Made by a program: the position numbers and the translations under genes. From Macrostomum lignano (lineage: Eukaryota), in the NCBI GenBank assembly GCA_002269645.1, contig NIVC01001540.1:20172-84171 (forward strand): a DNA stretch of 64,000 nucleotides, in the 5' to 3' direction. Each line of letters begins with the position of its first letter. Positions within the stretch are counted from its first letter, which is position 1. Under the pieces are notes generated by a model that searched no databases, was not told the DNA's origin, and worked only from the letters and a program-made list of their open reading frames with translations. Below, piece by piece: positions 1 to 64,000 of the stretch.

Positions 1-300
1 GGAGACTATATTCATAGAATGTTGGTGAATGGGAGTAATTTAATTTTAGTCAGTAAGTGTCGGCTTACATGCTGTAGGGTAGGAGGGCCAGGTCTCGTCC
101 CAAGTGGGAGGGAAAAGTCCAACAGATAATAAATAATGTACGAGCATGCCATCAATTCCCGGGCTGCAAGTCAACGGAGGGCAATTTCTGGTGGTTAATA
201 AATTAGTACAAAAAACACAGCGGAGTTCGCGTCAGGAGCGAAGCAACAAAAAGTGCAGAGAAAAATTTGCGTCCAGCTTCCGTGGCCCTGCAGTGCTTCA

Positions 301-3300
301 TCAGTCGACTTGCGGGTTGTTCCTAAACAAGTACTCGGCCTGGAAAAGTGCAAACGGTTGGTTTGGATTTGGGATTACGGATTTTGGGCAAGGGAAAAAG
401 TGGATAAATCAGGGCGCTTCCGCCTTGCATGAGCTCGGGAGGGAAATGAGGGAATGAGTTTATATGACTGGGAACATTGGGAGTAACTGTGCGGCCGTGT
501 GGCAATTCCCATTCGCTCAAAACACATGCTTTTAAGTGTCCTGAGAGCAGTAGCTGGGGAAGAGGACGGAAAGGGAAAAATCGATGGGAATAATCGACTC
601 CCCATTTTCTCCTATTCGAGACAAATGGGATTTTCTACCCCAGCCGACTCACCAGATAGTCTATGGCGTCGTCTGGGCGAACCTTGGCGCACTCCATGAG
701 GCCCTTGGTGAGGTTGGGCATCACGTGCTTCATCAGGTAGTTGCGCAGAGGCTCGCTGCGGATCTCCAGCAGCTCGTGCTCCTCGCGCTTCACCTCCTCA
801 AGTCTGGCAGCCTGTTGGTGGTTTGTTTGAGTTTGAGAATTGTCAGGGCTGCGTTGCTGCTTCTAGGGGCAACACGAGTGAGTAGTGCTGCAGGATTGTT
901 CTATGCTAATTTGATTGCGGATGCAGGAGTGGCTGAAGACCAGTCTGTGGCCAACCCGAGCAACTCAGCCACTACATTGAGCACCGAGTCCCGCTACTCA
1001 CCCACTCCATTGAGCACCGAGTCCCGCTACTCACCCACTCCATTGAGCACCGAGTCCCGCTACTCAGCCACTCCATTGAGCACCGAGTCCCGCTACTCAC
1101 CCACTCCATTGAGCACCGAGTCCCGCTACTCAGCCACTCCATTGAGCACCGAGTCCCGCTACTCAGCCACTCCATTGAGCACCGAGTCCCGCTACTCACC
1201 CACTCCATTGAGCACCGAGTCCCGCTACTCACCCACTCCTCCTGGCGCCGCTTCCTCTCGTCCGCCTCCTGCCTCTCGCGCCTCTCCCGCTCGTCCCGCT
1301 CTCGCTTCTCGTTCTCCAGCCGCTCGGTCTCCTCCCGCCGCCGAATCTCCTCCTGCTCCTCCGGCGTCAGGCCGTAGTTTCTCGGCTTGCCGATGGCCTT
1401 CTTGATTCGCTCAACCAGGGCGGCGTGCATCGTCGAATCGTCCTTGGAAACGTCGAATACGTCCGGATGAATTTCCTTCTCGTCGAAGTACATCACCACG
1501 GAGTCGTCCTCGGTGTTGATGGCTCGGTACTCGCTCAGTCGGCGAAGCAGGCCCTCCTCGGTGTTGTGCGTCCCGGCCACCACAGCTTCGGGGAGCTGCA
1601 TAACTCGCCGCTTCAGGAAATCGTCGCCGGCTTCCAGCACGAACAGCTGGTCGGGCATCAGCCGCTTGTTGAAGGGGCCGCCGCCGTCCTCGCCTTCCTC
1701 TTCATCGTCTTCATCGGCTGTTGAAATTGGTGGAGGTGGAGGTGACTCCTCAGTCTCTAGATCTGATATCTATAGCGACTCCTCAGTCTCTAGATCTGAT
1801 ATCTATAGCGACTCCTCAGTCTATAGATCTGATATCTATAGCGACTCCTCAGTCTATAGATCTAATATCTATAGCGACTCCTTAGTATATAGATCTGATA
1901 TCTATAGCGACTCTTCAGTATATAGATCTGATATCTATAGCGACTCCTCAGCCTATAGATCTGATATCTATAGCGACTCCTGAGTTTATAGATCTGATAT
2001 CTATAGCGACTCCTCAGTCTATAGATCTAATATCTATAGCGACTCCTCAGTCTATAGATCTGATATCTATAGCGACTCCTCAGTCTATAGATCTAATATC
2101 TATAGCGACTCCTTAGTATATAGATCTGATATCTATAGCGACTCTTCAGTATATAGATCTGATATCTATAGCGACTCCTCAGCCTATAGATCTGATATCT
2201 ATAGCGACTCCTCAGTTTATAGATCTGATATCTATAGCGACTCCTTAGTATATAGATCTGATATCTATAGCGACTCCTCAGTCTATAGATCTAATATCTA
2301 TAGCGACTCCTCAGTCTATAGATCTGATATCTATAGCGACTCCTCAGTCTATAGATCTAATATCTATAGCGACTCCTTAGTATATAGATCTGATATCTAT
2401 AGCGACTCTTCAGTATATAGATCTGATATCTATAGCGACTCCTCAGCCTATAGATCTGATATCTATAGCGACTCCTGAGTTTATAGATCTGATATCTATA
2501 GCGACTCCTGAGTTTATAGATCTGATATCTATAGCGACTCCTCAGTATATAGATCTGATATCTATAGCGACTCCTCAGTTTATAGATCTGATATCTATAG
2601 CGACTCCTCAGTTTATAGATCTGATATCTATAGCGACTCTTCAGTATATAGATCTGATATCTATAGCGACTCCTCAGTTTATAGATCTGATATCTATAGC
2701 GACTCCTTAGTATATAGATCTGATATCTATAGCGACTCCTCAGTATATAGATCTGATATCTATAGCGACTCCTCGGTTTATAGATCTGATATCTATAGCG
2801 ACTCCTGAGTTTATAGATCTGATATCTATAGCGACTCCTCAGTATATAGATCTGATATCTATAGCGACTCCTCGGTTTATAGATCTGATATCTATAGCGA
2901 CTCCTCAGTCTATAGATCTGATATCTATAGATCTGATATCTATAGCGACTCCTCAGTCTATAGATCTGATATCTATAGATCTGATATCTATAGCGACTCC
3001 TCAGTCTATAGATCTGATATCTATAGATCTAGATCTATAGCGGCTCCTCAGTCAAGATGCCTAACCACCGGTAGACAAGAATTCTTTAAGAAATCCTCAA
3101 TTTTTTCTGCACTGTAAGTTCGAACTGCCTCTCAAACCAATAAATCAAAGAGACTAATCTGCTGATTAGAGGCCTGCAATATTGAGGCAACAGTGAATTA
3201 ATTCTCAGAGCAGAGCAGTCCGGAAGCGCAAAAAAGCAAGTCGTTCTGCTTGATCTCTTTGTTAGGGCAATAAAAATTGTTGCTCTGTTTGAGTCGAAAA

Positions 3301-6300
3301 AAGAATGGCGCCACTGCCTCAAATCCTGGACAGAAGGGGCGTTACGCGCTTACGACATGCGGTTTGTACTTTTGCTCCTTAGATTTAAGCCCTTTAAATA
3401 TGGTATAACTGTTTTATCTGATCTATTCTAATCGAAAACATTTTTATTTTAGGCCAATTAGTAAATTAATGATTGGCAAAAATCTCTTCCGCCCAGGTGT
3501 CATCTTCAGTAGTCCATGGCAGAATCTATCTCTGGTATTCTAAATTATCATCTGTTTCCTAGGTTACGCTCGTAGCAGGGATATGCCACTTATACTGCCA
3601 GTTAATATACTTTTTCATCATCTATCATCTGAAATATAGCTATTTCACATCATGCTCATCTCATGCTACTTAAATATCAAGTTAGTAGTATGAAACGGAA
3701 TGTCGCTCCAGTTGAACTGTTGAACTCACGCGCAAACAGATCCTCAGCCTGCTGCTTCGTCTTCGGGAAGCCGTCCAAGATGAAGCCCTGATTCTGGCAC
3801 GCCTTGGAGGCCAGCTTCTCTCGGAAGAACCTGCGCCATGCAAATAATTTGAGAGGAGAATTATTTGCAACTAACTAACTAACTAACCAACTAACCAGCT
3901 CGTAACTGACTGACTGACTCCCAGGACCGCATACCTGATCACGAAGCTGTCATCCAATCGGTCGTTATTCTCGGCCATGTTCTCGTTGACCTGCTCGAGC
4001 GTCTCGGCGTCTTCCGCAGCCTTGCCGTCGTCGTCCTCCTCTTCGGCGTCGGCGCGAGCGGCGCTGCGTTGCTGGAGTTGAGAATAAAAAAAATCGGTTA
4101 TTAAAAGCCGCAAGAGTCAGCCAAGTTGAGCTCTTAAAAACACGTGTAAGGCCCTGACAAGCCTGACCAAAGCCGAAAATTCTTGCACTCACCAGATTGG
4201 CGATGGCCTCCGTGATGACGTCCTTAGCCCGGATGTGATGCAGCTTGTAGAAGTCGCAGAGCTGCTTCACAATTACCGACTTGCCAGAGGCGGGCGGGCC
4301 GAGGATGCACGCCTTGATCGGCTGGAGTCCGCGCTCCTTCTTGTACTCCTTGATGATCTGGTCGATGTTCTCCACGATGCCCGTTTCGCAGGCCCAGTTA
4401 ATCTTGAAGTTCTCCTTCACGTAGATGGCGTCAAGACGCAGTGAGAGCATCAGCTGGTCCAGCGTGGCTTGCTGCGGGGCGGGCGCGGGCATTGTGCGGG
4501 ATCAAAAAGGGGGACGTCAACATAAGCAGTGGAACGGAGCCCGAGCCAAGATGCTAACCAGACCGACTTTCGGTACCAGTCGACAAGAAACGCGGAGGGA
4601 TTCCATCCAGAAAACAGTAAAACAGTTCGTGCAGTGATGCTAAATGGTTTCCGCCCCAGGCCCTAAGTGACAACCAGAAGGCGGTGGTCGAGACCATCCT
4701 GCGACCTGGACGCTGAGACCTGGACGCTGACGGACTCGCTCAAAACAGCAATTTGACCCGGCGTGCGTGCTACGCACCGCCTTCAAGACCAGCAACGAGC
4801 GAGGCACCAACGCGGCACTGTATACGAGCTCACCGCGCCAGCCTGCAGGAGGTGCTGCTGCTTACGCTGCAAGCATCATACCGGCGGTGACAGACTGCGC
4901 ACTTGGCGTTTTGTCGACTACGATGTTCGCGCCCAAGCGCAGAGACGCGCCCTGTGATGCTGTTTCTATAGGATCTGACAGCGCACTTTTATTGAAAGTG
5001 TTTCGAGGGAAAAGCTGTCCACTTGAGACACTTACGAGCAACAATGGTAAAAGTGCAAATCGTTGAATTTTAGACACAGAAAACCCGGTCCTTTCAGACT
5101 GTTTTGTGAGCACGACAGAAGCCAAACTGGAAAATTCCGAGCCATTCCTGCTGCGATTCTGTCCGATCGTGTGCGACCCTGAGGAACTACGAAACTTTTT
5201 GGTTCTATTCCACAGTTTCTAATTGTCATTTTCCTCAGTTTATCCCATGATTTCCACGGAAACCCAAGGGAGGGACGTGGATAGGATGTCTCAGCGTTTT
5301 GAGTCGACTGGTCCAGCACTTCAAAATGAGATTAGTCGATGGCTTTAGTTGAGATTGGAGTCAATGAGGATTTAACATTCATTCCCGTCACTCACATCGA
5401 TGTCCTTAGATAGGGCGGCCTCCTCCTTTGTCACCGTGCGAATCTTGCCAGTGCAGAGGCCGACAGACACTGCTTTGACAACTTCATCCAGCATGTTCTG
5501 CGAGTCGTCAACCGCCACCAGATATTTCACCTTCGGCTTGCTGTCGGCGATGTTCTGCAACACCGCGGCCAGATCACGGATGTGAATCATGGGCAGAACA
5601 TTCTGACCATTTCCGTAAACTGGCAGAGTGAAGGCGTTGTGCCAGGCGGCCTTGAAGAAGCTGTGGAAGATGTTCTCTCCGCAGCCGTAGGTCAGACCGC
5701 TGGCCACAATGTAAGTTGTGAGCCTGCTCTTCTTCTGCGAATGGGAGTGAGGTGGTTAGTTGGATTATTAATTTAACTGAGGACCGATTGGTACAGGGTA
5801 TGTACTTGTGTTCAAATGTGTACTGATAACGTGACCCTAATTAGCACAGCGCTCAGACAGACACAGGTGTACATGTACTAATACCATATCCTATCTTGGT
5901 ACACGTGTATTTTGCGTACAGACACGTGGTAGAATACGGCTGGGCAGCTCACCGTTTTTCCATACTTGACTGCGGCCTTCTCCGCCGCCAGATGCTCCTT
6001 GTAGTTCTGGTGCGGCTTCCGTTTGCGATAGTCCTCCTCGGTCAGCGGACTCTCGAGATCCTCCTGCAAATGCGGTTTCGGATTTCGACGGATGTACGAA
6101 AAGCATTATTAAGTACTAGTTGCACATAAGGCTCACCTCATCAGCCGGTTTGCTCTTAGCCCACGTCATCACGGTGGACAGGAGGATGAAAACCTTCTGA
6201 GACTCCAGCTTCTCAATGTCTTGATGCAGCTCGGTGAGAGCCCACATCGCCTCTTCAATTTGGTCCGGATCTTGGGTGATGTCGTATACAATAACGTCGC

Positions 6301-7117
6301 ACTCGACCAGATGTTCGTACATCTGCTCCCTGGTGTCGTACTAGAAAAGCAACATTTATGGTATTCGGTCAAATCTTCATCAGTATTGCAGACTAATCAG
6401 AATAAAACCCCAAATGAATAAGAAGCTTACGCTGAGGATCTCCTTCACGAACTCTGGCTGCTTGGCCCCTGTCTTTTTCAAAGTGCCATGGATTTCATAG
6501 CAGCCTTCCTTTGGCTTCACTGGGAAGTCTCCGCTGAGGACAGATCCGGCCTCTTCCTCTTCTTCTTCGTTGTCTTCAAGAGTAGCACCAACGGCGCATT
6601 GTGAAAGGTACTGAAAGTCAAATGATTGTAATATAAATTTACTTTTTCAGTTCTGCAATGGAATCATTAAAAAGAGCGAAATTTCGAGTTAAACTTCTAG
6701 GTTAGTTTCTGGACCGAAATTATAAAAGTGAGCAAATAATAATTTCTGCTCTTTATTAGGTGGAATCAAGTAGTCAACTTAAATTGTGATCATAAATCAT
6801 AATGAACTTTTTATAAAACAAGCTTAAAATTTATTTAATCTAATATAGATTATCTAGGATGTTTTTTAAAGACTGCTAGACTGAAGAGTTATTTTAGTAT
6901 TTTATTATTATATAATAAAATCACATTTTTAATAAATCAATATATCTATGACCTCTACCATCAAAACAACTGTAATTAGCATACAAATAACTTGAATAAT
7001 AGTTTTCTGTCTCTTATCAAAACAGAAATATAAACTCACCTTTGAAATATGGTATCCCTGATATTCGTCAACATGATTGACGAAAATCCGAACTGGCTTG
7101 GTAGCTTCAGCAGCCAT
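301..7117 (-). CDS. AK7: Adenylate kinase 7 (11 coding exons, ~703 aa)
   Basis: Exons in transcript order: 7117-7040, 6610-6431, 6340-6137, 6063-5953, 5734-5396, 4471-4193, 4071-3935, 3830-3730, 1717-1233, 811-653, 339-301. All are GT-AG and total 2112 nt in frame. Motifs: N-terminal RIFVNHVD, P-loop [25 protein letters not shown]-terminal Dpy-30-like [41 protein letters not shown]. Confidence 0.95.
963..1238. repeat. 33-bp tandem repeat (8 units) overlapping the AK7 exon 9 donor
   Basis: The minus-strand unit GAGTGG(G/C)TGAGTAGCGGGACTCGGTGCTCAATG is visible directly and reads [11 protein letters not shown] in the ORF track. Confidence 0.95.
1743..3050. repeat. 33-bp minisatellite (~39 copies) in AK7 intron 8
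   Basis: Unit GACTCCTCAGTCTATAGATCTGATATCTATAGC, with an internal inverted repeat CTATAGAT-n5-ATCTATAG. Confidence 0.95.
4683..4900 (+). mobile_element. Degenerate non-LTR (RTE-like) retrotransposon fragment, C-terminal part of RT ORF, in AK7 intron 5
   Basis: Frameshifted remnants [46 protein letters not shown]. Clearly similar to 41880-42125. Confidence 0.7.
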
Positions 7118-7489
7118 TATGTTGACAGTTTTGGTGCGTACTAATCACTCACTATTTGGATTCCTCTCGTAGTGTTTTATAATAAGTAATTTAAAATGAA
7201 CATAGTTCTATGTGTTACTAGAGAGACGAAACGCTTTTTTGCTACTTTATTTAAAAAATAACAAAAATTATTTTATTTTAAAATAGAAAAAGTAAGTCTA
7301 CTGTTACTTTTTACCTCAAATTGTTGCAGATTTTTTTCACTTTGTTTTACTTTAAACAACAAGCGTTGTCTAGGATTTAAATGTTGATTCCTTGAAAGTG
7401 GAACCACCTTCACTTGAGCTTACTTATTGAAATTGTTGTGTAGTATTTTGTATTTGTTACTTAGTAACTAAATTTCCGTACTCATATAG

Positions 7490-10400
7490 ATGACTCCAGA
7501 ATAGTAAGTAACGATTTGAATCATTCTTTGCTCATTTAGTAGCTTTCCTGTTATCTCACTGGGTTATACACTCATGCTTTTTTACTTTGTTTGTATCTAT
7601 AGTAGTCTAGACCTAAAGTAGTATAGATATGAAATATAAAATCAGATATATAATATAAGATATAGCTAAGATATAAATTGATAATGCTGCATATTAAATA
7701 AAATTAAACTTTGCTTACCTATCTTGCTTTGGTGTCATAAAGGATAATGAATGTATGTATTTTAACCATCTATGTTGACAGTATTGTATCTTTTGTGATA
7801 TTCAAATTGCAATGGCTAGACCTAATGGTTAATGTGACAAAGGTTGTCACTGAGTTAACTTTTTTAGTTTTACAGGTTATTTTTTAATTTTATATTAAAA
7901 TGTTCCTATTAGAAAAAAATATCTTTAAACCATTTGAAATAATACATAGTTAAGTTAATAACTTGACAAATTATTATGTAGTAGGTAACTATTATAAAGT
8001 AAAGATTTCTTTTTAATTTAAAGATTAGCTAATTGTTTAAAATAATCAATATAAAAAAATTAGGCTATAAGCCTAATTAAATAAATAAAATAGACAAACA
8101 AAAAGATTTTAAGAATTTTAAACTTCTCTTTCTATTATAGGCTAAACTATTATATATATATATATATATATATGTGGTATAAACTAAAACTTATTTGTTA
8201 AATATTAATAGCATGTATTATATTAGAAATATAATATGCTTAAGTATTTTTCTAAACTTGTATAAATTAAATTATTTTATTTATTATTTATTTCTATGTT
8301 TAAAACAGAGGTAGACATGGGCAAAGTGGGAGTATAAACAAAAAACATAGCAAGGTAGGTCCCAAAGCAATCAAATATATTTTTTTTGCCAATAAACTAA
8401 ATTAGAATTAAAAGAAATTAAAATAAAAAAGATTTGGCATAGTAGCAGGCCAAAAAATATGATCAAAATTTCTTTGGCCGCAGCTAAGGGGGGCCATGGC
8501 TCCCTTGGCCCCTCCTTTGGATCTACCCCTGCAATGATACTCTCTATGATTAAGGGGAGCAACATATAAAAAACCCATGATGATATGCATGCACCTTGGG
8601 CATTAGAGGTAGTTAGTTAAGGCAAATATATATTACGGGGGTTATAGCCTAGTGGTTAGAGCATTGGACTTATGATTAAAAGGTTTTGGGTTTGATTCCC
8701 AATCTTATTTGAATCCTTAAACAAAACATAATTCTGCATTGCTTTAGTTCACCCAGCTATAAAATGGATACTTGCATTAGTTAGGATAATTGAAAGTATA
8801 CATGGCAACCCCTTAGTCATTGGACTAAACAGCCATATGCAGCCTTCAGATGCACCATGCAGTAGACTATAGCTGAGCTGATCTTTGCACATTTGCCCAT
8901 TGCACATTAGGGCAAATGGAATAAATAAATACATAAATAATTAATTTTACATACATATTACTGTATAAAATTCATAGGGCAAAAAGATACATAATGATGC
9001 AACAAGAGAGTGGGTTAGAATGATGGCAAGTGAAACAGTGAGGTGGATTGTTCAAACATTTAAAGTGTTTAAAGCTGCCTAATTTACCTGCTTTATGTTA
9101 TATAAGATTATTATTGCAATATGGCATATTATGCAGATGTTATAGTATGATATATTATACCATTGTATCTAATTACTAATATGACATGCTAATCTAGACT
9201 TTTGAGAATTTTTGTTAGCATATCTTACAAAAAATCTAAATTCTTAAAGACAGTTTTGAAGCAATTATTAATAGTATATTACAGTATATTTGTACTTTTT
9301 GGATAAAAAATCAAACTGTAATGTAATACTTACTTTCCTTCACTTCCTTGCCCAAACCTATCAGCGACTACCTGTTCAAGCTGTTGCTTATTGGCGACTC
9401 GGGTGTTGGTAAAAGCTGCCTTCTGCTGCGCTTTGCTGATGACACTTACACAGACAGCTACATCAGCACCATTGGCGTGGATTTCAAGATTCGAACTATT
9501 GAACTGGATGGCAAAACTATCAAGCTGCAGGTTATTTATGTTTTTTTTTCAATTTTTTAGGAACTTCAATTTTTTACTGCAAATCTTAGCTTTGTCACAA
9601 TAGAATCTGGTCAGACTAGATTGCAGTCACAATATAATCTTAATCAGGCTGGATTGCAGTCACAACAGAATCTGGTCAGACTGGATTGCAGTCACAATAT
9701 AATCTTAATCAGGCTGGATTGCAGTCACAACAGAATCTGGTCAGACTAGATTGCAGTCACAACAGAATCTGGTCAGACTGGATTGCAGTCACAACACAAT
9801 ATAATCTTAATCAGGCTGGATTGCAGTCACAACAGAATCTGGTCAGACTGGATTGCAGTCACAATATAATCTTAATCAGGCTGGATTGCAGTCACAACAG
9901 AATCTGGTCAGACTAGATTGCAGTCACAACAGAATCTGGTCAGACTAGATTGCAGTCACAACAGAATCTGGTCAGACTGGATTGCAGTCACAACAGAATC
10001 TGGTCAGACTGGATTGCAGTCACAACACAATATAATCTTAATCAGGCTGGATTGCAGTCACAACAGAATCTGGTCAGACTGGATTGTAGTCACAATATAA
10101 TCTTAATCAGGCTGGATTGCAGTCACAACAGAATCTGGTCAGACTGGATTGCAGTCACAATATAATCTTAATCAGGCTGGATTGCAGTCACAACAGAATC
10201 TGGTCAGACTAGATTGCAGTCACAACAGAATCTGGTCAGACTAGATTGCAGTCACAATATAATCTTAATCAGGCTGGATTGCAGTCACAACAGAATCTGG
10301 TCAGACTGGATTGCAGTCACAACAGAATCTGGTCATACAAATACAATCCTGCTTTCGCAACCATCATTCTAGATCTGGGACACGGCCGGCCAGGAGCGGT

Positions 10401-11637
10401 TCCGCACCATCACCTCATCCTACTATCGCGGCGCCCACGGCATCATCGTAGTCTATGACGTCACCGACCAGGACTCTTTCAACAACGTGAAGAACTGGCT
10501 GCAGGAGATCGAGCGCTACGCCTCCGACAGCGTCAACCGCCTGCTAGTGGGAAACAAGTGCGACCTCACGGCCAACAAGGTGGTGGACTTTGCCACCGCC
10601 AAGGTGAGGCTGCTTTCTGTTGATGTTAACCTTGAATCCCAGTGTACTCTGGTTGTTCTCGAAACCCTTTATGTACACCCACAGACCGACCCGATTGTAC
10701 AACCATAGTCATCCTCACAGTTCACACACTGCCACACTCACACCCCCACAGACCCCACTGTACGCCCACTGCCACACTCCCACAGACCCCACTGTACACC
10801 CAGTTGTACACCCCCACAGACCCCACTGTACACTCAGTTGCGCACCCCATAGACCCACTGTACACCCACTGCCACACTCCCACAGACCCCATTGTACACC
10901 CACTGCCACACCCCCACAGACCCCACTGTACACCCACTGCCACACTCCCACAGACCCCACTGTACACCCACTGCCACACTCCCACAGACCCCACTGTACA
11001 CCCACTGCCACACCCCCACAGACCCCACTGTACACTCAGTTGCGCACCCCATAGACCCACTGTACACCCACTGCCACACTCCCACAGACCCCATTGTACA
11101 CCCACTGCCACACCCCCACAGACCCCACTGTACACCCACTGCCACACTCCCACAGACCCCACTGTACACCCAGTTGTACACCCCCACAGACCCCACTGTA
11201 CACTCAGTTGCGCACCCCATAGACCCACTGTACACCCACTGCCACACTCCCACAGACCCCATTGTACACCCACTGCCACACCCCACAGACCCCACTGTAC
11301 ACCCACTGCCACACTCCCACAGACCCCACTGTACACCCACTGCCACACTCCCACAGACCCCACTGTACACCCACTGCCACACCCCCACAGACCCCACTGT
11401 ACATCCAGTTGCACACCTGACCCCTCAACCCACCAGGAATACGCCGAGTCCCTGGGCATTCAATTCCTGGAGACCAGCGCCAAGAACGCCACCAATGTGG
11501 AGCAGGCGTTCTTGTCCATGGCCTCGGAGATCAAGGCACGAATGGGGCCTGTGACAGCCGACCAAAAGACTCGGCCGGCCATCAAAGTCAACCCGGGCAC
11601 TCAGCCGGTCAAGTCTGGCGGTGGCGGATGCTGCTAA
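7490..11637 (+). CDS. RAB1: Rab1/Ypt1 small GTPase (4 coding exons, 203 aa)
   Basis: Exons 7490-7503 (ATGACTCCAGAATA|gtaagt), 9365-9530, 10373-10603, 11437-11637, total 612 nt. Motifs: [64 protein letters not shown]-terminal GGCC. Confidence 0.97.
8470..8531 (-). mobile_element. Probable terminus of a non-autonomous DNA element (MITE-like)
   Basis: The minus strand reads CAGGGGTAGATCCAAAGGAGGGGCCAAGGGAGCCATGGCCCCCC. This GC-rich CAGGGG(C/T)..ATCC terminus-like motif sits in AT-rich intron DNA. I did not find a partner end. Confidence 0.4.
8637..8940 (+). mobile_element. Decayed tRNA-derived SINE in Rab1 intron 1
   Basis: A-box TAGCCTAGTGG (8645-8655), B-box-like GGTTTGATTCC (8689-8699), central CACCCAGCTATAAAATGGATAC segment resembling conserved SINE core domains, and an (ATAA)n-like tail at ~8920-8940. 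Confidence 0.65.
9593..10335. repeat. Composite 32/33-bp minisatellite in Rab1 intron 2
   Basis: Two alternating unit types, AGAATCTGGTCAGACT(A/G)GATTGCAGTCACAAC and ATAATCTTAATCAGGCTGGATTGCAGTCACA, share the core GATTGCAGTCACAA. Confidence 0.92.
10670..11420. repeat. C-rich ~34-bp minisatellite in Rab1 intron 3
   Basis: Unit CCCACTGTACACCCACTGCCACAC(T/C)CCCACAGAC with variants. Confidence 0.92.
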
Positions 11638-11734
11638 TCTATAGATAATGATAATAATGATTATTGTTATTATTATTATCAACTATTAATCATATGTTTT
11701 TGCCGCGCATCATAAGAATTAATGATAATAATAC

Positions 11735-11740
11735 AATAAA
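11735..11740 (+). promoter_or_regulatory. Candidate polyadenylation signal of Rab1
   Basis: AATAAA ~100 nt after the stop codon in an AT-rich 3' UTR. Confidence 0.5.
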
Positions 11741-12589
11741 GACTTTGCAGATGGTGTTTCCTTAGCATTAATGGAGCCGACGCCCCAACGCCTGCCCTCC
11801 CCTCTTCGCCCCTCGATGGAGAATGTACCTGCTATTTATCAGTGCTACAATACTGTTAACTATTATCATTGTTATGTTATATATTCTAGGTGCCGTCTTC
11901 TAGGGGTCAAATGGGCTTCGGGGTTGCTGGGTCTCGGTCCCCCCAGACTGCTCTCTGTCTGTCCTGTATGCAGGGTCTATGTAATCAGTGTGAGAATTTG
12001 TGTGTCTTCATAATATTTATTTATTCATTTATTTATGCATGCTGTACGTACTACTTATTTGAGCGGATTACTGATAAGAATAGCAGTAGTATATATGTGT
12101 GTGCATCTATTATTGTTAAACACAAATACGTTTGATTAATAATTCCGTGCGCAAATAGCAGTGCCGTATCCAGCTGTGTTTCTGTAGCAAATTCAACCAG
12201 ATTAATGCGCGAGTACTGTTTTAAAGCTTTTGCGCCCCCAACCCCTGGCCTCCCTCAGTCTAATTACCACAGGTTTTTGGATTTAACTACCGGTAACTGC
12301 CCCAGTGTCTCCCCTGTCTCAGCTACACTCAAATCTCCACTCTTAGACAGAAGTTATCTTAAAGTCCACTTCCCAATTGAGCGAAATATACAAGGCGCTT
12401 ATGTAACTGGCAATGTGACAGCCTACAGGTGAAAGTCTGTCATACTCTTATGTATTAACTAAGTGATCCTTGTTTGTTTGCTTACTTTTATTTCACCTTG
12501 ATTTATTAATCCATGGTACAAGTCAACAGCTTATATAAAGTTACAAATAACTTCTAGCTTTAGATTTACGCCCGCTTGCAATAGTGTTT

Positions 12590-13210
12590 AGGTTTTTGTA
12601 GTTGAGATGCTACTTATAGTAGGATAGAATGAAAGTTTTCCAGTTGAGATGCTACTTATAGTAGGATAGAATTAGAGTTTTCCAGTCGAGATGCTACTTA
12701 TAGTAGGATAGAATTAGAGTTTTCCAGTCGAGATGCTACTTATAGTAGGATAGAATTAGAGTTTTCCAGTCGAGATGCTACTTATAGTAGGATAGAATTA
12801 GAGTTTTCCAGTCGAGATCCTACTTATAGTAGGATAGAATTAGAGTTTTCCAGTTGAGATCCTACTTATAGTAGAATATAATTAGAGTTTTCCTGTTGAG
12901 ATACTACTTATAGTAGAATTAGAGTTTTTCAGTTGAGATGCTACTTATAGTAGGATAGAATTAGAGTTTTCCTGTTGAGATACTACTTATAGAAGAATTA
13001 GAGTTTTTCAGTTGAGATGCTACTTATAGTAGGATGAAAGTCGAGTTTTCCTGTTGCTTTGCTACTCATAGTAGGATAGAATTAGAGTTTTCCAGTTGAG
13101 ATGCTACTCATAGTAGGATGGAATTAGAGTTTTCCTGTTGCGATGCTACTCATAGTAGGATGGAATTAGAGTTTTCCAGTTGAGATGTTACTTATAGTAT
13201 GATGGAATTA
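12590..13210. repeat. 42-bp minisatellite (~15 copies) between Rab1 and MVD
   Basis: Unit CAGT(C/T)GAGATGCTACTTATAGTAGGATAGAATTAGAGTTTTC. Confidence 0.92.
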
Positions 13211-13295
13211 TATAGATTCCATTTTATAGTTACAAAGCTATTTATAGTAAAATTCAGTGCTACTCATAGTAGTGTTTGATTTTCCGTGCATTTTG

Positions 13296-14999
13296 ATGTC
13301 TGACGAAAGTTTTATTGCCTACGCGGCGGCGGCGCCAAACTTGGCGCTAATTAAATACTGGGGCAAGCGAGACAGCAGGCTGGTGCTGCCGCTAAATAAC
13401 TCTATCAGCGTTACCCTTGACGACCAGCTGATGCGCACGGTTACTATTGCAACGGCTTCGCCAGAATTTGCCGAAGATTCTGTTGAGTTAAACGGCAAAC
13501 CGGCCGAGGTTACTGACCGGATGCGCGCTGTACTGCAGTCGCTGCGTCAGCGTTGCCAGCGGGGCCAGGACTTGGCCAGCTGGAAGGTGCGGGTTGCCAC
13601 CAGGAACAGCTTCCCCACGGCTGCCGGCCTCGCCAGCTCCTCTTCGGGTTTGTGCGCCTTTGCGGTTGCGGTCGCCAGGCTGTACGGAATTGTGGGCGAC
13701 GGCGGTTCGGACAGCTGCGAGTGAGTGTAGCTGTCAGCTGGGGCTGTCATCTTGTCAGCTGGGGCTGTCATCTTGTCAGCTGGGGCTGTCATCTTGTCAG
13801 CTGGGGCTGTCATCTTGTCAGCTGGGGCTGTCATCTTGTCAGCTGGGGCTGTCATCTTGTCAGCTGGGGCTGTCATCTTGTCAGCTGGGGCTGTTATCTT
13901 GTCAGCTGTGGTTGTTATCTTGTCAACTGGGGCTGTTATCTTGTCAGCTGTGGTTTTTATCTTGTCAGCTGGGGCTGTTATCTTGTCAGCTAAAGCTGTT
14001 ATCTTGTCAGCTAGGGCTGTTATCTTGTCAGCTGGGGCTGTTATCTTGTCAGCTGGGGCTGTTATCTTGTCAGCTAAAGCTATTATCTTGTCAGCTGGGG
14101 CTGTTATCTTGTCAGCTGGGGCTGTTATCTTGTCAGCTGGGGCTGTTATCTTGTCAGCTGGGGCTGTTATCTTGTCAGCTGTGGTTGTAATCTTGTCAGT
14201 CTAGCACCCCAACTGCACGCTCATTCCCTTCCTCCGCGCCGTCAGCGCCGACACCCTTCGCTGGCTCAGCACGGTGGCCCGGCTCGGCTCCGGCTCCGCC
14301 TGCCGCTCTCTGTTCGCCGGCTTCGCCGAATGGTCGGCCGGCCAGCGTCCGGACGGTGTGGACTCGACCGCCAGCCAGCTGGCCTCGGCCGGCCACTGGG
14401 ACCTGCGCGTCCTCGTCTGCGTAGTTGGCGCCGGCGCCAAATCGGCGCCGTCCACCCAGGCAATGGCGCGGACCGTGGCCACCAGCTCGCTGCTTCCGGC
14501 CAGACTGAGCTGCCTGCCCGACAGGCTGGCCGCGGTGCGCGAGGCGGTGGCCGGCCGCGACTTCGCTAGCCTGGCCGAGATGTCCATGCGGGACAGCAAC
14601 TGCCTGCATGCGGTGTGCGCGGACACCTACCCGCCCGTGCACTACCTGACCGACGCTTCGCGCGCCATCATCGACTTCGTGCACCGGCTGAACGAAGCCT
14701 CCGGCCGAGTCGTTCTCGGCTACACAGCGGATGCCGGCCCGAACGTCTGCCTGCTGGCCCAGCCGGCCGATGTACACCTGGCTGCTGGTTGTCTGCAGCG
14801 GGCCTTCGACATCGGCCCGGTGGTCGGCGACTTAGGCGAGGCGGCCGACAATTCGAAGGTTCCCTCAGGCTGGGCTGGCGACGGCAGCGAGGGGGCGACT
14901 GCGCGCCACCGGATCGAATCGCTGCTGATCTGCCGGCTCGGCCGGGGGGCGCTCGATATTCCACAGGCGGAGGCGGCCGCTTGGTTCGATTCTGACTGA
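13296..14999 (+). CDS. MVD: Diphosphomevalonate decarboxylase (2 exons, ~392 aa)
   Basis: Exons 13296-13720 and 14246-14999 (phase-2 intron, GTGAGT...GTCAG). Motifs: APNLALIKYWGKRD, LPLNNSISVTLD, NSFPTAAGLASSSSG, ARLGSGSACRS, MRDSN..HA.C.DTYPP, DAGPN. Confidence 0.95.
13730..14200. repeat. 21-bp minisatellite filling the MVD intron
   Basis: Unit GTCAGCTGGGGCTGT(C/T)ATCTT, ~22 copies. Confidence 0.95.
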
Positions 15000-15523
15000 C
15001 TGACTGACTGACTGACTGACTGACTGACTGACTGACTGACTGACTGACTGACTGACTGACTGACTGACTGACTGACTGACTGACTGACTGACTGACTGAC
15101 TGACTGACTGACTGACTGACTGACTGACTGACTGACTGACTGACTGACTGACTGACTGACTGACTGACTGACTGACTGACTGACTGACTGACTGACTGAC
15201 TGACTGACTGACTGACTGACTGACTGACTGACTGACTGACTGACTGACTGACTGACTGACTGACTGACTGACTGACTGACTGACTGACTGACTGACTGAC
15301 TGACTGACTGACTGACTGACTGACTGACTGACTGACTGACTGACTGACTGACTGACTGACTGACTGACTGACTGACTGACTGACTGACTGACTGACTGAC
15401 TGACTGACTGACTGACTGACTGACTGCCTGCCTGCCTGACTGACTGACTGACTGACTGACTGACTGACTGACTGACTGACTGACTGACTGACTGACTGAC
15501 TGACTGACTGACTGACTGACTGA
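14992..15523. repeat. (CTGA)n microsatellite starting inside the last MVD codons
   Basis: Near-perfect tetranucleotide run of ~530 bp. Confidence 0.97.
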
Positions 15524-16084
15524 TGTTTCTTATGCTACTTCCAGTGCAGCTTTCTAATCATAATCTGCTTCCAAGTCTAGTCGAAACCCTGCATCTAAAC
15601 TCCCAAATCCCTATTTCTATATTCCCCATTCCAAAAGCCACTAAGCACCCATCTTCAGCAATTTTTTTATGTTAGAATCAACATTTCAAATTATACAATA
15701 AATTTTTCTCTGCAGCAAGTGTTGCGCATGATTCCTTGGTGCAGTTTTTACTTGAATTTGCTAATATTGGATTTGTTTGGACAATTTTAAACTCCTAGCA
15801 AGTTTATTCTTGAATTGAATCGATTGATTCAGTTTTTATGACTTATTTATTTATTTGGCGTATTAAGTGGAAGCGATATGGGGCGGGTAGGGTGCATCGA
15901 TTTTTTTATGATGACGTGAGGGTTGAGAAATTGCGTTAAACTTCAGTTTATAAGCCATTATTTACGCATTAATAACACACCTGTTACTAATTGCGTTGAA
16001 GGCGAAATGTTTTTACTTCTAACATTAATCACTAACTAATAAAACCGTCTGTCTGCCATTGACATACTGCCACTCTATTTTTCA

Positions 16085-16340
16085 CTCAGTCCATTTCCAG
16101 TCCATGTTCACTCATTTTCACACATTTCCAGTCCATGTTCACTCATTTTCACACATTTCCAGTCCATGTTCACTCATTTTCACACATTTCCAGTCCATGT
16201 TCACTCATTTTCACACATTTCCAGTCCATGTTCACTCATTTTCACACATTTCCAGTCTATGTTCACTCATTTTCACACATTTCCCGTCCATGTTCACTCA
16301 TTTTCACACATTTCCAGTCTATGTTCACTCATTTTCACAC
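16085..16340. repeat. 31-bp minisatellite (~8 copies)
   Basis: Unit CCATGTTCACTCATTTTCACACATTTCCAGT. Confidence 0.9.
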
Positions 16341-16429
16341 ATTTCCAGTCTATGTTCAAATGTCTATGAAATTCACTCGCTCAGCCATTTTCACTCCGAT
16401 TCACGCAATCTTTTCACGTTAAAATAGTT

Positions 16430-17075
16430 TCACAGCTCCTCCTTCGTCGCTTTCACAGCCTCCGCCTGCTCAGTGAACTCTTCTTCATCACCAGCCGACT
16501 CGCCCTCCTCGTGAAGCCGCTTCTGCTGTTCCTCCATCAGGCGCCTCTTCTCGGCAACGGCAGCTGCCTCAGCTGACTGGCGCTCGCCTTGCAGATGATC
16601 GACTATGATGTCCACCACCCCGGAGATGATATTGTGCAGCTTGTGCGCCTCGTCCCGCTCCGCCCTGCTCATCTTGCTGCCGCCGCCGATGCCGCCGCCG
16701 CTGCCGCCGTTTAGCAGCTGGTCGATGGCAGCGTTCTCGCGTTCGAGAACTCGATCGATTGGGGAGCCCTGCCGAGGGGAGTGTTGTGCGGTGTTGGAAG
16801 GATTGATTAGCTAGCAGTTAGCTGGGTTGGATTAGTTACTAATTTTAGTTAGTAAAGTTAATAGTTAAGCAGTTAGACGCCCCACATACTAGACATGCTC
16901 AACTTGCAACGCTAACTAGTGCACTCTCACCTAGCCAGACTACAAGTTAGTTATATACGATACTCGTATTTTAGTTAGATAGATAGTTAGCTAGTTAATT
17001 AGCTAGCTAGTTGGTTGGCTAGTTAATTAGTTAGTCAGTTAGCTAATTAGTTAGTTAGCTTGTTTGTTTGTTAGC

Positions 17076-17110
<35 letters not shown>

Positions 17111-17145
17111 CTAGTTGGTTGGTTAGTTAGCTAGTTAGTTAGTTG

Positions 17146-17182
<37 letters not shown>

Positions 17183-17217
17183 CTAGTTGGTTGGTTAGTT
17201 AGCTAGTTAGTTAGTTG

Positions 17218-17258
<41 letters not shown>

Positions 17259-17401
17259 CTAGTTAGTTAGTTAGCTAGTAAGTTAGTTAGTTGGTTAGTT
17301 CGTTTGTTGGTTGGCTAGTTAATTAGTTAGCTAGTTAGTTAGTTAGTTAGTTAGCTAGTTAGTTAGTTGGTTGGTTGGTTAGTTAGCTAGTTAGTTAGTT
17401 G

Positions 17402-17458
<57 letters not shown>

Positions 17459-17493
17459 CTAGTTAGTTAGTTAGCTAGTAAGTTAGTTAGTTG

Positions 17494-17524
<31 letters not shown>

Positions 17525-17547
17525 GGTTGGCTAGTTAATTAGTTAGC

Positions 17548-17582
<35 letters not shown>

Positions 17583-20021
17583 CTAGTAAGTTAGTTAGTT
17601 GGTTGGCTAGTTAATTACTCGTAGTTAGCTAGTTAGTTAGTTGGTTAGTTAGCTAGTAAGTTAGTTAGTTGGTTGGCTAGTTAATTACTCGTAGTTAGCT
17701 AGTTAGTTAGTTAGTTAGCTTGTTTGTTTTTTGTTTGTTTGTTTGTTAGCTAGCTAGTTTAATTTGCTTGTTAGTTGGCTGTCTGCATGGGTGCTTCGAG
17801 TGCAGCCGCAAGCAGTCATACTCATTCCTCTGCACGCGCACGCATACTTACGCAGACACGCTTACACGGGGTGTAGAACAGGCGCGACTTTCTTATCGTC
17901 AGGCATGTAGAAAAGTGTGACCTCTGGAGGTTGGTCCTCCTGTGGTTGGAGGGGCTTGAGTCAAACGGACAAGACCGCTCAGCATGCATGGACCTTTCCT
18001 TGACGCCAGAGTCCGATGTGTCAGCGCCTCGCTACTCAACTCAGCTGGCAAAGCTTCAATGTAGTCAACACTGAATCGCGAATTGTTTGATCTATTCCGG
18101 AGTCATTTAAGAGATGCGAAAAGCGTGTTTGCACTGTTCAACCCTCGGTTTAGTAAAGACACTGTAATCGCTAAACACTTGAGAGCCGGCCTTCTTGAGG
18201 ATCATGCGGCGTCGTTTTGAGTAGATATTCTTTTCTATTTGTCTTAAGCAATCTGTAGCCATTGCTTGTGTGTGTCTCCACGCATATACCTTCTATAGAT
18301 TTCACATGACAAACACACTCTTTATGTTTAACATTCTGAAGATTTATTTAGTCTAAGGATGAGCTTCAACTCGCGGACTGTTATGTAAACTACGAGCACC
18401 CTCTAGAATAATAAAATAAAAATCTTGTATACTCTACTCATTTACTTGAGCAAGTAGTATAATTCGGTCTGGCTAGATACCTTCATTAGCTGGCGTAACA
18501 GCCGCTGATAATAGAACACGTAGCGCTTGGAGTGCGGCAGATCACTGGCCGCCTGCGCCACCTCCTCGGACAGCTGCTGCAGGTTCCGGCCGAGCACCAG
18601 GTCGGCCGCTCGGTCTCTGAGTAGCCGTTCGATCTGGGCCACCCGGCCAGCGCCAGGCTCCAGCTTACCGTCCGGCTGGCGGTGCGACCCGGTCATGTCG
18701 TTGATGAAACCGACAATCTCGTGCAGGTCCACGTCGCCGCCGTATCTGGTTTAAGGGGATTTGGCGAGATCGTTCTGTTTGACCGGAGCGTTACGATTGT
18801 CGATTGGGGGGTTAACACCCAGCTGTTGGATCAAGGTTGTCTGTTCGATTGAAAGACTGCATGTTCGATTGGAAGGTTGCATGTTTGATTGGAAGGTTGC
18901 CTGTTTGATTGGAAGGTTGCCTGTTTGATTGGAAGGTTGCATGTTTGATTGGAAGGTTGCATGTTTGATTGGAAGGTTGCCTGTTCGGTTGGAAGGTTGC
19001 CTGTTTGATTGAAAAGTTGCATGTTCGATTGGAAGGTTGCCTGTTTGATTGGAAGGTTGCATGTTTGATTGGAAGGTTGCATGTTTGATTGGAAGGTTGC
19101 ATGTTTGATTGGAAGGTTGCATGTTTGATTGGAAGGTTGCATGTTTGATTGGAAGGTTGCATGTTCGATTGGAAGGTTGCATGTTTGATTGGAAGGTTGC
19201 ATGTTTGATTGGAAGGTTGCGTGTCTAAAATTTTGCCTAACTGATTAGAGGACCATCTGTTCACCCAATGGGCTTAGTGATTTAGGTCAAAGGGTTGCAG
19301 TAGAGCATGCAAGTCTCAAACTCGGAACCTCACCTCACAATGTTATTCTTGTCGCCCCTGGGGAACCACAGCAGCGTCGGGTTCCTCTGCGCCTGAAAGA
19401 ACCTCGCCAGCTGAGGTTCCCGGGTCACGTCCGCCCGGCCGAACACCACGTGGTGGCCCTCGTGCCGGAAGACGTCGGCAATTTTCTCGTAGACCGCGCA
19501 CGGCTCGCCACACTCCGGCGTGTACAGAGCCAGCATGGCGTTGGTCTCGTTGTCCAGGATCACGGACGCGTAGCTGCTGGCGTTCACCACCACCGTGGCG
19601 CCAGTTGTCCACGGGTTCGCTGAGTCGCCTTCGTCTGCCGCTCCGCCATCGTCGGTCGCGGTCTCCAGCGAGGCGCCGCCGTAGAGACTCTCGCCGGAGC
19701 GCGTCAGGCCGGCCTTGACGGCACTCTGCAGGCGAAGGCCGCGCAGGAATTTCACCAGCGCCTCCTCGGTCACCTCGCCGTAGAAGGTGATCGGCGTCGA
19801 CGAATGAGGGAAGGCCTTCAACACCGGCACTTCATCGGCGTGGAACCGCATGGCCAGCACCGGCTCCTGGCGGATGTCGATGCGGCCGAATTTTACGTCC
19901 GGATGCGAAACGGAGTGGGACAGGGCCAGGCTGCGGGTGCGAGGCGGATCGGGGCTCGGTGTCTGCGAGTTCTGGGGCTTTATGAAATCAATGGCAGACA
20001 GACATACACTCGGACACACAG

Positions 20022-20055
<34 letters not shown>

Positions 20056-20065
20056 AGAAAGACAA

Positions 20066-20099
<34 letters not shown>

Positions 20100-20103
20100 A
20101 GAA

Positions 20104-20178
<75 letters not shown>

Positions 20179-20179
20179 A

Positions 20180-20210
<31 letters not shown>

Positions 20211-20211
20211 A

Positions 20212-20270
<59 letters not shown>

Positions 20271-20271
20271 A

Positions 20272-20322
<51 letters not shown>

Positions 20323-20323
20323 A

Positions 20324-20354
<31 letters not shown>

Positions 20355-20355
20355 A

Positions 20356-20418
<63 letters not shown>

Positions 20419-20483
20419 AAGACAGACAGACAGACAGACAGACAGAAAGACAGACAGATAGACAGACAGACAGACAGACAGAA

Positions 20484-20554
<71 letters not shown>

Positions 20555-20587
20555 AAGACAGACAGACAGACAGACAGAAAGACAGAC

Positions 20588-20638
<51 letters not shown>

Positions 20639-20663
20639 TAGATAGACAGACAGATAGACAGAC

Positions 20664-20726
<63 letters not shown>

Positions 20727-20948
20727 TAGACAGTCAGGCTGACAGGCGCACAGGCAGCCTCACCGCTGCATGACGGAGAGCACCTCCACGCAGGGCTGGC
20801 AGCCGGGCGAGTAGAACAGCACCAGCGCCAGAGTCTTGGTGCCCACAACGCTGGCCAAGTTCTTCTCCGTGATGTCCAGCACCCGTTTAGCCTCGGCCGG
20901 GCTTATCGGTGATAGCAGGCCGGCCAGAAGCGGCAGCAGCAGCAGCAT
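16430..20948 (-). CDS. ER protein disulfide isomerase-like protein, Trx-Trx-ERp29C (PDI-D/ERp38-type), 4 exons, ~461 aa, C-terminal KEEL
   Basis: Exons 20948-20764, 19930-19334, 18745-18481, 16768-16430, total 1386 nt in frame. Signal peptide MLLLLPLLAGLL. Trx1 FYSPGCQPC...VPVLKAF. Trx2 LYTPECGEPC...NPTLLWFP..YGGDVDLHEIVGFINDMTG. A helical D-domain-like region follows (RQPDGKLEPGAGRV...KRYVFYYQRLLRQLMK), then an acidic tail and KEEL*. Confidence 0.85.
16800..17770. repeat. (GTTA)n / (GCTA) microsatellite in PDI-like intron 3
   Basis: Degenerate tetranucleotide array that reads (TAAC)n on the coding strand. Confidence 0.95.
18850..19220. repeat. 20-bp minisatellite in PDI-like intron 2
   Basis: Unit GTTGC(A/C)TGTTTGATTGGAAG. 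Confidence 0.93.
19995..20732. repeat. (GACA)n microsatellite in PDI-like intron 1
   Basis: Direct observation, with GAAA/GATA interruptions. Confidence 0.97.
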
Positions 20949-21309
20949 GGCCGGGACAAACTGGTTCGGTGCTGCACGCTAACAAAAGCAAAAGAAATGT
21001 TTTGACTCTGCGATGACCCACAGGGGGATCTCGTGAATTTATTCCTAGAATTGAGGGAAAAGAAGCCGGAACGGCTCTAACTGTGCTGACGTGGCCCTCT
21101 CCCCCTTCTCCCTCTCTGCGCCACTAAGCCAGCCAGCAGCTGCCGCCAGCTCAATCTGCTGCTGCTGTTGTTGTTCCAGCTAGCAAAGAAACAATTAATC
21201 TGGGGCGAGGGGGGCCGCAGAGCTGGAAATCTTGTGCGAGCGTCCGGCTTGTGCAGAGGTTTTCTATTCTGGAATTGACGAAGTCTACATGAGTCATGTA
21301 GATTGCCTT

Positions 21310-21680
21310 CCTTCTCCCCTTCAACCCTCTGTTTTACCCTCTCCTCTTCAACCCTCTGTTTTACCCTCTCCTCTTGAACCCTCTGTTTTACCCTCTCCTC
21401 TTCAACCCTCTGTTTTACCCTCTCCCCTTGAACCCTCTGTTTTACCCTCTCCCCTTGAACCCTCTGTTTTACCCTCTCCCCTTGAACCCTCTGTTTTACC
21501 CTCTCCTCTTGAACCCTCTGTTTTACCCTCTCCTCTTCAACCCTCTGTTTTACCCTCTCCCCTTGAACCCTCTGTTTTACCCTCTCCCCTTCAACCCTCT
21601 GTTTTACCCTCTCCCCTTGAACCCTCTGTTTTACCCTCTCTCCTTCAAACCTCTGTTTTACCCTCTCTCGTTCAACCTAG
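21310..21680. repeat. 27-bp minisatellite
   Basis: Unit AACCCTCTGTTTTACCCTCTCC(C/T)CTT(C/G). Confidence 0.93.
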
Positions 21681-22039
21681 CGAAAAAATAAATTCTTCCC
21701 AGACTAGTGGGATAATTTTCCCTTGAAAAAATCGACCACCCTCAAATCCCAAAGGAGCTTTGCAACCGACTTAAAATCTGTCAAAGACTCTTAGACTAGT
21801 CAAGCCCTGGCTCCAGTTTTGTACTCATTACATTTATTAGAAATTTGCCGAGAAATATTTTACAGTTGAATGAACTTTAAAAATTTAAAATTTAGCGGTG
21901 CGTGAGGGGGGAGGTCTTTCTGTCTGGTCAAGTTTAAATGGCAAGAGTTTTCACCCGAGAGTTATTTATTATTGATGTCTGGTCCTCTTTGCACTTTCTG
22001 TTAACACTGAATTATTGCTTATGTTGTCACTCTATTTAT

Positions 22040-23580
22040 TCTTCCGTAGTCACCCCATTCACGCTTCTGTAGTCACCCCATTCACACTTCTGCAGTCACC
22101 CCATTCACGCTTCTGTAGTCACTCCTTCGCACTTCTGTATTCACTACATTCACAGTTCTGTAGTCACTACATTCACACTTCTGTAGTCACTCCATTCACA
22201 CTTCTGCAGTCACTCCATTCACACTTCTGTAGTCACCCTATTCACAATTCTGTAGTCACTCCATTCACACTTTTGTAGTCACTTCATTTACGCTTCTGTA
22301 GTCACCCCATTCACGCTTCTGTAGTCACTCCATTCACACTTCTGTATTCACCCCATTCACACTTCTGTATTCACTCCATTCACACTTCTGCAGTCACTCT
22401 ATTCCCACTTCTGTAGTCACTCCATTCACACTTCTGTAGTCACTCCATTCACACTTCTGTATTCATCCCATTTACATTCTGTATTCACTCGATTCACACT
22501 TCTGTAGTGACTCCTTCACACTTCTGTAGTCATTCCTTCACACTTCTGCAGTCACTTCATTCACCCTTCTGTAGTCACTCCACTCACACTTCTGTAGTCA
22601 TTCCTTCACACTTCTGCAGTCACTACATTCACACTTCTGTAGTCCCTCCATTCACACTTCTGTAGTCACTACATTCACACTTCTGCAGTCACTACATTCT
22701 CACTTCTGTAGTCACTACATTCACCCTTCTGTAGTCACTCCATTCACACTTCTGTATTCATCCCATTTACACTTCTGTATTCACTCCATTCACACTTCTG
22801 TAGTCACTCCTTCACACTTCTGTAGTCACTTCTTCACACTTCTGTAGTCACTCCTTCACACTTCTGTAGTCACTCCATTCACACTTCTGTAGTCATTCCT
22901 TCACACTTCTGCAGTCACTACATTCACACTTCTGTAGTCCCTCCATTCACACTTCTGCAGTCACTACATTCACACTTCTGCAGTCACTACATTCACACTT
23001 CTGTAGTCACTACATTCACCCTTCTGTAGTCACTACATTCACACTTCTGTATTCATCCCATTTACACTTCAGTATTCACTCGATTCACACTTCTGTAGTC
23101 ACTCCTTCACACTTCTGTAGTCATTCCTTCACACTTCTGCAGTCACTTCATTCACACTTCTATAGTCATTCCTTCACACTTCTGCAGTCACTTCATTTAC
23201 ACTTCTGTAGTCACCCCATTCACACTTCTGTAGTCACTACATTCACCCTTCTGTAGTCACTCCATTCACACTTCTGTATTCATCCCATTTACACTTCTGT
23301 ATTCACTCCATTCACACTTCTGCAGTCACTCCATTCACACTTCTGTAGTCACCCCATTCACGCTTCTGTAGTCACTCCATTCACACTTCTGCAGTCACTC
23401 CATTCACACTTCTGTAGTCACCCCATTCACACTTCTGTAGTCACTCCATTCACACTTCTGCAGTCACTCCATTCACACTTCTGTGGTCACTCCTTCACAC
23501 TTCTGTAGTCATTCCTTCACACTTCTGCAGTCACTTCATTCACACTTCTGTAGTCACCCCATTCACACTTCTGTAGTTCC
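22040..23580. repeat. ~23-bp minisatellite (~1.5 kb)
   Basis: Unit CACTTCTGTAGTCACTCCATTCA with variants. Confidence 0.93.
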
Positions 23581-24184
23581 ACATTCTTTTTCTCTTTGCC
23601 CCATTTCTAAATTTAGACTCATTTCTTTTCCCACCGACCTATTGCTTCTGGTTGCCAAGCGCAACAATAGTTTTTCCCGAACCAACTTCGTTGCTAGGCC
23701 GGTCTGGTTGCCCCCCCCCCCTAATCGCAGCGGCTTCCCGCCCGAGCAATCCAAAGATTTGAACAGACCAAGAAATGATTTCGGCTGGCTTAGCGAGCTC
23801 AAGTGTCGAGGCTGCTGCTCAGACTGTCGGCCTGAGAGGCCAGCGACTGATCAAATAGTTGGGTCCCAGAATCTGATTCTTACTGCTGCTGCATCAATTG
23901 ATGGGGAACAGGGGGGAGACTGGGAGAGGAAATTGCTGCATGGCTGATTCTTTCCTTAAAGAGAAGAATTTTTTAAAGAAAAAAGACACGTTCTATTGAT
24001 AATGAAAATTTTCTGAGGAGATCTCAGGCTAGCAATTTGCTGCCTGCAGTCTTCGATAAAATCTTCTGGCCCATTGTTACTGACTGCGAAAGCTGGAATG
24101 CGACCCGCTTGCTCAGCACAATGGGAGCTGGTCAGAAATGGGAATTGGCTGCACCAAGTACTCGGGACCTGCTGTCGCATACCT

Positions 24185-24545
24185 ACTCTTTACCCTACTC
24201 TCCCCTCCCCCTACTCCCCTCTCCCCTACTCTCCCCTACTCTCCCTTCTCCCCTTACTCTCCCCTCTCCCATACTCTCTCCCCTACTCTCCCTTCTCCCT
24301 ACTATACCCTACTCTCCCCTACTCTCCCTCCCCTACTCTCCCCTACTCTCCCTCCCCTACTCTCCTTTCTCAACCTACTCTCCCCTCCCCCTACTCTCCC
24401 CTTTCCCCTACTCTACCCTACTCTACCCTACTCTCCCCTACTCTCTCCTCTCCCCTACTCTCCCTTCTCAACCTACTCTCCCCTCCCCCCTACTCTCCCC
24501 TTTCCCCTACTGTCCCCTTTCCCCTACTCTCCCCTGTCTCATACT
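24185..24545. repeat. Pyrimidine-rich low-complexity tract (CCCTACTCTC-like)
   Basis: Direct observation. Confidence 0.85.
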
Positions 24546-25196
24546 CTGCCGGAGCAGCAATCCCACTTTTTGAGCCCTAGAGTTATCAATTCAGAGCAGC
24601 ACCTGTGGCTTCACTGAGTGAAGCACCCCGGATTGAGTGACTGCATGATGGAAGGCCACCAGCCCGATCACTCCAGACACCTCTCGGCTCTGGAATGTCA
24701 GATCGGTAGCTCAGGGGGTAGCAGCCTAGCAACTTGAATTATGCATGACAAAAGTTGGCCCAGAATCCAGCGGCTTCATCGCTATAACCCCCATCCCCAG
24801 CTGACTATCTGCTACTCAATTCTAAAAAAAAAACGTTTCAAGCCTTCTCACTGAGACCTAGGCTGTGCTGTATTATCTATCCAATAGTTTTTTGGTGGCA
24901 ACATTGAACTGGTTGGGAGCAGAGCTGCTACGCTCGGGCAATTCATTTCTGTTGGCTGCTGGCCCTGCCCTATCCAAGCTGCTGTGGCAGATTCCCCTCC
25001 CAGCCTCCCCTCCTGCCTCATCATAGAGCTGCCAGCGCGGCAGCCTCCGCCGCTGCCGCCGCCGCTGCCGCAGTAGCAGAGTCACCCAGAAGAAGACAAA
25101 ACGCTCGCCAAATCTTTTAGAAATCCACGATATTCTGGAAGTCGGCGGAACCGATTTCTTCATCAGAAAAGCAACTGCAAAGAGCTGAGGCAGGCA

Positions 25197-28100
25197 ATGA
25201 GTCGTGAGTCTCCTGTTAATATAATAGTATTAGAAAATTTGTCACTGATTGCAACTTGAAACTTTGCCAAAAAACCATGCCAACCACCCCCCCCCCTCAG
25301 CCAATTTTGTAACTGCTTTTGCTGTCGTTCTGTGCTTGCTGGGTTCGGCGACCGCCTACAGGCAGCTCATGCGGACTGGCAAGTGTGAGTATCCCGATTC
25401 TCCCTAAATCCCGATTCTCCCTAAATCCCGATTCTCCCTAAATCCTGATCCCTCCCTAAATCCCGATTGTTCCTAAATCCCGATTCTCCCTAAATCCCGA
25501 TTCTCCCTAAATCCCGATTCTCCCTAAATCCTGATCCCTCCCTAAATCCCGATTGTTCCTAAATCCCGATTCTCCCTAAATCCCGATTCTCCCTACATTC
25601 CGATTCTCCCTAAATCCTGATCCCTCCCTAAATCCCGATTGTTCCTAAATCCCGATTCTCTCTAAATCCCGATTCTCCCTACATCCCGATTCTCCCTAAA
25701 TCCCGATTCTCTCTAAATCCCGATTCTCCCTAAATCCCGATTCTCCCTAAATCCTGATCCCTCCCTAAATCCCGATTCTCCCTAAATTCCGATTCTCTCT
25801 AAATCCCGATTCTCCCTACATCCCGATTCTCCCTAAATCCCGATTCTCTCTAAATCCCGATTCTCTCTAAATCCCGATTCTCTCTAAATCCCGATTCTCC
25901 CTAAATCCCGATTCTCCCTAAATCCCGATTCTCCCTAAATCCCGATTCTCCCTACATCCCGATTCTCTCTAAATCCCGATTCTCTCTAAATCCCGATTCT
26001 CTCTAAATCCCGATTCTCCCTAAATCCCGATTCTCCCTACATCCCGATTCTCCCTAAATCCCGATTCTCTCTAAATCCCGATTCTCTCTAAATCCCGATT
26101 CTCCCTAAATCCCGATTCTCTCTAAATCCCGATTCTCTCTAAATCCCGATTCTCTCTAAATCCCGATTCTCCCTAAATCCCGATTCTCCCTAAATCCCGA
26201 TTCTCTCTAAATCCCGATTCTCCCTAAATCCCGATTCTCTCTAAATCCCGATTCTCCCTACATCCCGATTCTCTCTAAATCCCGATTCTCCCTACATCCC
26301 GATTCTCCCTAAATCCCGATTCTCTCTAAATCCCGATTCTCCCTAAATCCCGATTCTCCCTAAATCCCGATTCTCCCTAAATCCCGATTCTCCCTAAATC
26401 CCGATTCTCCCTAAATCCCGATTCTCCCTAAATCCCGATTCTCCCTAAATCCTGATCCCTCCCTAAATCCCGATTCTCCCTAAATCCCGATTCTCTCTAA
26501 ATCCCGATTCTCCCTACATCCCGATTCTCCCTAAATCCCGATTCTCCCTAAATCCCGATTCTCTCTAAATCCCGATTCTCCCTAAATCCCGATTCTCCCT
26601 AAATCCCGATTCTCCCTAAATCCCGATTCTCCCTAAATCCTGATCCCTCCCTAAATCCCGATTGTTCCTAAATCCCGATTCTCCCTAAATCCCGATTCTC
26701 TCTAAATCCCGATTCTCCATAAATCCCGATTCTCTCTAAATCCCGATTCTCCCTAAATCCCGATTCTCCATAAATCCCGATTCTCTCTAAATCCCGATTC
26801 TCCCTAAATCCCGATTCTCCCTAAATCCCGATTCTCCCTACATCCCGATTCTCTCTAAATCCCGATTCTCCCTAAATCCCGATTCTCTCTAAATCCCGAT
26901 TCTCCCTAAATCCCGATTCTCTCTAAATCCCGATTCTCCCTAAATCCCGATTCTCCCTAAATCCCGATTCTCTCTAAATCCCGATTCTCCCTAAATCCCG
27001 ATTCTCTCTAAATCCCGATTCTCCCTACATCCCGATTCTCTCTAAATCCCGATTCTCCCTACATCCCGATTCTCCCTAAATCCCGATTCTCTCTAAATCC
27101 CGATTCTCCCTAAATCCCGATTCTCCCTAAATCCTGATCCCTCCCTAAATCCCGATTCTCCCTAAATCCCGATTCTCCCTACATCCCGATTCTCCCTAAA
27201 TCCCGATTCTCTCTAAATCCCGATTCTCTCTAAATCCCGATTCTCTCTAAATCCCGATTCTCCCTAAATCCCGATTCTCCCTAAATCCCGATTCTCCCTA
27301 AATCCCGATTCTCCCTAAATCCTGATCCTCCCTAAATCCCGATTGTTCCTAAATCCCGATTCTCCCTAAATCCCGATTCTCTCTAAATCCCGATTCTCCA
27401 TAAATCCCGATTCTCTCTAAATCCCGATTCTCCCTAAATCCCGATTCTCCATAAATCCCGATTCTCTCTAAATCCCGATTCTCCCTAAATCCCGATTCTC
27501 CCTAAATCCCGATTCTCCCTACATCCCGATTCTCTCTAAATCCCGATTCTCCCTAAATCCCGATTCTCTCTAAATCCCGATTCTCCCTAAATCCCGATTC
27601 TCACAAAATCCTGATCCCTCCCTAAATCCCGATTCTCCCTAAATCCCGATCCTCCCTACATCCCGGATTCTCCCTAAATCCCAATTCTCCCTAAATCCCG
27701 ATTCTCCCTAAATCCCGATTCTCTCTAAATCCCGATTCTCCCTAAATCCCGATTCTCACAAAATCCTGATCCCTCCCTAAATCCCGATTCTCCCTAAATC
27801 CCGATTCTCCCTAAATCCCGATTCTCTCTAAATCCCGATTCTCCCTAAATCCCGATTCTCCCTAAATCCCGATTCTCCCTAAATCCCGATTCTCCCTAAA
27901 TCCTGATCCCTCCCTAAATCCCGATTGTTCCTAAATCCCGTATGTCCCTAAATCCCGATTCTCTCTAAATCCCGATTCTCCCTAAATCCCAATTCTTCCT
28001 AAATCCAAATTCTTCCTAAATCCCGATTCTCCCTAAATCCCATTCTTCCTAAATCCAAATTCTTCCTAAATCCCGATTCTCCCTAAATCCCGATTCTCCC

Positions 28101-31100
28101 TAAATCCCGATTCTCCCTAAATCCTGATCCCTCCCTAAATCCCGATTGTTCCTAAATCCCGATTCTCCCTAAATCCCGATTCTCTCTAAATCCCGATTCT
28201 CTCTAAATCCCGATTGTTCCTAAATCCCGATTCTCCCTAAATCCCGATTCTCTCTAAATCCCGATTCTCCATAAATCCCGATTCTCTCTAAATCCCGATT
28301 CTCCCTAAATCCCGATTCTCCATAAATCCCGATTCTCCCTAAATCCCGATTCTCCCTAAATCCCGATTCTCCCTACATCCCGATTCTCTCTAAATCCCGA
28401 TTCTCCCTAAATCCCGATTCTCTCTAAATCCCGATTCTCCCTAAATCCCGATTCTCTCTAAATCCCGATTCTCCCTAAATCCCGATTCTCCCTAAATCCC
28501 GATTCTCTCTAAATCCCGATTCTCCCTAAATCCCGATTCTCCCTAAATCCCGATTCTCTCTAAATCCCGATTCTCTCTAAATCCCGATTCTCTCTAAATC
28601 CCGATTCTCCCTACATCCCGATTCTCCCTAAATCCCGATTCTCTCTAAATACCGATTCTCCCTAAATCCCGATTCTCCCTAAATCCTGATCCCTCCCTAA
28701 ATCCCGATTCTCCCTAAATCCCGATTCTCCCTACATCCCGATTCTCCCTAAATCCCGATTCTCTCTAAATCCCGATTCTCTCTAAATCCCGATTCTCTCT
28801 AAATCCCGATTCTCCCTAAATCCCGATTCTCCCTAAATCCCGATTCTCCCTAAATCCCGATTCTCCCTAAATCCTGATCCCTCCCTAAATCCCGATTGTT
28901 CCTAAATCCCGATTCTCCCTAAATCCCGATTCTCTCTAAATCCCGATTCTCCATAAATCCCGATTCTCTCTAAATCCCGATTCTCCCTAAATCCCGATTC
29001 TCCATAAATCCCGATTCTCTCTAAATCCCGATTCTCCCTAAATCCCGATTCTCCCTAAATCCCGATTCTCCCTACATCCCGATTCTCTCTAAATCCCGAT
29101 TCTCCCTAAATCCCGATTCTCTCTAAATCCCGATTCTCCCTAAATCCCGATTCTCACAAAATCCTGATCCCTCCCTAAATCCCGATTCTCCCTAAATCCC
29201 GATCCTCCCTACATCCCGGATTCTCCCTAAATCCCAATTCTCCCTAAATCCCGATTCTCCCTAAATCCCGATTCTCCCTACATCCCGATTCTCTCTAAAT
29301 CCCGATTCTCCCTAAATCCCGATTCTCTCTAAATCCCGATTCTCCCTAAATCCCGATTCTCACAAAATCCTGATCCCTCTAAATCCCGATTCTCCCTAAA
29401 TCCCGATTCTCCCTAAATCCCGATTCTCTCTAAATCCCGATTCTCCCTAAATCCCGATTCTCCCTAAATCCCGATTCTCCCTAAATCCCGATTCTCCCTA
29501 AATCCCATTCTCCTAAATCCAAATTCTTCCTAAATCCCGATTCTCCTAAATCCCGATTCTTCCTAAATCCCAATTCTTCCTAAATCCCGATTCTTCCTAA
29601 ATCCCGATTCTCCCTAAATCCCGATTCTCCTAAATCCTGATTCTCCTAAATCCCGATTCTTCCTAAATCCCGATTCTCCCTAAATCCCGATTCTCCCTAA
29701 ATCCCGATTCTCTCTAAATCCCGATTGTTCCTAAATCCCGATTCTCCCTAAATCCCGATTCTCTCTAAATCCCGATTCTCCTAAATCCCGATTCTCTCTA
29801 AATCCCGATTCTCCCTAAATCCCGATTCTCTAAATCCCGATTCTCCCTAAATCCCGATTCTCCTAAATCCCGATTCTCCCTAAATCCCGATTCTCTCTAA
29901 ATCCCGATTCTCCCTAAATCCCGATTCTCTCTAAATCCCGATTCTCCCTAAATCCCGATTCTCTCTAAATCCCGATTCTCCCTAAATCCCGATTCTCCCT
30001 AAATCCCGATTCTCCCTAAATCCCGATTCTCCCTAAATCCCGATTCTCCCTAAATCCCGATTCTCCCTAAATCCCGATTCTCTCTAAATCCCGATTCTCC
30101 TAAATCCCGATTCTCCCTAAATCCCGATTCTCTCTAAATCCCGATTCTCTCTAAATCCCGATTCTCCTAAATCCCGATTCTCCCTAAATCCCGATTCTCC
30201 CTAAATCCCGATTCTCCCTAAATCCCGATTCTCCCTAAATCCCGATTCTCCCTAAATCCCGATTCTCTCTAAATCCCGATTCTCTCTAAATCCCGATTCT
30301 CTCTAAATCCCGATTCTCCCTAAATCCCGATTCTCCTAAATCCCGATTCTCCCTAAATCCCGATTCTCCCTAAATCCCGATCTCCCTAAATCCCGATTCT
30401 TCCTAAATCCCGATTCTCCCTAAATCCCGATTCTCTCTAAATCCCGATTCTCCCTAAATCCCGATTCTCTCTAAATCCCGATTCTCCCTAAATCCCGATT
30501 CTCCATAAATCCCGATTCTCTCTAAATCCCGATTCTCCCTAAATCCCGATTCTCCCTAAATCCCGATTCTCCCTAAATCCCGATTCTCTCTAAATCCCGA
30601 TTCTCCCTAAATCCCGATTCTCCCTAAATCCCGATTCTCCCTAAATCCCGATTCTCACAAAATCCTGATCCCTCCCTAAATCCCGATTCTCCCTAAATCC
30701 CGATTCTCCCTAAATCCCGATTCTCCCTAAATCCCATTCTCCCTAAATCCCGATTCTCCCTAAATCCCGATTCTCCCTAAATCCCGATTCTCCCTAAATC
30801 CCGATTCTCACAAATCCCGATTCTCCCTAAATCCCGATTCTCCCTAAATCCCGATTCTCCCTAAATCCCGATTCTCTCTAAATCCCGATTCTCCCTAAAT
30901 CCCGATTCTCTCTAAATCCCGATTCTCCCTAAATCCCGATTCTCCATAAATCCCGATTCTCTCTAAATCCCGATTCTCCCTAAATCCCGATTCTCCCTAA
31001 ATCCCGATTCTCCCTAAATCCCGATTCTCTCTAAATCCCGATTCTCCCTAAATCCCGATTCTCTCTAAATCCCGATTCTCCCTAAATCCCGATTCTCACA

Positions 31101-34100
31101 AAATCCTGATCCCTCCCTAAATCCCGATTCTCCCTAAATCCCGATCCTCCCTAATCCCGATTCTCCCTAAATCCCATTCTCCCTAAATCCCGATTCTCCC
31201 TAAATCCCGATTCTCTCTAAATCCCGATTCTCCCTAAATCCCGATTCTCACAAAATCCTGATCTCCTCTAAATCCCGATTCTCCCTAAATCCCGTATGTC
31301 CCTAAATCCCGATTCTCTCTAAATCCCGATTCTCCCTAAATCCCAATTCTTCCTAAATCCAAATTCTTCCTAAATCCCAATTCTTCCTAAATCCCGATTC
31401 TCCCTAAATCCCATTCTTCCTAAATCCAAATTCTTCCTAAATCCCGATTCTCCCTAAATCCCGATTCTCCCTAAATCCCGATTCTCCCTAAATCCCGATT
31501 CTCCCTAAATCCAGATTCTCCCTAAATCCCGATTCTCCCTAAATCCCAATTCTCCCTACATCCCGATTCTCCCTAAATCCCGATTCTCCCTAAATCCCGA
31601 TTCTCCCTCAATCCCGATTCTCCCTACATCCCGATTCTCCCTAAATCCCGATTCTCCCTAAATCCTGATCCCTCCCTAAATCCCGATTGTTCCTAAATCC
31701 CGATTCTCCCTAAATCCCGATTCTCTCTAAATCCCGATTCTCCCTAAATCCCGATTCTCCCTAAATCCCGATTCTCCCTAAATCCCGATTCTCCCTAAAT
31801 CCCGATTCTCCCTAAATCCCGATTCTCCCTAAATCCCGATTCTCCCTAAATCCCGATTCTCCCTAAATCCCGATTCTCCCTAAATCCCGATTCTCCCTAA
31901 ATCCCGATTCTGCCTACATCCCGATTCTCCATAAATCCCGATTCTCTCTCAATCCCGAATGTCCCTAAATCCCGATTCTTCCCGAATCCCAATTCTTCAA
32001 AAATCCCAGTTTTCCCATAAATCTCCCTACCGGATCCCGCAGCCGGCCCCGGTGTTGTTGGCAACGACTGTCCCCGTTCGACTCCGTGGCCCTGCAAGAG
32101 CGGCCAGTGCCTCTCGTTCGCTTTCATCTGCGACGGCCGGGCCGACTGCGTCGACGGCTACGACGAGGACAAGGCGCTGTGCACCGCCAGTGAGCAGCCT
32201 TCGGCGTTGTTGATTACTCAGCATTTGTCTATGGCCAAAAGCCCATCTGAGAAGCTGATAAATCCTTATTGAATGCGTAGCCTTCCGAGTATAGAAAAAT
32301 GGCGAAGGATCTGTTCCAATTGTGGACTTCTAAAAATAGCATCTGGACTTTGTATTAAAGCATTGGCTTGTTGCCAACAACAGCATCTGCAACTGCGACT
32401 TATTGGATGGGGTTGAGTTCCGATATGCTGGTTGGATAAGGGACGCCACCTGTCCAGGAGCTCTTTTTAGAAGTCCTGTGAACTCAGACTTGAAAACAAT
32501 CGTAATGACAGTTTTGGGGATTTCAGAAGACTTAGGAAGGATTCTGGAAGAACTGGGATTCGGCAAGAATTGGGATTCGGGAAGAATCGGGATTCGGGAA
32601 GAATCGGGATTCGGGAAGAATCGGGATTCGGGAAGAATCGAGATTCGGGAAGAATCGGGATTCGGGAAGAATCGGGATTCGGGAAGAATTGGGATTCGGG
32701 AAGAATTGGAATTCGGGAAGAATCGGGATTCGGGAAGAATTGGGATTCAGGAAGAATTGGGATTCAGGAAGAATCGGGATTCGGGAAGAATCGGGATTCG
32801 GGAAGAATTGGGATTCGGGAAGAATCCTGATTCGAGAAGAACTGGGATTCGGAAAGAATTGGGATTCGGGAAGAATCTGGATTCGGGAGACAAACTAATC
32901 GAAAGGAATGGAAATCGGGCATCAGACTTTCCAGTCCAGATGCTATTTTAAAAGTCTTTGCAAGAATGTTAATTTACAGCTGGATACTAGCCATTAGCTG
33001 GACTGGTGAACCCAGAGGTGGTCGGGCTTGGGTAGGGCCCATTTGTTTGCTGGAGTAGGTGGGAATTCTCCCGCTCAGTTTATAGTCAGTCAAACAACTA
33101 ACTCGACTCCATTAGCCTGATTGAGTCCTGCAGGTCAGTTGCGCTGCAAATTTATCTGTTTTATTGGGGGCGGCACCGCCCCGGCCCTCTCTGCTTACTT
33201 TGTCTCAGGGTGAGATAAAGGGGCTTGTTCTTCCACTTTTCAATCTCTCAGGGTGAGATTGTGAGACTTCTAACTTCTCAATTTTCAGAATCTTAAGATT
33301 CAGAATCTTCTACAATTATATTTAATCTCATGGTGAGAGTAGAGATTAACATACAGATTTGCATAGAGATTTATATATAGATTTAAAGAAAGATTGACGT
33401 AGAGATTTGCATAGAGATTTGAATAGACTGACATAGAGATTTGCATAGAGATTGACATAGAGATTTGCATAGAGATTGACATAGAGATTGACATAGAGAT
33501 TTGAATAGACTGACATAGAGATTTGCATAGAGATTGACATGGATATTTTCATAGAGATTGACGTAGAGATTTGCATAGAGATTGACATAGAGATTTGCAT
33601 AGAGATTGACATAGAGATTTGCATAGAGATTGACATAGAGATTTTCATAGAGATTGACATAGAGATTTGCATAGACTGACATAGAGATTTGCATAGACTG
33701 ACATAGAGATTTGCATAGACTGACATAGAGATTTGCATAGACTGACATAGAGATTTGCATAGACTGACATAGAGATTGACATAGAGATTTGCATAGAGAT
33801 TGACATAGAGATTTGCATAGAGATTTGCATAGAGATTGACATAGAGATTTGCATAGAGATTGACATAGAGATTTGCATAGAGATTGACATAGAGACTGAC
33901 ATAGAGATTTGAATAGACTGACATAGAGATTTGCATAGAGATTGACATGGATATTTTCATAGAGATTGACATGGATATTTTCATAGAGATTGACATAAAT
34001 TTTTTCATAGAGATTGACATAGAGATTTGCATAGAGATTGACATAGAGATTTGAATAGAGATTGACATAGAGATTTGCATAGAGATTGACATAGAGATTG

Positions 34101-37100
34101 ACATAGAAATTGACATAGAGATTTGCATAGAGATTGACATAGAGATTTGCATAGAGATTTAAATAGCGATTCACATACAAATTCACATAGATTGACATTT
34201 CCTTCATTCTCAGTCTAAGCGGTCACCGCTTTTAATTATCAGTTTGAGGAGCTGTGACAGCTACAAATTTCGGGGTGTCAAAAACCTGTGACAGCTCCCG
34301 TCACCTGGAGGCGACCGGGTGACAGCCTCTATAAATTTACCTGTCAACTGGAGATTTGTATTTATCAAGTTGTTTTTTTGTAGTCAAGTCAGTCTAATAC
34401 TCTGCAGCAGGAAATAATCACACTGGGAATAAGTGACGCGCTCTGAGGTCCTCTGCAAAAATGTCAATATATTGAAGCTGACAGCAGCCTGCCTTAGTGT
34501 CGCAGGCACTCGAATGGCTTCTGAGCCTCTTCAACTCCATCAAGGGTTGAAGGATTCAAGAGCGAAGCGGAACTGCGCGAGAATTTTCTGAATTTTCTGA
34601 ATTTTCTGAATTTAATAATTTCATTTTGAGATAAAATTGTGTTTGCTCACTGCGTATGAATGTCTTTTGGGATTTGATTTTTCTTTCAAAATCAGTGGAT
34701 TTAATGCGCCTGCCTCCGAGCAAGCAGAAGCTCTCTCACGCTGCTTCATTCTCCATGTTCACGCTGCTTCATTCTCCATGTTCACGCTGCTTCATTCTCC
34801 ATGTTCACGCTCCTTCATTCTTCATGTTCACGCTCCTTCATTCTCCATGTTCACGCTGCTTCATTCTTCATGTTCACGCTGCTTCATTCTTCATGTTCAC
34901 ACTCCTTCATTCTTCATGTTCACGCTGCTTCATTCTTCATGTTCACGCTCCTTCATTCTTCATGTTCACGCTGCTTCATTCTTCATGCTCACATTCCTTC
35001 ATTCTTCATGTTCACGCTCCTTCATTCTTCATGTTCACGCTCCTTCATTCTTCATGTTCACGCTGCTTCATTCTTCATGTTCACGCTGCTTCATTCTTCA
35101 TGTTCACGCTGCTTCATTCTTCATGTTCACGCTGCTTCATTCTTCATGTTCACGCTCCTTCATTCTCCATGTTCACGTTTCTTCATTCTTCATGTTGACG
35201 CTCCTTTATTCTTCATGTTCACGCTCCTTCATTCTCCATGTTCACGTTTCTTCATTCTTCATGTTGACGCTCCTTCATTCTTCATGTTCACGCTCCTTCA
35301 TTCTCCATGTTCACGCTGCTTCATTCTCCATGTTCACGCTGCTTCATTCTCCATGTTCACGCTCCTTCATTCTCCATGTTCACGTTCCTTCATTCTCATG
35401 TTCACGCTGCTTCATTCTTCATGTTCACGCTGCTTCATTCTTCATGTTCACACTCCTTCATTCTTCATGTTCACGTTCCTTCATTCTTCATATTCACGCT
35501 CCTTCATTCTTCATGTTCACACTCCTTCATTCTCCATGTTCACGTTCCTTCATTCTTCATGTTCACGCTCCTTCATTCTTCATGTTCACGCTGCTTCATT
35601 CTTCATGTTCACACTCCTTCATTCTTCATGTTCACGCTGCTTCATTCTTCATGTTCACGCTGCTTCATTCTTCATGTTCACGCTGCTTCATTCTTCATGT
35701 TCACGCTGCTTCATTCTTCATGTTCACGCTGCTTCATTCTTCACACACACGCACACACGCACACACATCCACACACACGCACACACATGAACTCGCAGTC
35801 AAACACATTGCTAGCAGCCCAAAAAAGCCCAGAAAAAAACACCCGGCACAACCGTAGAAAGCACTACCGAAGCCACCATATACGAACACCCGAAAGCATT
35901 AATCACAGCCCGGTCGGGCAAGCAATTCATTGGGCAAATGAAAGGTAAAAATGCACGCGGGACACAATATGGACTCCATTGTGGTGGGCGCGCGGCCGAA
36001 GCCAAACTTTTGGGACAGAAAAAATGCCCCATCTAAAAAGGGAGAAGGCGGAAGCCAGCAGCAGCCCCCTGAGCAGTGCTGTGAGAGCATAAACCTATTT
36101 TTCGGTAGCGTGGGAAAAGTTCATCGGGCTGCTCGGCCTGCGCTGTGGGGGTGAAATTTGTCTTTGTAAGATGAATTCTTATCAGGCTGTTCGGACAAAA
36201 TTTACTATAATAACATATCTGATCAAATATTAAAATCAAACATACTCCCACTAGTTCACTCCCTCTATCAGACACTAGTTCACTCCCTCTATCAGACACT
36301 AGTTCACTCCCTCTGTCAGACACTAGTTCACTCCCTCTATCAGACACTAGTTCACTCCCTCTATCAGACACTAGTTCACTCCCTCTATCAGACACTAGTT
36401 CACTCCCTCTGTCAGACACTAGTTCACTCCCTCTATCAGACACTAGTTCACTCCCTCTATCAGACACTAGTTCACTCCCTCTATCAGACACTAGTTCACT
36501 CCCTCTGTCAAACACTAGTTCACTCCCTCTATCAGACACTAGTTCACTCCCTCTATCAGACACTAGTTCACTCCCTCTATCAGACACTAGTTCACTCCCT
36601 CTGTCAGACACTAGTTCACTCCCTCTATCAGACACTAGTTCACTCCCTCTATCAGACACTAGTTCACTCCCTCTATCAGACACTAGTTCACTCCCTCTAT
36701 CAGACACTAGTTCACTCCCTCTATCAGACACTAGTTCACTCCCTCTATCAGACACTAGTTCACTCCCTTTGTCAGACACTAGTTCACTCCCTCTATCAGA
36801 CACTAGTTCACTCCCTCTATCAGACACTAGTTCACTCCCTCTATCAGACACTAGTTCACTCCCTCTATCAGACACTAGTTCACTCCCTCTATCAGACACT
36901 AGTTCACTCCCTCTATCAGACACTAGTTCACTCCCTCTATCAGACACTAGTTCACACCCTCTATCAGACACTAGTTCACTCCCTCTATCAGACACTAGTT
37001 CACTCCCTCTATCAGACACTAGTTCACTCCGTCTATCAGACACTAGTTCACTCCCTCTGTCAGACACTAGTTCACTCCCTCTATCAGACACTAGTTCACT

Positions 37101-39448
37101 CCCTCTATCAGACACTAGTTCACTCCCTCTATCAGACACTAGTTCACTCCCTCTATCAGACACTAGTTCACCCCAGCACTATTACAGTACTAAACCCTAA
37201 ATGAGTTTAGTCCACTCTCAAAAGTACATCGCGCACTTTCCTATGCTTTCAGAGGACCGGCCAGCCAGCATCATCCTGAAGATGTTCATCCAACGATTCC
37301 ACTACTGGCTCATCCCCGGTGTCCTGGGCGAGGGCAGCCCGGACACCCTGTCCAAGCTGCTGACCGGTGAGCCAATCTCATCGAGTAGTCACTGTTCGAA
37401 AGTTCTCAAACAATATATTAGCGTTAATTCTCATTTCACTTGCTGTCTGTCTGAGATGCTTTCAAGTTCTTCAAATACTGCAAGAGGAGCCCGGAAATAC
37501 AGAGTGAGATTATTAACAATCCTGCTTCTTCTACACTCTAAAGTCTATTTTTAGAGCTGCAGCTCGGGCAGGGAATCCGGCACTGAAGGGAACGAAATGA
37601 GAGTCTGAGAAATGCAGAATTTTTTTCTGTTTTAGTTAAACAGATATTGCTGTTCGCGGTCGTGACTGGCAGAATTTAATAGGAAAATATTCATTGAGAT
37701 GAAGGAACTCAGAATATGAAGAATTTTTGGCTGACATTGAAATGGATTGAGATGGAATGGAATGGGATAAGATGTGGTGAGATGGGATGAGATGGGATGA
37801 GATGGGATGAGACATGATGAGATGGGATGAGATGGAGTGAGATGGGATGAGATGGAGTGAGATGGGATGACATAGGATGAGATGGGATAAGATGAAGTGA
37901 GATGGGATGAAATGGGATGAGATGGGATGAGATAGGATGAGATGGGATCAGATGGGGTGAGATGTGATGAGATGGAGTGAGATGTGATGAGATGGAGTGA
38001 GATGGGATGACATAGGATGAGATGGGATAAGATGAAGTGAGATTGGATGAAATGGGATGAAATGGGATGAAATGGGATGAGATGGGATGAGATAGGATGA
38101 GATGGAGTTAGATAAGGATAGATGGAGTGAAATACGGTGAAAAATGATGAGGTGGAGTGAGATTGGATGAGATGAAATAAGATAGGATGAGATAGGATGA
38201 GACATTGTGAGAAGGGATGCGATAGGATGAGATAGAGTTAGATGGAGGTAGATGGAGTAAGATAGGGTGAGATAGGGTGAGAACAGCCGACTTACGAATG
38301 CACAGAAGACCTGAACTCAGACACAGAAAGTCAACCACGAACAATGAAACGAAAAAGGAGATATTAGAAAAGTCAATGCAAATGCAAAAGCAGGAAATTT
38401 ACCAGAATATTTTTTAAATGTCTGCTCAAACATTTGAACAGTAAAAACACAATAAATTGGCTAAATCTTTGTTCCATCTTGAATCGAATTGCTTCAACTA
38501 TTATTGAATGTCAAAGCCTGTCGCAGAACCTTTGCAGACAGCAGCAGAACTGGATGCTCCCCCCACAACGCAGAGAAGAAGAAATAGAAAAGATCTTTCA
38601 GGTTCTTTCAGTTGCCATCCAGAAATTCATAGCATGACTCAAAAAAATAATATGTCAGGCAATCCACCAGACTGCCGCATGTGCTGAAGAAATTGATCAA
38701 AGTTGCTCAGCTACTATTCTCACGGCTATAAGGGACTTAACTGACTCTACTCATCTCACAGCTGACTTGATCTAGTCCGTTCTGATCTAATATGACTTCG
38801 CCTAAGCTATTTTGAGTCCAACTGACCCATTCTGACCCACCCTGACCCACCCTGACCCACCCTGACCCACCCTGACCCACCCTGACCCATCCTGACCCAC
38901 CCTGACCTACCCTGACTCGGCCTGACCTACTTTGACAAATCCTGCCCATCCTGACCCATCCTGACCTACCCTGACCCAGCCTGACCTATTCTGACCCATC
39001 CTCCATCCTGACCCATCCTGATCCATCCTGATCCACTCTTACCCACCCTGACCAATCCTGACCAATCCTGACGCATTCTGACCTGCCCTGACCCGGCCTG
39101 ACCTATTCTGACCCATCTTGACCTATTCTAACCTATCCTGACCCATCCTGACCCATCCTGCCCATCCTGACCCATCCTAACCCATCCTGACCCATCCTGA
39201 CCCATCCTGACCCATCCTGCCCATCCTGAACCCTCCCCACAGAGGAGCGCAGCGTGGATGACTACGCCAAGAAGGTCAACCTGACCGCCGAGCAGCGCAA
39301 CAAACTCGTCCGCACCATGGAATTCGCCCGCGACGGCCGCGTTCTCGACCTGATCCTGGACGGCATGCCCGAGGACGCCTACCGCGAGGCCTACGCCCTA
39401 TTTGGTCGCATCGTGGATAGCGGCTTCCTCGGCTCCGAGGGCATCTAA
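25197..39448 (+). CDS. Prohormone-4-like secreted protein with one LDL-receptor class A domain (5 coding exons, ~185 aa)
   Basis: Exons 25197-25203, 25301-25384, 32043-32189, 37253-37366, 39243-39448, total 558 nt, all phase-1 GT-AG. Protein: signal MSPNFVTAFAVVLCLLGSATA, then YRQLMRTGK, LDLa [44 protein letters not shown], and C-terminal ...YALFGRIVDSGFL. The CDG..DC.DGYDED..LCTA.KRP and terminal GFL pattern match the prohormone-4 family as I recall it. The 7-nt first exon is the least certain. Confidence 0.8.
25391..32010. repeat. 17-bp satellite, ~6.6 kb (~390 units), filling prohormone-4-like intron 2
   Basis: Unit ATCCCGATTCTC(C/T)CTAA. It starts immediately after the GTGAGT donor (25385-25390) and ends ~30 nt before the acceptor. 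Confidence 0.98.
32545..32890. repeat. Related 17-bp array in inverted orientation (~20 units) in intron 3
   Basis: Unit GGGATTCGGGAAGAATC. Its reverse complement GATTCTTCCCGAATCCC matches the main satellite at 14/17 and exactly matches the variant at ~31975-31990. Confidence 0.92.
33340..34170. repeat. 12-bp-based minisatellite
   Basis: Alternating ATAGAGATTGAC / ATAGAGATTTGC units. Confidence 0.93.
34735..35742. repeat. 23-bp minisatellite followed by a (CA)n-like tract
   Basis: Unit TTCACGCT(G/C)CTTCATTCT(T/C)CATG. Confidence 0.94.
36250..37170. repeat. 24-bp homogeneous minisatellite (~38 copies)
   Basis: Unit CACTAGTTCACTCCCTCTATCAGA. Confidence 0.96.
37745..38280. repeat. Purine-rich 5/10-mer repeat (GATGGGATGA-like)
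   Basis: Direct observation in prohormone-4-like intron 4. Confidence 0.9.
38820..39230. repeat. 10-bp repeat CCTGACCCA(C/T) ending just before the last acceptor
   Basis: Direct observation. Confidence 0.9.
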
Positions 39449-41879
39449 AGAGCAGATGATCAAACGGCGACAAACTTAGCGGAACAACCAGGAGAGCGCA
39501 CCCAGTGACCCGGGATTCCATCTAGCGACTCTCTTTCTCTCCCTGACTAAGGATTTAGAAACAGAAAGAAGCAATTGCTGTCTTTTAGCGCTCTTGCGAG
39601 CCCTTCAAAACACCGCCTCCCTCCACACGCCACAAAATGTAACCCTCCCGCGTTCATCTCTTTGCGTAATTGACAGACCCAAGCAGGTGCGCCGCTGTCC
39701 GACGCACAGTAAAAATACAAGCTGAACATCAATGGAATCTCTCAGCGGCTGGCCAAGCAAATCTCAGTTCGTTCTCGCCCTCGTGTGCGACTTTCCTGCG
39801 GCCGTTCATTTCCGCCTCGATGGCGACGATAGGGCGGATAATTTATGCTAATTAGCGCCCATTTATGCATGGATCTGTAGGGCCCGATGCGGACATTAAT
39901 AGCAGGCGATAAGAGATCAGGTTTCAGGCCGAGGTTGCAATGCGGGAGTAAATTTCAGAGGAGAAATCCTCCAAAAAACCCACGGCCAGGGGGGGGGCTG
40001 TCAGCCAGAGAGTGGACGAACCCCATGGGACAACTGGAGAAATGGGAAAACTACCTAGTAAGTATCGGGCCCACCTGCAGTTGCGAGCGACAGCTCGGAG
40101 GATTTCTCCGCAGTGCCTTTTTAAGCTGCAGAAGACACTCAGAGCTCATGTTCCGCTGTACTTGTATGTAGGAAGCAGCTCTATTTAGTTTTGAGATCGA
40201 GTCTAGTTTGCTTGCACTTGCTCTGCGCTTTAAAAAAAATTGACATCGAATCTCCATCTCGATGCGCGAGCGGTTTTTTTCATCTCCAAGCCCCGGCTGG
40301 ACTCCCAGCTCTCTCCAATGTGTGAGTAAAGGTGATCATCCAGAGCAATGGCTCGGTGGCCCAACTTGCACTTGCTAAACTCACCAGGTGGCTTGTCTGT
40401 GCCAATCTCGGCTCGGTAGTATTTGGATCTGCTCCAGCCTCACTCACGCGGGCCTGCCCCCCCCCCTCACTTCACCGGGGTGGTGGAGTTCAGACTCGCA
40501 TTTTAGAGACTCAGAGTTCCCAATATTCCCATTTTTCGTCCTGAGGGGGGGGGGCGGCTGTCTCCTGACGTCTGCCCGGCCTCGCTCTCGGCTCTTCCTG
40601 TGCCCGGTCAGCCAGTCTGCCGGGCACGCAACCGCCTGAGATCTCTCAACTCTCTCTCCCTCTCTCTCTCTCGTCGCCTTTCTAATTTTGATCCCAACAA
40701 CAACATGTGGCAGTGGTTGGTTTTTTGGTTAATTAAAAATTGCATAGAACGAAGGAAGAATAGGAGAGGCTGAATTCAATGAGACCTTTCTGGGGACGCC
40801 TGTTGCAGCACTATTGGTCTCTGCGGCCAGCATATTTGCTCTGCAGGCTCGTCACTTCAGCCGCAAATTGTGGCACAGGTTTCATCGGCAATTCATGAGA
40901 GTTCCGCTTGCTCAAATAGCCAGAGAGCAATCTCGACTCAAGCACACGCTGGACACTGCGCTGGGGAGTCGGAGGCAAAGTGGAGGCTGGCGCTCAGCTA
41001 GGCTGAAAGCAAAAGAAAGAACTGTTGGAGCTAAGCGGGGGTTTCAGTTCACTTGAAGCTCAGCAAAAGTTTAAGAAAGTGCTAACAGACTGCATATGAA
41101 GCAGGAATTATAGATGCTTCAAGGCGAATAGCTTTGCATCGACTTAGACAAATGCACACCTAAGTAGGGGGGTAGAAATGTATTCCCGCGGCTATTATCA
41201 TATTTAATCCTGAGCTGTTTCTTCAGGATACTAGTCCATTTGCTCGGAATTCATCAACTCTACATTTACGTACCAGATCTGAAACAAATATAAGCAAATT
41301 GATCAAAGCAGGAGTAAAGATTTCGTTGGGCATCAAATGTAGCAAACAGAATACTCGAATCTTTATGTGTGTCCGGGTCGTGTGGAGAGTCAGGCGCAGA
41401 GGCGTTTACCGCTGAACTGCTCTGCTTCCTGTCATCATGCATTTAGAAATTTGCATGCAATCGATCGTGTTCACATTAGTCTACTGTTTCTTCACAAGTA
41501 GACTAGTAAGTACCGTTTGCCAGTTATTTTCGTATAGAGCAGTCCAGTACTCGTACCAAAAAGAGCCAAGATCTGGAGGCGGACGTGACCTCGGCAACCA
41601 ACAGGCCATCGGAAAACCCACGCGTTAAGGACGCAATTAACGGGTCCGCCCTTGGTGTTTAAGCCCTGCTTCGGGATCGGCGAAGATCAGGGCGAACGCG
41701 GTGCCCATCACGCGGGCCATGGTGATTTCAATTTTATATTGTCGACACCCAAGAAGAAATCTCATTATTCAGGTAACAACCTCTAATTGAAGATGTCATT
41801 ATTAATCTAAAAATTCCTTGCCTGGGCTGCCTTTCGTTCCGTGAGGGCAGTCCTGCAGTCCGAGGCCCTTTCTGACCGC

Positions 41880-42125
41880 CAGAGGGCAGCGTTGTTCCAG
41901 GCGATGGTCGAGGCCATCTTGCTGTACAACGCTGAGACCTAAACGCTGACGGACTCGCTGAAGCAACAAGTGGATGCTGCGCACCGCCTTCAAGATCTGC
42001 GACGAGCGAGTTTCCAACGAGGCACTGCAGTATCGCCGCGCCGGCCCGGTCCGTTCAAGCGACCTGTTGCGCCGTGAGCGAATCCAGCTTGCAGGCCACA
42101 TCAGCAGCGGCGAGTTGTGCTGCCG
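41880..42125 (+). mobile_element. Degenerate RTE-like LINE fragment (C-terminal RT region)
   Basis: [29 protein letters not shown] / [40 protein letters not shown], with a stop and frameshifts. Confidence 0.75.
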
Positions 42126-42126
42126 G

Positions 42127-42407
<281 letters not shown>

Positions 42408-43083
42408 TAATGCCGTTACGAAGTTACTTATTATTCATTTCAACGCTAACGCGTTTTTCCCACTAACGGAATTATACTTTTTTAATAACGCTGTCCAACA
42501 CTGCTAACGAGTCTAAAACAAAAACAAGTCGCAAGTGCCAATCGTTTTGGCGGTCTCATTTCCGTTTGTTGGCGGTTGCACTTCCCGACAGTATAGACAA
42601 CAAATATCTATCCAAACAGGCAACTGTTCCTAACTTAAAATTCAGCAGCCACCGCAACTTTTGATAACAGGGCTGTATTGCGTTCTTCAATTTGGACAAT
42701 GAAGGGCAAACTGGTTTAGCCGAACTGAATTGAAGACTGAAGTGCTGAAAAGTTACAATGAAACTGATTGAGTAGCTAATTTGATCCGGTAACCTCGATT
42801 GTCTCGGTCTACCGATCGGTGTTACTCCGGTAGCATAGCTCTCGGCGGAGTGTTTCACCTCTGTTTGCCAACCATTATTTGTCTAGCATGTGGCATAGCC
42901 GTTTGCAGCAGGTTCATGAGGGATGCTAAATGCCACTTGCGGGTATTGGTTGGGGAAGAGATTTCAGCTGTTAGCAAATACAGAATCGTTTTACTTTTAT
43001 CCCACTCTCGCCAGCTTCCAACTGCTTTTGGCTCACCAACTCAACGAAATTGAAAGCCAGAAATTCATTAGCCGTAACTAGAC

Positions 43084-46000
43084 ATGAACATTCTTCATAT
43101 TATCACTTTTGCCGTTAGCTTCGTCACACTCCCGTCGCAGTCGACATCACAGTCTGACAAAGCTTCATTTGACGATCTGGCGATGCACCTGCTGGGTCTG
43201 CGCAACGGTTCCTACAACAGGGATGCTCGGCCACCGCCTGACAACGGGCAGGCAAATACCGTGACAGTGTTTATTCAGCTAAACAGCCTGGTGAAGGTGG
43301 TGAGCAAAAACCGTCGCTTGCTATGACGCTTCATGAATTATATAGATGAATTTTTGCAGCAGGGACCGTCTCCACGCCTTCGCCTTCCGCGACATCGTCC
43401 TAAGTACCAGTGCTGACCCTGACTTTCTAGTCGTCAGGCATGAGCACATGCTGTCACACATGACCCTGACTTTCTAGTCGTCAGGCATGAGCACATGCTG
43501 TCACACATGACCCTGACTTTCTAGTCGTCAGGCATGAGCACATGCTGTCACACGTGACCCTGACTTTCTAGTCGTCAGGCATGAGCACATGCTGTCACAC
43601 ATGACCCTGACTTTCTAGTCGTCAGGCATGAGCACATGCTGTCACTCATGACCCTGACTTTCTAATCATCAGGCATGAGCACATGCTGTCACACATGACC
43701 CTGACTTTCTAGTCATCAGGCATGAGCACATGCTGTCACACATGACCCTGACTTTCTTGTCGTCAGGCATGAGCACATGCTGTCACACATGACCCTGACT
43801 TTCTAGTCGTCAGGCATGAGCACATGCTGTCACACATGACCCTGACTTTCTAGTCGTCAGGTATGAGCACATGCTGTCACACATGACCCTGACTTTCTAG
43901 TCATCAGGCATGTACACTCTCTGTGCCTTGGTGGTTGGCCCTCATGGGAGTAAATCACACGACAACCCCCTGTAAAATTTTAGCTCCAAATTAATGTAAT
44001 TAAATACGTAATTAAACCAGGGGTCGTAGCGCAAGAGTCAGACACATTTACCTGTGACAGAACAGCGGATTTTATTTCTAGATGAAGTTCGAGCAGAGCT
44101 TCAGTACCGATGAAGTAGCTGCAGAGAGGCAATCGCAAAGTGGTACAACGTATGTGATTTGATGAATACTGTGAGGTCACTCCAGACGATTGACTTTGTC
44201 GTAGATAAAATTCATGGCGAAGGCCTAATATTGAGCGGCGTTAGATTGTAGTCATGCTTGCTCTTACCTGCTTCTCCCTAATTGAATTATAATTTTTTTC
44301 AACTCCCAGGACTCATCTGCACAAGAGATCATACTGCAACTATGGCTATCTCTGGTGAGAATAAGTTTACAATAAAACAGTCATATGTGTTCTCATACTA
44401 GCTCTGTCTATACTGCATTGCAGGAATGGCTTGACAGCCGACTGTCATGGATGGACAAAGTCAATGCCACCGCAAATTCAACTAGCTACATTCTGGTGCC
44501 GGTAGAACGAATCTGGATGCCGGATGTTGCGTTCTATGATGTGTGAGGAGGAATTGGCAGACGACATTGATAGCTGTCAAAGGCCATAGACATATTTGTA
44601 GTACGCACTTTACCATAGATAGTTTCTGCTGCTAGCGTCCGTTAAGGTGGGGGAGCGAAGCCCCCATATTCTAACCATAGACAAATTTTTGAGACGGTAA
44701 AATAAGAGCAACGAGAGAAGATCAGAATAAGAGGGAAAAGAGAGACAAATTTAGGAGACCTTTGAGAAAAATATTTCCAATTATTAAATTATCAGAAAAT
44801 GTGAGAAAACGAGATTGCCATCAGCAGAGATTGTTCTTTGTGTTCAGTGATGACGTACCTTTCGGGGTTTCACCAAACACAAGTCGAACTGGGGAGCGGA
44901 CTTGGATGTAGGGCCGGGGGCTTTCGACAAGAGGCACCAAGAGAGTCACGACACATCGAGTCTAGTTGAACTGGCCGCTGATCAACATCAAGAAATCAAG
45001 GACACAGAGGCGACAGCGGTGGTGAATTCTACCCGAGGCTCGAACTAGGCAAAATGCGGCAAAACTTGAAGATTTGTTCGAGATACCATTCGAGTTCGTG
45101 TGTCTTACGAGTACAACACATAATGCGATTGGAAAATGCCTATCTCAGTTAGCTATTTTAGTAGCATTTCACACGGAAAGCTAGCTTGATAAGTCTGTGA
45201 GTGCGCCTCGGATCAACACACATGAGGCGTATCAGAAAAGTCCAGGTGGGTGGGGTACTGGAAGGTTTCTTCAGGAATACTCCGGAGCTCCATCGTCGTG
45301 GCGCTCCTGATGACTTCTATAGGTTGGAAAAACGAGTTCCTTTGAGCACTTCCTTGAGATTCGGGAATAGAAAAAGTCGCAGGGAGCTATAGGTCGCATA
45401 GGCGACTGCTTGACCAATGTCCTGCTGAAGGAAGCAAAAGTTTTTCTGAAAATAATAGCCTTAAGCTACGGGTGTGAATGAAAAAATAGTTTCACTAAAA
45501 AAGTGTATTGTCATATTTCGCCCCCCTTGCACCTACCGAACCGCGCAGCATGGAGGTGAAAGACATCACCGCTGCAGTCGCACCAGCGCTGTTGGAACGT
45601 AGCGGCAAAGTCCTGCGCACAGTTGGTCAAGTAGTGACTCTGAAGTGCGGCATGTCAATGCTGCACTTTCCGTACGATAAGCAGGTCTGCATCATCAAAG
45701 CGGCCACGATGATGCAGCGACCGGAGAAGATCAAGCTGAATGTTGAGCCGCACGGAAAAGCTCTGGACGAAGCGCTGGTCGAGTTTCTGGTCAAGAGCAA
45801 TGAATTTTGCATTGCGAATTTGAGTCTCCGTATAGTGCCAGCTGTGGGCTACGAGTACGCTGAGTTTTTAGTGAGCTTTCAGGTAAGTTTGCCGGAGACT
45901 TTTGATTCTGTTTGCTGTCAAGTTTGCTCTTCCATATTGTTCAGGTTGGATCATTTAAGAAAGCTCTCACGACAGAAGCCAAGCTAAAAACAGAATTCAC

Positions 46001-47048
46001 TTTTTATCAACAGCGCATGTCCAAGTTTTACGTAGTGAACCTCATCCTGCCCAGCATCCTGCTGCTCGCCATTTCCGCTCTCACCTTTCGACTGCCGCCA
46101 GAGTGCGGCGAGCGAGTCTCATTCAGCGTCACCATTGTGCTGTCAATGTGCGTGTTCCTGCAGCTCACTGGCAACTACACTCCAACGCAGAGCGAGTCCG
46201 TCCCCCTACTTAGTAAGCGTGCTGGCATTTTACAGCTTACTGTTCCATTTATGCTAGGGGTCGGTACACTTTTATTCTCAAAGGCCAGATAGAGAATCTA
46301 GCGCATGGCAGGAGCGAGGAAGAGAGGAGAGACGAGTGGAGAAGAGAGAAGAGAAGGAGAGGAGACGAGAGTAGGGGAAGTAGAGGAGAAGAGAGGAGAG
46401 GAGAGGAATGGAATGGAGTGGAGGGGAGTGGAGTGGAGTGGAGTGGAGTGCAGTGGAGTGGAGTGGAGTGGAGTGCAGTGGAGTGGAGTGGAGTGGAGTG
46501 CAGTGGAGTGGAGTGGAGTGGAGTGGAGTGGAGTGGAGAAAAATAGAGAGAGAAGAGAAGAGACAAACCTTGAGCGAGCCGGAGGCATTGTGAAGTTTCA
46601 AAGGATCCGAGGGCCGGATAGAGAGGCTTTGCGGTCCGGAGTTTCTCGACCCCTGATGTGTGTCCAGGACGCTTGTATTCACAACCACAATTAAACAATT
46701 TCAGCCTGTTACTACAGCATGGCGGTTGCCTTGACAATTCTAACCGTAGTTGGCAACGCTTTCGTCCTGAGCTGTCATTATCGACAGTTCAGCGAGTCGC
46801 GCGTTCAAAGCCGAGCCATTCGCCTGCTGTTTCTCAACCGGCTGGCGCTCTGCGGAATCAGCAACGACAGAAAAACTGTCGGGCCAACTCCGGACGATCG
46901 GGGAGTTTTGGAAAACGAATTCGCGATCGTGGCATCTGCGGCAGACAGCTGCTTCTTCCTGGTCATGCTGGCTGCCACAATGTCTCTCGCCATCGCCCTC
47001 CTAGTTGTTGAAACCTCCGTCTCCAGGAGCGATTGTCTGGGTGCCTAA
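43084..47048 (+). CDS. Divergent nicotinic-acetylcholine-receptor-like Cys-loop channel subunit, paralogue 1 (6 exons, ~418 aa)
   Basis: Exons 43084-43299, 44310-44354, 44424-44542, 45549-45882, 46014-46212, 46705-47048, total 1257 nt in frame. Signal peptide, YNRDARP, WLDSRLSW, IWMPDVAFY, Cys-loop CGMSMLHFPYDKQVC (C-x13-C), M1 FYVVNLILP, M2 GERVSFSVTIVLSMCVFL, M3, M4. Confidence 0.9.
43414..43912. repeat. 47-bp palindromic minisatellite (~10.5 copies) in receptor 1 intron 1
   Basis: Unit TGACCCTGACTTTCTAGTCGTCAGGCATGAGCACATGCTGTCACACA. No spacers. Confidence 0.95.
45215..45470 (-). mobile_element. Tc1/mariner transposase C-terminal relic in receptor 1 intron 3
   Basis: The minus strand gives frameshifted QSP..IAPCDF / LFPNLKEVLKGTRFS / IEVIRSATTMELRSIPEETFQ, matching the mariner YSPDLAP(S/C)DF.LFP.LK..L.G.RF region. 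Confidence 0.75.
46310..46562. repeat. GA-rich / (GGAGT)n tract in receptor 1 intron 5
   Basis: Direct observation. Confidence 0.9.
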
Positions 47049-47866
47049 GCATCCATCCATAAGTGCATACAAGCCTATCTTTACAATTTACTCGTACTTA
47101 CTGACGGTCATAACTAAGGTCTGATTAGGGTCTGACTAAGCGCAGTCAGTGTTTGATTACATAATCAACTCGTCTGCTAACTGAGAGCTACCGGGTGAGC
47201 GACCATCTACCTTCTGGACTCTCGGGAGGGGGACTGCGCTGCGGACACCGGCACCACCGGATCTCCCTGCGCGACACCGCAGCACTAGCTGCCCGTGGTC
47301 GGCAGGGGTTAGCGGAATGGTCGGCGACGCCTCCCCACTGTACCCGGATGCCCGGAACCTCCTGAAGCTAAATCAAGTCAATTAAAGATTTAACAATCAA
47401 AAAGGCAACATCAGAATACGCAGTTTTCAATTGTTTCAGTTTTTTCCAAATAATTCTATACTATCCGAAATATTGATGGAACTAATTTTGGTGTCGAATT
47501 ACTCTCTAGTGGCGCCTCTACAAGCTCTCATTAAACCACTTTGAAGTCCATTTTCCGAGAGGTTTCGGCCGGCTCTCGGGACTGAAACTCATAACAACCT
47601 CAAAACTACATTTATGGCACACTTATTATTTTAAACCACTTTCATTTTCTGGGAGTTATCGGAATACATTTCAACTTGATTTTACTGGACATGAAAAGAC
47701 GGTATTTAATTGAGAAGAAGGAAAAGACATGAGACCATAGACATAAAAAAGATTCGCATTGTTCAGTCTGTCTCCCCCTCCTTTAACTCGGCTTTAACCC
47801 ATGACTGATCTTGAAGCAAATTCTAAGCATATTGGCAAGGAAAAATGGAAGAAAGTTACATTTTAG

Positions 47867-48115
47867 CCAACTGAAGTTGACTTCAGTGGAGACTTCGCTG
47901 GAGACTACGAACCTAATCGGCTTTCGGCAGAAGGGCTAGATCAGCGTGATCAGAATGCTAATCGCGGCAACTTGGACAACATTAGAGATCTGAACGTGAA
48001 CACAAAGTCACCGACTACTCTTAAGCGAAACAAGTGGGCCGTTGAAGTGTGTAACCGTTGGCTTCAAGAGTCGAAAATCGAGTGCAATGTGCCTATCGAA
48101 GACATGAAGACAGAG
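47867..48115 (+). mobile_element. Possible Crypton/DUF3504-like N-terminal fragment
   Basis: The open frame has an acidic stretch followed by SPTTLKRNKWAVEVCNRWL..IEDM. This resembles the T...T.WA...F..W helix upstream of Crypton-type tyrosine recombinase domains. No catalytic part was seen. Confidence 0.35.
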
Positions 48116-48548
48116 GTTGTACTAGTTTCCACTTTTGTGGAACTTTATGCAGTACGCAATATGAATAATTCGTTTCTATGGCTGGCGCTGCTCTACATGC
48201 AAGTGAAGCTGCTACTGAGTCAATAGTTACTCTTCACTTCGGAGAAACCTGCAAAACTGTTTCAGCAAATAACTATGTCATTTAATGTGAGCCTCTATAA
48301 TCTTCATGTAGCTCCCCAGCTGCTGGTCTATTGGAAGTGGAAACCGCGGTACCGGTCGAAACCCGGGCTACAATGCAAGCCATTGGTTCGCTTATCAAGT
48401 CAGGTGGCCATTTTCATCAAACTTTAGCCGTGTAAATATGCTTGGCTCTCCCCAGACTGGTGGCAAATAAGCCCATTTAGTTGAACTAAAAGCAGACAGC
48501 GGGCGACTCTTCAAGCTGCCAATTCTGACCAGTCGATTCATTACTGCG

Positions 48549-50337
48549 ATGCGCGTCATCCCAGTGATTTTCCCTCTGGCTCTCTGCTGCACCTGCAACC
48601 TGACAGATGGGTTCGCGCCTTCGCCGGACGAAGTTTTGATGCGTGGTCTCGGACTGACCTCGGGCGGAGTCTACGTAGCTGGAGCCCGGCCGCCCCCTGA
48701 CAATGGCACCGCCAACCTAATCAACGCTTTTGTCCTGTTTGCGAGCCTGGTCAAAATGGTGAGACAGCGAGGCGTCAATCAATTTGTCATTCACGCGATA
48801 TGGTTATTCAAAACTTTTACTCTTCAGGACTCAACGGCGCAGCATCTGACTCAGCAACTTTGGCTATCGATGGTTTGACAATTTCAAAATTTGTTTTATA
48901 GTATTTATCTAATGTATGAGAAGTTATTAGTTTAATTTTCAAGTTTATTACACTTCAGAACTGGATAGACCAACGGTTATCGTGGCTTGGAAAATTTAAT
49001 TCCAGCTATGACCAGGTGAAAAGCATAATTGTTCCCATGAATATGATCTGGCAACCGGATGTCACATTTTATGACGTGTAAGACTACTCTAATCCATTAC
49101 AAAGTTTTATCTTTTTATAAATTATCGACACGCGTTCCGCTGCCATTCCAGCATAGAAGTTAAGGACTTGACCGCCGGTAAATCGCCCGCAAAGGTTTTC
49201 AGCAACGGTAGAGTGCACCAAATAGTCGAAGTCCAGGTAACCTCGAAGTGTCAGCTAAAGCTGCTGAACTTCCCGTACGACAGGCAGACTTGCGTCCTGA
49301 AGCTGGCCAACATCATGACCACCGAGAGCGGCGCTCTGCAAATTGGTTCACTAAATCCAAGCGACACTGTGACGACGTTTCTCACAGAGAGCAACGAGTA
49401 CTGTCTGCTCCGGATGAGCAACAGAATGAGGGACATGACTACCTACGCCTACATTGAGTTCAGTGTCACATTTCAGGTATAGTGCTAACTCAGAGTTGCC
49501 TCTGCGGTTAATAACTAGTGGGTCAAGGTAGTTGGTTCGATTCAAAATTAATTCATTAACGAGTGATCTGGTTGTATTGTAGAGAAGATCTACATTCTAT
49601 TTGGTGAACCTCATCCTGCCCAGCATCTTGCTGCTCGCCATCTCCGCTCTCACCTTTCGACTGCCGCCAGAGTGCGGCGAGCGAGTCTCGTTCAGCGTCA
49701 CCATTGTGCTGTCAATGTGCGTGTTCTTGCAGCTCTCTGGCAACTACACTCCAAATCAGAGCGAGTCCGTTACCCTGCTTAGTGAGTGTCATTTCGTTTA
49801 CAATTTTCATTATTGTTTTCTTTATTAACCATAACTGTCTCTGGCTACAGCGGGTTACTACAGCCTGGCTGTTGTCATGACAATGGCGAACGTACTCGGC
49901 AACGTTTTCGTTCTGGGCTGCCATCTGCGACAGCAAGCCGACACTCTCGTGGACAACAGAGCCGTTCGGGTGCTCTTTCTCAATCGATTCGTCCTGAAGG
50001 GCCTGCAAATTGGAAACTGCGTGAGAGTGACTCTCGACAAGCATTTGTTAGCTCATTGAAAAAGGCCCCACATGCTTTAGAAAAATCCCTCTCTGGCCAT
50101 TTGCAGGCCCAAGTCGGGAATTCCCAGCCAAATTCAGATCGATCCGAACGAGTTGCGGACGCAAATCGTGCGGCCGAGTCCGATCGGTGTAACGAATGGC
50201 GTATTGTGGCTCTGGCCGCCGACAGATGCTTCTTTGTGCTGTTTATGAGCGTCCTGGCCCTTCTTGTCGTGGCTCTAATTGTTATTGAGCTGACCGCATC
50301 CCGGCTTGACTGTCTCCGTGAAAGTCAAGATGTTTGA
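48549..50337 (+). CDS. Divergent nicotinic-acetylcholine-receptor-like Cys-loop channel subunit, paralogue 2 (7 exons, ~432 aa)
   Basis: Exons 48549-48758, 48828-48872, 48959-49077, 49152-49476, 49583-49781, 49851-50020, 50107-50337, total 1299 nt. Exons 2, 3 and 5 have the same lengths (45, 119, 199 nt) and phases as paralogue 1. Cys-loop CQLKLLNFPYDRQTC, M4 NEWRIVALAADRCFF. The last intron (50021-50106) is inferred to restore the M4 frame. Confidence 0.88.
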
Positions 50338-50631
50338 CGACTTGCAGCTTTGCTTGAAAACTGATATTTTGTGCGACAAGCTCTAATAAAATGGTTTATA
50401 TGATTGAGCTTGGGGGCTTGTGAAACGACCCCCAAAATTGAAGAAAGAAACCAAGGGGGTTCGATATGACAGCAAAGAGGCTGCCAAGAAGGCGCAGACC
50501 CCAGCATTCTACGCGAACGATCTGGCGAGATGACGATGTCGTATGGAGAAGTGTCTGACCGTGGAGGGGGGCTTTTTAGGAAAATAGATTTATATCTGTA
50601 GCTTGAGGCTTTTCAGTGAATCTCGATAGTT

Positions 50632-51710
<1,079 letters not shown>

Positions 51711-51719
51711 ACCAGCGCT

Positions 51720-52160
51720 GAGGCAATTATTCCCATTCCGCTGACTCCTGAGAGCAGGACGCAGAGGGCCTGCAAGTCATCGATGAGACTGTCTGTCAGA
51801 GTGGCAGTGCGGGCCTGGCCGCTGCACAGTTGCTCGGTCGGCCGGTTCAGCCAGGGTCAGAGGGACGGGCGCACCGCGGCTAAGGGTCCTGAAGCAGTGA
51901 CCCACCAGCATTTGACGGCGCCGGCGCAGGGTAGCGCTCAGGGTCGGGGCTCCAGCGTGGGTCACGACTCACCAGAGCATTAGTCGGCAGGCGCTCCGGT
52001 TAGAGCACGCCCAGTGCGTTGCGCAGTAGCGATCGGTAGAGCACGTCCAGGGCCCGCTCTCGCGTGACGGTCGGTGGCACAGCCTCCATGCCGTAGTAGA
52101 AGAGAGTCGGCTGTACGACCGCGCGGAACAGGCGCACCTTCAAGTCGTCTCCTGCAGCTG
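51720..52160 (-). mobile_element. Degenerate RTE-like LINE 3' fragment
   Basis: DDLKVRLFRAVVQPTLFYYGMEAVP.T.TRE..LD..YRSLLRNALG / GAPTLSATLRRRRQMLVGHCFR. Same RT C-terminal region as the other two relics but more distant. Confidence 0.7.
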
Positions 52161-52579
52161 AGTTGCTACGTGCGCCAGGCCTGGTTCCTCCAGTCGGGTT
52201 CATCACCAGGGCGCCGAGGTGTCAGAATGCTGACTGACTGACAATGTTGACTGGCTAGCAGACACACTGGCAATATTGGCGTTGTCAATGTTTGGCGGCG
52301 GTCTGGCCATAGGGTTGTAGCGCTGTGGCCCTGGCGTATTGTGGTCCAAGCCATGTGATGTGAACATGGCTTGGATAACATGGCTTGATAACTATAGAAC
52401 TGAGAAATTGAATGTATTCTTTTCCTAAACAGAATACGACTCTGATTAAAATTGGCTGGAAAAGCGTGTAAATGCGCCAGCGATACGATCTTATTACCAA
52501 GCCTCCAGATAATTTCTAAGAAAATCTAGCGCAGCGTCCTAATTCAGCTGTCCATGACGGTTCTACGGCAATTGCCTGT

Positions 52580-53043
52580 GACAACTGACTGTAAGACAAC
52601 TGACTGTAAGACAACTGACTGTCAGACAACTGACTGTAAGACAACTGACTGCAGGACAACTGACTGTAAGACAACTGACTGTAAGACAACTGACTGTAAG
52701 ACAACTGACTGCAAGACAACTGACTGTAAGACAACTGACTGTAAGACAACTGACTGTAAGACAACTGACTGTAAGACAACTGACTGTAAGACAACTGACT
52801 GTAAGACAACTGACTGTAAGACAACTGACTGTAAGACAACTGACTGTAAGACAACTGACTGTAAGACAACTGACTGTAAGACAACTGACTGTAAGACAAC
52901 TGACTGTAAGACAACTGACTGTAAGACAACTGACTGTAAGACAACTGACTGTAAGACAACTGACTGTAAGACAACTGACTGTAAGACAACTGACTGTAAG
53001 ACAACTGACTGTAAGACAACTGACTGTAAGACAACTGACTGCA
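52580..53043. repeat. 15-bp homogeneous minisatellite (~31 copies)
   Basis: Unit GACAACTGACTGTAA. Confidence 0.97.
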
Positions 53044-54224
53044 GTAACAATCCTAACTCTAGTTGTTATGCAGACCGTTGTGCGCAGGTAATTGTCACGC
53101 TACCGTCGATAACATGCAAATTGGAAGCCGCGTGAAAGGAGAGGTTTTAATAATTTATTGCTAAAAAGCAAGCTGTTCACTGGACGAGAGCTTTACATTC
53201 TGATACAACGGTAGCTTCTAGTTCATCCTTAGGCAAGTTATTATGCCAAAAACTGAATGCATCCATGTCTAAAAAAGTAAAAAATTACAACTAGCAACAG
53301 GCACGGAAACAGTGGCTATTGAAACTTAAATCTGAGAGTGGAATGAAAATGAAGTTAAGAGAGACTTGCAAGCAGCAGCCAGAGAATAGCTGAGAAGGTA
53401 ACTTGTTGCTCAAAGCTTCATAAGCATTTCTTTAACTTCGCTTTGACCAAATAACTAATTGTCCTCAATAAGCGCGCGGTCATGTGAGCGAGAAGAATGG
53501 AAAATTTCTTTCAATGCCAACCGAGAAAAGCTTGGCCGCGCCTCCAGGTCCCCAGCAGACTTTCGCAAGTGTGCACGCACTCACGCGGGTTCAGACCTCA
53601 TCTTTTCAGTTTAATAAAGTTGAACTCAAACACTTGAAGTTTTGTCTTTAGCTGGGTTGCCCTTTGCAAAATTAAGGCGCAGATGCTTCATAGTGTGCTT
53701 TCAGAAAAAAGGCATCTCATAATTGAATGCTCGTGAGCACAAGATCAGTGTTTGGATTGGCTTAATTAAAAATTATTGACAATTAGAATCCTTGCTTATT
53801 AAATAGTGCATCAATATGGTAAATTTCTCAACTGTTATCGTATTAAAGGTAGATAAACTCAGCTGTGCCAAAGTGGGTTAAACAAAACGGAGTAGCATAA
53901 GCTGCTGGCGGTTGCGACAAGCTCCTAATATGGGCCAGAGAGAGAGAGAACAGCTACTCTGGGCTCAAAAGCAATTGAAAAATAGCAAATATATCTAGAA
54001 AAAAGCTTAAGTAATACAGAAGAGTTTGATCAGTGAAAAGCAGTCCAAGCATTACTGATCTCGAGCAACTGGAAGCTGTAATCTTTGACACAGAAAACTC
54101 AAAATTGCTAGCTTCCATGCGGGCGTAGGCGGGGAAAAGGACATAAAAAATAGTTTATTACATGGCATTTAGTTAATGATATGCAAAAACAAATGACTTT
54201 GATAAGCTAATCACATTGAGCAGC

Positions 54225-57200
54225 TCAGATATTCTCCATCAAAATAGCCACCTTGCGAACAATCTGCCTGTGCTTGCTGACCGGCCCTGAAAATGAGCAA
54301 TTTTCGATTGAAGATCGCAGTGCTTGAAATGCAACAGTTGCCAGGGTGGGGTTGAGTACGGCTTGTCGTGCGATTCACGACCACGAAGTTTGTGGGTGTA
54401 CCTGCTTACAGCCCCGTGACTGACTAATAGGCTCGTATTTAAGTGTTAAGTAAACTCGGTATAGCGGCCAATAGAGTCAGGCCTCACTAAATTACTAGGT
54501 AAATCCTTAATATCGATCCAAACGAGCTTACCTATGTAGCTGAGCAGCACTGGCAGGAACAGGAGACCGTGCAGAGCACCGAACAGCACGATACCCAGGT
54601 ACATGCGGAAGTAGAACACTCGGAACAGCTGCGACTTGGCAAAGCCCAAGATAATGATGCCGCCCAGCTTCGTCAGGGTGATGCCGGAAAACACGGAGCT
54701 GCCCATGTGGACGAAGCAGTCGCGCGCTTTCTCCAGTCGCGTCCTCTCAGCGGACACGGTAAATGCTCGGACCAGGTGAGAACAGAACTCCACCGAGATT
54801 CCGAGTGCCTGTTGAGTAAATTAATATTATTTCGTTTGTACTGAAGTACGTTTCGATAAAGTGTACCAAAGGCTACAGAAGGTCGAGACTAATAGTTACA
54901 GAAGTAAATATGATAATAAGTAGCTTTGTTGTTGCATGAGTAGTACTCACCATGACAAGATTAACAAGCGAGACGGCATTCAGCGATATGTTCCAGAAGA
55001 ACATCAGGCCCAGCATTGACAGCAGGATTAGGCCAATAGTCAGCAGAATGATGAACGTGGCAAAGAAGTCGAAGCCAAGCAGCATCAGGGTGACAAGGCC
55101 GATCGCTGCCAAGCAGACCCCCAGATTGATAGCCGTGTCCGTCACAATTGTGAGGTACTGCTCGTAGAATACGTAGAACACACTGTACGGGAACACCTTC
55201 AGATCGTCGCGTCCAGTCGTGTCCTTGAAGTGACTCGTGATGTCGTCCGAAATTTTTACGGCCATCTTGTACGCATTGATGAAATCATCGCCGTTGCGCA
55301 AAACCGAATGGTAGGTCATGTAATGAGAGGCGGACACCCCCACTGTGCGAGACTGCCGTTTCTCGCGATTAAGAGCCGCAGCATAGGCCGCATGGCCGCC
55401 CTTGGGGCAGGCGACGCCTGGATTGTCCTTGAGGAAAAAGTCGAGGTAGCGGAAAAACTCGCCCTGCACTGGCCAGCCGTCGGTTGTAAAATTGACGCCA
55501 CAAGGCGTGCAGTCGGCGGTGCGGTTCGATGCAGGGCAGAACGAGCCGGACTTGTGGTAGCTGCAGCAAGGCGAAGTCTCGCTCGGCTCAAGCCAGTCAA
55601 CGTAGTCATCAAGCCAGGAGCTCGGTGGGCTTACAATGTGCGAGTAGTTCGGCGCCTCAGCCAATTGAGACAGCTGATTCAGCATCGACTTCTGTGGGCA
55701 TCCCGCGCGACTGCAGATGAGATTTTGGTGCACCGGATTGGCGAAGTCCATCGGTCCGGAGACCACAAAGTAGACTGGCGGGCCGACGCTAAGGTACTTC
55801 TTGATGCCGTCAAAGTATGAGGTCACGTAACTGTCTTCTGGCATGCTCAGCTCTTGGTCCAATCCAACACGAATGTTGTGTACGCAGGCCAAGCACACGC
55901 AGGCCCAGCCGACAAAGATGCTAATTATTATTGGTCGAACCCAACGGTTGAAGATAAAGGTAGACAAGAAGCGCTTAAAGAATTGGAACAGCAGGCCTTT
56001 GCTCTCGGTCTTTTCTGGCTTATTATTCGCTGCCTTCTCCGCCTTCTCCACTTTCTTAGACGCACAGCAGCATAGTATATCCATCCGTTTAGCGGCTTGC
56101 CTTTTGGCGTCCAGCGATAGAACGGCAACAAAGCAACTTATCTGGAGCAGAAAGTCCAGCAGCACAGCCATGCCAGCGTAAAGCGCAAACACCCTCACCG
56201 CCGGCATGGGGGTAAAAGCGCCGAAAAAGAAGGCCACAGACTCGCTGAGGCTGCTCAACAGCATGCTGGGACCAACACGGCCGACCACCCGGGCCACCTT
56301 TGCCTCCACACTGTCTGCTCCGACGAAGTCACGTTGCAATGTGTGCACCAGAATGAATATGTTATCAACTCCGACTGCCAGAACAAGGAAGGGAACTACT
56401 TCGATGATTATCAGCGTGGCAGGAAATCCCAGGTAACTCCATACGCCCAGGGAGCAGAAAACTGCCACTAGAACAATCACAACTCCAACCAGGCCTAGTG
56501 TAATCTTTACATTAACTAGCAGCCGTCTACAGGATTTGTATTGACCAAGCGTCAACGTCACGTAGGCAAACATTAAGAGGTAGCTACCAAGAATGGTAAC
56601 TACATCTGAGTTGGACTCCCGTTCTAGCTCGTCTTGAATTGAACGCTCAGACGAATAACGCACGTCGAGTTCTTCGTGCGACTCGTTCTTAAACTTGTGC
56701 ATTACGTTTAGAAAAGCTTCCTCCCATTCCATGGCCATGCGAACCTGTAATTGAAGCAGATAAACACACGCTTGCAAATGCCAATCATTAAGCTATATAA
56801 TATTCGAATCAATATGACAATACTTTTACCTGCTCCGATTCCCGATTTGCGTCGTTATTAACGAGAAACGTGAGAACAATGGCGGTAGCATTGAGGTACT
56901 CTTTTCCACTGTAGCCGCCAAATACCACCCAAGGGTAGATCGGGCCGCCCCACTCTGAGAAGCAGCTCAGCTTCAGGTTGATGTCGCTATTAACGCTGAG
57001 CGGGTTTTTTGTGCAAGCAATCAGGTGTGTGACAAAGTCGGCGTAGGTCAGACCGAAGTCAAAATCTATGGCGACCTTGTTCAACGTGCTGGTGTTGGAC
57101 TGGAAGTAGCCCAAAGGACTTTGCACCGCGCAGGTTGAATAGCTAGGCGAAAGCGGCTTAAAGCAGATGTCAGTCAAGCTGATGTCTCGTTTCTTGGCTT

Positions 57201-60137
57201 TGCTCCACACCTTCATGTTAGTGATGTTTGTCTGCAAATTAAGCACCTTCTGAAGGAACTTTTTGTTAATAACTGGCCCGAATGCCCTGTGCACTGGAGG
57301 ATCAAAGTAAGGAGACTCTGGCTCGTGAATGTAGTGCGTCTGGTTTCTCGGGATAATGATCACCTGCTCAGTTCGGTAGAATGGTCTGAAATGACAAGAA
57401 AGGTTCGAGCGGTTCATCAGTGCACACTTAATGAGTACATCGTGCGTTGCATTGGCATCTCATATCAGGCCACTTTTTGAACTTAAAATAGCATAACCCA
57501 GCAAATTCAGACAGATATTTGGTTTAAGAGTGTGTCAAGTAACTGGCTTTCTGCCCGACACTACTTATGGTTAGAGAGGGGTTGGAGTGAGTAGAAGAGT
57601 AGCCTATTTAAAGCGGCTCTGTAATTCCAGGTAAATGCGAGGCGGCGCACCCAGCTATGGCAACAACAAAAAACTATATGCCAATTAAGTGAGTTGACCG
57701 ACACAGAGAGACGGTGTGTGGACAGATTGAATTACGAACGTATTATGGCAAGATTTGGAGCCTTCTTAAAACTTGCAAATGGTTTGTGCTTTTCTGAGCG
57801 CCGTTACAGCTCACACATAGGCGCCGCACCGGGACTGGGACGGAATTAAGAAAGGAATGCTGCAAAGAAAACATTACGATGGATTGCGGCCGCTCAGAAT
57901 GGCCTAATTTTTCTGATGCACGCTGGGTGGGAAGGGGGCCGTGTGGCATGACCGCCCCCGCCGAGACAGGTAGTCTAATGATGGGTTATGGGTGGGTCTA
58001 CGCTCATAGTGTCAGGTGGGTAAGACTCCTCACCCAACTCTCTGTACACAGGGTTTGACTGCACTAGATCCCACCCATTGTAATGCGAGGCTATTGAAAA
58101 TGTATCATATCTGAACATGATAGACTAGAAGCCGTCTATCGATATATTAATCTACCTTACAATTTTTATGCACTTAAGTGACTCCCCCCTACAATCTTAT
58201 GAATCGTGTTTAAAGTTACAATATATAATACGTTAAATAATTTTCACGCATAATAGCGGGTTGCCCACAGAACCCCTCAATAGCTGAAGAGAGAATTCAT
58301 ACAGCAGTCCTGCAGTCTACGCCCTTCCCTCCCCAAAGTCCTGGGACTGATCGAACCGTGGGGTGACTAACTGCAGCTGAAAAAAGCTTTAGCTTGCGCT
58401 GTATGCATTCGATATTTGCGCGCCGCGCTAAATTTCTTATACTCGTACCCTCGTCGCTTGCAAAGGAATCATGCCGATGCAGCGAAACGCGGCGCGCCAC
58501 GAACTACTATAGACACACTGCGCACAGGCTGGGACTGCCAGCCTAGAGAAGAAAAGAGAGAGGGAAAGAGAAAATTCTAGTCAAAGCCGGTCTAGCATTG
58601 TTAATAATTTGCTTTCGAAAACAGCGCTCAAGCACAACTCAAGGTAATGGCTGACCCTTAATGTAGAAGACAGAATTAAGAGGACAGATGAAGTGTAAGT
58701 ATTCACAAAGGAAAGTTACAATTTGCTTACCCAAAGTTTTTGTCAAAAAAGGCTTTCTGTTGGCGGGCAGTAGACTGCGGGGAGCTCCATAGCTCAACAG
58801 GGTCGGTAGTGACTTGGAAGAACAGAACGCCGCAGGACAGGGCTATGCAAACTACAAAGCTCAGCATGATGACGAGCACCGGATGCTTCGCCACGAGCAG
58901 ACCCCAGCTAGTAAAGGCGGCTTCGATTCGAGCTTCAATCTGCCCGCTGACGCGATCTGAGCAGTCGATTTCGGTATCGGACAAGCGACTGCCGTCAGTT
59001 AGGAAGGCCTGGCTACTCGGCGAGGTGAGGCCGTACGTCAATTCGGTGGATGTAACCTTTTCGGAGGACGCTGCTGAGTATGCAGCATTCGAATCCTTGG
59101 AAGATGTGCTAACTCGAGAGTTTAAGTTCTTACGGTGCGTTTGAGCAAAGAAATAAATGTTCCAGGCGGCGAAGACGACTAAGAATGAGACGTAGATGGC
59201 AGCCATGACAATGTACCAGCCGTCGATTCCCAGCACCTGCCAGGGTTTCGGATCGTTTGGAGTGTCTGGTTTCTTCGGGCAGACAGCTTGACAATCGCTA
59301 CAGGAGCAGGCAGCAACTCCTCGCTCTCGATCGCCAAGATGACACTGAACTGAGCTTTCATTCATTGGGCAGTGCATTTTACCATCGATAGTGAAGCATT
59401 GGTCCTCAAGGGAGAATTTTATGTCGAACGGAGCATACGGATTTTCGGCTGGACTACCCAAAAACTTAAACACGTCTTTCACGGTGCACGATTCCACGCT
59501 GACAGATCCGCACATTGCTGATATAGCTTTGCCGTTGCCGTGACTAACGCCTTTGCAGCTGTTGAAGAATGTGTGAGCAAAGTTGCTGCTGATGTTGTAG
59601 TTCACGCTTGTCACTGTATTTACGGATTCGTCGAAGCTGGTCGCCTGTAGGTACAAGCTTTGGTTCGGCGAGCAAGCCATGTTGCAGAACATGGATCGAA
59701 AATTTTTCCAACACGCTGGACAGCGCCTAAGTAGAAGGCCTGCGCGATCCATTTGGATGCTCAACGTTTCAATCTGACGCTCTGAGCAGCAAGTCACGAC
59801 GTCCCCTGAACTTCCAGAAGCGATTTCCGGGCAAAATGATCGTAGCAGAGACAAAGACTTTTGGTTGTTAAGAGGCTTCGCGGGCCCGTTGTATCGGCAA
59901 TTGATTGGATTATCCGTTGGGCTACGAGAGCACTCATCATACATAATGCAATCGGCAGAGGCCTAGAAAGAATAAGATGTTAGCACAGGCATTCATTTTA
60001 ATTTAATGTTTGGTACCCGCAGAGCATTTAATGTATTGAACAAAAGCATTAAAAAGACACGGAGAATCTCGTCATTTAAAACTCACATAACTCAGTCCAA
60101 GTGTTAATAGAAGGATCACGACGACCAAATATTTCAT
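54225..60137 (-). CDS. NPC1: NPC intracellular cholesterol transporter 1 (6 coding exons, ~1323 aa)
   Basis: Exons 60137-60087 (signal [17 protein letters not shown]), 59962-58731, 57385-56830, 56744-54951, 54808-54532, 54286-54225, total 3972 nt. Cys-rich NTD ([27 protein letters not shown]), [93 protein letters not shown]. The last exon is less certain. Confidence 0.95.
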
Positions 60138-62139
60138 TTTCGGAGACGACTTTTGTAGCATCTCAGAGTGGGGCTGCCTGTGCTATTAAATATGCACAAT
60201 CCGATCCTTTACGGCCGTAGATGTTGCTTCCTAAAAATTAAGCTAAAACTAAAAAAATTCTATTGTCTAGGAAAAAATTCTTAGTATAAAAGCAACAATT
60301 TTATCGACCTTTCCTTCGAGAATTTATATGCGTTGCGCGTACCAAAATAGCGCCTTCGAATGACCAGCCGTAGTAGTTTCAAGGTCACAGGATCACCCCA
60401 CATACACAAACAAAAATATAATGCTTTATTTTTATGCAAAGAATTATTAATAACAAAATTCTACACATTCCTGTCACAAATAAGCCGACCATTGAAGCAT
60501 TAATCAGTTCGATTTATTATGCTTGTTTAACTAAACTCAACCACGGTAACATTTTAAATTTTTCGAACGTTTGACCAACTGTTCGGCCCAGCGTTTATTA
60601 TACAATTAGCTAAGCTATATTCGGCAGAAATTTAAAATGTATTTTATAGTTAAATCCGATATCTTTTACGTTACAGTATTGTCTGTAATAGCAATATTTT
60701 TTCAACTTTTTTCCTCAAGATCAGATGCAAAAACATACACTTTGCATCCGACCTAACAATTAAATTATACTCGTATTAGCTATTATCCATTAACTAGCTA
60801 TGACTATTAAAATACTTATAAATATTAATTTTACAATAAAAAACTGCTTTGAAATCGATGCAACAAAAACTATTTATTCTAATTTTATAAATAATAAGGA
60901 ATAATTTGTATGTTATTATTTGAATCATATATTAAGTTCAATAAGTTTTTTTGTATAATTAAAGCTTTTTGCATGCATTTTTTCAGTCTTACATATTTTT
61001 TTATTAATGGTTCATGCCTAAATGATGACATGCCTTAAATATGCCTTAAATCTTTCAATACGCTTTGAAGCTTCTTTAATATTTTTGTTTAATTTACTCA
61101 CATTTTCATGACATTCAGACGACATTGTTATAATTTTTATGCCGAACAAAGAATAATCATGATATTAATTTAGAAAAAATGATCAATTTCATGATATGGC
61201 ATAAACTTGAAATTTTGCTGTTATTCTAATTTAAGTGTACAAAATAAAAAAGTCAGTCAATAGGTTTGCAATAATATTATATTTTACAATTCTAATATGA
61301 ATATTTAATATGAATATTTTCATTGATGTTCTTCACACAACTGGGATTCTACAGCATTTTATACTTCCCACGCCTGAGTGCTGCACCAGAGTAGTAGTCT
61401 CGACTACTCTACTACGAAGTTACAACTCTGCTCAGCCCTGATTGGATGTCGAATTGCTCGACTTAGTCAAAGCCCTACAGGCAGTTACGAGGCTTCTTAT
61501 ACTAAAGAAATCTTGATTAGCTATGCCTTTCCGTCCAGTGAAGCAGACTTTGAAAAAATATGCATAGTATTTTGATTGTAACAGCATGCCTTGTTGGATC
61601 GCTCTACTTAGCGTATGCCGACGACAAAAAAGAATGTATAAGTAAGTGCTACGACCTATGGAATATCTGCGTTGTTTCTGCCAAGCGGCTGCGTTTCGTT
61701 GGCCGCAGAGGTTTGGGACTTTAGTCACTGCCATAAATCAAGGCCACAGTCGACCCACTGAGTCAGTGAGGTAGTCATGCCAGTGACGTCACGACCCTGT
61801 ACACCCTGTGTGAGCGTGTGTATGAGTGGTGCCTGAGTACAGTATTGGCAAACTTGTATGTTCTCGGGAGTCAGCGGGCAACATTGCCTCCGCGTTTGTA
61901 ATGGAACGATGTCACTAAAGGCGTTGCGCCAGGGTGCCCCCAGGACACGGATAAGAACGCAGGAACCGCTCACACTGGTTGTACACAGCGGCCTAGACTT
62001 TCCCATCGTCAGGCTTGCATGCACTCTCTGCCTCATGGGCACGAATACCACTGGCTTCAGGTGAAATTCCGTGAACTGACACCAAATTAGCACGAGAGCT
62101 GCTCTGCCCAGTGTTGTGACAAAATTTGAACAATCTCTT

Positions 62140-64000
62140 ATTGTAGTAAATTTTTGTTTGTAATCAGGTAAAGTGGCTCGCTTGGCAAGTAAAATAAGAA
62201 GAAATCCCAAAATCAACATGTGGTTTTTTCGACGCGTTTCGCACACCAAGGTGCATCGTCAGATATATTGTTCGAAACGAAAGGTGTGAGTGTGCAAGGA
62301 TCATGTCAAACAACACATTTGATCCTTGCACGTACCAGCGCCAGCGCATCTTACCCTGCGGTAGCCAACCTGGTCAGCTCTACGGGGTCTGCAAGGTGCA
62401 CAAACCAGAAAAACCCCTCAGACCAATTGTTTCCATGGTCAACACCGCCGAATACGAGCTTGCTAAATACCTGGACTCGCTCATCAAACCTTGCATTTCT
62501 ACTGAATTCACCTCGAAATCCAACAGCGCTTTTCTGAAAGATCTTCAAAATTCGTGCTCTGACATCAAGAAGTCTGACATTCTCTGCAGTTTCGATGTTG
62601 TTTCACTCTTTACTAACATCCCCCTGAAACTTGCTATTGACCTCGCCACTGAATAAGTGTTTAAACGCAATCCTACCTCCATTTCTTTGTCTAAGGACTC
62701 TTTTAAAAAACTTCTTGGCTTTGCGACCTCTGGAATCTTCATGTTCAACAGTAAATACTACCGGCAAATTGAGGGCTGCGCCATGGGAAGTCCGCTGGCC
62801 CCTACTCTGGCTGAAGTCTGCTTGACTCATTGGGAAACCAACAACTGGATGTCCCTTGACTGTGCGCCCAAATTTTACAGACGCTATGTCGATGAAACGT
62901 TTGCCATCTTTGAAAGCAAGAACAAACTTGACCATTTCTTCCAGTCTATCAATTCCACCCATGACAATATTAAGTTCACCAATGAGATTGCTACTGACCA
63001 TAAACTTCCGTTCCTTGACCTTGACATCGATCTCAGCGGTGGGAACCTTTTCACCAAAGTTTTCCGCAAAAAAACCTTCACCAATCTCATTCTCAACTTT
63101 TATGCCGTGTGCCCCAGACAGTGGAAATCTGGTCTGATCAGATGCTTGCTTCACAGAGCCTACACTGTCTGCAACTCCTGGATCAACTTTGACCAAGAAA
63201 TTAGATTCCTGACCAAAATGCTCCAACAAAACGGTTACCCATCTGCCTTCATCCACCACAACATCCACAAATTCATTTCTGAAAGAGTGAATCACCAAAA
63301 AGTTTCCAAACCTGACCACATTGACCTTAGTGAACCAACCCTCATTCTCCCTTTCTTTGGCCATCCTTCTCTCACCTTCAAAAACAGGATTTGCAAATTA
63401 TTCCACAACTCTTTCAACAGCCAAATTCGCGTTATTTTCCGCTGTTCCAAAGTTGGCAGTTTTGTCGGTCGGTTAAAGTCACGTGTACCCCGTGCTCTGC
63501 GTGCAGGTGTTGTCTACTGTTTCAACTGCTCTGTTGACCAGAGCGTCTCCTACGTGGGGAAGACCAAAAGACACCTGCACACTAGAACCAGGGAGCACTG
63601 GCTCAAACCGTCGGCCATCCAAACCCACCTTTTGGAATGTAACAGCTGCTCTAATTGTACACAACGAAGAACGTTTTAAAATCATCGATCAATGCCCATC
63701 TGATCACAAGCTCAAGATCTTAGAAGCATTGTACATAAAAAACTAGTCGCCCACCCTTAATACGCAACTCCAACACAGTGGTGCAGGCCATGTTCTCCGT
63801 GTATTCTGAGTGAGAGAGCACTGACCTTGTTGTAAGCCAGTACTCATTCAATTATATTTTGTTTTCTGCCTATTGGTCTTCGCCCCGCCCTACGGACTAT
63901 CAACCTCCAACTACTCTGTACATACAAAATACTTACTCACCAGCTACTTGACAAATAATTTATAAATTCGCTTACTCACACCTTTCGTTTCAAACAATAT
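62140..64000 (+). mobile_element. 5'-truncated, inactivated Penelope-like retroelement (RT + GIY-YIG endonuclease) with inverted 5' pLTR; runs off the window end
   Basis: RT motifs QLYGVCKVHK..PLRPIVS, SFDVVSLFTNIP, YRQIEGCAMGSPLAP, RYVDET, LPFLD, VFRKKT. Endonuclease GVVY.FNC..SYVGKTKRHLHTRTREH..LEALYI. Lesions: in-frame TAA 62654-62656, frameshift ~63670, TAG 63744-63746. Positions 63974-64000 match the reverse complement of 62265-62291 at 26/27. Confidence 0.92.
62225..62270 (-). ncRNA. Minimal type I hammerhead ribozyme core in the inverted pLTR
   Basis: The minus strand at 62262-62231 reads CUGACGA U GCAC cuuggu GUGC GAAAC GC GUC: conserved boxes, a 4-bp stem II and a palindromic ACGCGU stem III. 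Stem I pairing is not obvious. Confidence 0.7.

Follow-up and report, generated by a model that had tools for sequence, protein, structure and literature searches.

Lophotrochozoans commonly have expansions of orphan nAChR-like receptors, of which, to our knowledge, only the cephalopod chemotactile receptors (CRs) have an assigned function. The CRs, for example octopus CRT1 (PDB 8EIS) and squid CRB1, have an nAChR-type origin, form tandem lineage-specific expansions, lack the ACh motifs, and assemble as non-selective cation homo- or heteropentamers (PMC11526382, PMC10338036). Molluscs and annelids carry large, lineage-specific nAChR-like expansions in tandem arrays, and those of molluscs are mostly intron-poor retrocopies; the text describing them (Jiao et al. 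2019) does not mention flatworms, Platyhelminthes, Schmidtea or Macrostomum (PMC6896357). Alpo4 of Alvinella lacks the loop C vicinal disulfide, does not respond to ACh or 5-HT, and is so far without an agonist, and it keeps an aromatic cage that includes the loop B residue W159 (PMC10338036). ZAC is a cationic channel with a non-transmitter agonist, and its loop C is unusually short and poorly conserved, shorter even than that of CRT1 (PMC11536092). Finally, a "Cys-less" LGIC clade is known from schistosomes (PMC9874803).

We analyzed a 64,000-nucleotide stretch of the Macrostomum lignano genome (the window; GenBank assembly GCA_002269645.1, contig NIVC01001540.1). The window contains exactly two pLGIC genes, A and B, which share a strand and are separated by 1.5 kb, as expected from the "tandem pair" of a preliminary description. 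Their features are collected in Table 1. The gene B model, including the junction between GNC and AQV, is identical to UniRef A0A1I8IAP1 (P0193) at 415 of 416 aligned residues, with T181I as the sole mismatch. Another assembly carries near-identical copies of gene B, with only 1 to 5 residue differences. Exons 5 and 6 of gene A are identical to part of the same UniRef entry, and a paralogue modelled by NCBI (P0189) lends support to the 45-nt exon 2. An exon of this length is typical of nAChR and 5-HT3 genes. A and B retain it along with 5 to 6 introns, in contrast to the largely intron-poor retrocopies of the mollusc expansions. The M3-M4 loop of gene A is very short, about 45 aa. An exact look-up found neither model protein in the protein collection, and Rfam and tRNA scans gave no matches near the two genes.

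Table 1. Features of genes A and B (positions in the window)
Feature	Gene	Position	Strand	Remarks
Gene	A	43084..47048	+	6 exons, 418 aa; hand-built model, all sites GT-AG, phases consistent; 43084 is the first base of the ATG
Exons	A	43084-43299, 44310-44354 (45 nt), 44424-44542, 45549-45882, 46014-46212, 46705-47048	+	
Gene	B	48549..50337	+	7 exons, 432 aa; all sites GT-AG, phases consistent; 50337 is the final stop-codon base
Exons	B	48549-48758, 48828-48872 (45 nt), 48959-49077, 49152-49476, 49583-49781, 49851-50020, 50107-50337	+	
Cys-loop	A	45646..45690	+	C160-x13-C174 with FPYD; both Cys invariant in family and outgroup
Cys-loop	B	49249-49293	+	C158-C172 with FPYD; equivalent of gene A site
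Loop B	A	45697..45717	+	KAATMMQ, Met181 at TrpB position; HMMER alignment to alpha4, beta2
Loop B	B	49300-49320	+	KLANIMT, Ile179 at TrpB position; column table
Cys214 (NEFC), beta9 start	A	45799..45810	+	family-specific
Cys415, post-M4 tail	A	47022-47045	+	proposed partner of Cys214
Cys pair equivalents	B	49393-49404 and 50299-50322	+	
beta9-loop C-beta10 hairpin	A	45820..45879	+	no Cys-Cys; 6 residues shorter than alpha-type
beta9-loop C-beta10 hairpin	B	49414-49473	+	equivalent of gene A hairpin
Homogenised M1-M2 tract	A	46035..46220	+	most of exon 5; blastn, 93.5% vs gene B
Homogenised M1-M2 tract	B	49604..49789	+	counterpart of gene A tract; blastn
M2 pore helix	A	46101..46175	+	ECGERVSFSVTIVLSMCVFLQLTGN; -1' Glu271, 9' Leu281
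M2 pore helix	B	49670-49744	+	equivalent of gene A M2

Both proteins have the features of the pLGIC superfamily, namely ligand-binding and membrane domains and a C-x13-C Cys-loop with FPYD. The Pfam scores lie above the gathering cut-offs for Neur_chan_LBD (gene A, 100.9 bits, E 9e-29; gene B, 95.6 bits, E 4e-27) and for Neur_chan_memb (69.3 and 66.8 bits, respectively). The gating motifs, the Cys-loop FPYD and the pre-M1 Arg, are conserved in A and B. Evidence on the fold comes from a 44%-identical paralogue, P0001, whose AF2 model is a beta-sandwich followed by M1-M4 with a core pLDDT above 90; it matches the alpha7, muscle, alpha4beta2 and 5-HT3A structures at about 1e-26 with a TMt of 0.78 to 0.84. 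The GER motif and the 9' Leu noted earlier in M2 are present in both genes. In the family as a whole, the -1' residue is acidic in 12 of 12 units (Glu, as GER, in 11, and Asp, as GDR, in P0012), with R at 0', and the column table gives 9' Leu in all 12. The earlier assignment of a cation-type pore is consistent with these motifs, from which cation selectivity is predicted for the A/B family.

The loop B Trp is absent, as the preliminary description had stated. In a gap-free HMMER alignment, Met181 of A falls opposite the alpha4 TrpB, and Ile takes this position in B. Ten family units, A and B among them, have loop B sequence, and none of these has a Trp in this column (M, I, V, Q, R, I, A, I, V and one gap); in the outgroup, 70 of 81 sequences have it. 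The Trp is also kept by P0046, a sister paralogue. Therefore, it was lost inside the A/B lineage. Loop C has no vicinal Cys-Cys in A, B or any other family unit, as compared with 31 of 80 outgroup sequences that have one. Measured from the GEW-type aromatic to the pre-M1 Arg, loop C spans 27 aa versus a mode of 33 in the Cys-Cys-bearing relatives, in agreement with the hand estimate of a loop C about 6 residues below that of alpha7. All family units in which loop C can be read have it collapsed to a tight hairpin. In the P0001 model, the beta9-beta10 turn is reduced to 4 residues (pLDDT above 90). In the alignments, the TyrC1 position of loop C is deleted or lies opposite a Val. A and B thus fall outside the nAChR alpha type, with no Cys-Cys, no loop B Trp and no Tyr190-equivalent. 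The loop A Tyr and the loop D Trp are retained in both, again as first described. Of the 9 family units that align at the loop A column, only 3 have the Tyr, and the loop D Trp is present in all units. However, the latter is invariant in 81 of 81 outgroup sequences and so carries no information. We conclude from these alignments that all family units for which loop B can be read have a dismantled principal face at the classical amine site. The same two features, loop B Trp and Cys-Cys, are also missing together in 11 of the 80 nearest relatives from other animals; site loss is therefore common and does not by itself point to a sensory role.

This combination differs from that of the described channels. 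Alpo4 and the A/B family both lack the vicinal disulfide, but Alpo4 keeps the loop B Trp that the A/B family has lost. The Cys-Cys is likewise missing in 5-HT3A. However, 5-HT3A depends on its loop B Trp183, the equivalent of which is absent in the A/B family, and loop C is about 4 to 6 residues shorter in the latter. A very short loop C is shared with ZAC (a 27-residue span here; the ZAC side is taken from PMC11536092). By description, ZAC is a single-copy vertebrate gene and the A/B family is multi-copy, and no ZAC chains are among the 60 PDB matches listed for gene A and the family profile.

An exhaustive HMM search of 1.84 billion representative proteins found close relatives in M. lignano only, and 10 sequence units form an M. 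lignano-only clade with 99 to 100% NJ bootstrap. The family is thus lineage-specific, as had been proposed. It is also expanded, with tandem arrays at other loci: the fused three-unit models P0008 and P0009, three-gene arrays at L001-L003, and two copies at L004, of which the second is a partial copy in which only ECD exons were found. Deep relationships among pLGICs are beyond the resolution of NJ; within this limit, the family forms an isolated clade on a long branch and does not nest among the conserved neuromuscular subunits. Its sister groups differ between the ECD and the TMD, and it joins 5-HT3 in 17 of 60 bootstraps. Among the PDB matches listed, the family profile scores highest against 5-HT3A (1.4e-47, 166 bits), followed by alpha4/beta2 (158 to 159 bits) and alpha7 (145 bits). 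The M1-M2 loop and M2 start of A and B are near-identical to those of a hagfish 5-HT3A-like protein, P0005 (LPPECGERVSF.VTI.L). The label "nAChR-like" is therefore not specifically supported over "5-HT3-like", because the profile scores 5-HT3A slightly higher than the nAChRs. For the same reason, and because NJ does not settle the sister group, the ancestor could have been something other than the acetylcholine receptor originally assumed. Membership in the 5-HT3 family itself is contradicted by the missing Trp183-equivalent and unsupported as a clade. A and B do not belong to the schistosome "Cys-less" clade, since neither Cys-loop cysteine is missing from them. Literature searches found no published study of this family of M. 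lignano channels.

The new point at this locus is the DNA-level homogenisation of the M1-M2 pore exon alongside saturated ECD exons. A and B are 45% identical in the ECD versus 82% in M1-M3, which bears out the strong divergence of their ligand-binding domains reported earlier. Family-wide, the corresponding values are 29 to 47% (66% for one pair) versus 59 to 86%. The A/B ECD exons are saturated at both synonymous and non-synonymous sites, and the introns flanking the homogenised tract cannot be aligned. At conserved residues, codon identity between A and B is 89% in exon 5 versus 43 to 52% in the other exons (Fisher p = 2e-8), with 33 to 35% expected from codon usage. In a related three-gene array, the entire 3' half, intron included, is 95 to 97% identical. 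A database copy, P0192, has a B-type ECD but A-type residues at two of the three A/B differences in the M1-M2 exon. As a control, we found that codon identity in the M1-M2 exon is 71 to 73% even between subfamilies on different contigs, and the reading of the 89% value as simple A-B gene conversion was dropped on this ground. What we observe is a family-wide homogenisation or constraint of the M1-M2 exon, plus an extra A-B excess. Because part of the synonymous excess is family-wide, constraint at the nucleotide level could contribute alongside gene conversion. Nevertheless, the homogenised pore exon, the saturated ECD exons and the 95 to 97% identical array together indicate that the pore module is probably homogenised in part by gene conversion while the ECD diversifies. 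We know of no description of pore-exon homogenisation by gene conversion in the cephalopod CRs. These channels offer a concrete, testable case of concerted evolution that is specific to one module.

We suggest that A and B are tandem paralogues in a Macrostomum-specific cationic clade of the nAChR/5-HT3 branch, and that a non-classical stimulus acts on their remodelled ECDs; we put the probability of this reading at about 0.55. In this scenario, the subunits would form cation channels among themselves or together with other members of the family. Neither ACh nor serotonin could then open these channels by way of a classical aromatic box located on the principal faces of the subunits themselves, and some other stimulus would gate them at remodelled, paralogue-specific ECD interfaces. 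The sequences show a fast-diverging ECD coupled to a near-uniform pore module, the uniformity of which probably comes partly from gene conversion between array members.

The degenerate principal face together with the retained loop D Trp is, to judge from sequence, also how a purely complementary, beta-like subunit would look. A and B might then contribute only (-) faces and pore helices, with the ACh sites on canonical alpha-type M. lignano subunits and the channels still gated by acetylcholine. Vertebrate non-alpha nAChR subunits (beta2, beta4, beta1 and delta) are among the top sequence matches to gene A (beta2, 5e-35). Like A and B, they have no Cys-Cys, no loop C tyrosines (seen in the beta2 alignment) and a cation pore with CGEK/CGER. 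In addition, a 27-residue short loop C occurs in 10 of 80 outgroup subunits of other animals, and the M2 and M1-M2 loop of A and B (PPECGER) resemble those of the heteromeric alpha4/beta2. The presence of the loop D Trp in all units fits as well, but it is uninformative in a residue that is invariant everywhere. However, the known non-alpha subunits keep the loop B Trp (KFRSWTYD in beta2), as do most outgroup sequences, have long intracellular loops and are conserved across vertebrates. The A/B family is confined to one flatworm lineage, has lost this Trp throughout, stands on an isolated long branch outside the conserved neuromuscular subunits, and has the very short M3-M4 loop in A. Moreover, ECD diversification over about 12 paralogues exceeds what a structural role needs. 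We therefore consider a beta-like role unlikely, although it is the alternative to which we give the most weight.

Gating by ions or protons, as in ZAC or the nematode proton-gated Cys-loop channels, is improbable. With no capped aromatic pocket, such channels would open upon protonation or metal binding at ECD interfaces. The loop C cut to a 4-residue turn in the P0001 model is consistent with this idea, as are the profile scores, which place the family close to 5-HT3 within the cationic branch, and ZAC is a non-selective cation channel reported to have a very short loop C (PMC11536092). However, no conserved His/Cys/Asp/Glu cluster in loops A to F was apparent on non-systematic inspection of the alignments, and the pocket loops vary between paralogues, a poor fit to one shared simple ion ligand. 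It is very improbable that A and B are decaying, functionless duplicates whose degenerate site and divergent ECDs reflect relaxed constraint after tandem duplication: the saturated ECDs, at least one partial copy at a related locus (L004) and the absence of the exact proteins from the collection would fit, but the reading frames are intact over 6 to 7 exons with canonical splice sites, the Cys-loop cysteines, FPYD, pre-M1 Arg, GER, 9' Leu, a glycosylation sequon and the family Cys pair are all conserved, M1-M3 is 82% identical between A and B, and copies of gene B in another assembly are only 1 to 5 residues apart.

Returning to the reading of a non-classical stimulus on remodelled ECDs, the "chemosensory receptor system" of the preliminary description would be an analogy with the cephalopod CRs only. 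Both groups belong to the cationic Cys-loop lineage, form tandem-clustered expansions, and have diversifying ligand-binding domains without ACh motifs. The resemblance is of the "works-like" kind and is convergent, with an independent origin indicated by the M. lignano-only clade, in a tree and alignments that were built without CR sequences. By description, the minimal loop C hairpin sets the A/B family apart from the CRs. In the CRs, the ligands are environmental hydrophobic compounds and expression is in sensory cells. By this analogy, the family might be an independent flatworm ionotropic chemoreceptor family derived from a transmitter-gated cation channel, with a shared pore module kept by conversion and ECDs diversifying for environmental or conspecific cues. 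We regard this more specific proposal as speculative and rather unlikely. If sensory, the family would represent convergent recruitment of Cys-loop chemoreceptors in a second phylum. If beta-like or ion-gated, it would still mark the limit of ECD drift compatible with gating. The Macrostomum clade is a small, clean and tractable second case in which the amine site is completely dismantled and the pore kept uniform. It is experimentally tractable because transgenesis, RNAi and in situ methods are available in M. lignano.

The family also has a Cys pair of its own. We found a Cys at the Cys214 column in all 12 family units and in none of the 80 outgroup sequences. Eleven units extend to the C terminus, and 10 of them have a tail Cys; in the remaining one, P0008b, the C terminus is corrupted by a fused gene model. 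We propose a Cys214-Cys415 disulfide; a family-specific bond of this kind might hold the post-M4 tail to the ECD.

The coding sequences of A and B, two neighboring genes for Cys-loop channel subunits, are listed in the table below. All of their introns are GT-AG, with phases consistent throughout, and both products contain Neur_chan_LBD and Neur_chan_memb domains well over the Pfam gathering cut-offs. Intact genes with a canonical fold, canonical gating motifs, and a cation-type pore are directly supported. The interval assigned to the pair in the preliminary description, 43084 to 50337, is exact, as its first base belongs to the ATG of A and its last to the stop codon of B. A tblastn search of the whole window with the A and B proteins found no third copy. 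The 45-, 119-, and 199-nt exons of A and B can be compared with the layout conserved in alpha7-type nAChR and 5-HT3A genes. There, a 45-nt exon precedes one whose end lies beyond the loop A Tyr and is in phase 2, and the M1-M2 exon is about 195 nt long.

Coordinates of the genes and features discussed (window positions unless a locus is named)
Feature	Position	Strand	Remarks
Gene A	exons 43084-43299, 44310-44354, 44424-44542, 45549-45882, 46014-46212, 46705-47048	+	418 aa; three-frame translation and splice-junction inspection
Gene B	exons 48549-48758, 48828-48872, 48959-49077, 49152-49476, 49583-49781, 49851-50020, 50107-50337	+	432 aa; three-frame translation and splice-junction inspection
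Family Cys pair, gene A	Cys214, 45808-45810; Cys415, 47034-47036		beta9 start; post-M4 tail
Family Cys pair, gene B	Cys209; Cys425		beta9 start; post-M4 tail
Homogenized M1-M2 tract	A 46035-46220 vs B 49604-49789	+	93.5% identical, 186 nt
P0012-like three-gene array	L001:900-14400; also L002, L003
Rab-type small GTPase exon	10373-10705	+	followed by a long His/Pro/Thr-rich repeat ORF
Mevalonate diphosphate decarboxylase gene	13251-14996	+	interrupted by repeat
NPC1 (Niemann-Pick C1) homologue	54449-59962 (~54.4-60 kb)	-	NPC1_N, sterol-sensing, and Patched domains; large exons

The nearest database proteins to A and B are all from Macrostomum lignano. The A/B locus itself is represented by UniRef A0A1I8IAP1 (P0193), a fused model that joins window ORF 37201-37551, exons 5 and 6 of A, the intergenic ORF 47867-48223, and gene B. 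This 1077-aa entry (window 37201-50337) is a mis-annotation that combines an upstream LDL-receptor-class-A-like fragment, the 3' half of A, intergenic ORFs, and B. It agrees with gene B at 415 of 416 aligned residues, including the exon 6/7 junction, with T181I as the sole difference. The P0193 model omits the 45-nt exon 2 of gene B; the NCBI model of the paralogue P0189 has an equivalent exon, in support of keeping it. An exact look-up found no correct separate entry for A or B in the protein collection. The ORF at 47867-48223 (+), between A and B, has 119 codons, contains NTKSPTTLKRNKWAVEVCNRWLQESKIECNVPIEDM, and is without a Pfam hit. It could be a mobile-element remnant or a small unannotated gene.

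Every feature listed for A and B in the preliminary description is present. The principal face lacks the loop B Trp and a loop C cap, and a diversified ligand-binding domain (ECD) sits atop a uniform pore. In A, Met181 occupies the loop B Trp position in a HMMER alignment that is gap-free from the Cys-loop through loop B against human alpha4 and beta2; B has Ile. Neither subunit has the Cys-Cys. The loop B Trp is absent from all 10 family units (subunit-length sequences) that have loop B sequence and present in 70 of 81 outgroup sequences. P0046, the outermost member of the clade, keeps it, so the Trp was lost inside the M. lignano family lineage. Full core-clade units all measure 27 residues from the GEW-type aromatic to the pre-M1 Arg (P0012 has 28 and P0046 has 30), versus a mode of 33 in relatives with Cys-Cys. 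Loop C is therefore six residues shorter in the family, as had been estimated by hand. We used an AlphaFold2 model of P0001, a paralogue that is 44% identical to A with an equal aromatic-to-Arg span. In this model (core pLDDT above 90), a 4-residue turn joins beta9 and beta10, which makes loop C a tight hairpin rather than a cap. Outside the family, degenerate subunits are not unusual: the loop B Trp and Cys-Cys are both missing from 11 of 80 outgroup sequences, and 10 of 80 have the 27-residue span.

The loop A Tyr is found in A and B, yet in only three of the nine family units aligned at that column. Both subunits also have the loop D Trp, but this residue is uninformative, since all 81 outgroup sequences share it. 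The pore motif is of the cation type, with an acidic -1' residue and 0' Arg in 12 of 12 units (GER in 11, GDR in P0012) and a 9' Leu in all 12. The ECDs of A and B are only 45% identical, whereas M1-M3 are 82% identical.

Lineage restriction and tandem arrays are likewise directly supported. Representative proteins, 1.84 billion in all, were scored with a profile of four relatives from M. lignano, and single units were rescored with one built from A, B, P0001, and P0002. A score over 200 bits was reached solely by M. lignano proteins (P0001-4, P0008-10, and P0012); all others were generic, at 190 bits or less. The eight core units formed a clade at 99% in a neighbor-joining (NJ) tree of the family units and 81 of the nearest single-unit representatives; with P0012 and P0046, both from M. 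lignano, the figure was 100%. The proposal of a lineage-specific family is borne out by this M. lignano-only clade. No description of the family was found in the literature searched; one survey covering M. lignano placed such sequences simply under "nAChR-like."

Gene A alone gave its best scores with beta2 and alpha4 (~1e-35), with 5-HT3A near at 7e-32. The family profile ranked 5-HT3A at the top (1.4e-47, 166 bits), followed by alpha4/beta2 (158-159 bits), alpha1 (152 bits), and alpha7 (145 bits). In Foldseek, the alpha7, muscle, alpha4beta2, and 5-HT3A structures ranked within one order of magnitude. The M1-M2 loop and M2 start (LPPECGERVSF.VTI.L) are almost identical to those of the hagfish 5-HT3A-like protein P0005. 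Of 60 NJ bootstrap replicates, 17 grouped the family with the vertebrate 5-HT3 clade, and the ECD-only and TMD-only trees gave different sisters. The original interpretation is partly supported: it stands for a lineage-specific, expanded, cation-type family that lost its site, whereas a chemosensory role and nAChR ancestry are putative. "nAChR-like" applies only in a broad sense. It is safest to call the family an isolated, long-branched clade within the cationic nAChR/5-HT3 branch. What was lost is better worded as the cation-pi amine site than as the acetylcholine site.

The old fused gene models P0008 and P0009 have three consecutive units apiece. Three contigs of GCA_002269645.1 (NIVC01000984, NIVC01003722, and NIVC01003094; loci L001-L003) carry three same-strand genes each and encode P0155, a P0012-like subfamily member. 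Locus L004 carries P0189 and a second, apparently partial copy. Tandem organization is therefore the rule for the family. Besides P0046 and the three-gene P0012-like array, the family comprises roughly a dozen core units, with the locus count inflated by the duplicated genome of M. lignano.

Homogenization of the pore module goes beyond the features first noticed. The M1-M2 tract shared by A and B corresponds to exon 5 less its first 21 nt. The introns on either side are unalignable, and DNA identity is 56-69% in the other exons. At residues conserved between A and B, the tract has identical codons in 89% of cases, compared with 43% for the ECD exons and 52% for exon 6 (Fisher p = 2e-8) and with the 33-35% predicted from codon usage. 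GC3 is 0.73-0.76 in the M1-M2 exon versus 0.56-0.65, the pattern that GC-biased conversion would give. In the L001 array, the three genes share 95-97% identity over their 3' ~900 bp, a stretch that starts shortly before the M1 exon and runs across an intron to the M3 exon. The ECD-coding halves of these genes have essentially no nucleotide similarity and are unalignable as DNA. This array is textbook partial gene conversion, and the evidence is unambiguous. P0192, a database copy of gene B, has a B-type ECD, but of the three exon 5 positions at which A and B differ, two carry the A-type residue, a mosaic expected from conversion. As a caution, codon identity in the M1-M2 exon is 71-73% even across subfamilies on separate contigs, which reflects either pervasive family-wide conversion or an added nucleotide-level constraint.

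The family has further signatures of its own. An ARPPPDNGxAN motif is conserved ahead of beta1, and the M3-M4 loop, at about 45 residues in A, is very short. Directly after NEF/Y, at the start of beta9, all 12 family units but none of 80 outgroup sequences have a Cys. Of the 11 units extending to the C terminus, 10 have a second Cys 8-9 residues past M4; the exception is P0008b, whose C terminus is corrupted by the fused gene model. The co-occurrence of the two suggests a disulfide that would anchor the post-M4 tail at the ECD base.

We infer that the family subunits form cation channels, probably with one another, since their identical transmembrane domains would pack readily together. The classical aromatic box would be unusable on their own (+) faces, so the stimulus would be neither ACh nor 5-HT and would act through paralogue-specific interfaces. 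Environmental chemoreception is a candidate role by analogy with cephalopod chemotactile receptors, which are tandem-clustered nAChR derivatives with diversifying pockets (PMC10338036, PMC11526382). A competing reading is gating by ions or protons, like that of the zinc-activated channel, whose loop C is also very short (PMC11536092). Alternatively, A and B may be beta-like partners of true alpha subunits; however, the family has lost a Trp that even beta subunits keep, and its clade is isolated. Pseudogene decay is unlikely because the frames are intact and the motifs conserved. The family is a variant of a known phenomenon, the orphan lophotrochozoan nAChR-like expansions. It differs from them in having lost the loop B Trp completely, in its minimal loop C and Cys pair, and in its module-specific concerted evolution.

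The neighbors of A and B are housekeeping genes, and there are no other receptor genes in the window. Satellites and microsatellites flank and invade the pair. Intron 1 of A contains a 47-bp tandem repeat (43414-43912; 10.6 copies, 97% matches), and intron 5 contains a (GAGTG)n microsatellite of about 30 copies (46391-46538). The L001 paralogues likewise have a microsatellite in the intron after the M2 exon. The pair is bracketed by (TGTC)70 upstream of A (42127-42407) and a perfect 1.08-kb (TAGA)270 array just downstream of B (50632-51709). A 6.6-kb array at 25391-32023, with about 390 copies of the 17-bp satellite ATCCCGATTCTCCCTAA, accounts for the extreme GC skew (-0.74) at 26-32 kb. Other satellites, of 23, 27, and 48 bp, lie at 21.3-35.7 kb. 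A long ORF at 62198-63676 (+), of at least 340 codons, contains YVGKTKRHLHTRTREH and is without a Pfam hit. We take it to resemble a retroelement reverse transcriptase with a GIY-YIG-like motif after it, possibly a Penelope-like element. A weak Rfam tRNA match at 8644-8703 (+; 34.6 bits, E 0.0018), not called by ARAGORN, is probably a tRNA-derived repeat or pseudogene.

Follow-up and report, generated by a model that had tools for sequence, protein, structure and literature searches.

Two neighbouring receptor genes of Macrostomum lignano raise the question of why a short stretch of the pore-encoding exon should be nearly identical, silent sites included, in paralogues that have otherwise diverged. 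Both genes lie in the window (i.e., the whole stretch of 64,000 nucleotides of contig NIVC01001540.1 that was analysed), and a preliminary description of this DNA had proposed recent, exon-limited gene conversion as the answer. The gene models, built by hand, were as follows.

43084-47048, plus strand: gene A, a Cys-loop (pentameric ligand-gated) receptor subunit of 418 aa; six exons (43084-43299, 44310-44354, 44424-44542, 45549-45882, 46014-46212 and 46705-47048).
48549-50337, plus strand: gene B, a paralogous Cys-loop receptor subunit of 432 aa; seven exons (48549-48758, 48828-48872, 48959-49077, 49152-49476, 49583-49781, 49851-50020 and 50107-50337).

The model of A runs from an ATG to a stop with canonical GT-AG at all junctions, and reading frames and splice sites were intact in both genes. 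A and B are complete tandem genes on the same strand, with a spacing given as 3.6 kb and 51% protein identity, and the M3-M4 loop of B is interrupted by one extra intron relative to A. Searches of the window by blastn with the high-identity patch and by tblastn with all family proteins returned A and B only.

Pfam matches in both proteins followed the layout of pentameric ligand-gated channels, a ligand-binding domain and then a transmembrane domain, and all four scores exceeded the curated cut-offs (Neur_chan_LBD, PF02931: 100.9 bits, 8.7e-29, for A and 95.6 bits for B; Neur_chan_memb, PF02932: 69.3 bits, 8e-19, for A and 66.8 bits for B). The closest solved relatives of A were nAChR beta2/alpha4 and 5-HT3A. 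The Cys-loops encoded by exon 4 (CGMSMLHFPYDKQVC in A and CQLKLLNFPYDRQTC in B), each with two Cys 13 residues apart and an FPxD core, aligned to the Cys-loop of nAChR beta2, and PPECGERVSFSVTIVLS aligned with SDCGEKMTLCISVLLA of the same subunit. Marks of the cation branch were seen in both proteins, namely Glu at M2 -1' (GEK/GER), Leu at 9' and no Pro-Ala-Arg motif, and A and B would on this basis belong to the cation-selective (nAChR/5-HT3-like) branch, their ion selectivity being predicted from these residues. A and B share with nAChR and 5-HT3A the order of domains, the Cys-loop and M1-M4, as well as the 9' Leu and the GE(R/K) found at the cytoplasmic mouth of M2, whereas they differ from these receptors in their very short M3-M4 loop and in two features of the binding site: the vicinal Cys-Cys of loop C was absent between the Cys-loop and M1 of both proteins, and the loop B Trp was likewise absent, A having ATMMQ and B having ANIMT where beta2/alpha has SWTYD. 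Assignment of either protein as an nAChR alpha-type (i.e., agonist-binding principal) subunit was rejected on these two counts. The top non-flatworm relatives were hagfish 5-HT3A-like proteins with only 29-31% identity to A and B, which are members of a flatworm-expanded receptor clade.

The region of interest comprises exon 5 (199 nt in each gene), intron 5 and the start of exon 6.

46014-46034, plus strand: first 21 nt of exon 5 in A, outside the patch; pre-M1 and start of M1, RMSKFYV.
49583-49603, plus strand: first 21 nt of exon 5 in B; RRSTFYL.
46035-46166, plus strand: patch core in A, codons 245-288; M1, M1-M2 loop and M2.
49604-49735, plus strand: patch core in B, the aligned counterpart.
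46167-46212, plus strand: 3' part of the patch in A, codons 289-303 and the first base of a split codon; M2 end and M2-M3 loop.
49736-49781, plus strand: 3' part of the patch in B.
46213-46704, plus strand: intron 5 of A, 492 nt, with purine-rich and (GAGTG)n microsatellites.
49782-49850, plus strand: intron 5 of B, 69 nt.
46705-46787, plus strand: start of exon 6 in A (M3), codons 304-331.
49851-49933, plus strand: start of exon 6 in B, counterpart of the M3 segment.

In agreement with the count of about ten differences made earlier, 168 of the 178 bases of the patch (94%) were identical between 46035-46212 of A and 49604-49781 of B in a gap-free alignment. The differences, at 46059, 46073, 46121, 46158, 46167, 46186, 46187, 46202, 46203 and 46208, were six synonymous changes and four bases in three non-synonymous codons (T/S, T/N and P/T), all three amino-acid differences being private to B relative to the family consensus. 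Alignment to nAChR beta2 placed M1, the M1-M2 loop, M2 and the M2-M3 loop within the patch, as originally labelled. Identity was not uniform along the patch. Thus, 128 of 132 bases were identical in the core, where the four differences were synonymous transitions (dS 0.12, dN 0) and 39 of 43 shared-amino-acid codons were the same, and identity fell off toward the 3' end of exon 5, with 40 of 46 bases identical in the 3' part (dS 0.25, dN 0.11). On self-BLAST of the window, the patch was the only strong nucleotide match between A and B; the only other match between them was at the start of the next exon (46702-46840 vs 49848-49986, 72%).

Identity of silent sites in the patch far exceeded that seen elsewhere. 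At degenerate amino acids shared by A and B, identical codons were used at 49 of 55 positions in the patch compared with 67 of 146 outside it in the two genes (Fisher p=9e-9), and 19 of 55 were expected from gene-wide codon usage of A and B (P about 1e-17 for the observed number). Values of dS were 0.12-0.25 in the patch, whereas other coding segments gave 1-2.5 or were saturated: dS was approximately 2.5 (saturated) in the ECD and 1.46 over the remainder of exon 6, with saturation also in the first seven codons of exon 5. The ECDs of A and B were 45% identical in protein sequence and 46-69% identical in nucleotide sequence. A maximum-chi-square scan of silent identity gave codons 245-331 as the best window, with an observed value that was reached in 0 of 1000 permutations. 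The earlier observations that most synonymous sites of the patch are identical and that the other exons are strongly divergent were thus borne out, as was the argument that purifying selection on protein cannot account for silent identity. A dS of exon 5 similar to that of the other exons, named earlier as a finding that would refute the proposal, was not seen.

The 5' edge of the patch was not that of the exon. In the first 21 nt of exon 5, only 10 bases and none of four shared-amino-acid codons were identical, and the change from 0/4 to 39/43 identical codons indicates that the 5' breakpoint is sharp and internal to the exon, with codon 244 on one side and codon 245 on the other (46034/46035). 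On the 3' side, identity decays and the patch ends at or before the junction of exon 5 with intron 5. As noted previously, the adjacent introns are unlike; in fact, no homology was found between A and B in any of the five shared introns, for which local and end-free global alignments were no better than those of shuffled sequences. Nothing alike beyond the splice consensus was seen in intron 5, for which the power of the similarity test was 1.0 at K=0.15 and 0.9 at K=0.43 in the absence of indels; tandem repeats occupy 46310-46538 within this intron of A. The untranslated regions and flanks of the two genes were also unalignable. Beyond intron 5, the M3 segment of exon 6 (dS 0.43, dN 0.25) contained identical codons at 13 of 17 shared-amino-acid positions compared with a background of 54 of 129 (p=0.009), a marginal excess of silent identity that is weaker than that of the patch, and M3 protein identity between A and B (17/28) was not above M3 identity to other paralogues. 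Thus, the block described earlier as an exon does lie inside exon 5 (46014-46212 in A and 49583-49781 in B) but starts 21 nt into it, and "exon-limited" does not hold given this internal breakpoint and the weaker excess in M3.

A local collapse of synonymous divergence beyond the effect of codon usage, together with a discrete 5' breakpoint off the exon boundary, is the picture expected of a conversion tract, and from these sequence comparisons the patch is best explained, quite probably correctly, by non-allelic (ectopic) gene conversion between the tandem paralogues, the layout of which, in the same orientation, favours ectopic repair. Of the original proposal, transfer of the conversion type therefore remains the best fit while "recent" does not: dS, at 0.12 for the core and 0.25 for the 3' part, indicates an event that was not very recent. 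Coincidence of the 3' limit of the patch with the end of exon 5 was counted against conversion.

The possibility that silent-site selection on the mRNA, rather than transfer of DNA, has kept nucleotides of M1-M2(-M3) constant was weighed with the help of other family members. Such selection might act through exonic splicing signals, through codon choice suited to co-translational insertion into the membrane or through some other nucleotide-level element, and would look alike insofar as silent identity is somewhat raised on either side of a non-homologous intron, and only in coding sequence. GC3 was also higher in the patch core (0.80 in A and 0.84 in B) than in the ECD (0.60 in A and 0.65 in B). 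This increase fits GC-biased conversion, a signature also applied to conversion of protocadherin genes (PMC1852091), and is weak evidence for it because stronger codon bias predicts the same. However, when codons of B were shuffled among same-amino-acid positions within the patch, which preserves the codon bias of the patch itself, a mean of 30.4 of 55 codons matched and 49 was reached in 0 of 20000 shuffles; the same procedure gave no position-specific signal in the ECD (39 vs 35.3). Codon bias as the sole cause was rejected by this result.

The DNA comparison covered A, B and the third positions of one further paralogue, X, the exon of which was recovered from UniRef protein P0002, where it is translated antisense in the tail. 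In exon 5, 68-70% of third positions of X matched those of A and B, and almost all its third positions were C/G-ending. Conservation and GC3-rich codon usage thus explain part of the identity, and the baseline for this exon is not approximately 50%. Nonetheless, of 37 third positions that could be determined, X differed from A and B at 11, and A and B agreed with each other at 8 of the 11, with A/T-ending codons common to A and B (TTT, CGA, CCA, ATT, TCA, CCA and CTT) where X has C. The informative third positions in this comparison with a single third paralogue were 8 for A=B≠X, 1 for B=X≠A and 0 for A=X≠B. This pattern indicates that silent sites of the patch are free to change and that A and B coalesced more recently with each other than either did with X. 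Complete silent divergence of the first seven codons of exon 5 also argues against selection on the mRNA, as does the want of RNA structure or alternative-frame conservation in the patch, and we regard this explanation as quite unlikely. An RNA-structure constraint was rejected because folding of the patch was no better than that of shuffles (z +0.5 to +0.8). The three forward frames are all open across the patch; dual coding was rejected in view of 5 and 9 amino-acid changes in the alternative frames and stops in antisense frames of A and B. No matches, not even P0002 itself, were found in a set of 5.8 billion proteins searched with antisense X and two frame-shifted A peptides.

Alternatively, A and B might be young duplicates for which TM1-TM2 records the true age, the ECD and C-terminal part having been overwritten by distant members of the family. 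The family is large and tandemly arranged, and among its protein models P0003 is a fusion with two ECDs and P0002 includes exons of a neighbour. Donors for such replacement thus exist, but several long replacements on both sides would be needed in place of one short patch, and the introns, untranslated regions and flanks of A and B are all unalignable. Nor is a foreign origin of the ECDs suggested, as those of A and B are marginally closest to each other (45% vs 35-43% identity of A to the ECDs of P0001-P0003). We consider this reversed history very improbable. An artefact of assembly or polishing, in which reads of one paralogue corrected the other in a repeat-rich neopolyploid genome, is hardly credible: collapsed or mosaic sequences have been reported in M. 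lignano assemblies (PMC10733133) and satellites abound throughout the window, but ten neutral-looking differences remain, identity fades gradually with no block-like stop, both genes are structurally intact, mis-mapping would need true sequences that were already very similar, and the patch peptide of B, all three private residues included, is found again in an independent entry of UniProt (P0004, a UniRef M. lignano fragment identical to B at 59/59 patch and 146/149 ECD residues).

By gene conversion, the patch probably arose as follows. A and B would go back to an old tandem duplication of a Cys-loop receptor gene of the cation type, with silent sites saturated outside the patch. A stretch of approximately 130-180 bp of exon 5, from M1 to the M2-M3 loop, would have been copied from one gene into the other, and about 0.12 silent substitutions per site would have built up since. 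The patch may be the sole segment where protein constraint and GC3-rich codons retained enough identity for strand invasion and re-annealing, and the tract would thus be bounded by loss of homology, on the 5' side in the pre-M1 codons and on the 3' side in intron 5, which is unalignable. After the event, amino-acid changes would have accumulated in B alone, three in all, affecting the M2 end and the M2-M3 gating loop. M3 may have undergone a separate, older or patchy event. A single cDNA-templated conversion across exons 5-6 was rejected because intron 5 is retained in both genes, with identical position and phase.

The broader proposal that conversion homogenises the pore, giving a constant-pore/variable-sensor design, was not supported. 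The 59-residue patch peptide was 81-88% identical to that of A in three other M. lignano paralogues (P0001-P0003, with 7-11 residues unlike A), whose ECDs were only 35-43% identical to that of A. Ordinary purifying selection thus already holds the pore constant, and conversion was probably a by-product of pore conservation rather than its cause.

Short-tract ectopic conversion is familiar from tandem duplicates such as the globin, RHD/RHCE, CYP21A2/CYP21A1P and opsin genes, where, as in A and B, patches of a few hundred bp have discrete breakpoints and need local homology and a close tandem layout. These classical pairs are similar over their full length, introns included, whereas A and B are saturated outside the patch, which confines the tract to one conserved coding block. 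Regional conversion between tandem paralogues is an already known kind of event; literature searches on gene conversion in Cys-loop, nicotinic or ligand-gated channel families gave no directly relevant report. The clustered protocadherins of fugu, zebrafish and human are alike in having tandem paralogues with one coding part homogenised at silent sites as well, raised GC3 and divergent N-terminal recognition domains, and conversion was deduced there too from silent-site identity (PMC1852091). In contrast with fugu, where many paralogues carry blocks of several hundred bp to kb that are >99% identical in one large exon (PMC1852091), A and B are a single pair, 94% identical along some 180 bp that an intron delimits. 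Homogenisation of the whole family, as in protocadherins, was not supported: the window contains two family genes only, X shares just 68-70% of third positions, and P0001-P0003 depart from A in the patch peptide as described above.

These findings reveal no new mechanism, and neither pore constancy through conversion nor selection for conversion is supported. Rather, A and B provide a clean, small example in which protein constraint preserves an island of DNA homology that stays open to ectopic repair between otherwise saturated paralogues. Because the M1-M2 exon misleads orthology and dating, it should be excluded from, or treated separately in, trees or dN/dS scans of flatworm Cys-loop receptors. 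A wider scheme, in which homology-limited, GC-biased conversion of the pore exon recurs among many tandem paralogues, with A/B as the latest exchange, an older one for X and occasional involvement of M3, seems to us rather unlikely. If it were true, the channel module would evolve in concert across the family and the ligand-binding exons would be free to diversify, so that a family of ion channels would have a constant/variable architecture like that of protocadherins; renewed divergence of the M2-M3 gating loop once conversion had taken place, as seen in B, would then re-tune its coupling to each ECD.

Two complete Cys-loop receptor genes, A and B, lie in tandem on the same strand at a distance of 3.6 kb, each running from a start ATG to a stop codon with canonical GT-AG splice sites throughout.

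43084-47048, forward strand: gene A, 6 exons, 418 aa
46014-46212, forward strand: exon 5 of gene A
48549-50337, forward strand: gene B, 7 exons, 432 aa
49583-49781, forward strand: exon 5 of gene B

Both genes encode two neurotransmitter-gated channel Pfam domains and a C-x13-C Cys-loop with an FPYD core, and the solved structures that aligned best were nAChR beta2/alpha4 and 5-HT3A. Cation channels are predicted from GER at the M2 mouth and Leu at 9'. The loop C Cys-Cys pair and the loop B Trp are absent from both proteins. The closest database proteins were four Macrostomum lignano entries (P0001-P0004), one of which, P0004, is a near-identical fragment of B and places the window in M. lignano or a very close relative. 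No further family members were detected by tblastn across the 64 kb window. Introns of B are all 69-106 nt and the long introns of A are mostly repeat expansions; a 47-bp minisatellite (10.6 copies, 43414-43912) lies within A intron 1.

The sole strong nucleotide match between A and B was an ungapped alignment (the patch) of 46035-46212 with 49604-49781, identical at 168/178 positions; one other match, at the start of the next exon, was 72% identical. This near-identity agrees with the preliminary description, in which the block was given as the pore exon, but exon 5 begins 21 nt earlier with sequence that is about 50% identical. Alignment to beta2 indicated that the patch codes for M1 from VNL onwards, for M2 and for the M1-M2 and M2-M3 loops, as originally assigned. 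The three amino-acid differences in the patch (S289, N295 and T301), all private to B, occur at the M2 end and in the M2-M3 loop, with A keeping the family consensus. The M2-M3 loop couples the extracellular ligand-binding part (ECD) to the gate. These changes could represent re-tuning of B after conversion or a recent tract that ended near codon 288.

Divergence between A and B by region (Nei-Gojobori estimates; identical codons counted at shared amino acids)
ECD, codons 0-237: dS ~2.5, dN 0.61, identical codons 39/90
Exon 5 first 7 codons, codons 238-244: dS saturated, dN 0.34, identical codons 0/4
Patch core, codons 245-288: dS 0.12, dN 0, identical codons 39/43
Patch 3' end, codons 289-303: dS 0.25, dN 0.11, identical codons 10/12
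M3 start, codons 304-331: dS 0.43, dN 0.25, identical codons 13/17
Remainder of exon 6, codons 346-417: dS 1.46, dN 0.64, identical codons 14/30

The comparison of dS between exon 5 and other exons, proposed earlier as a check, set 0.12-0.25 in the patch against ~2.5 in the ECD and 1.46 in the remainder of exon 6. Identical codons numbered 49/55 in the whole patch versus 67/146 in the rest of the genes (Fisher p=9e-9), and the maximum-chi-square value observed was reached by 0/1000 permutations. Gene-wide codon usage predicted 19/55 identical codons, and permutation of B codons among same-amino-acid positions within the patch, which preserves its GC3-rich usage (0.80-0.84 in the core vs 0.60-0.65 in the ECD), gave 30.4 ± 3.2, with 49 reached in 0/20000 trials. 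The observed count exceeded every such expectation, in line with the earlier argument that purifying selection on protein is insufficient for silent identity. In the ECD, the equivalent shuffle gave 35.3 expected vs 39 observed, indicating true saturation.

The final 49 residues of P0002 are a codon-registered antisense translation of the pore exon of a third paralogue, X, and in this register each antisense residue fixes a sense third position. Among the 37 third positions so determinable, identity was noted at 33 between A and B, 25 between X and A and 26 between X and B; informative positions were A=B≠X at 8, B=X≠A at 1 and A=X≠B at 0. At the codons TTT, CGA, CCA, ATT, TCA, CCA and CTT common to A and B, X has C or G in third position; thus, silent sites at which A and B agree were free to change, not fixed by constraint. 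These counts indicate that the pore exons of A and B have a more recent common ancestor than either has with X. They also point to a high unconverted baseline (~70% of third positions), so that the A/B excess is smaller than the ECD comparison suggests. P0002 residues ~367-463 match the minus strand of the window at 49989-49634 and 46199-46065. Since this C-terminal tail translates the antisense strand of the M3 and pore exons of a paralogue, the P0002 gene model is chimeric or mis-annotated. P0003 residues ~365-473 comprise a second near-duplicate exon 4 ECD segment placed after M4; this entry appears to be two tandem family genes fused into one annotation, which confirms tandem arrays of the family elsewhere.

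One short internal patch, a sharp 5' breakpoint within the exon, tandem same-strand genes and raised GC3 fit the pattern of ectopic gene conversion, which would have transferred the patch between A and B. No intron homology was alignable in any intron compared, consistent with the preliminary description, and since power of the intron 5 test was 1.0 at K=0.15 and 0.9 at K=0.43 without indels, the tract did not enter this intron. We infer that conversion was confined to an island in which DNA homology would have been maintained by protein constraint together with codon bias; because a repair tract needs homology at both ends, its limits would be set by the pre-M1 codons and intron 5. The proposal that conversion was exon-limited is imprecise: the 5' breakpoint falls inside exon 5 and a marginal silent-identity signal occurs in M3 (13/17, p=0.009). 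Protein identity there (17/28) equals that with other paralogues, and older or patchy conversion is a possible source of the signal.

Assemblies of M. lignano are known to be error-prone (PMC10733133), and there is a small probability that the patch is an assembly artefact. However, the ten A/B differences look neutral (all four in the patch core are synonymous transitions), identity declines gradually within the patch, and the private residues of B recur in P0004, a fragment near-identical to B (ECD 146/149, patch 59/59) that itself differs from B elsewhere. One cDNA-templated event over exons 5-6 is unlikely, as intron 5 was kept in both genes. RNA structure as the cause of silent identity was rejected, folding of the patch being no better than that of shuffles (z +0.5 to +0.8), as were overlapping coding frames: the substitutions between A and B alter 5 residues in one alternative frame and 9 in the other, and the antisense frames of both genes are interrupted by stops. 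All three forward frames over the pore exon are open in both genes (71-128 aa), probably owing to a GC3-rich, Leu/Ser/Ala-rich codon make-up, and alternative frames showed no sign of conservation between A and B.

46039-46254, forward strand: open frame, A
45959-46210, forward strand: open frame, A
49608-49877, forward strand: open frame, B
49567-49779, forward strand: open frame, B

The window is eukaryotic and satellite-rich.

~11440-11637, forward strand: last exon of a Ras/Rab-family GTPase, directly after a minisatellite open in several frames
13257-14996, forward strand: diphosphomevalonate decarboxylase exons, interrupted at 13732-14204 by a minisatellite of 63-bp period
19333-20019, reverse strand: thioredoxin-domain protein exon(s)
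54876-59944, reverse strand: NPC1-like gene (NPC1 N-terminal, middle luminal and sterol-sensing domains), at least 3 large exons
62657-63676, forward strand: 340-aa open frame, no Pfam match

The last frame (…YVDETFAIF…, then a Cys-rich tail) resembles a segment of a retroelement polymerase, and a short inverted match joins 62265-62291 and 63974-64000. A satellite array occupies 25391-32023 (~6.6 kb, copies ~92% alike), and a diverged (~75%) stretch of its repeat, in inverted orientation, flanks it at 32538-32890. Other repeats are (TGTC)n upstream of A (42127-42407), a perfect 1078 bp (TAGA)n run just downstream of B (50632-51709) and a 15-bp minisatellite (52580-53041). Only one further pair of dispersed repeats occurs in the window (4679-4820 and 41899-42027, 75% identical); from translation alone, its open frame resembles the C-terminal region of a reverse transcriptase from a retroelement.

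The preliminary description had proposed that conversion homogenises the pore and assembly module as a constant-pore/variable-sensor design. Nothing supports this reading: the patch peptide of A is already identical to those of P0001-P0003 at 48-52/59 residues (ECDs, 35-43%), and purifying selection alone keeps the pore module nearly constant across the family. Comparison of A, B and P0001-P0003 gave no evidence of selection for conversion or of assembly-module homogenisation.

No report of gene conversion in Cys-loop receptors was found in the literature searched. It is well documented that regional conversion can homogenise one portion of tandem paralogues whose recognition domains diverge. 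For clustered protocadherins, the evidence came from silent-site identity and GC3 (PMC1852091), and A and B resemble these genes in both respects. The A/B patch is thus a new instance of an already known process, useful chiefly as a warning for phylogenies of this receptor family.
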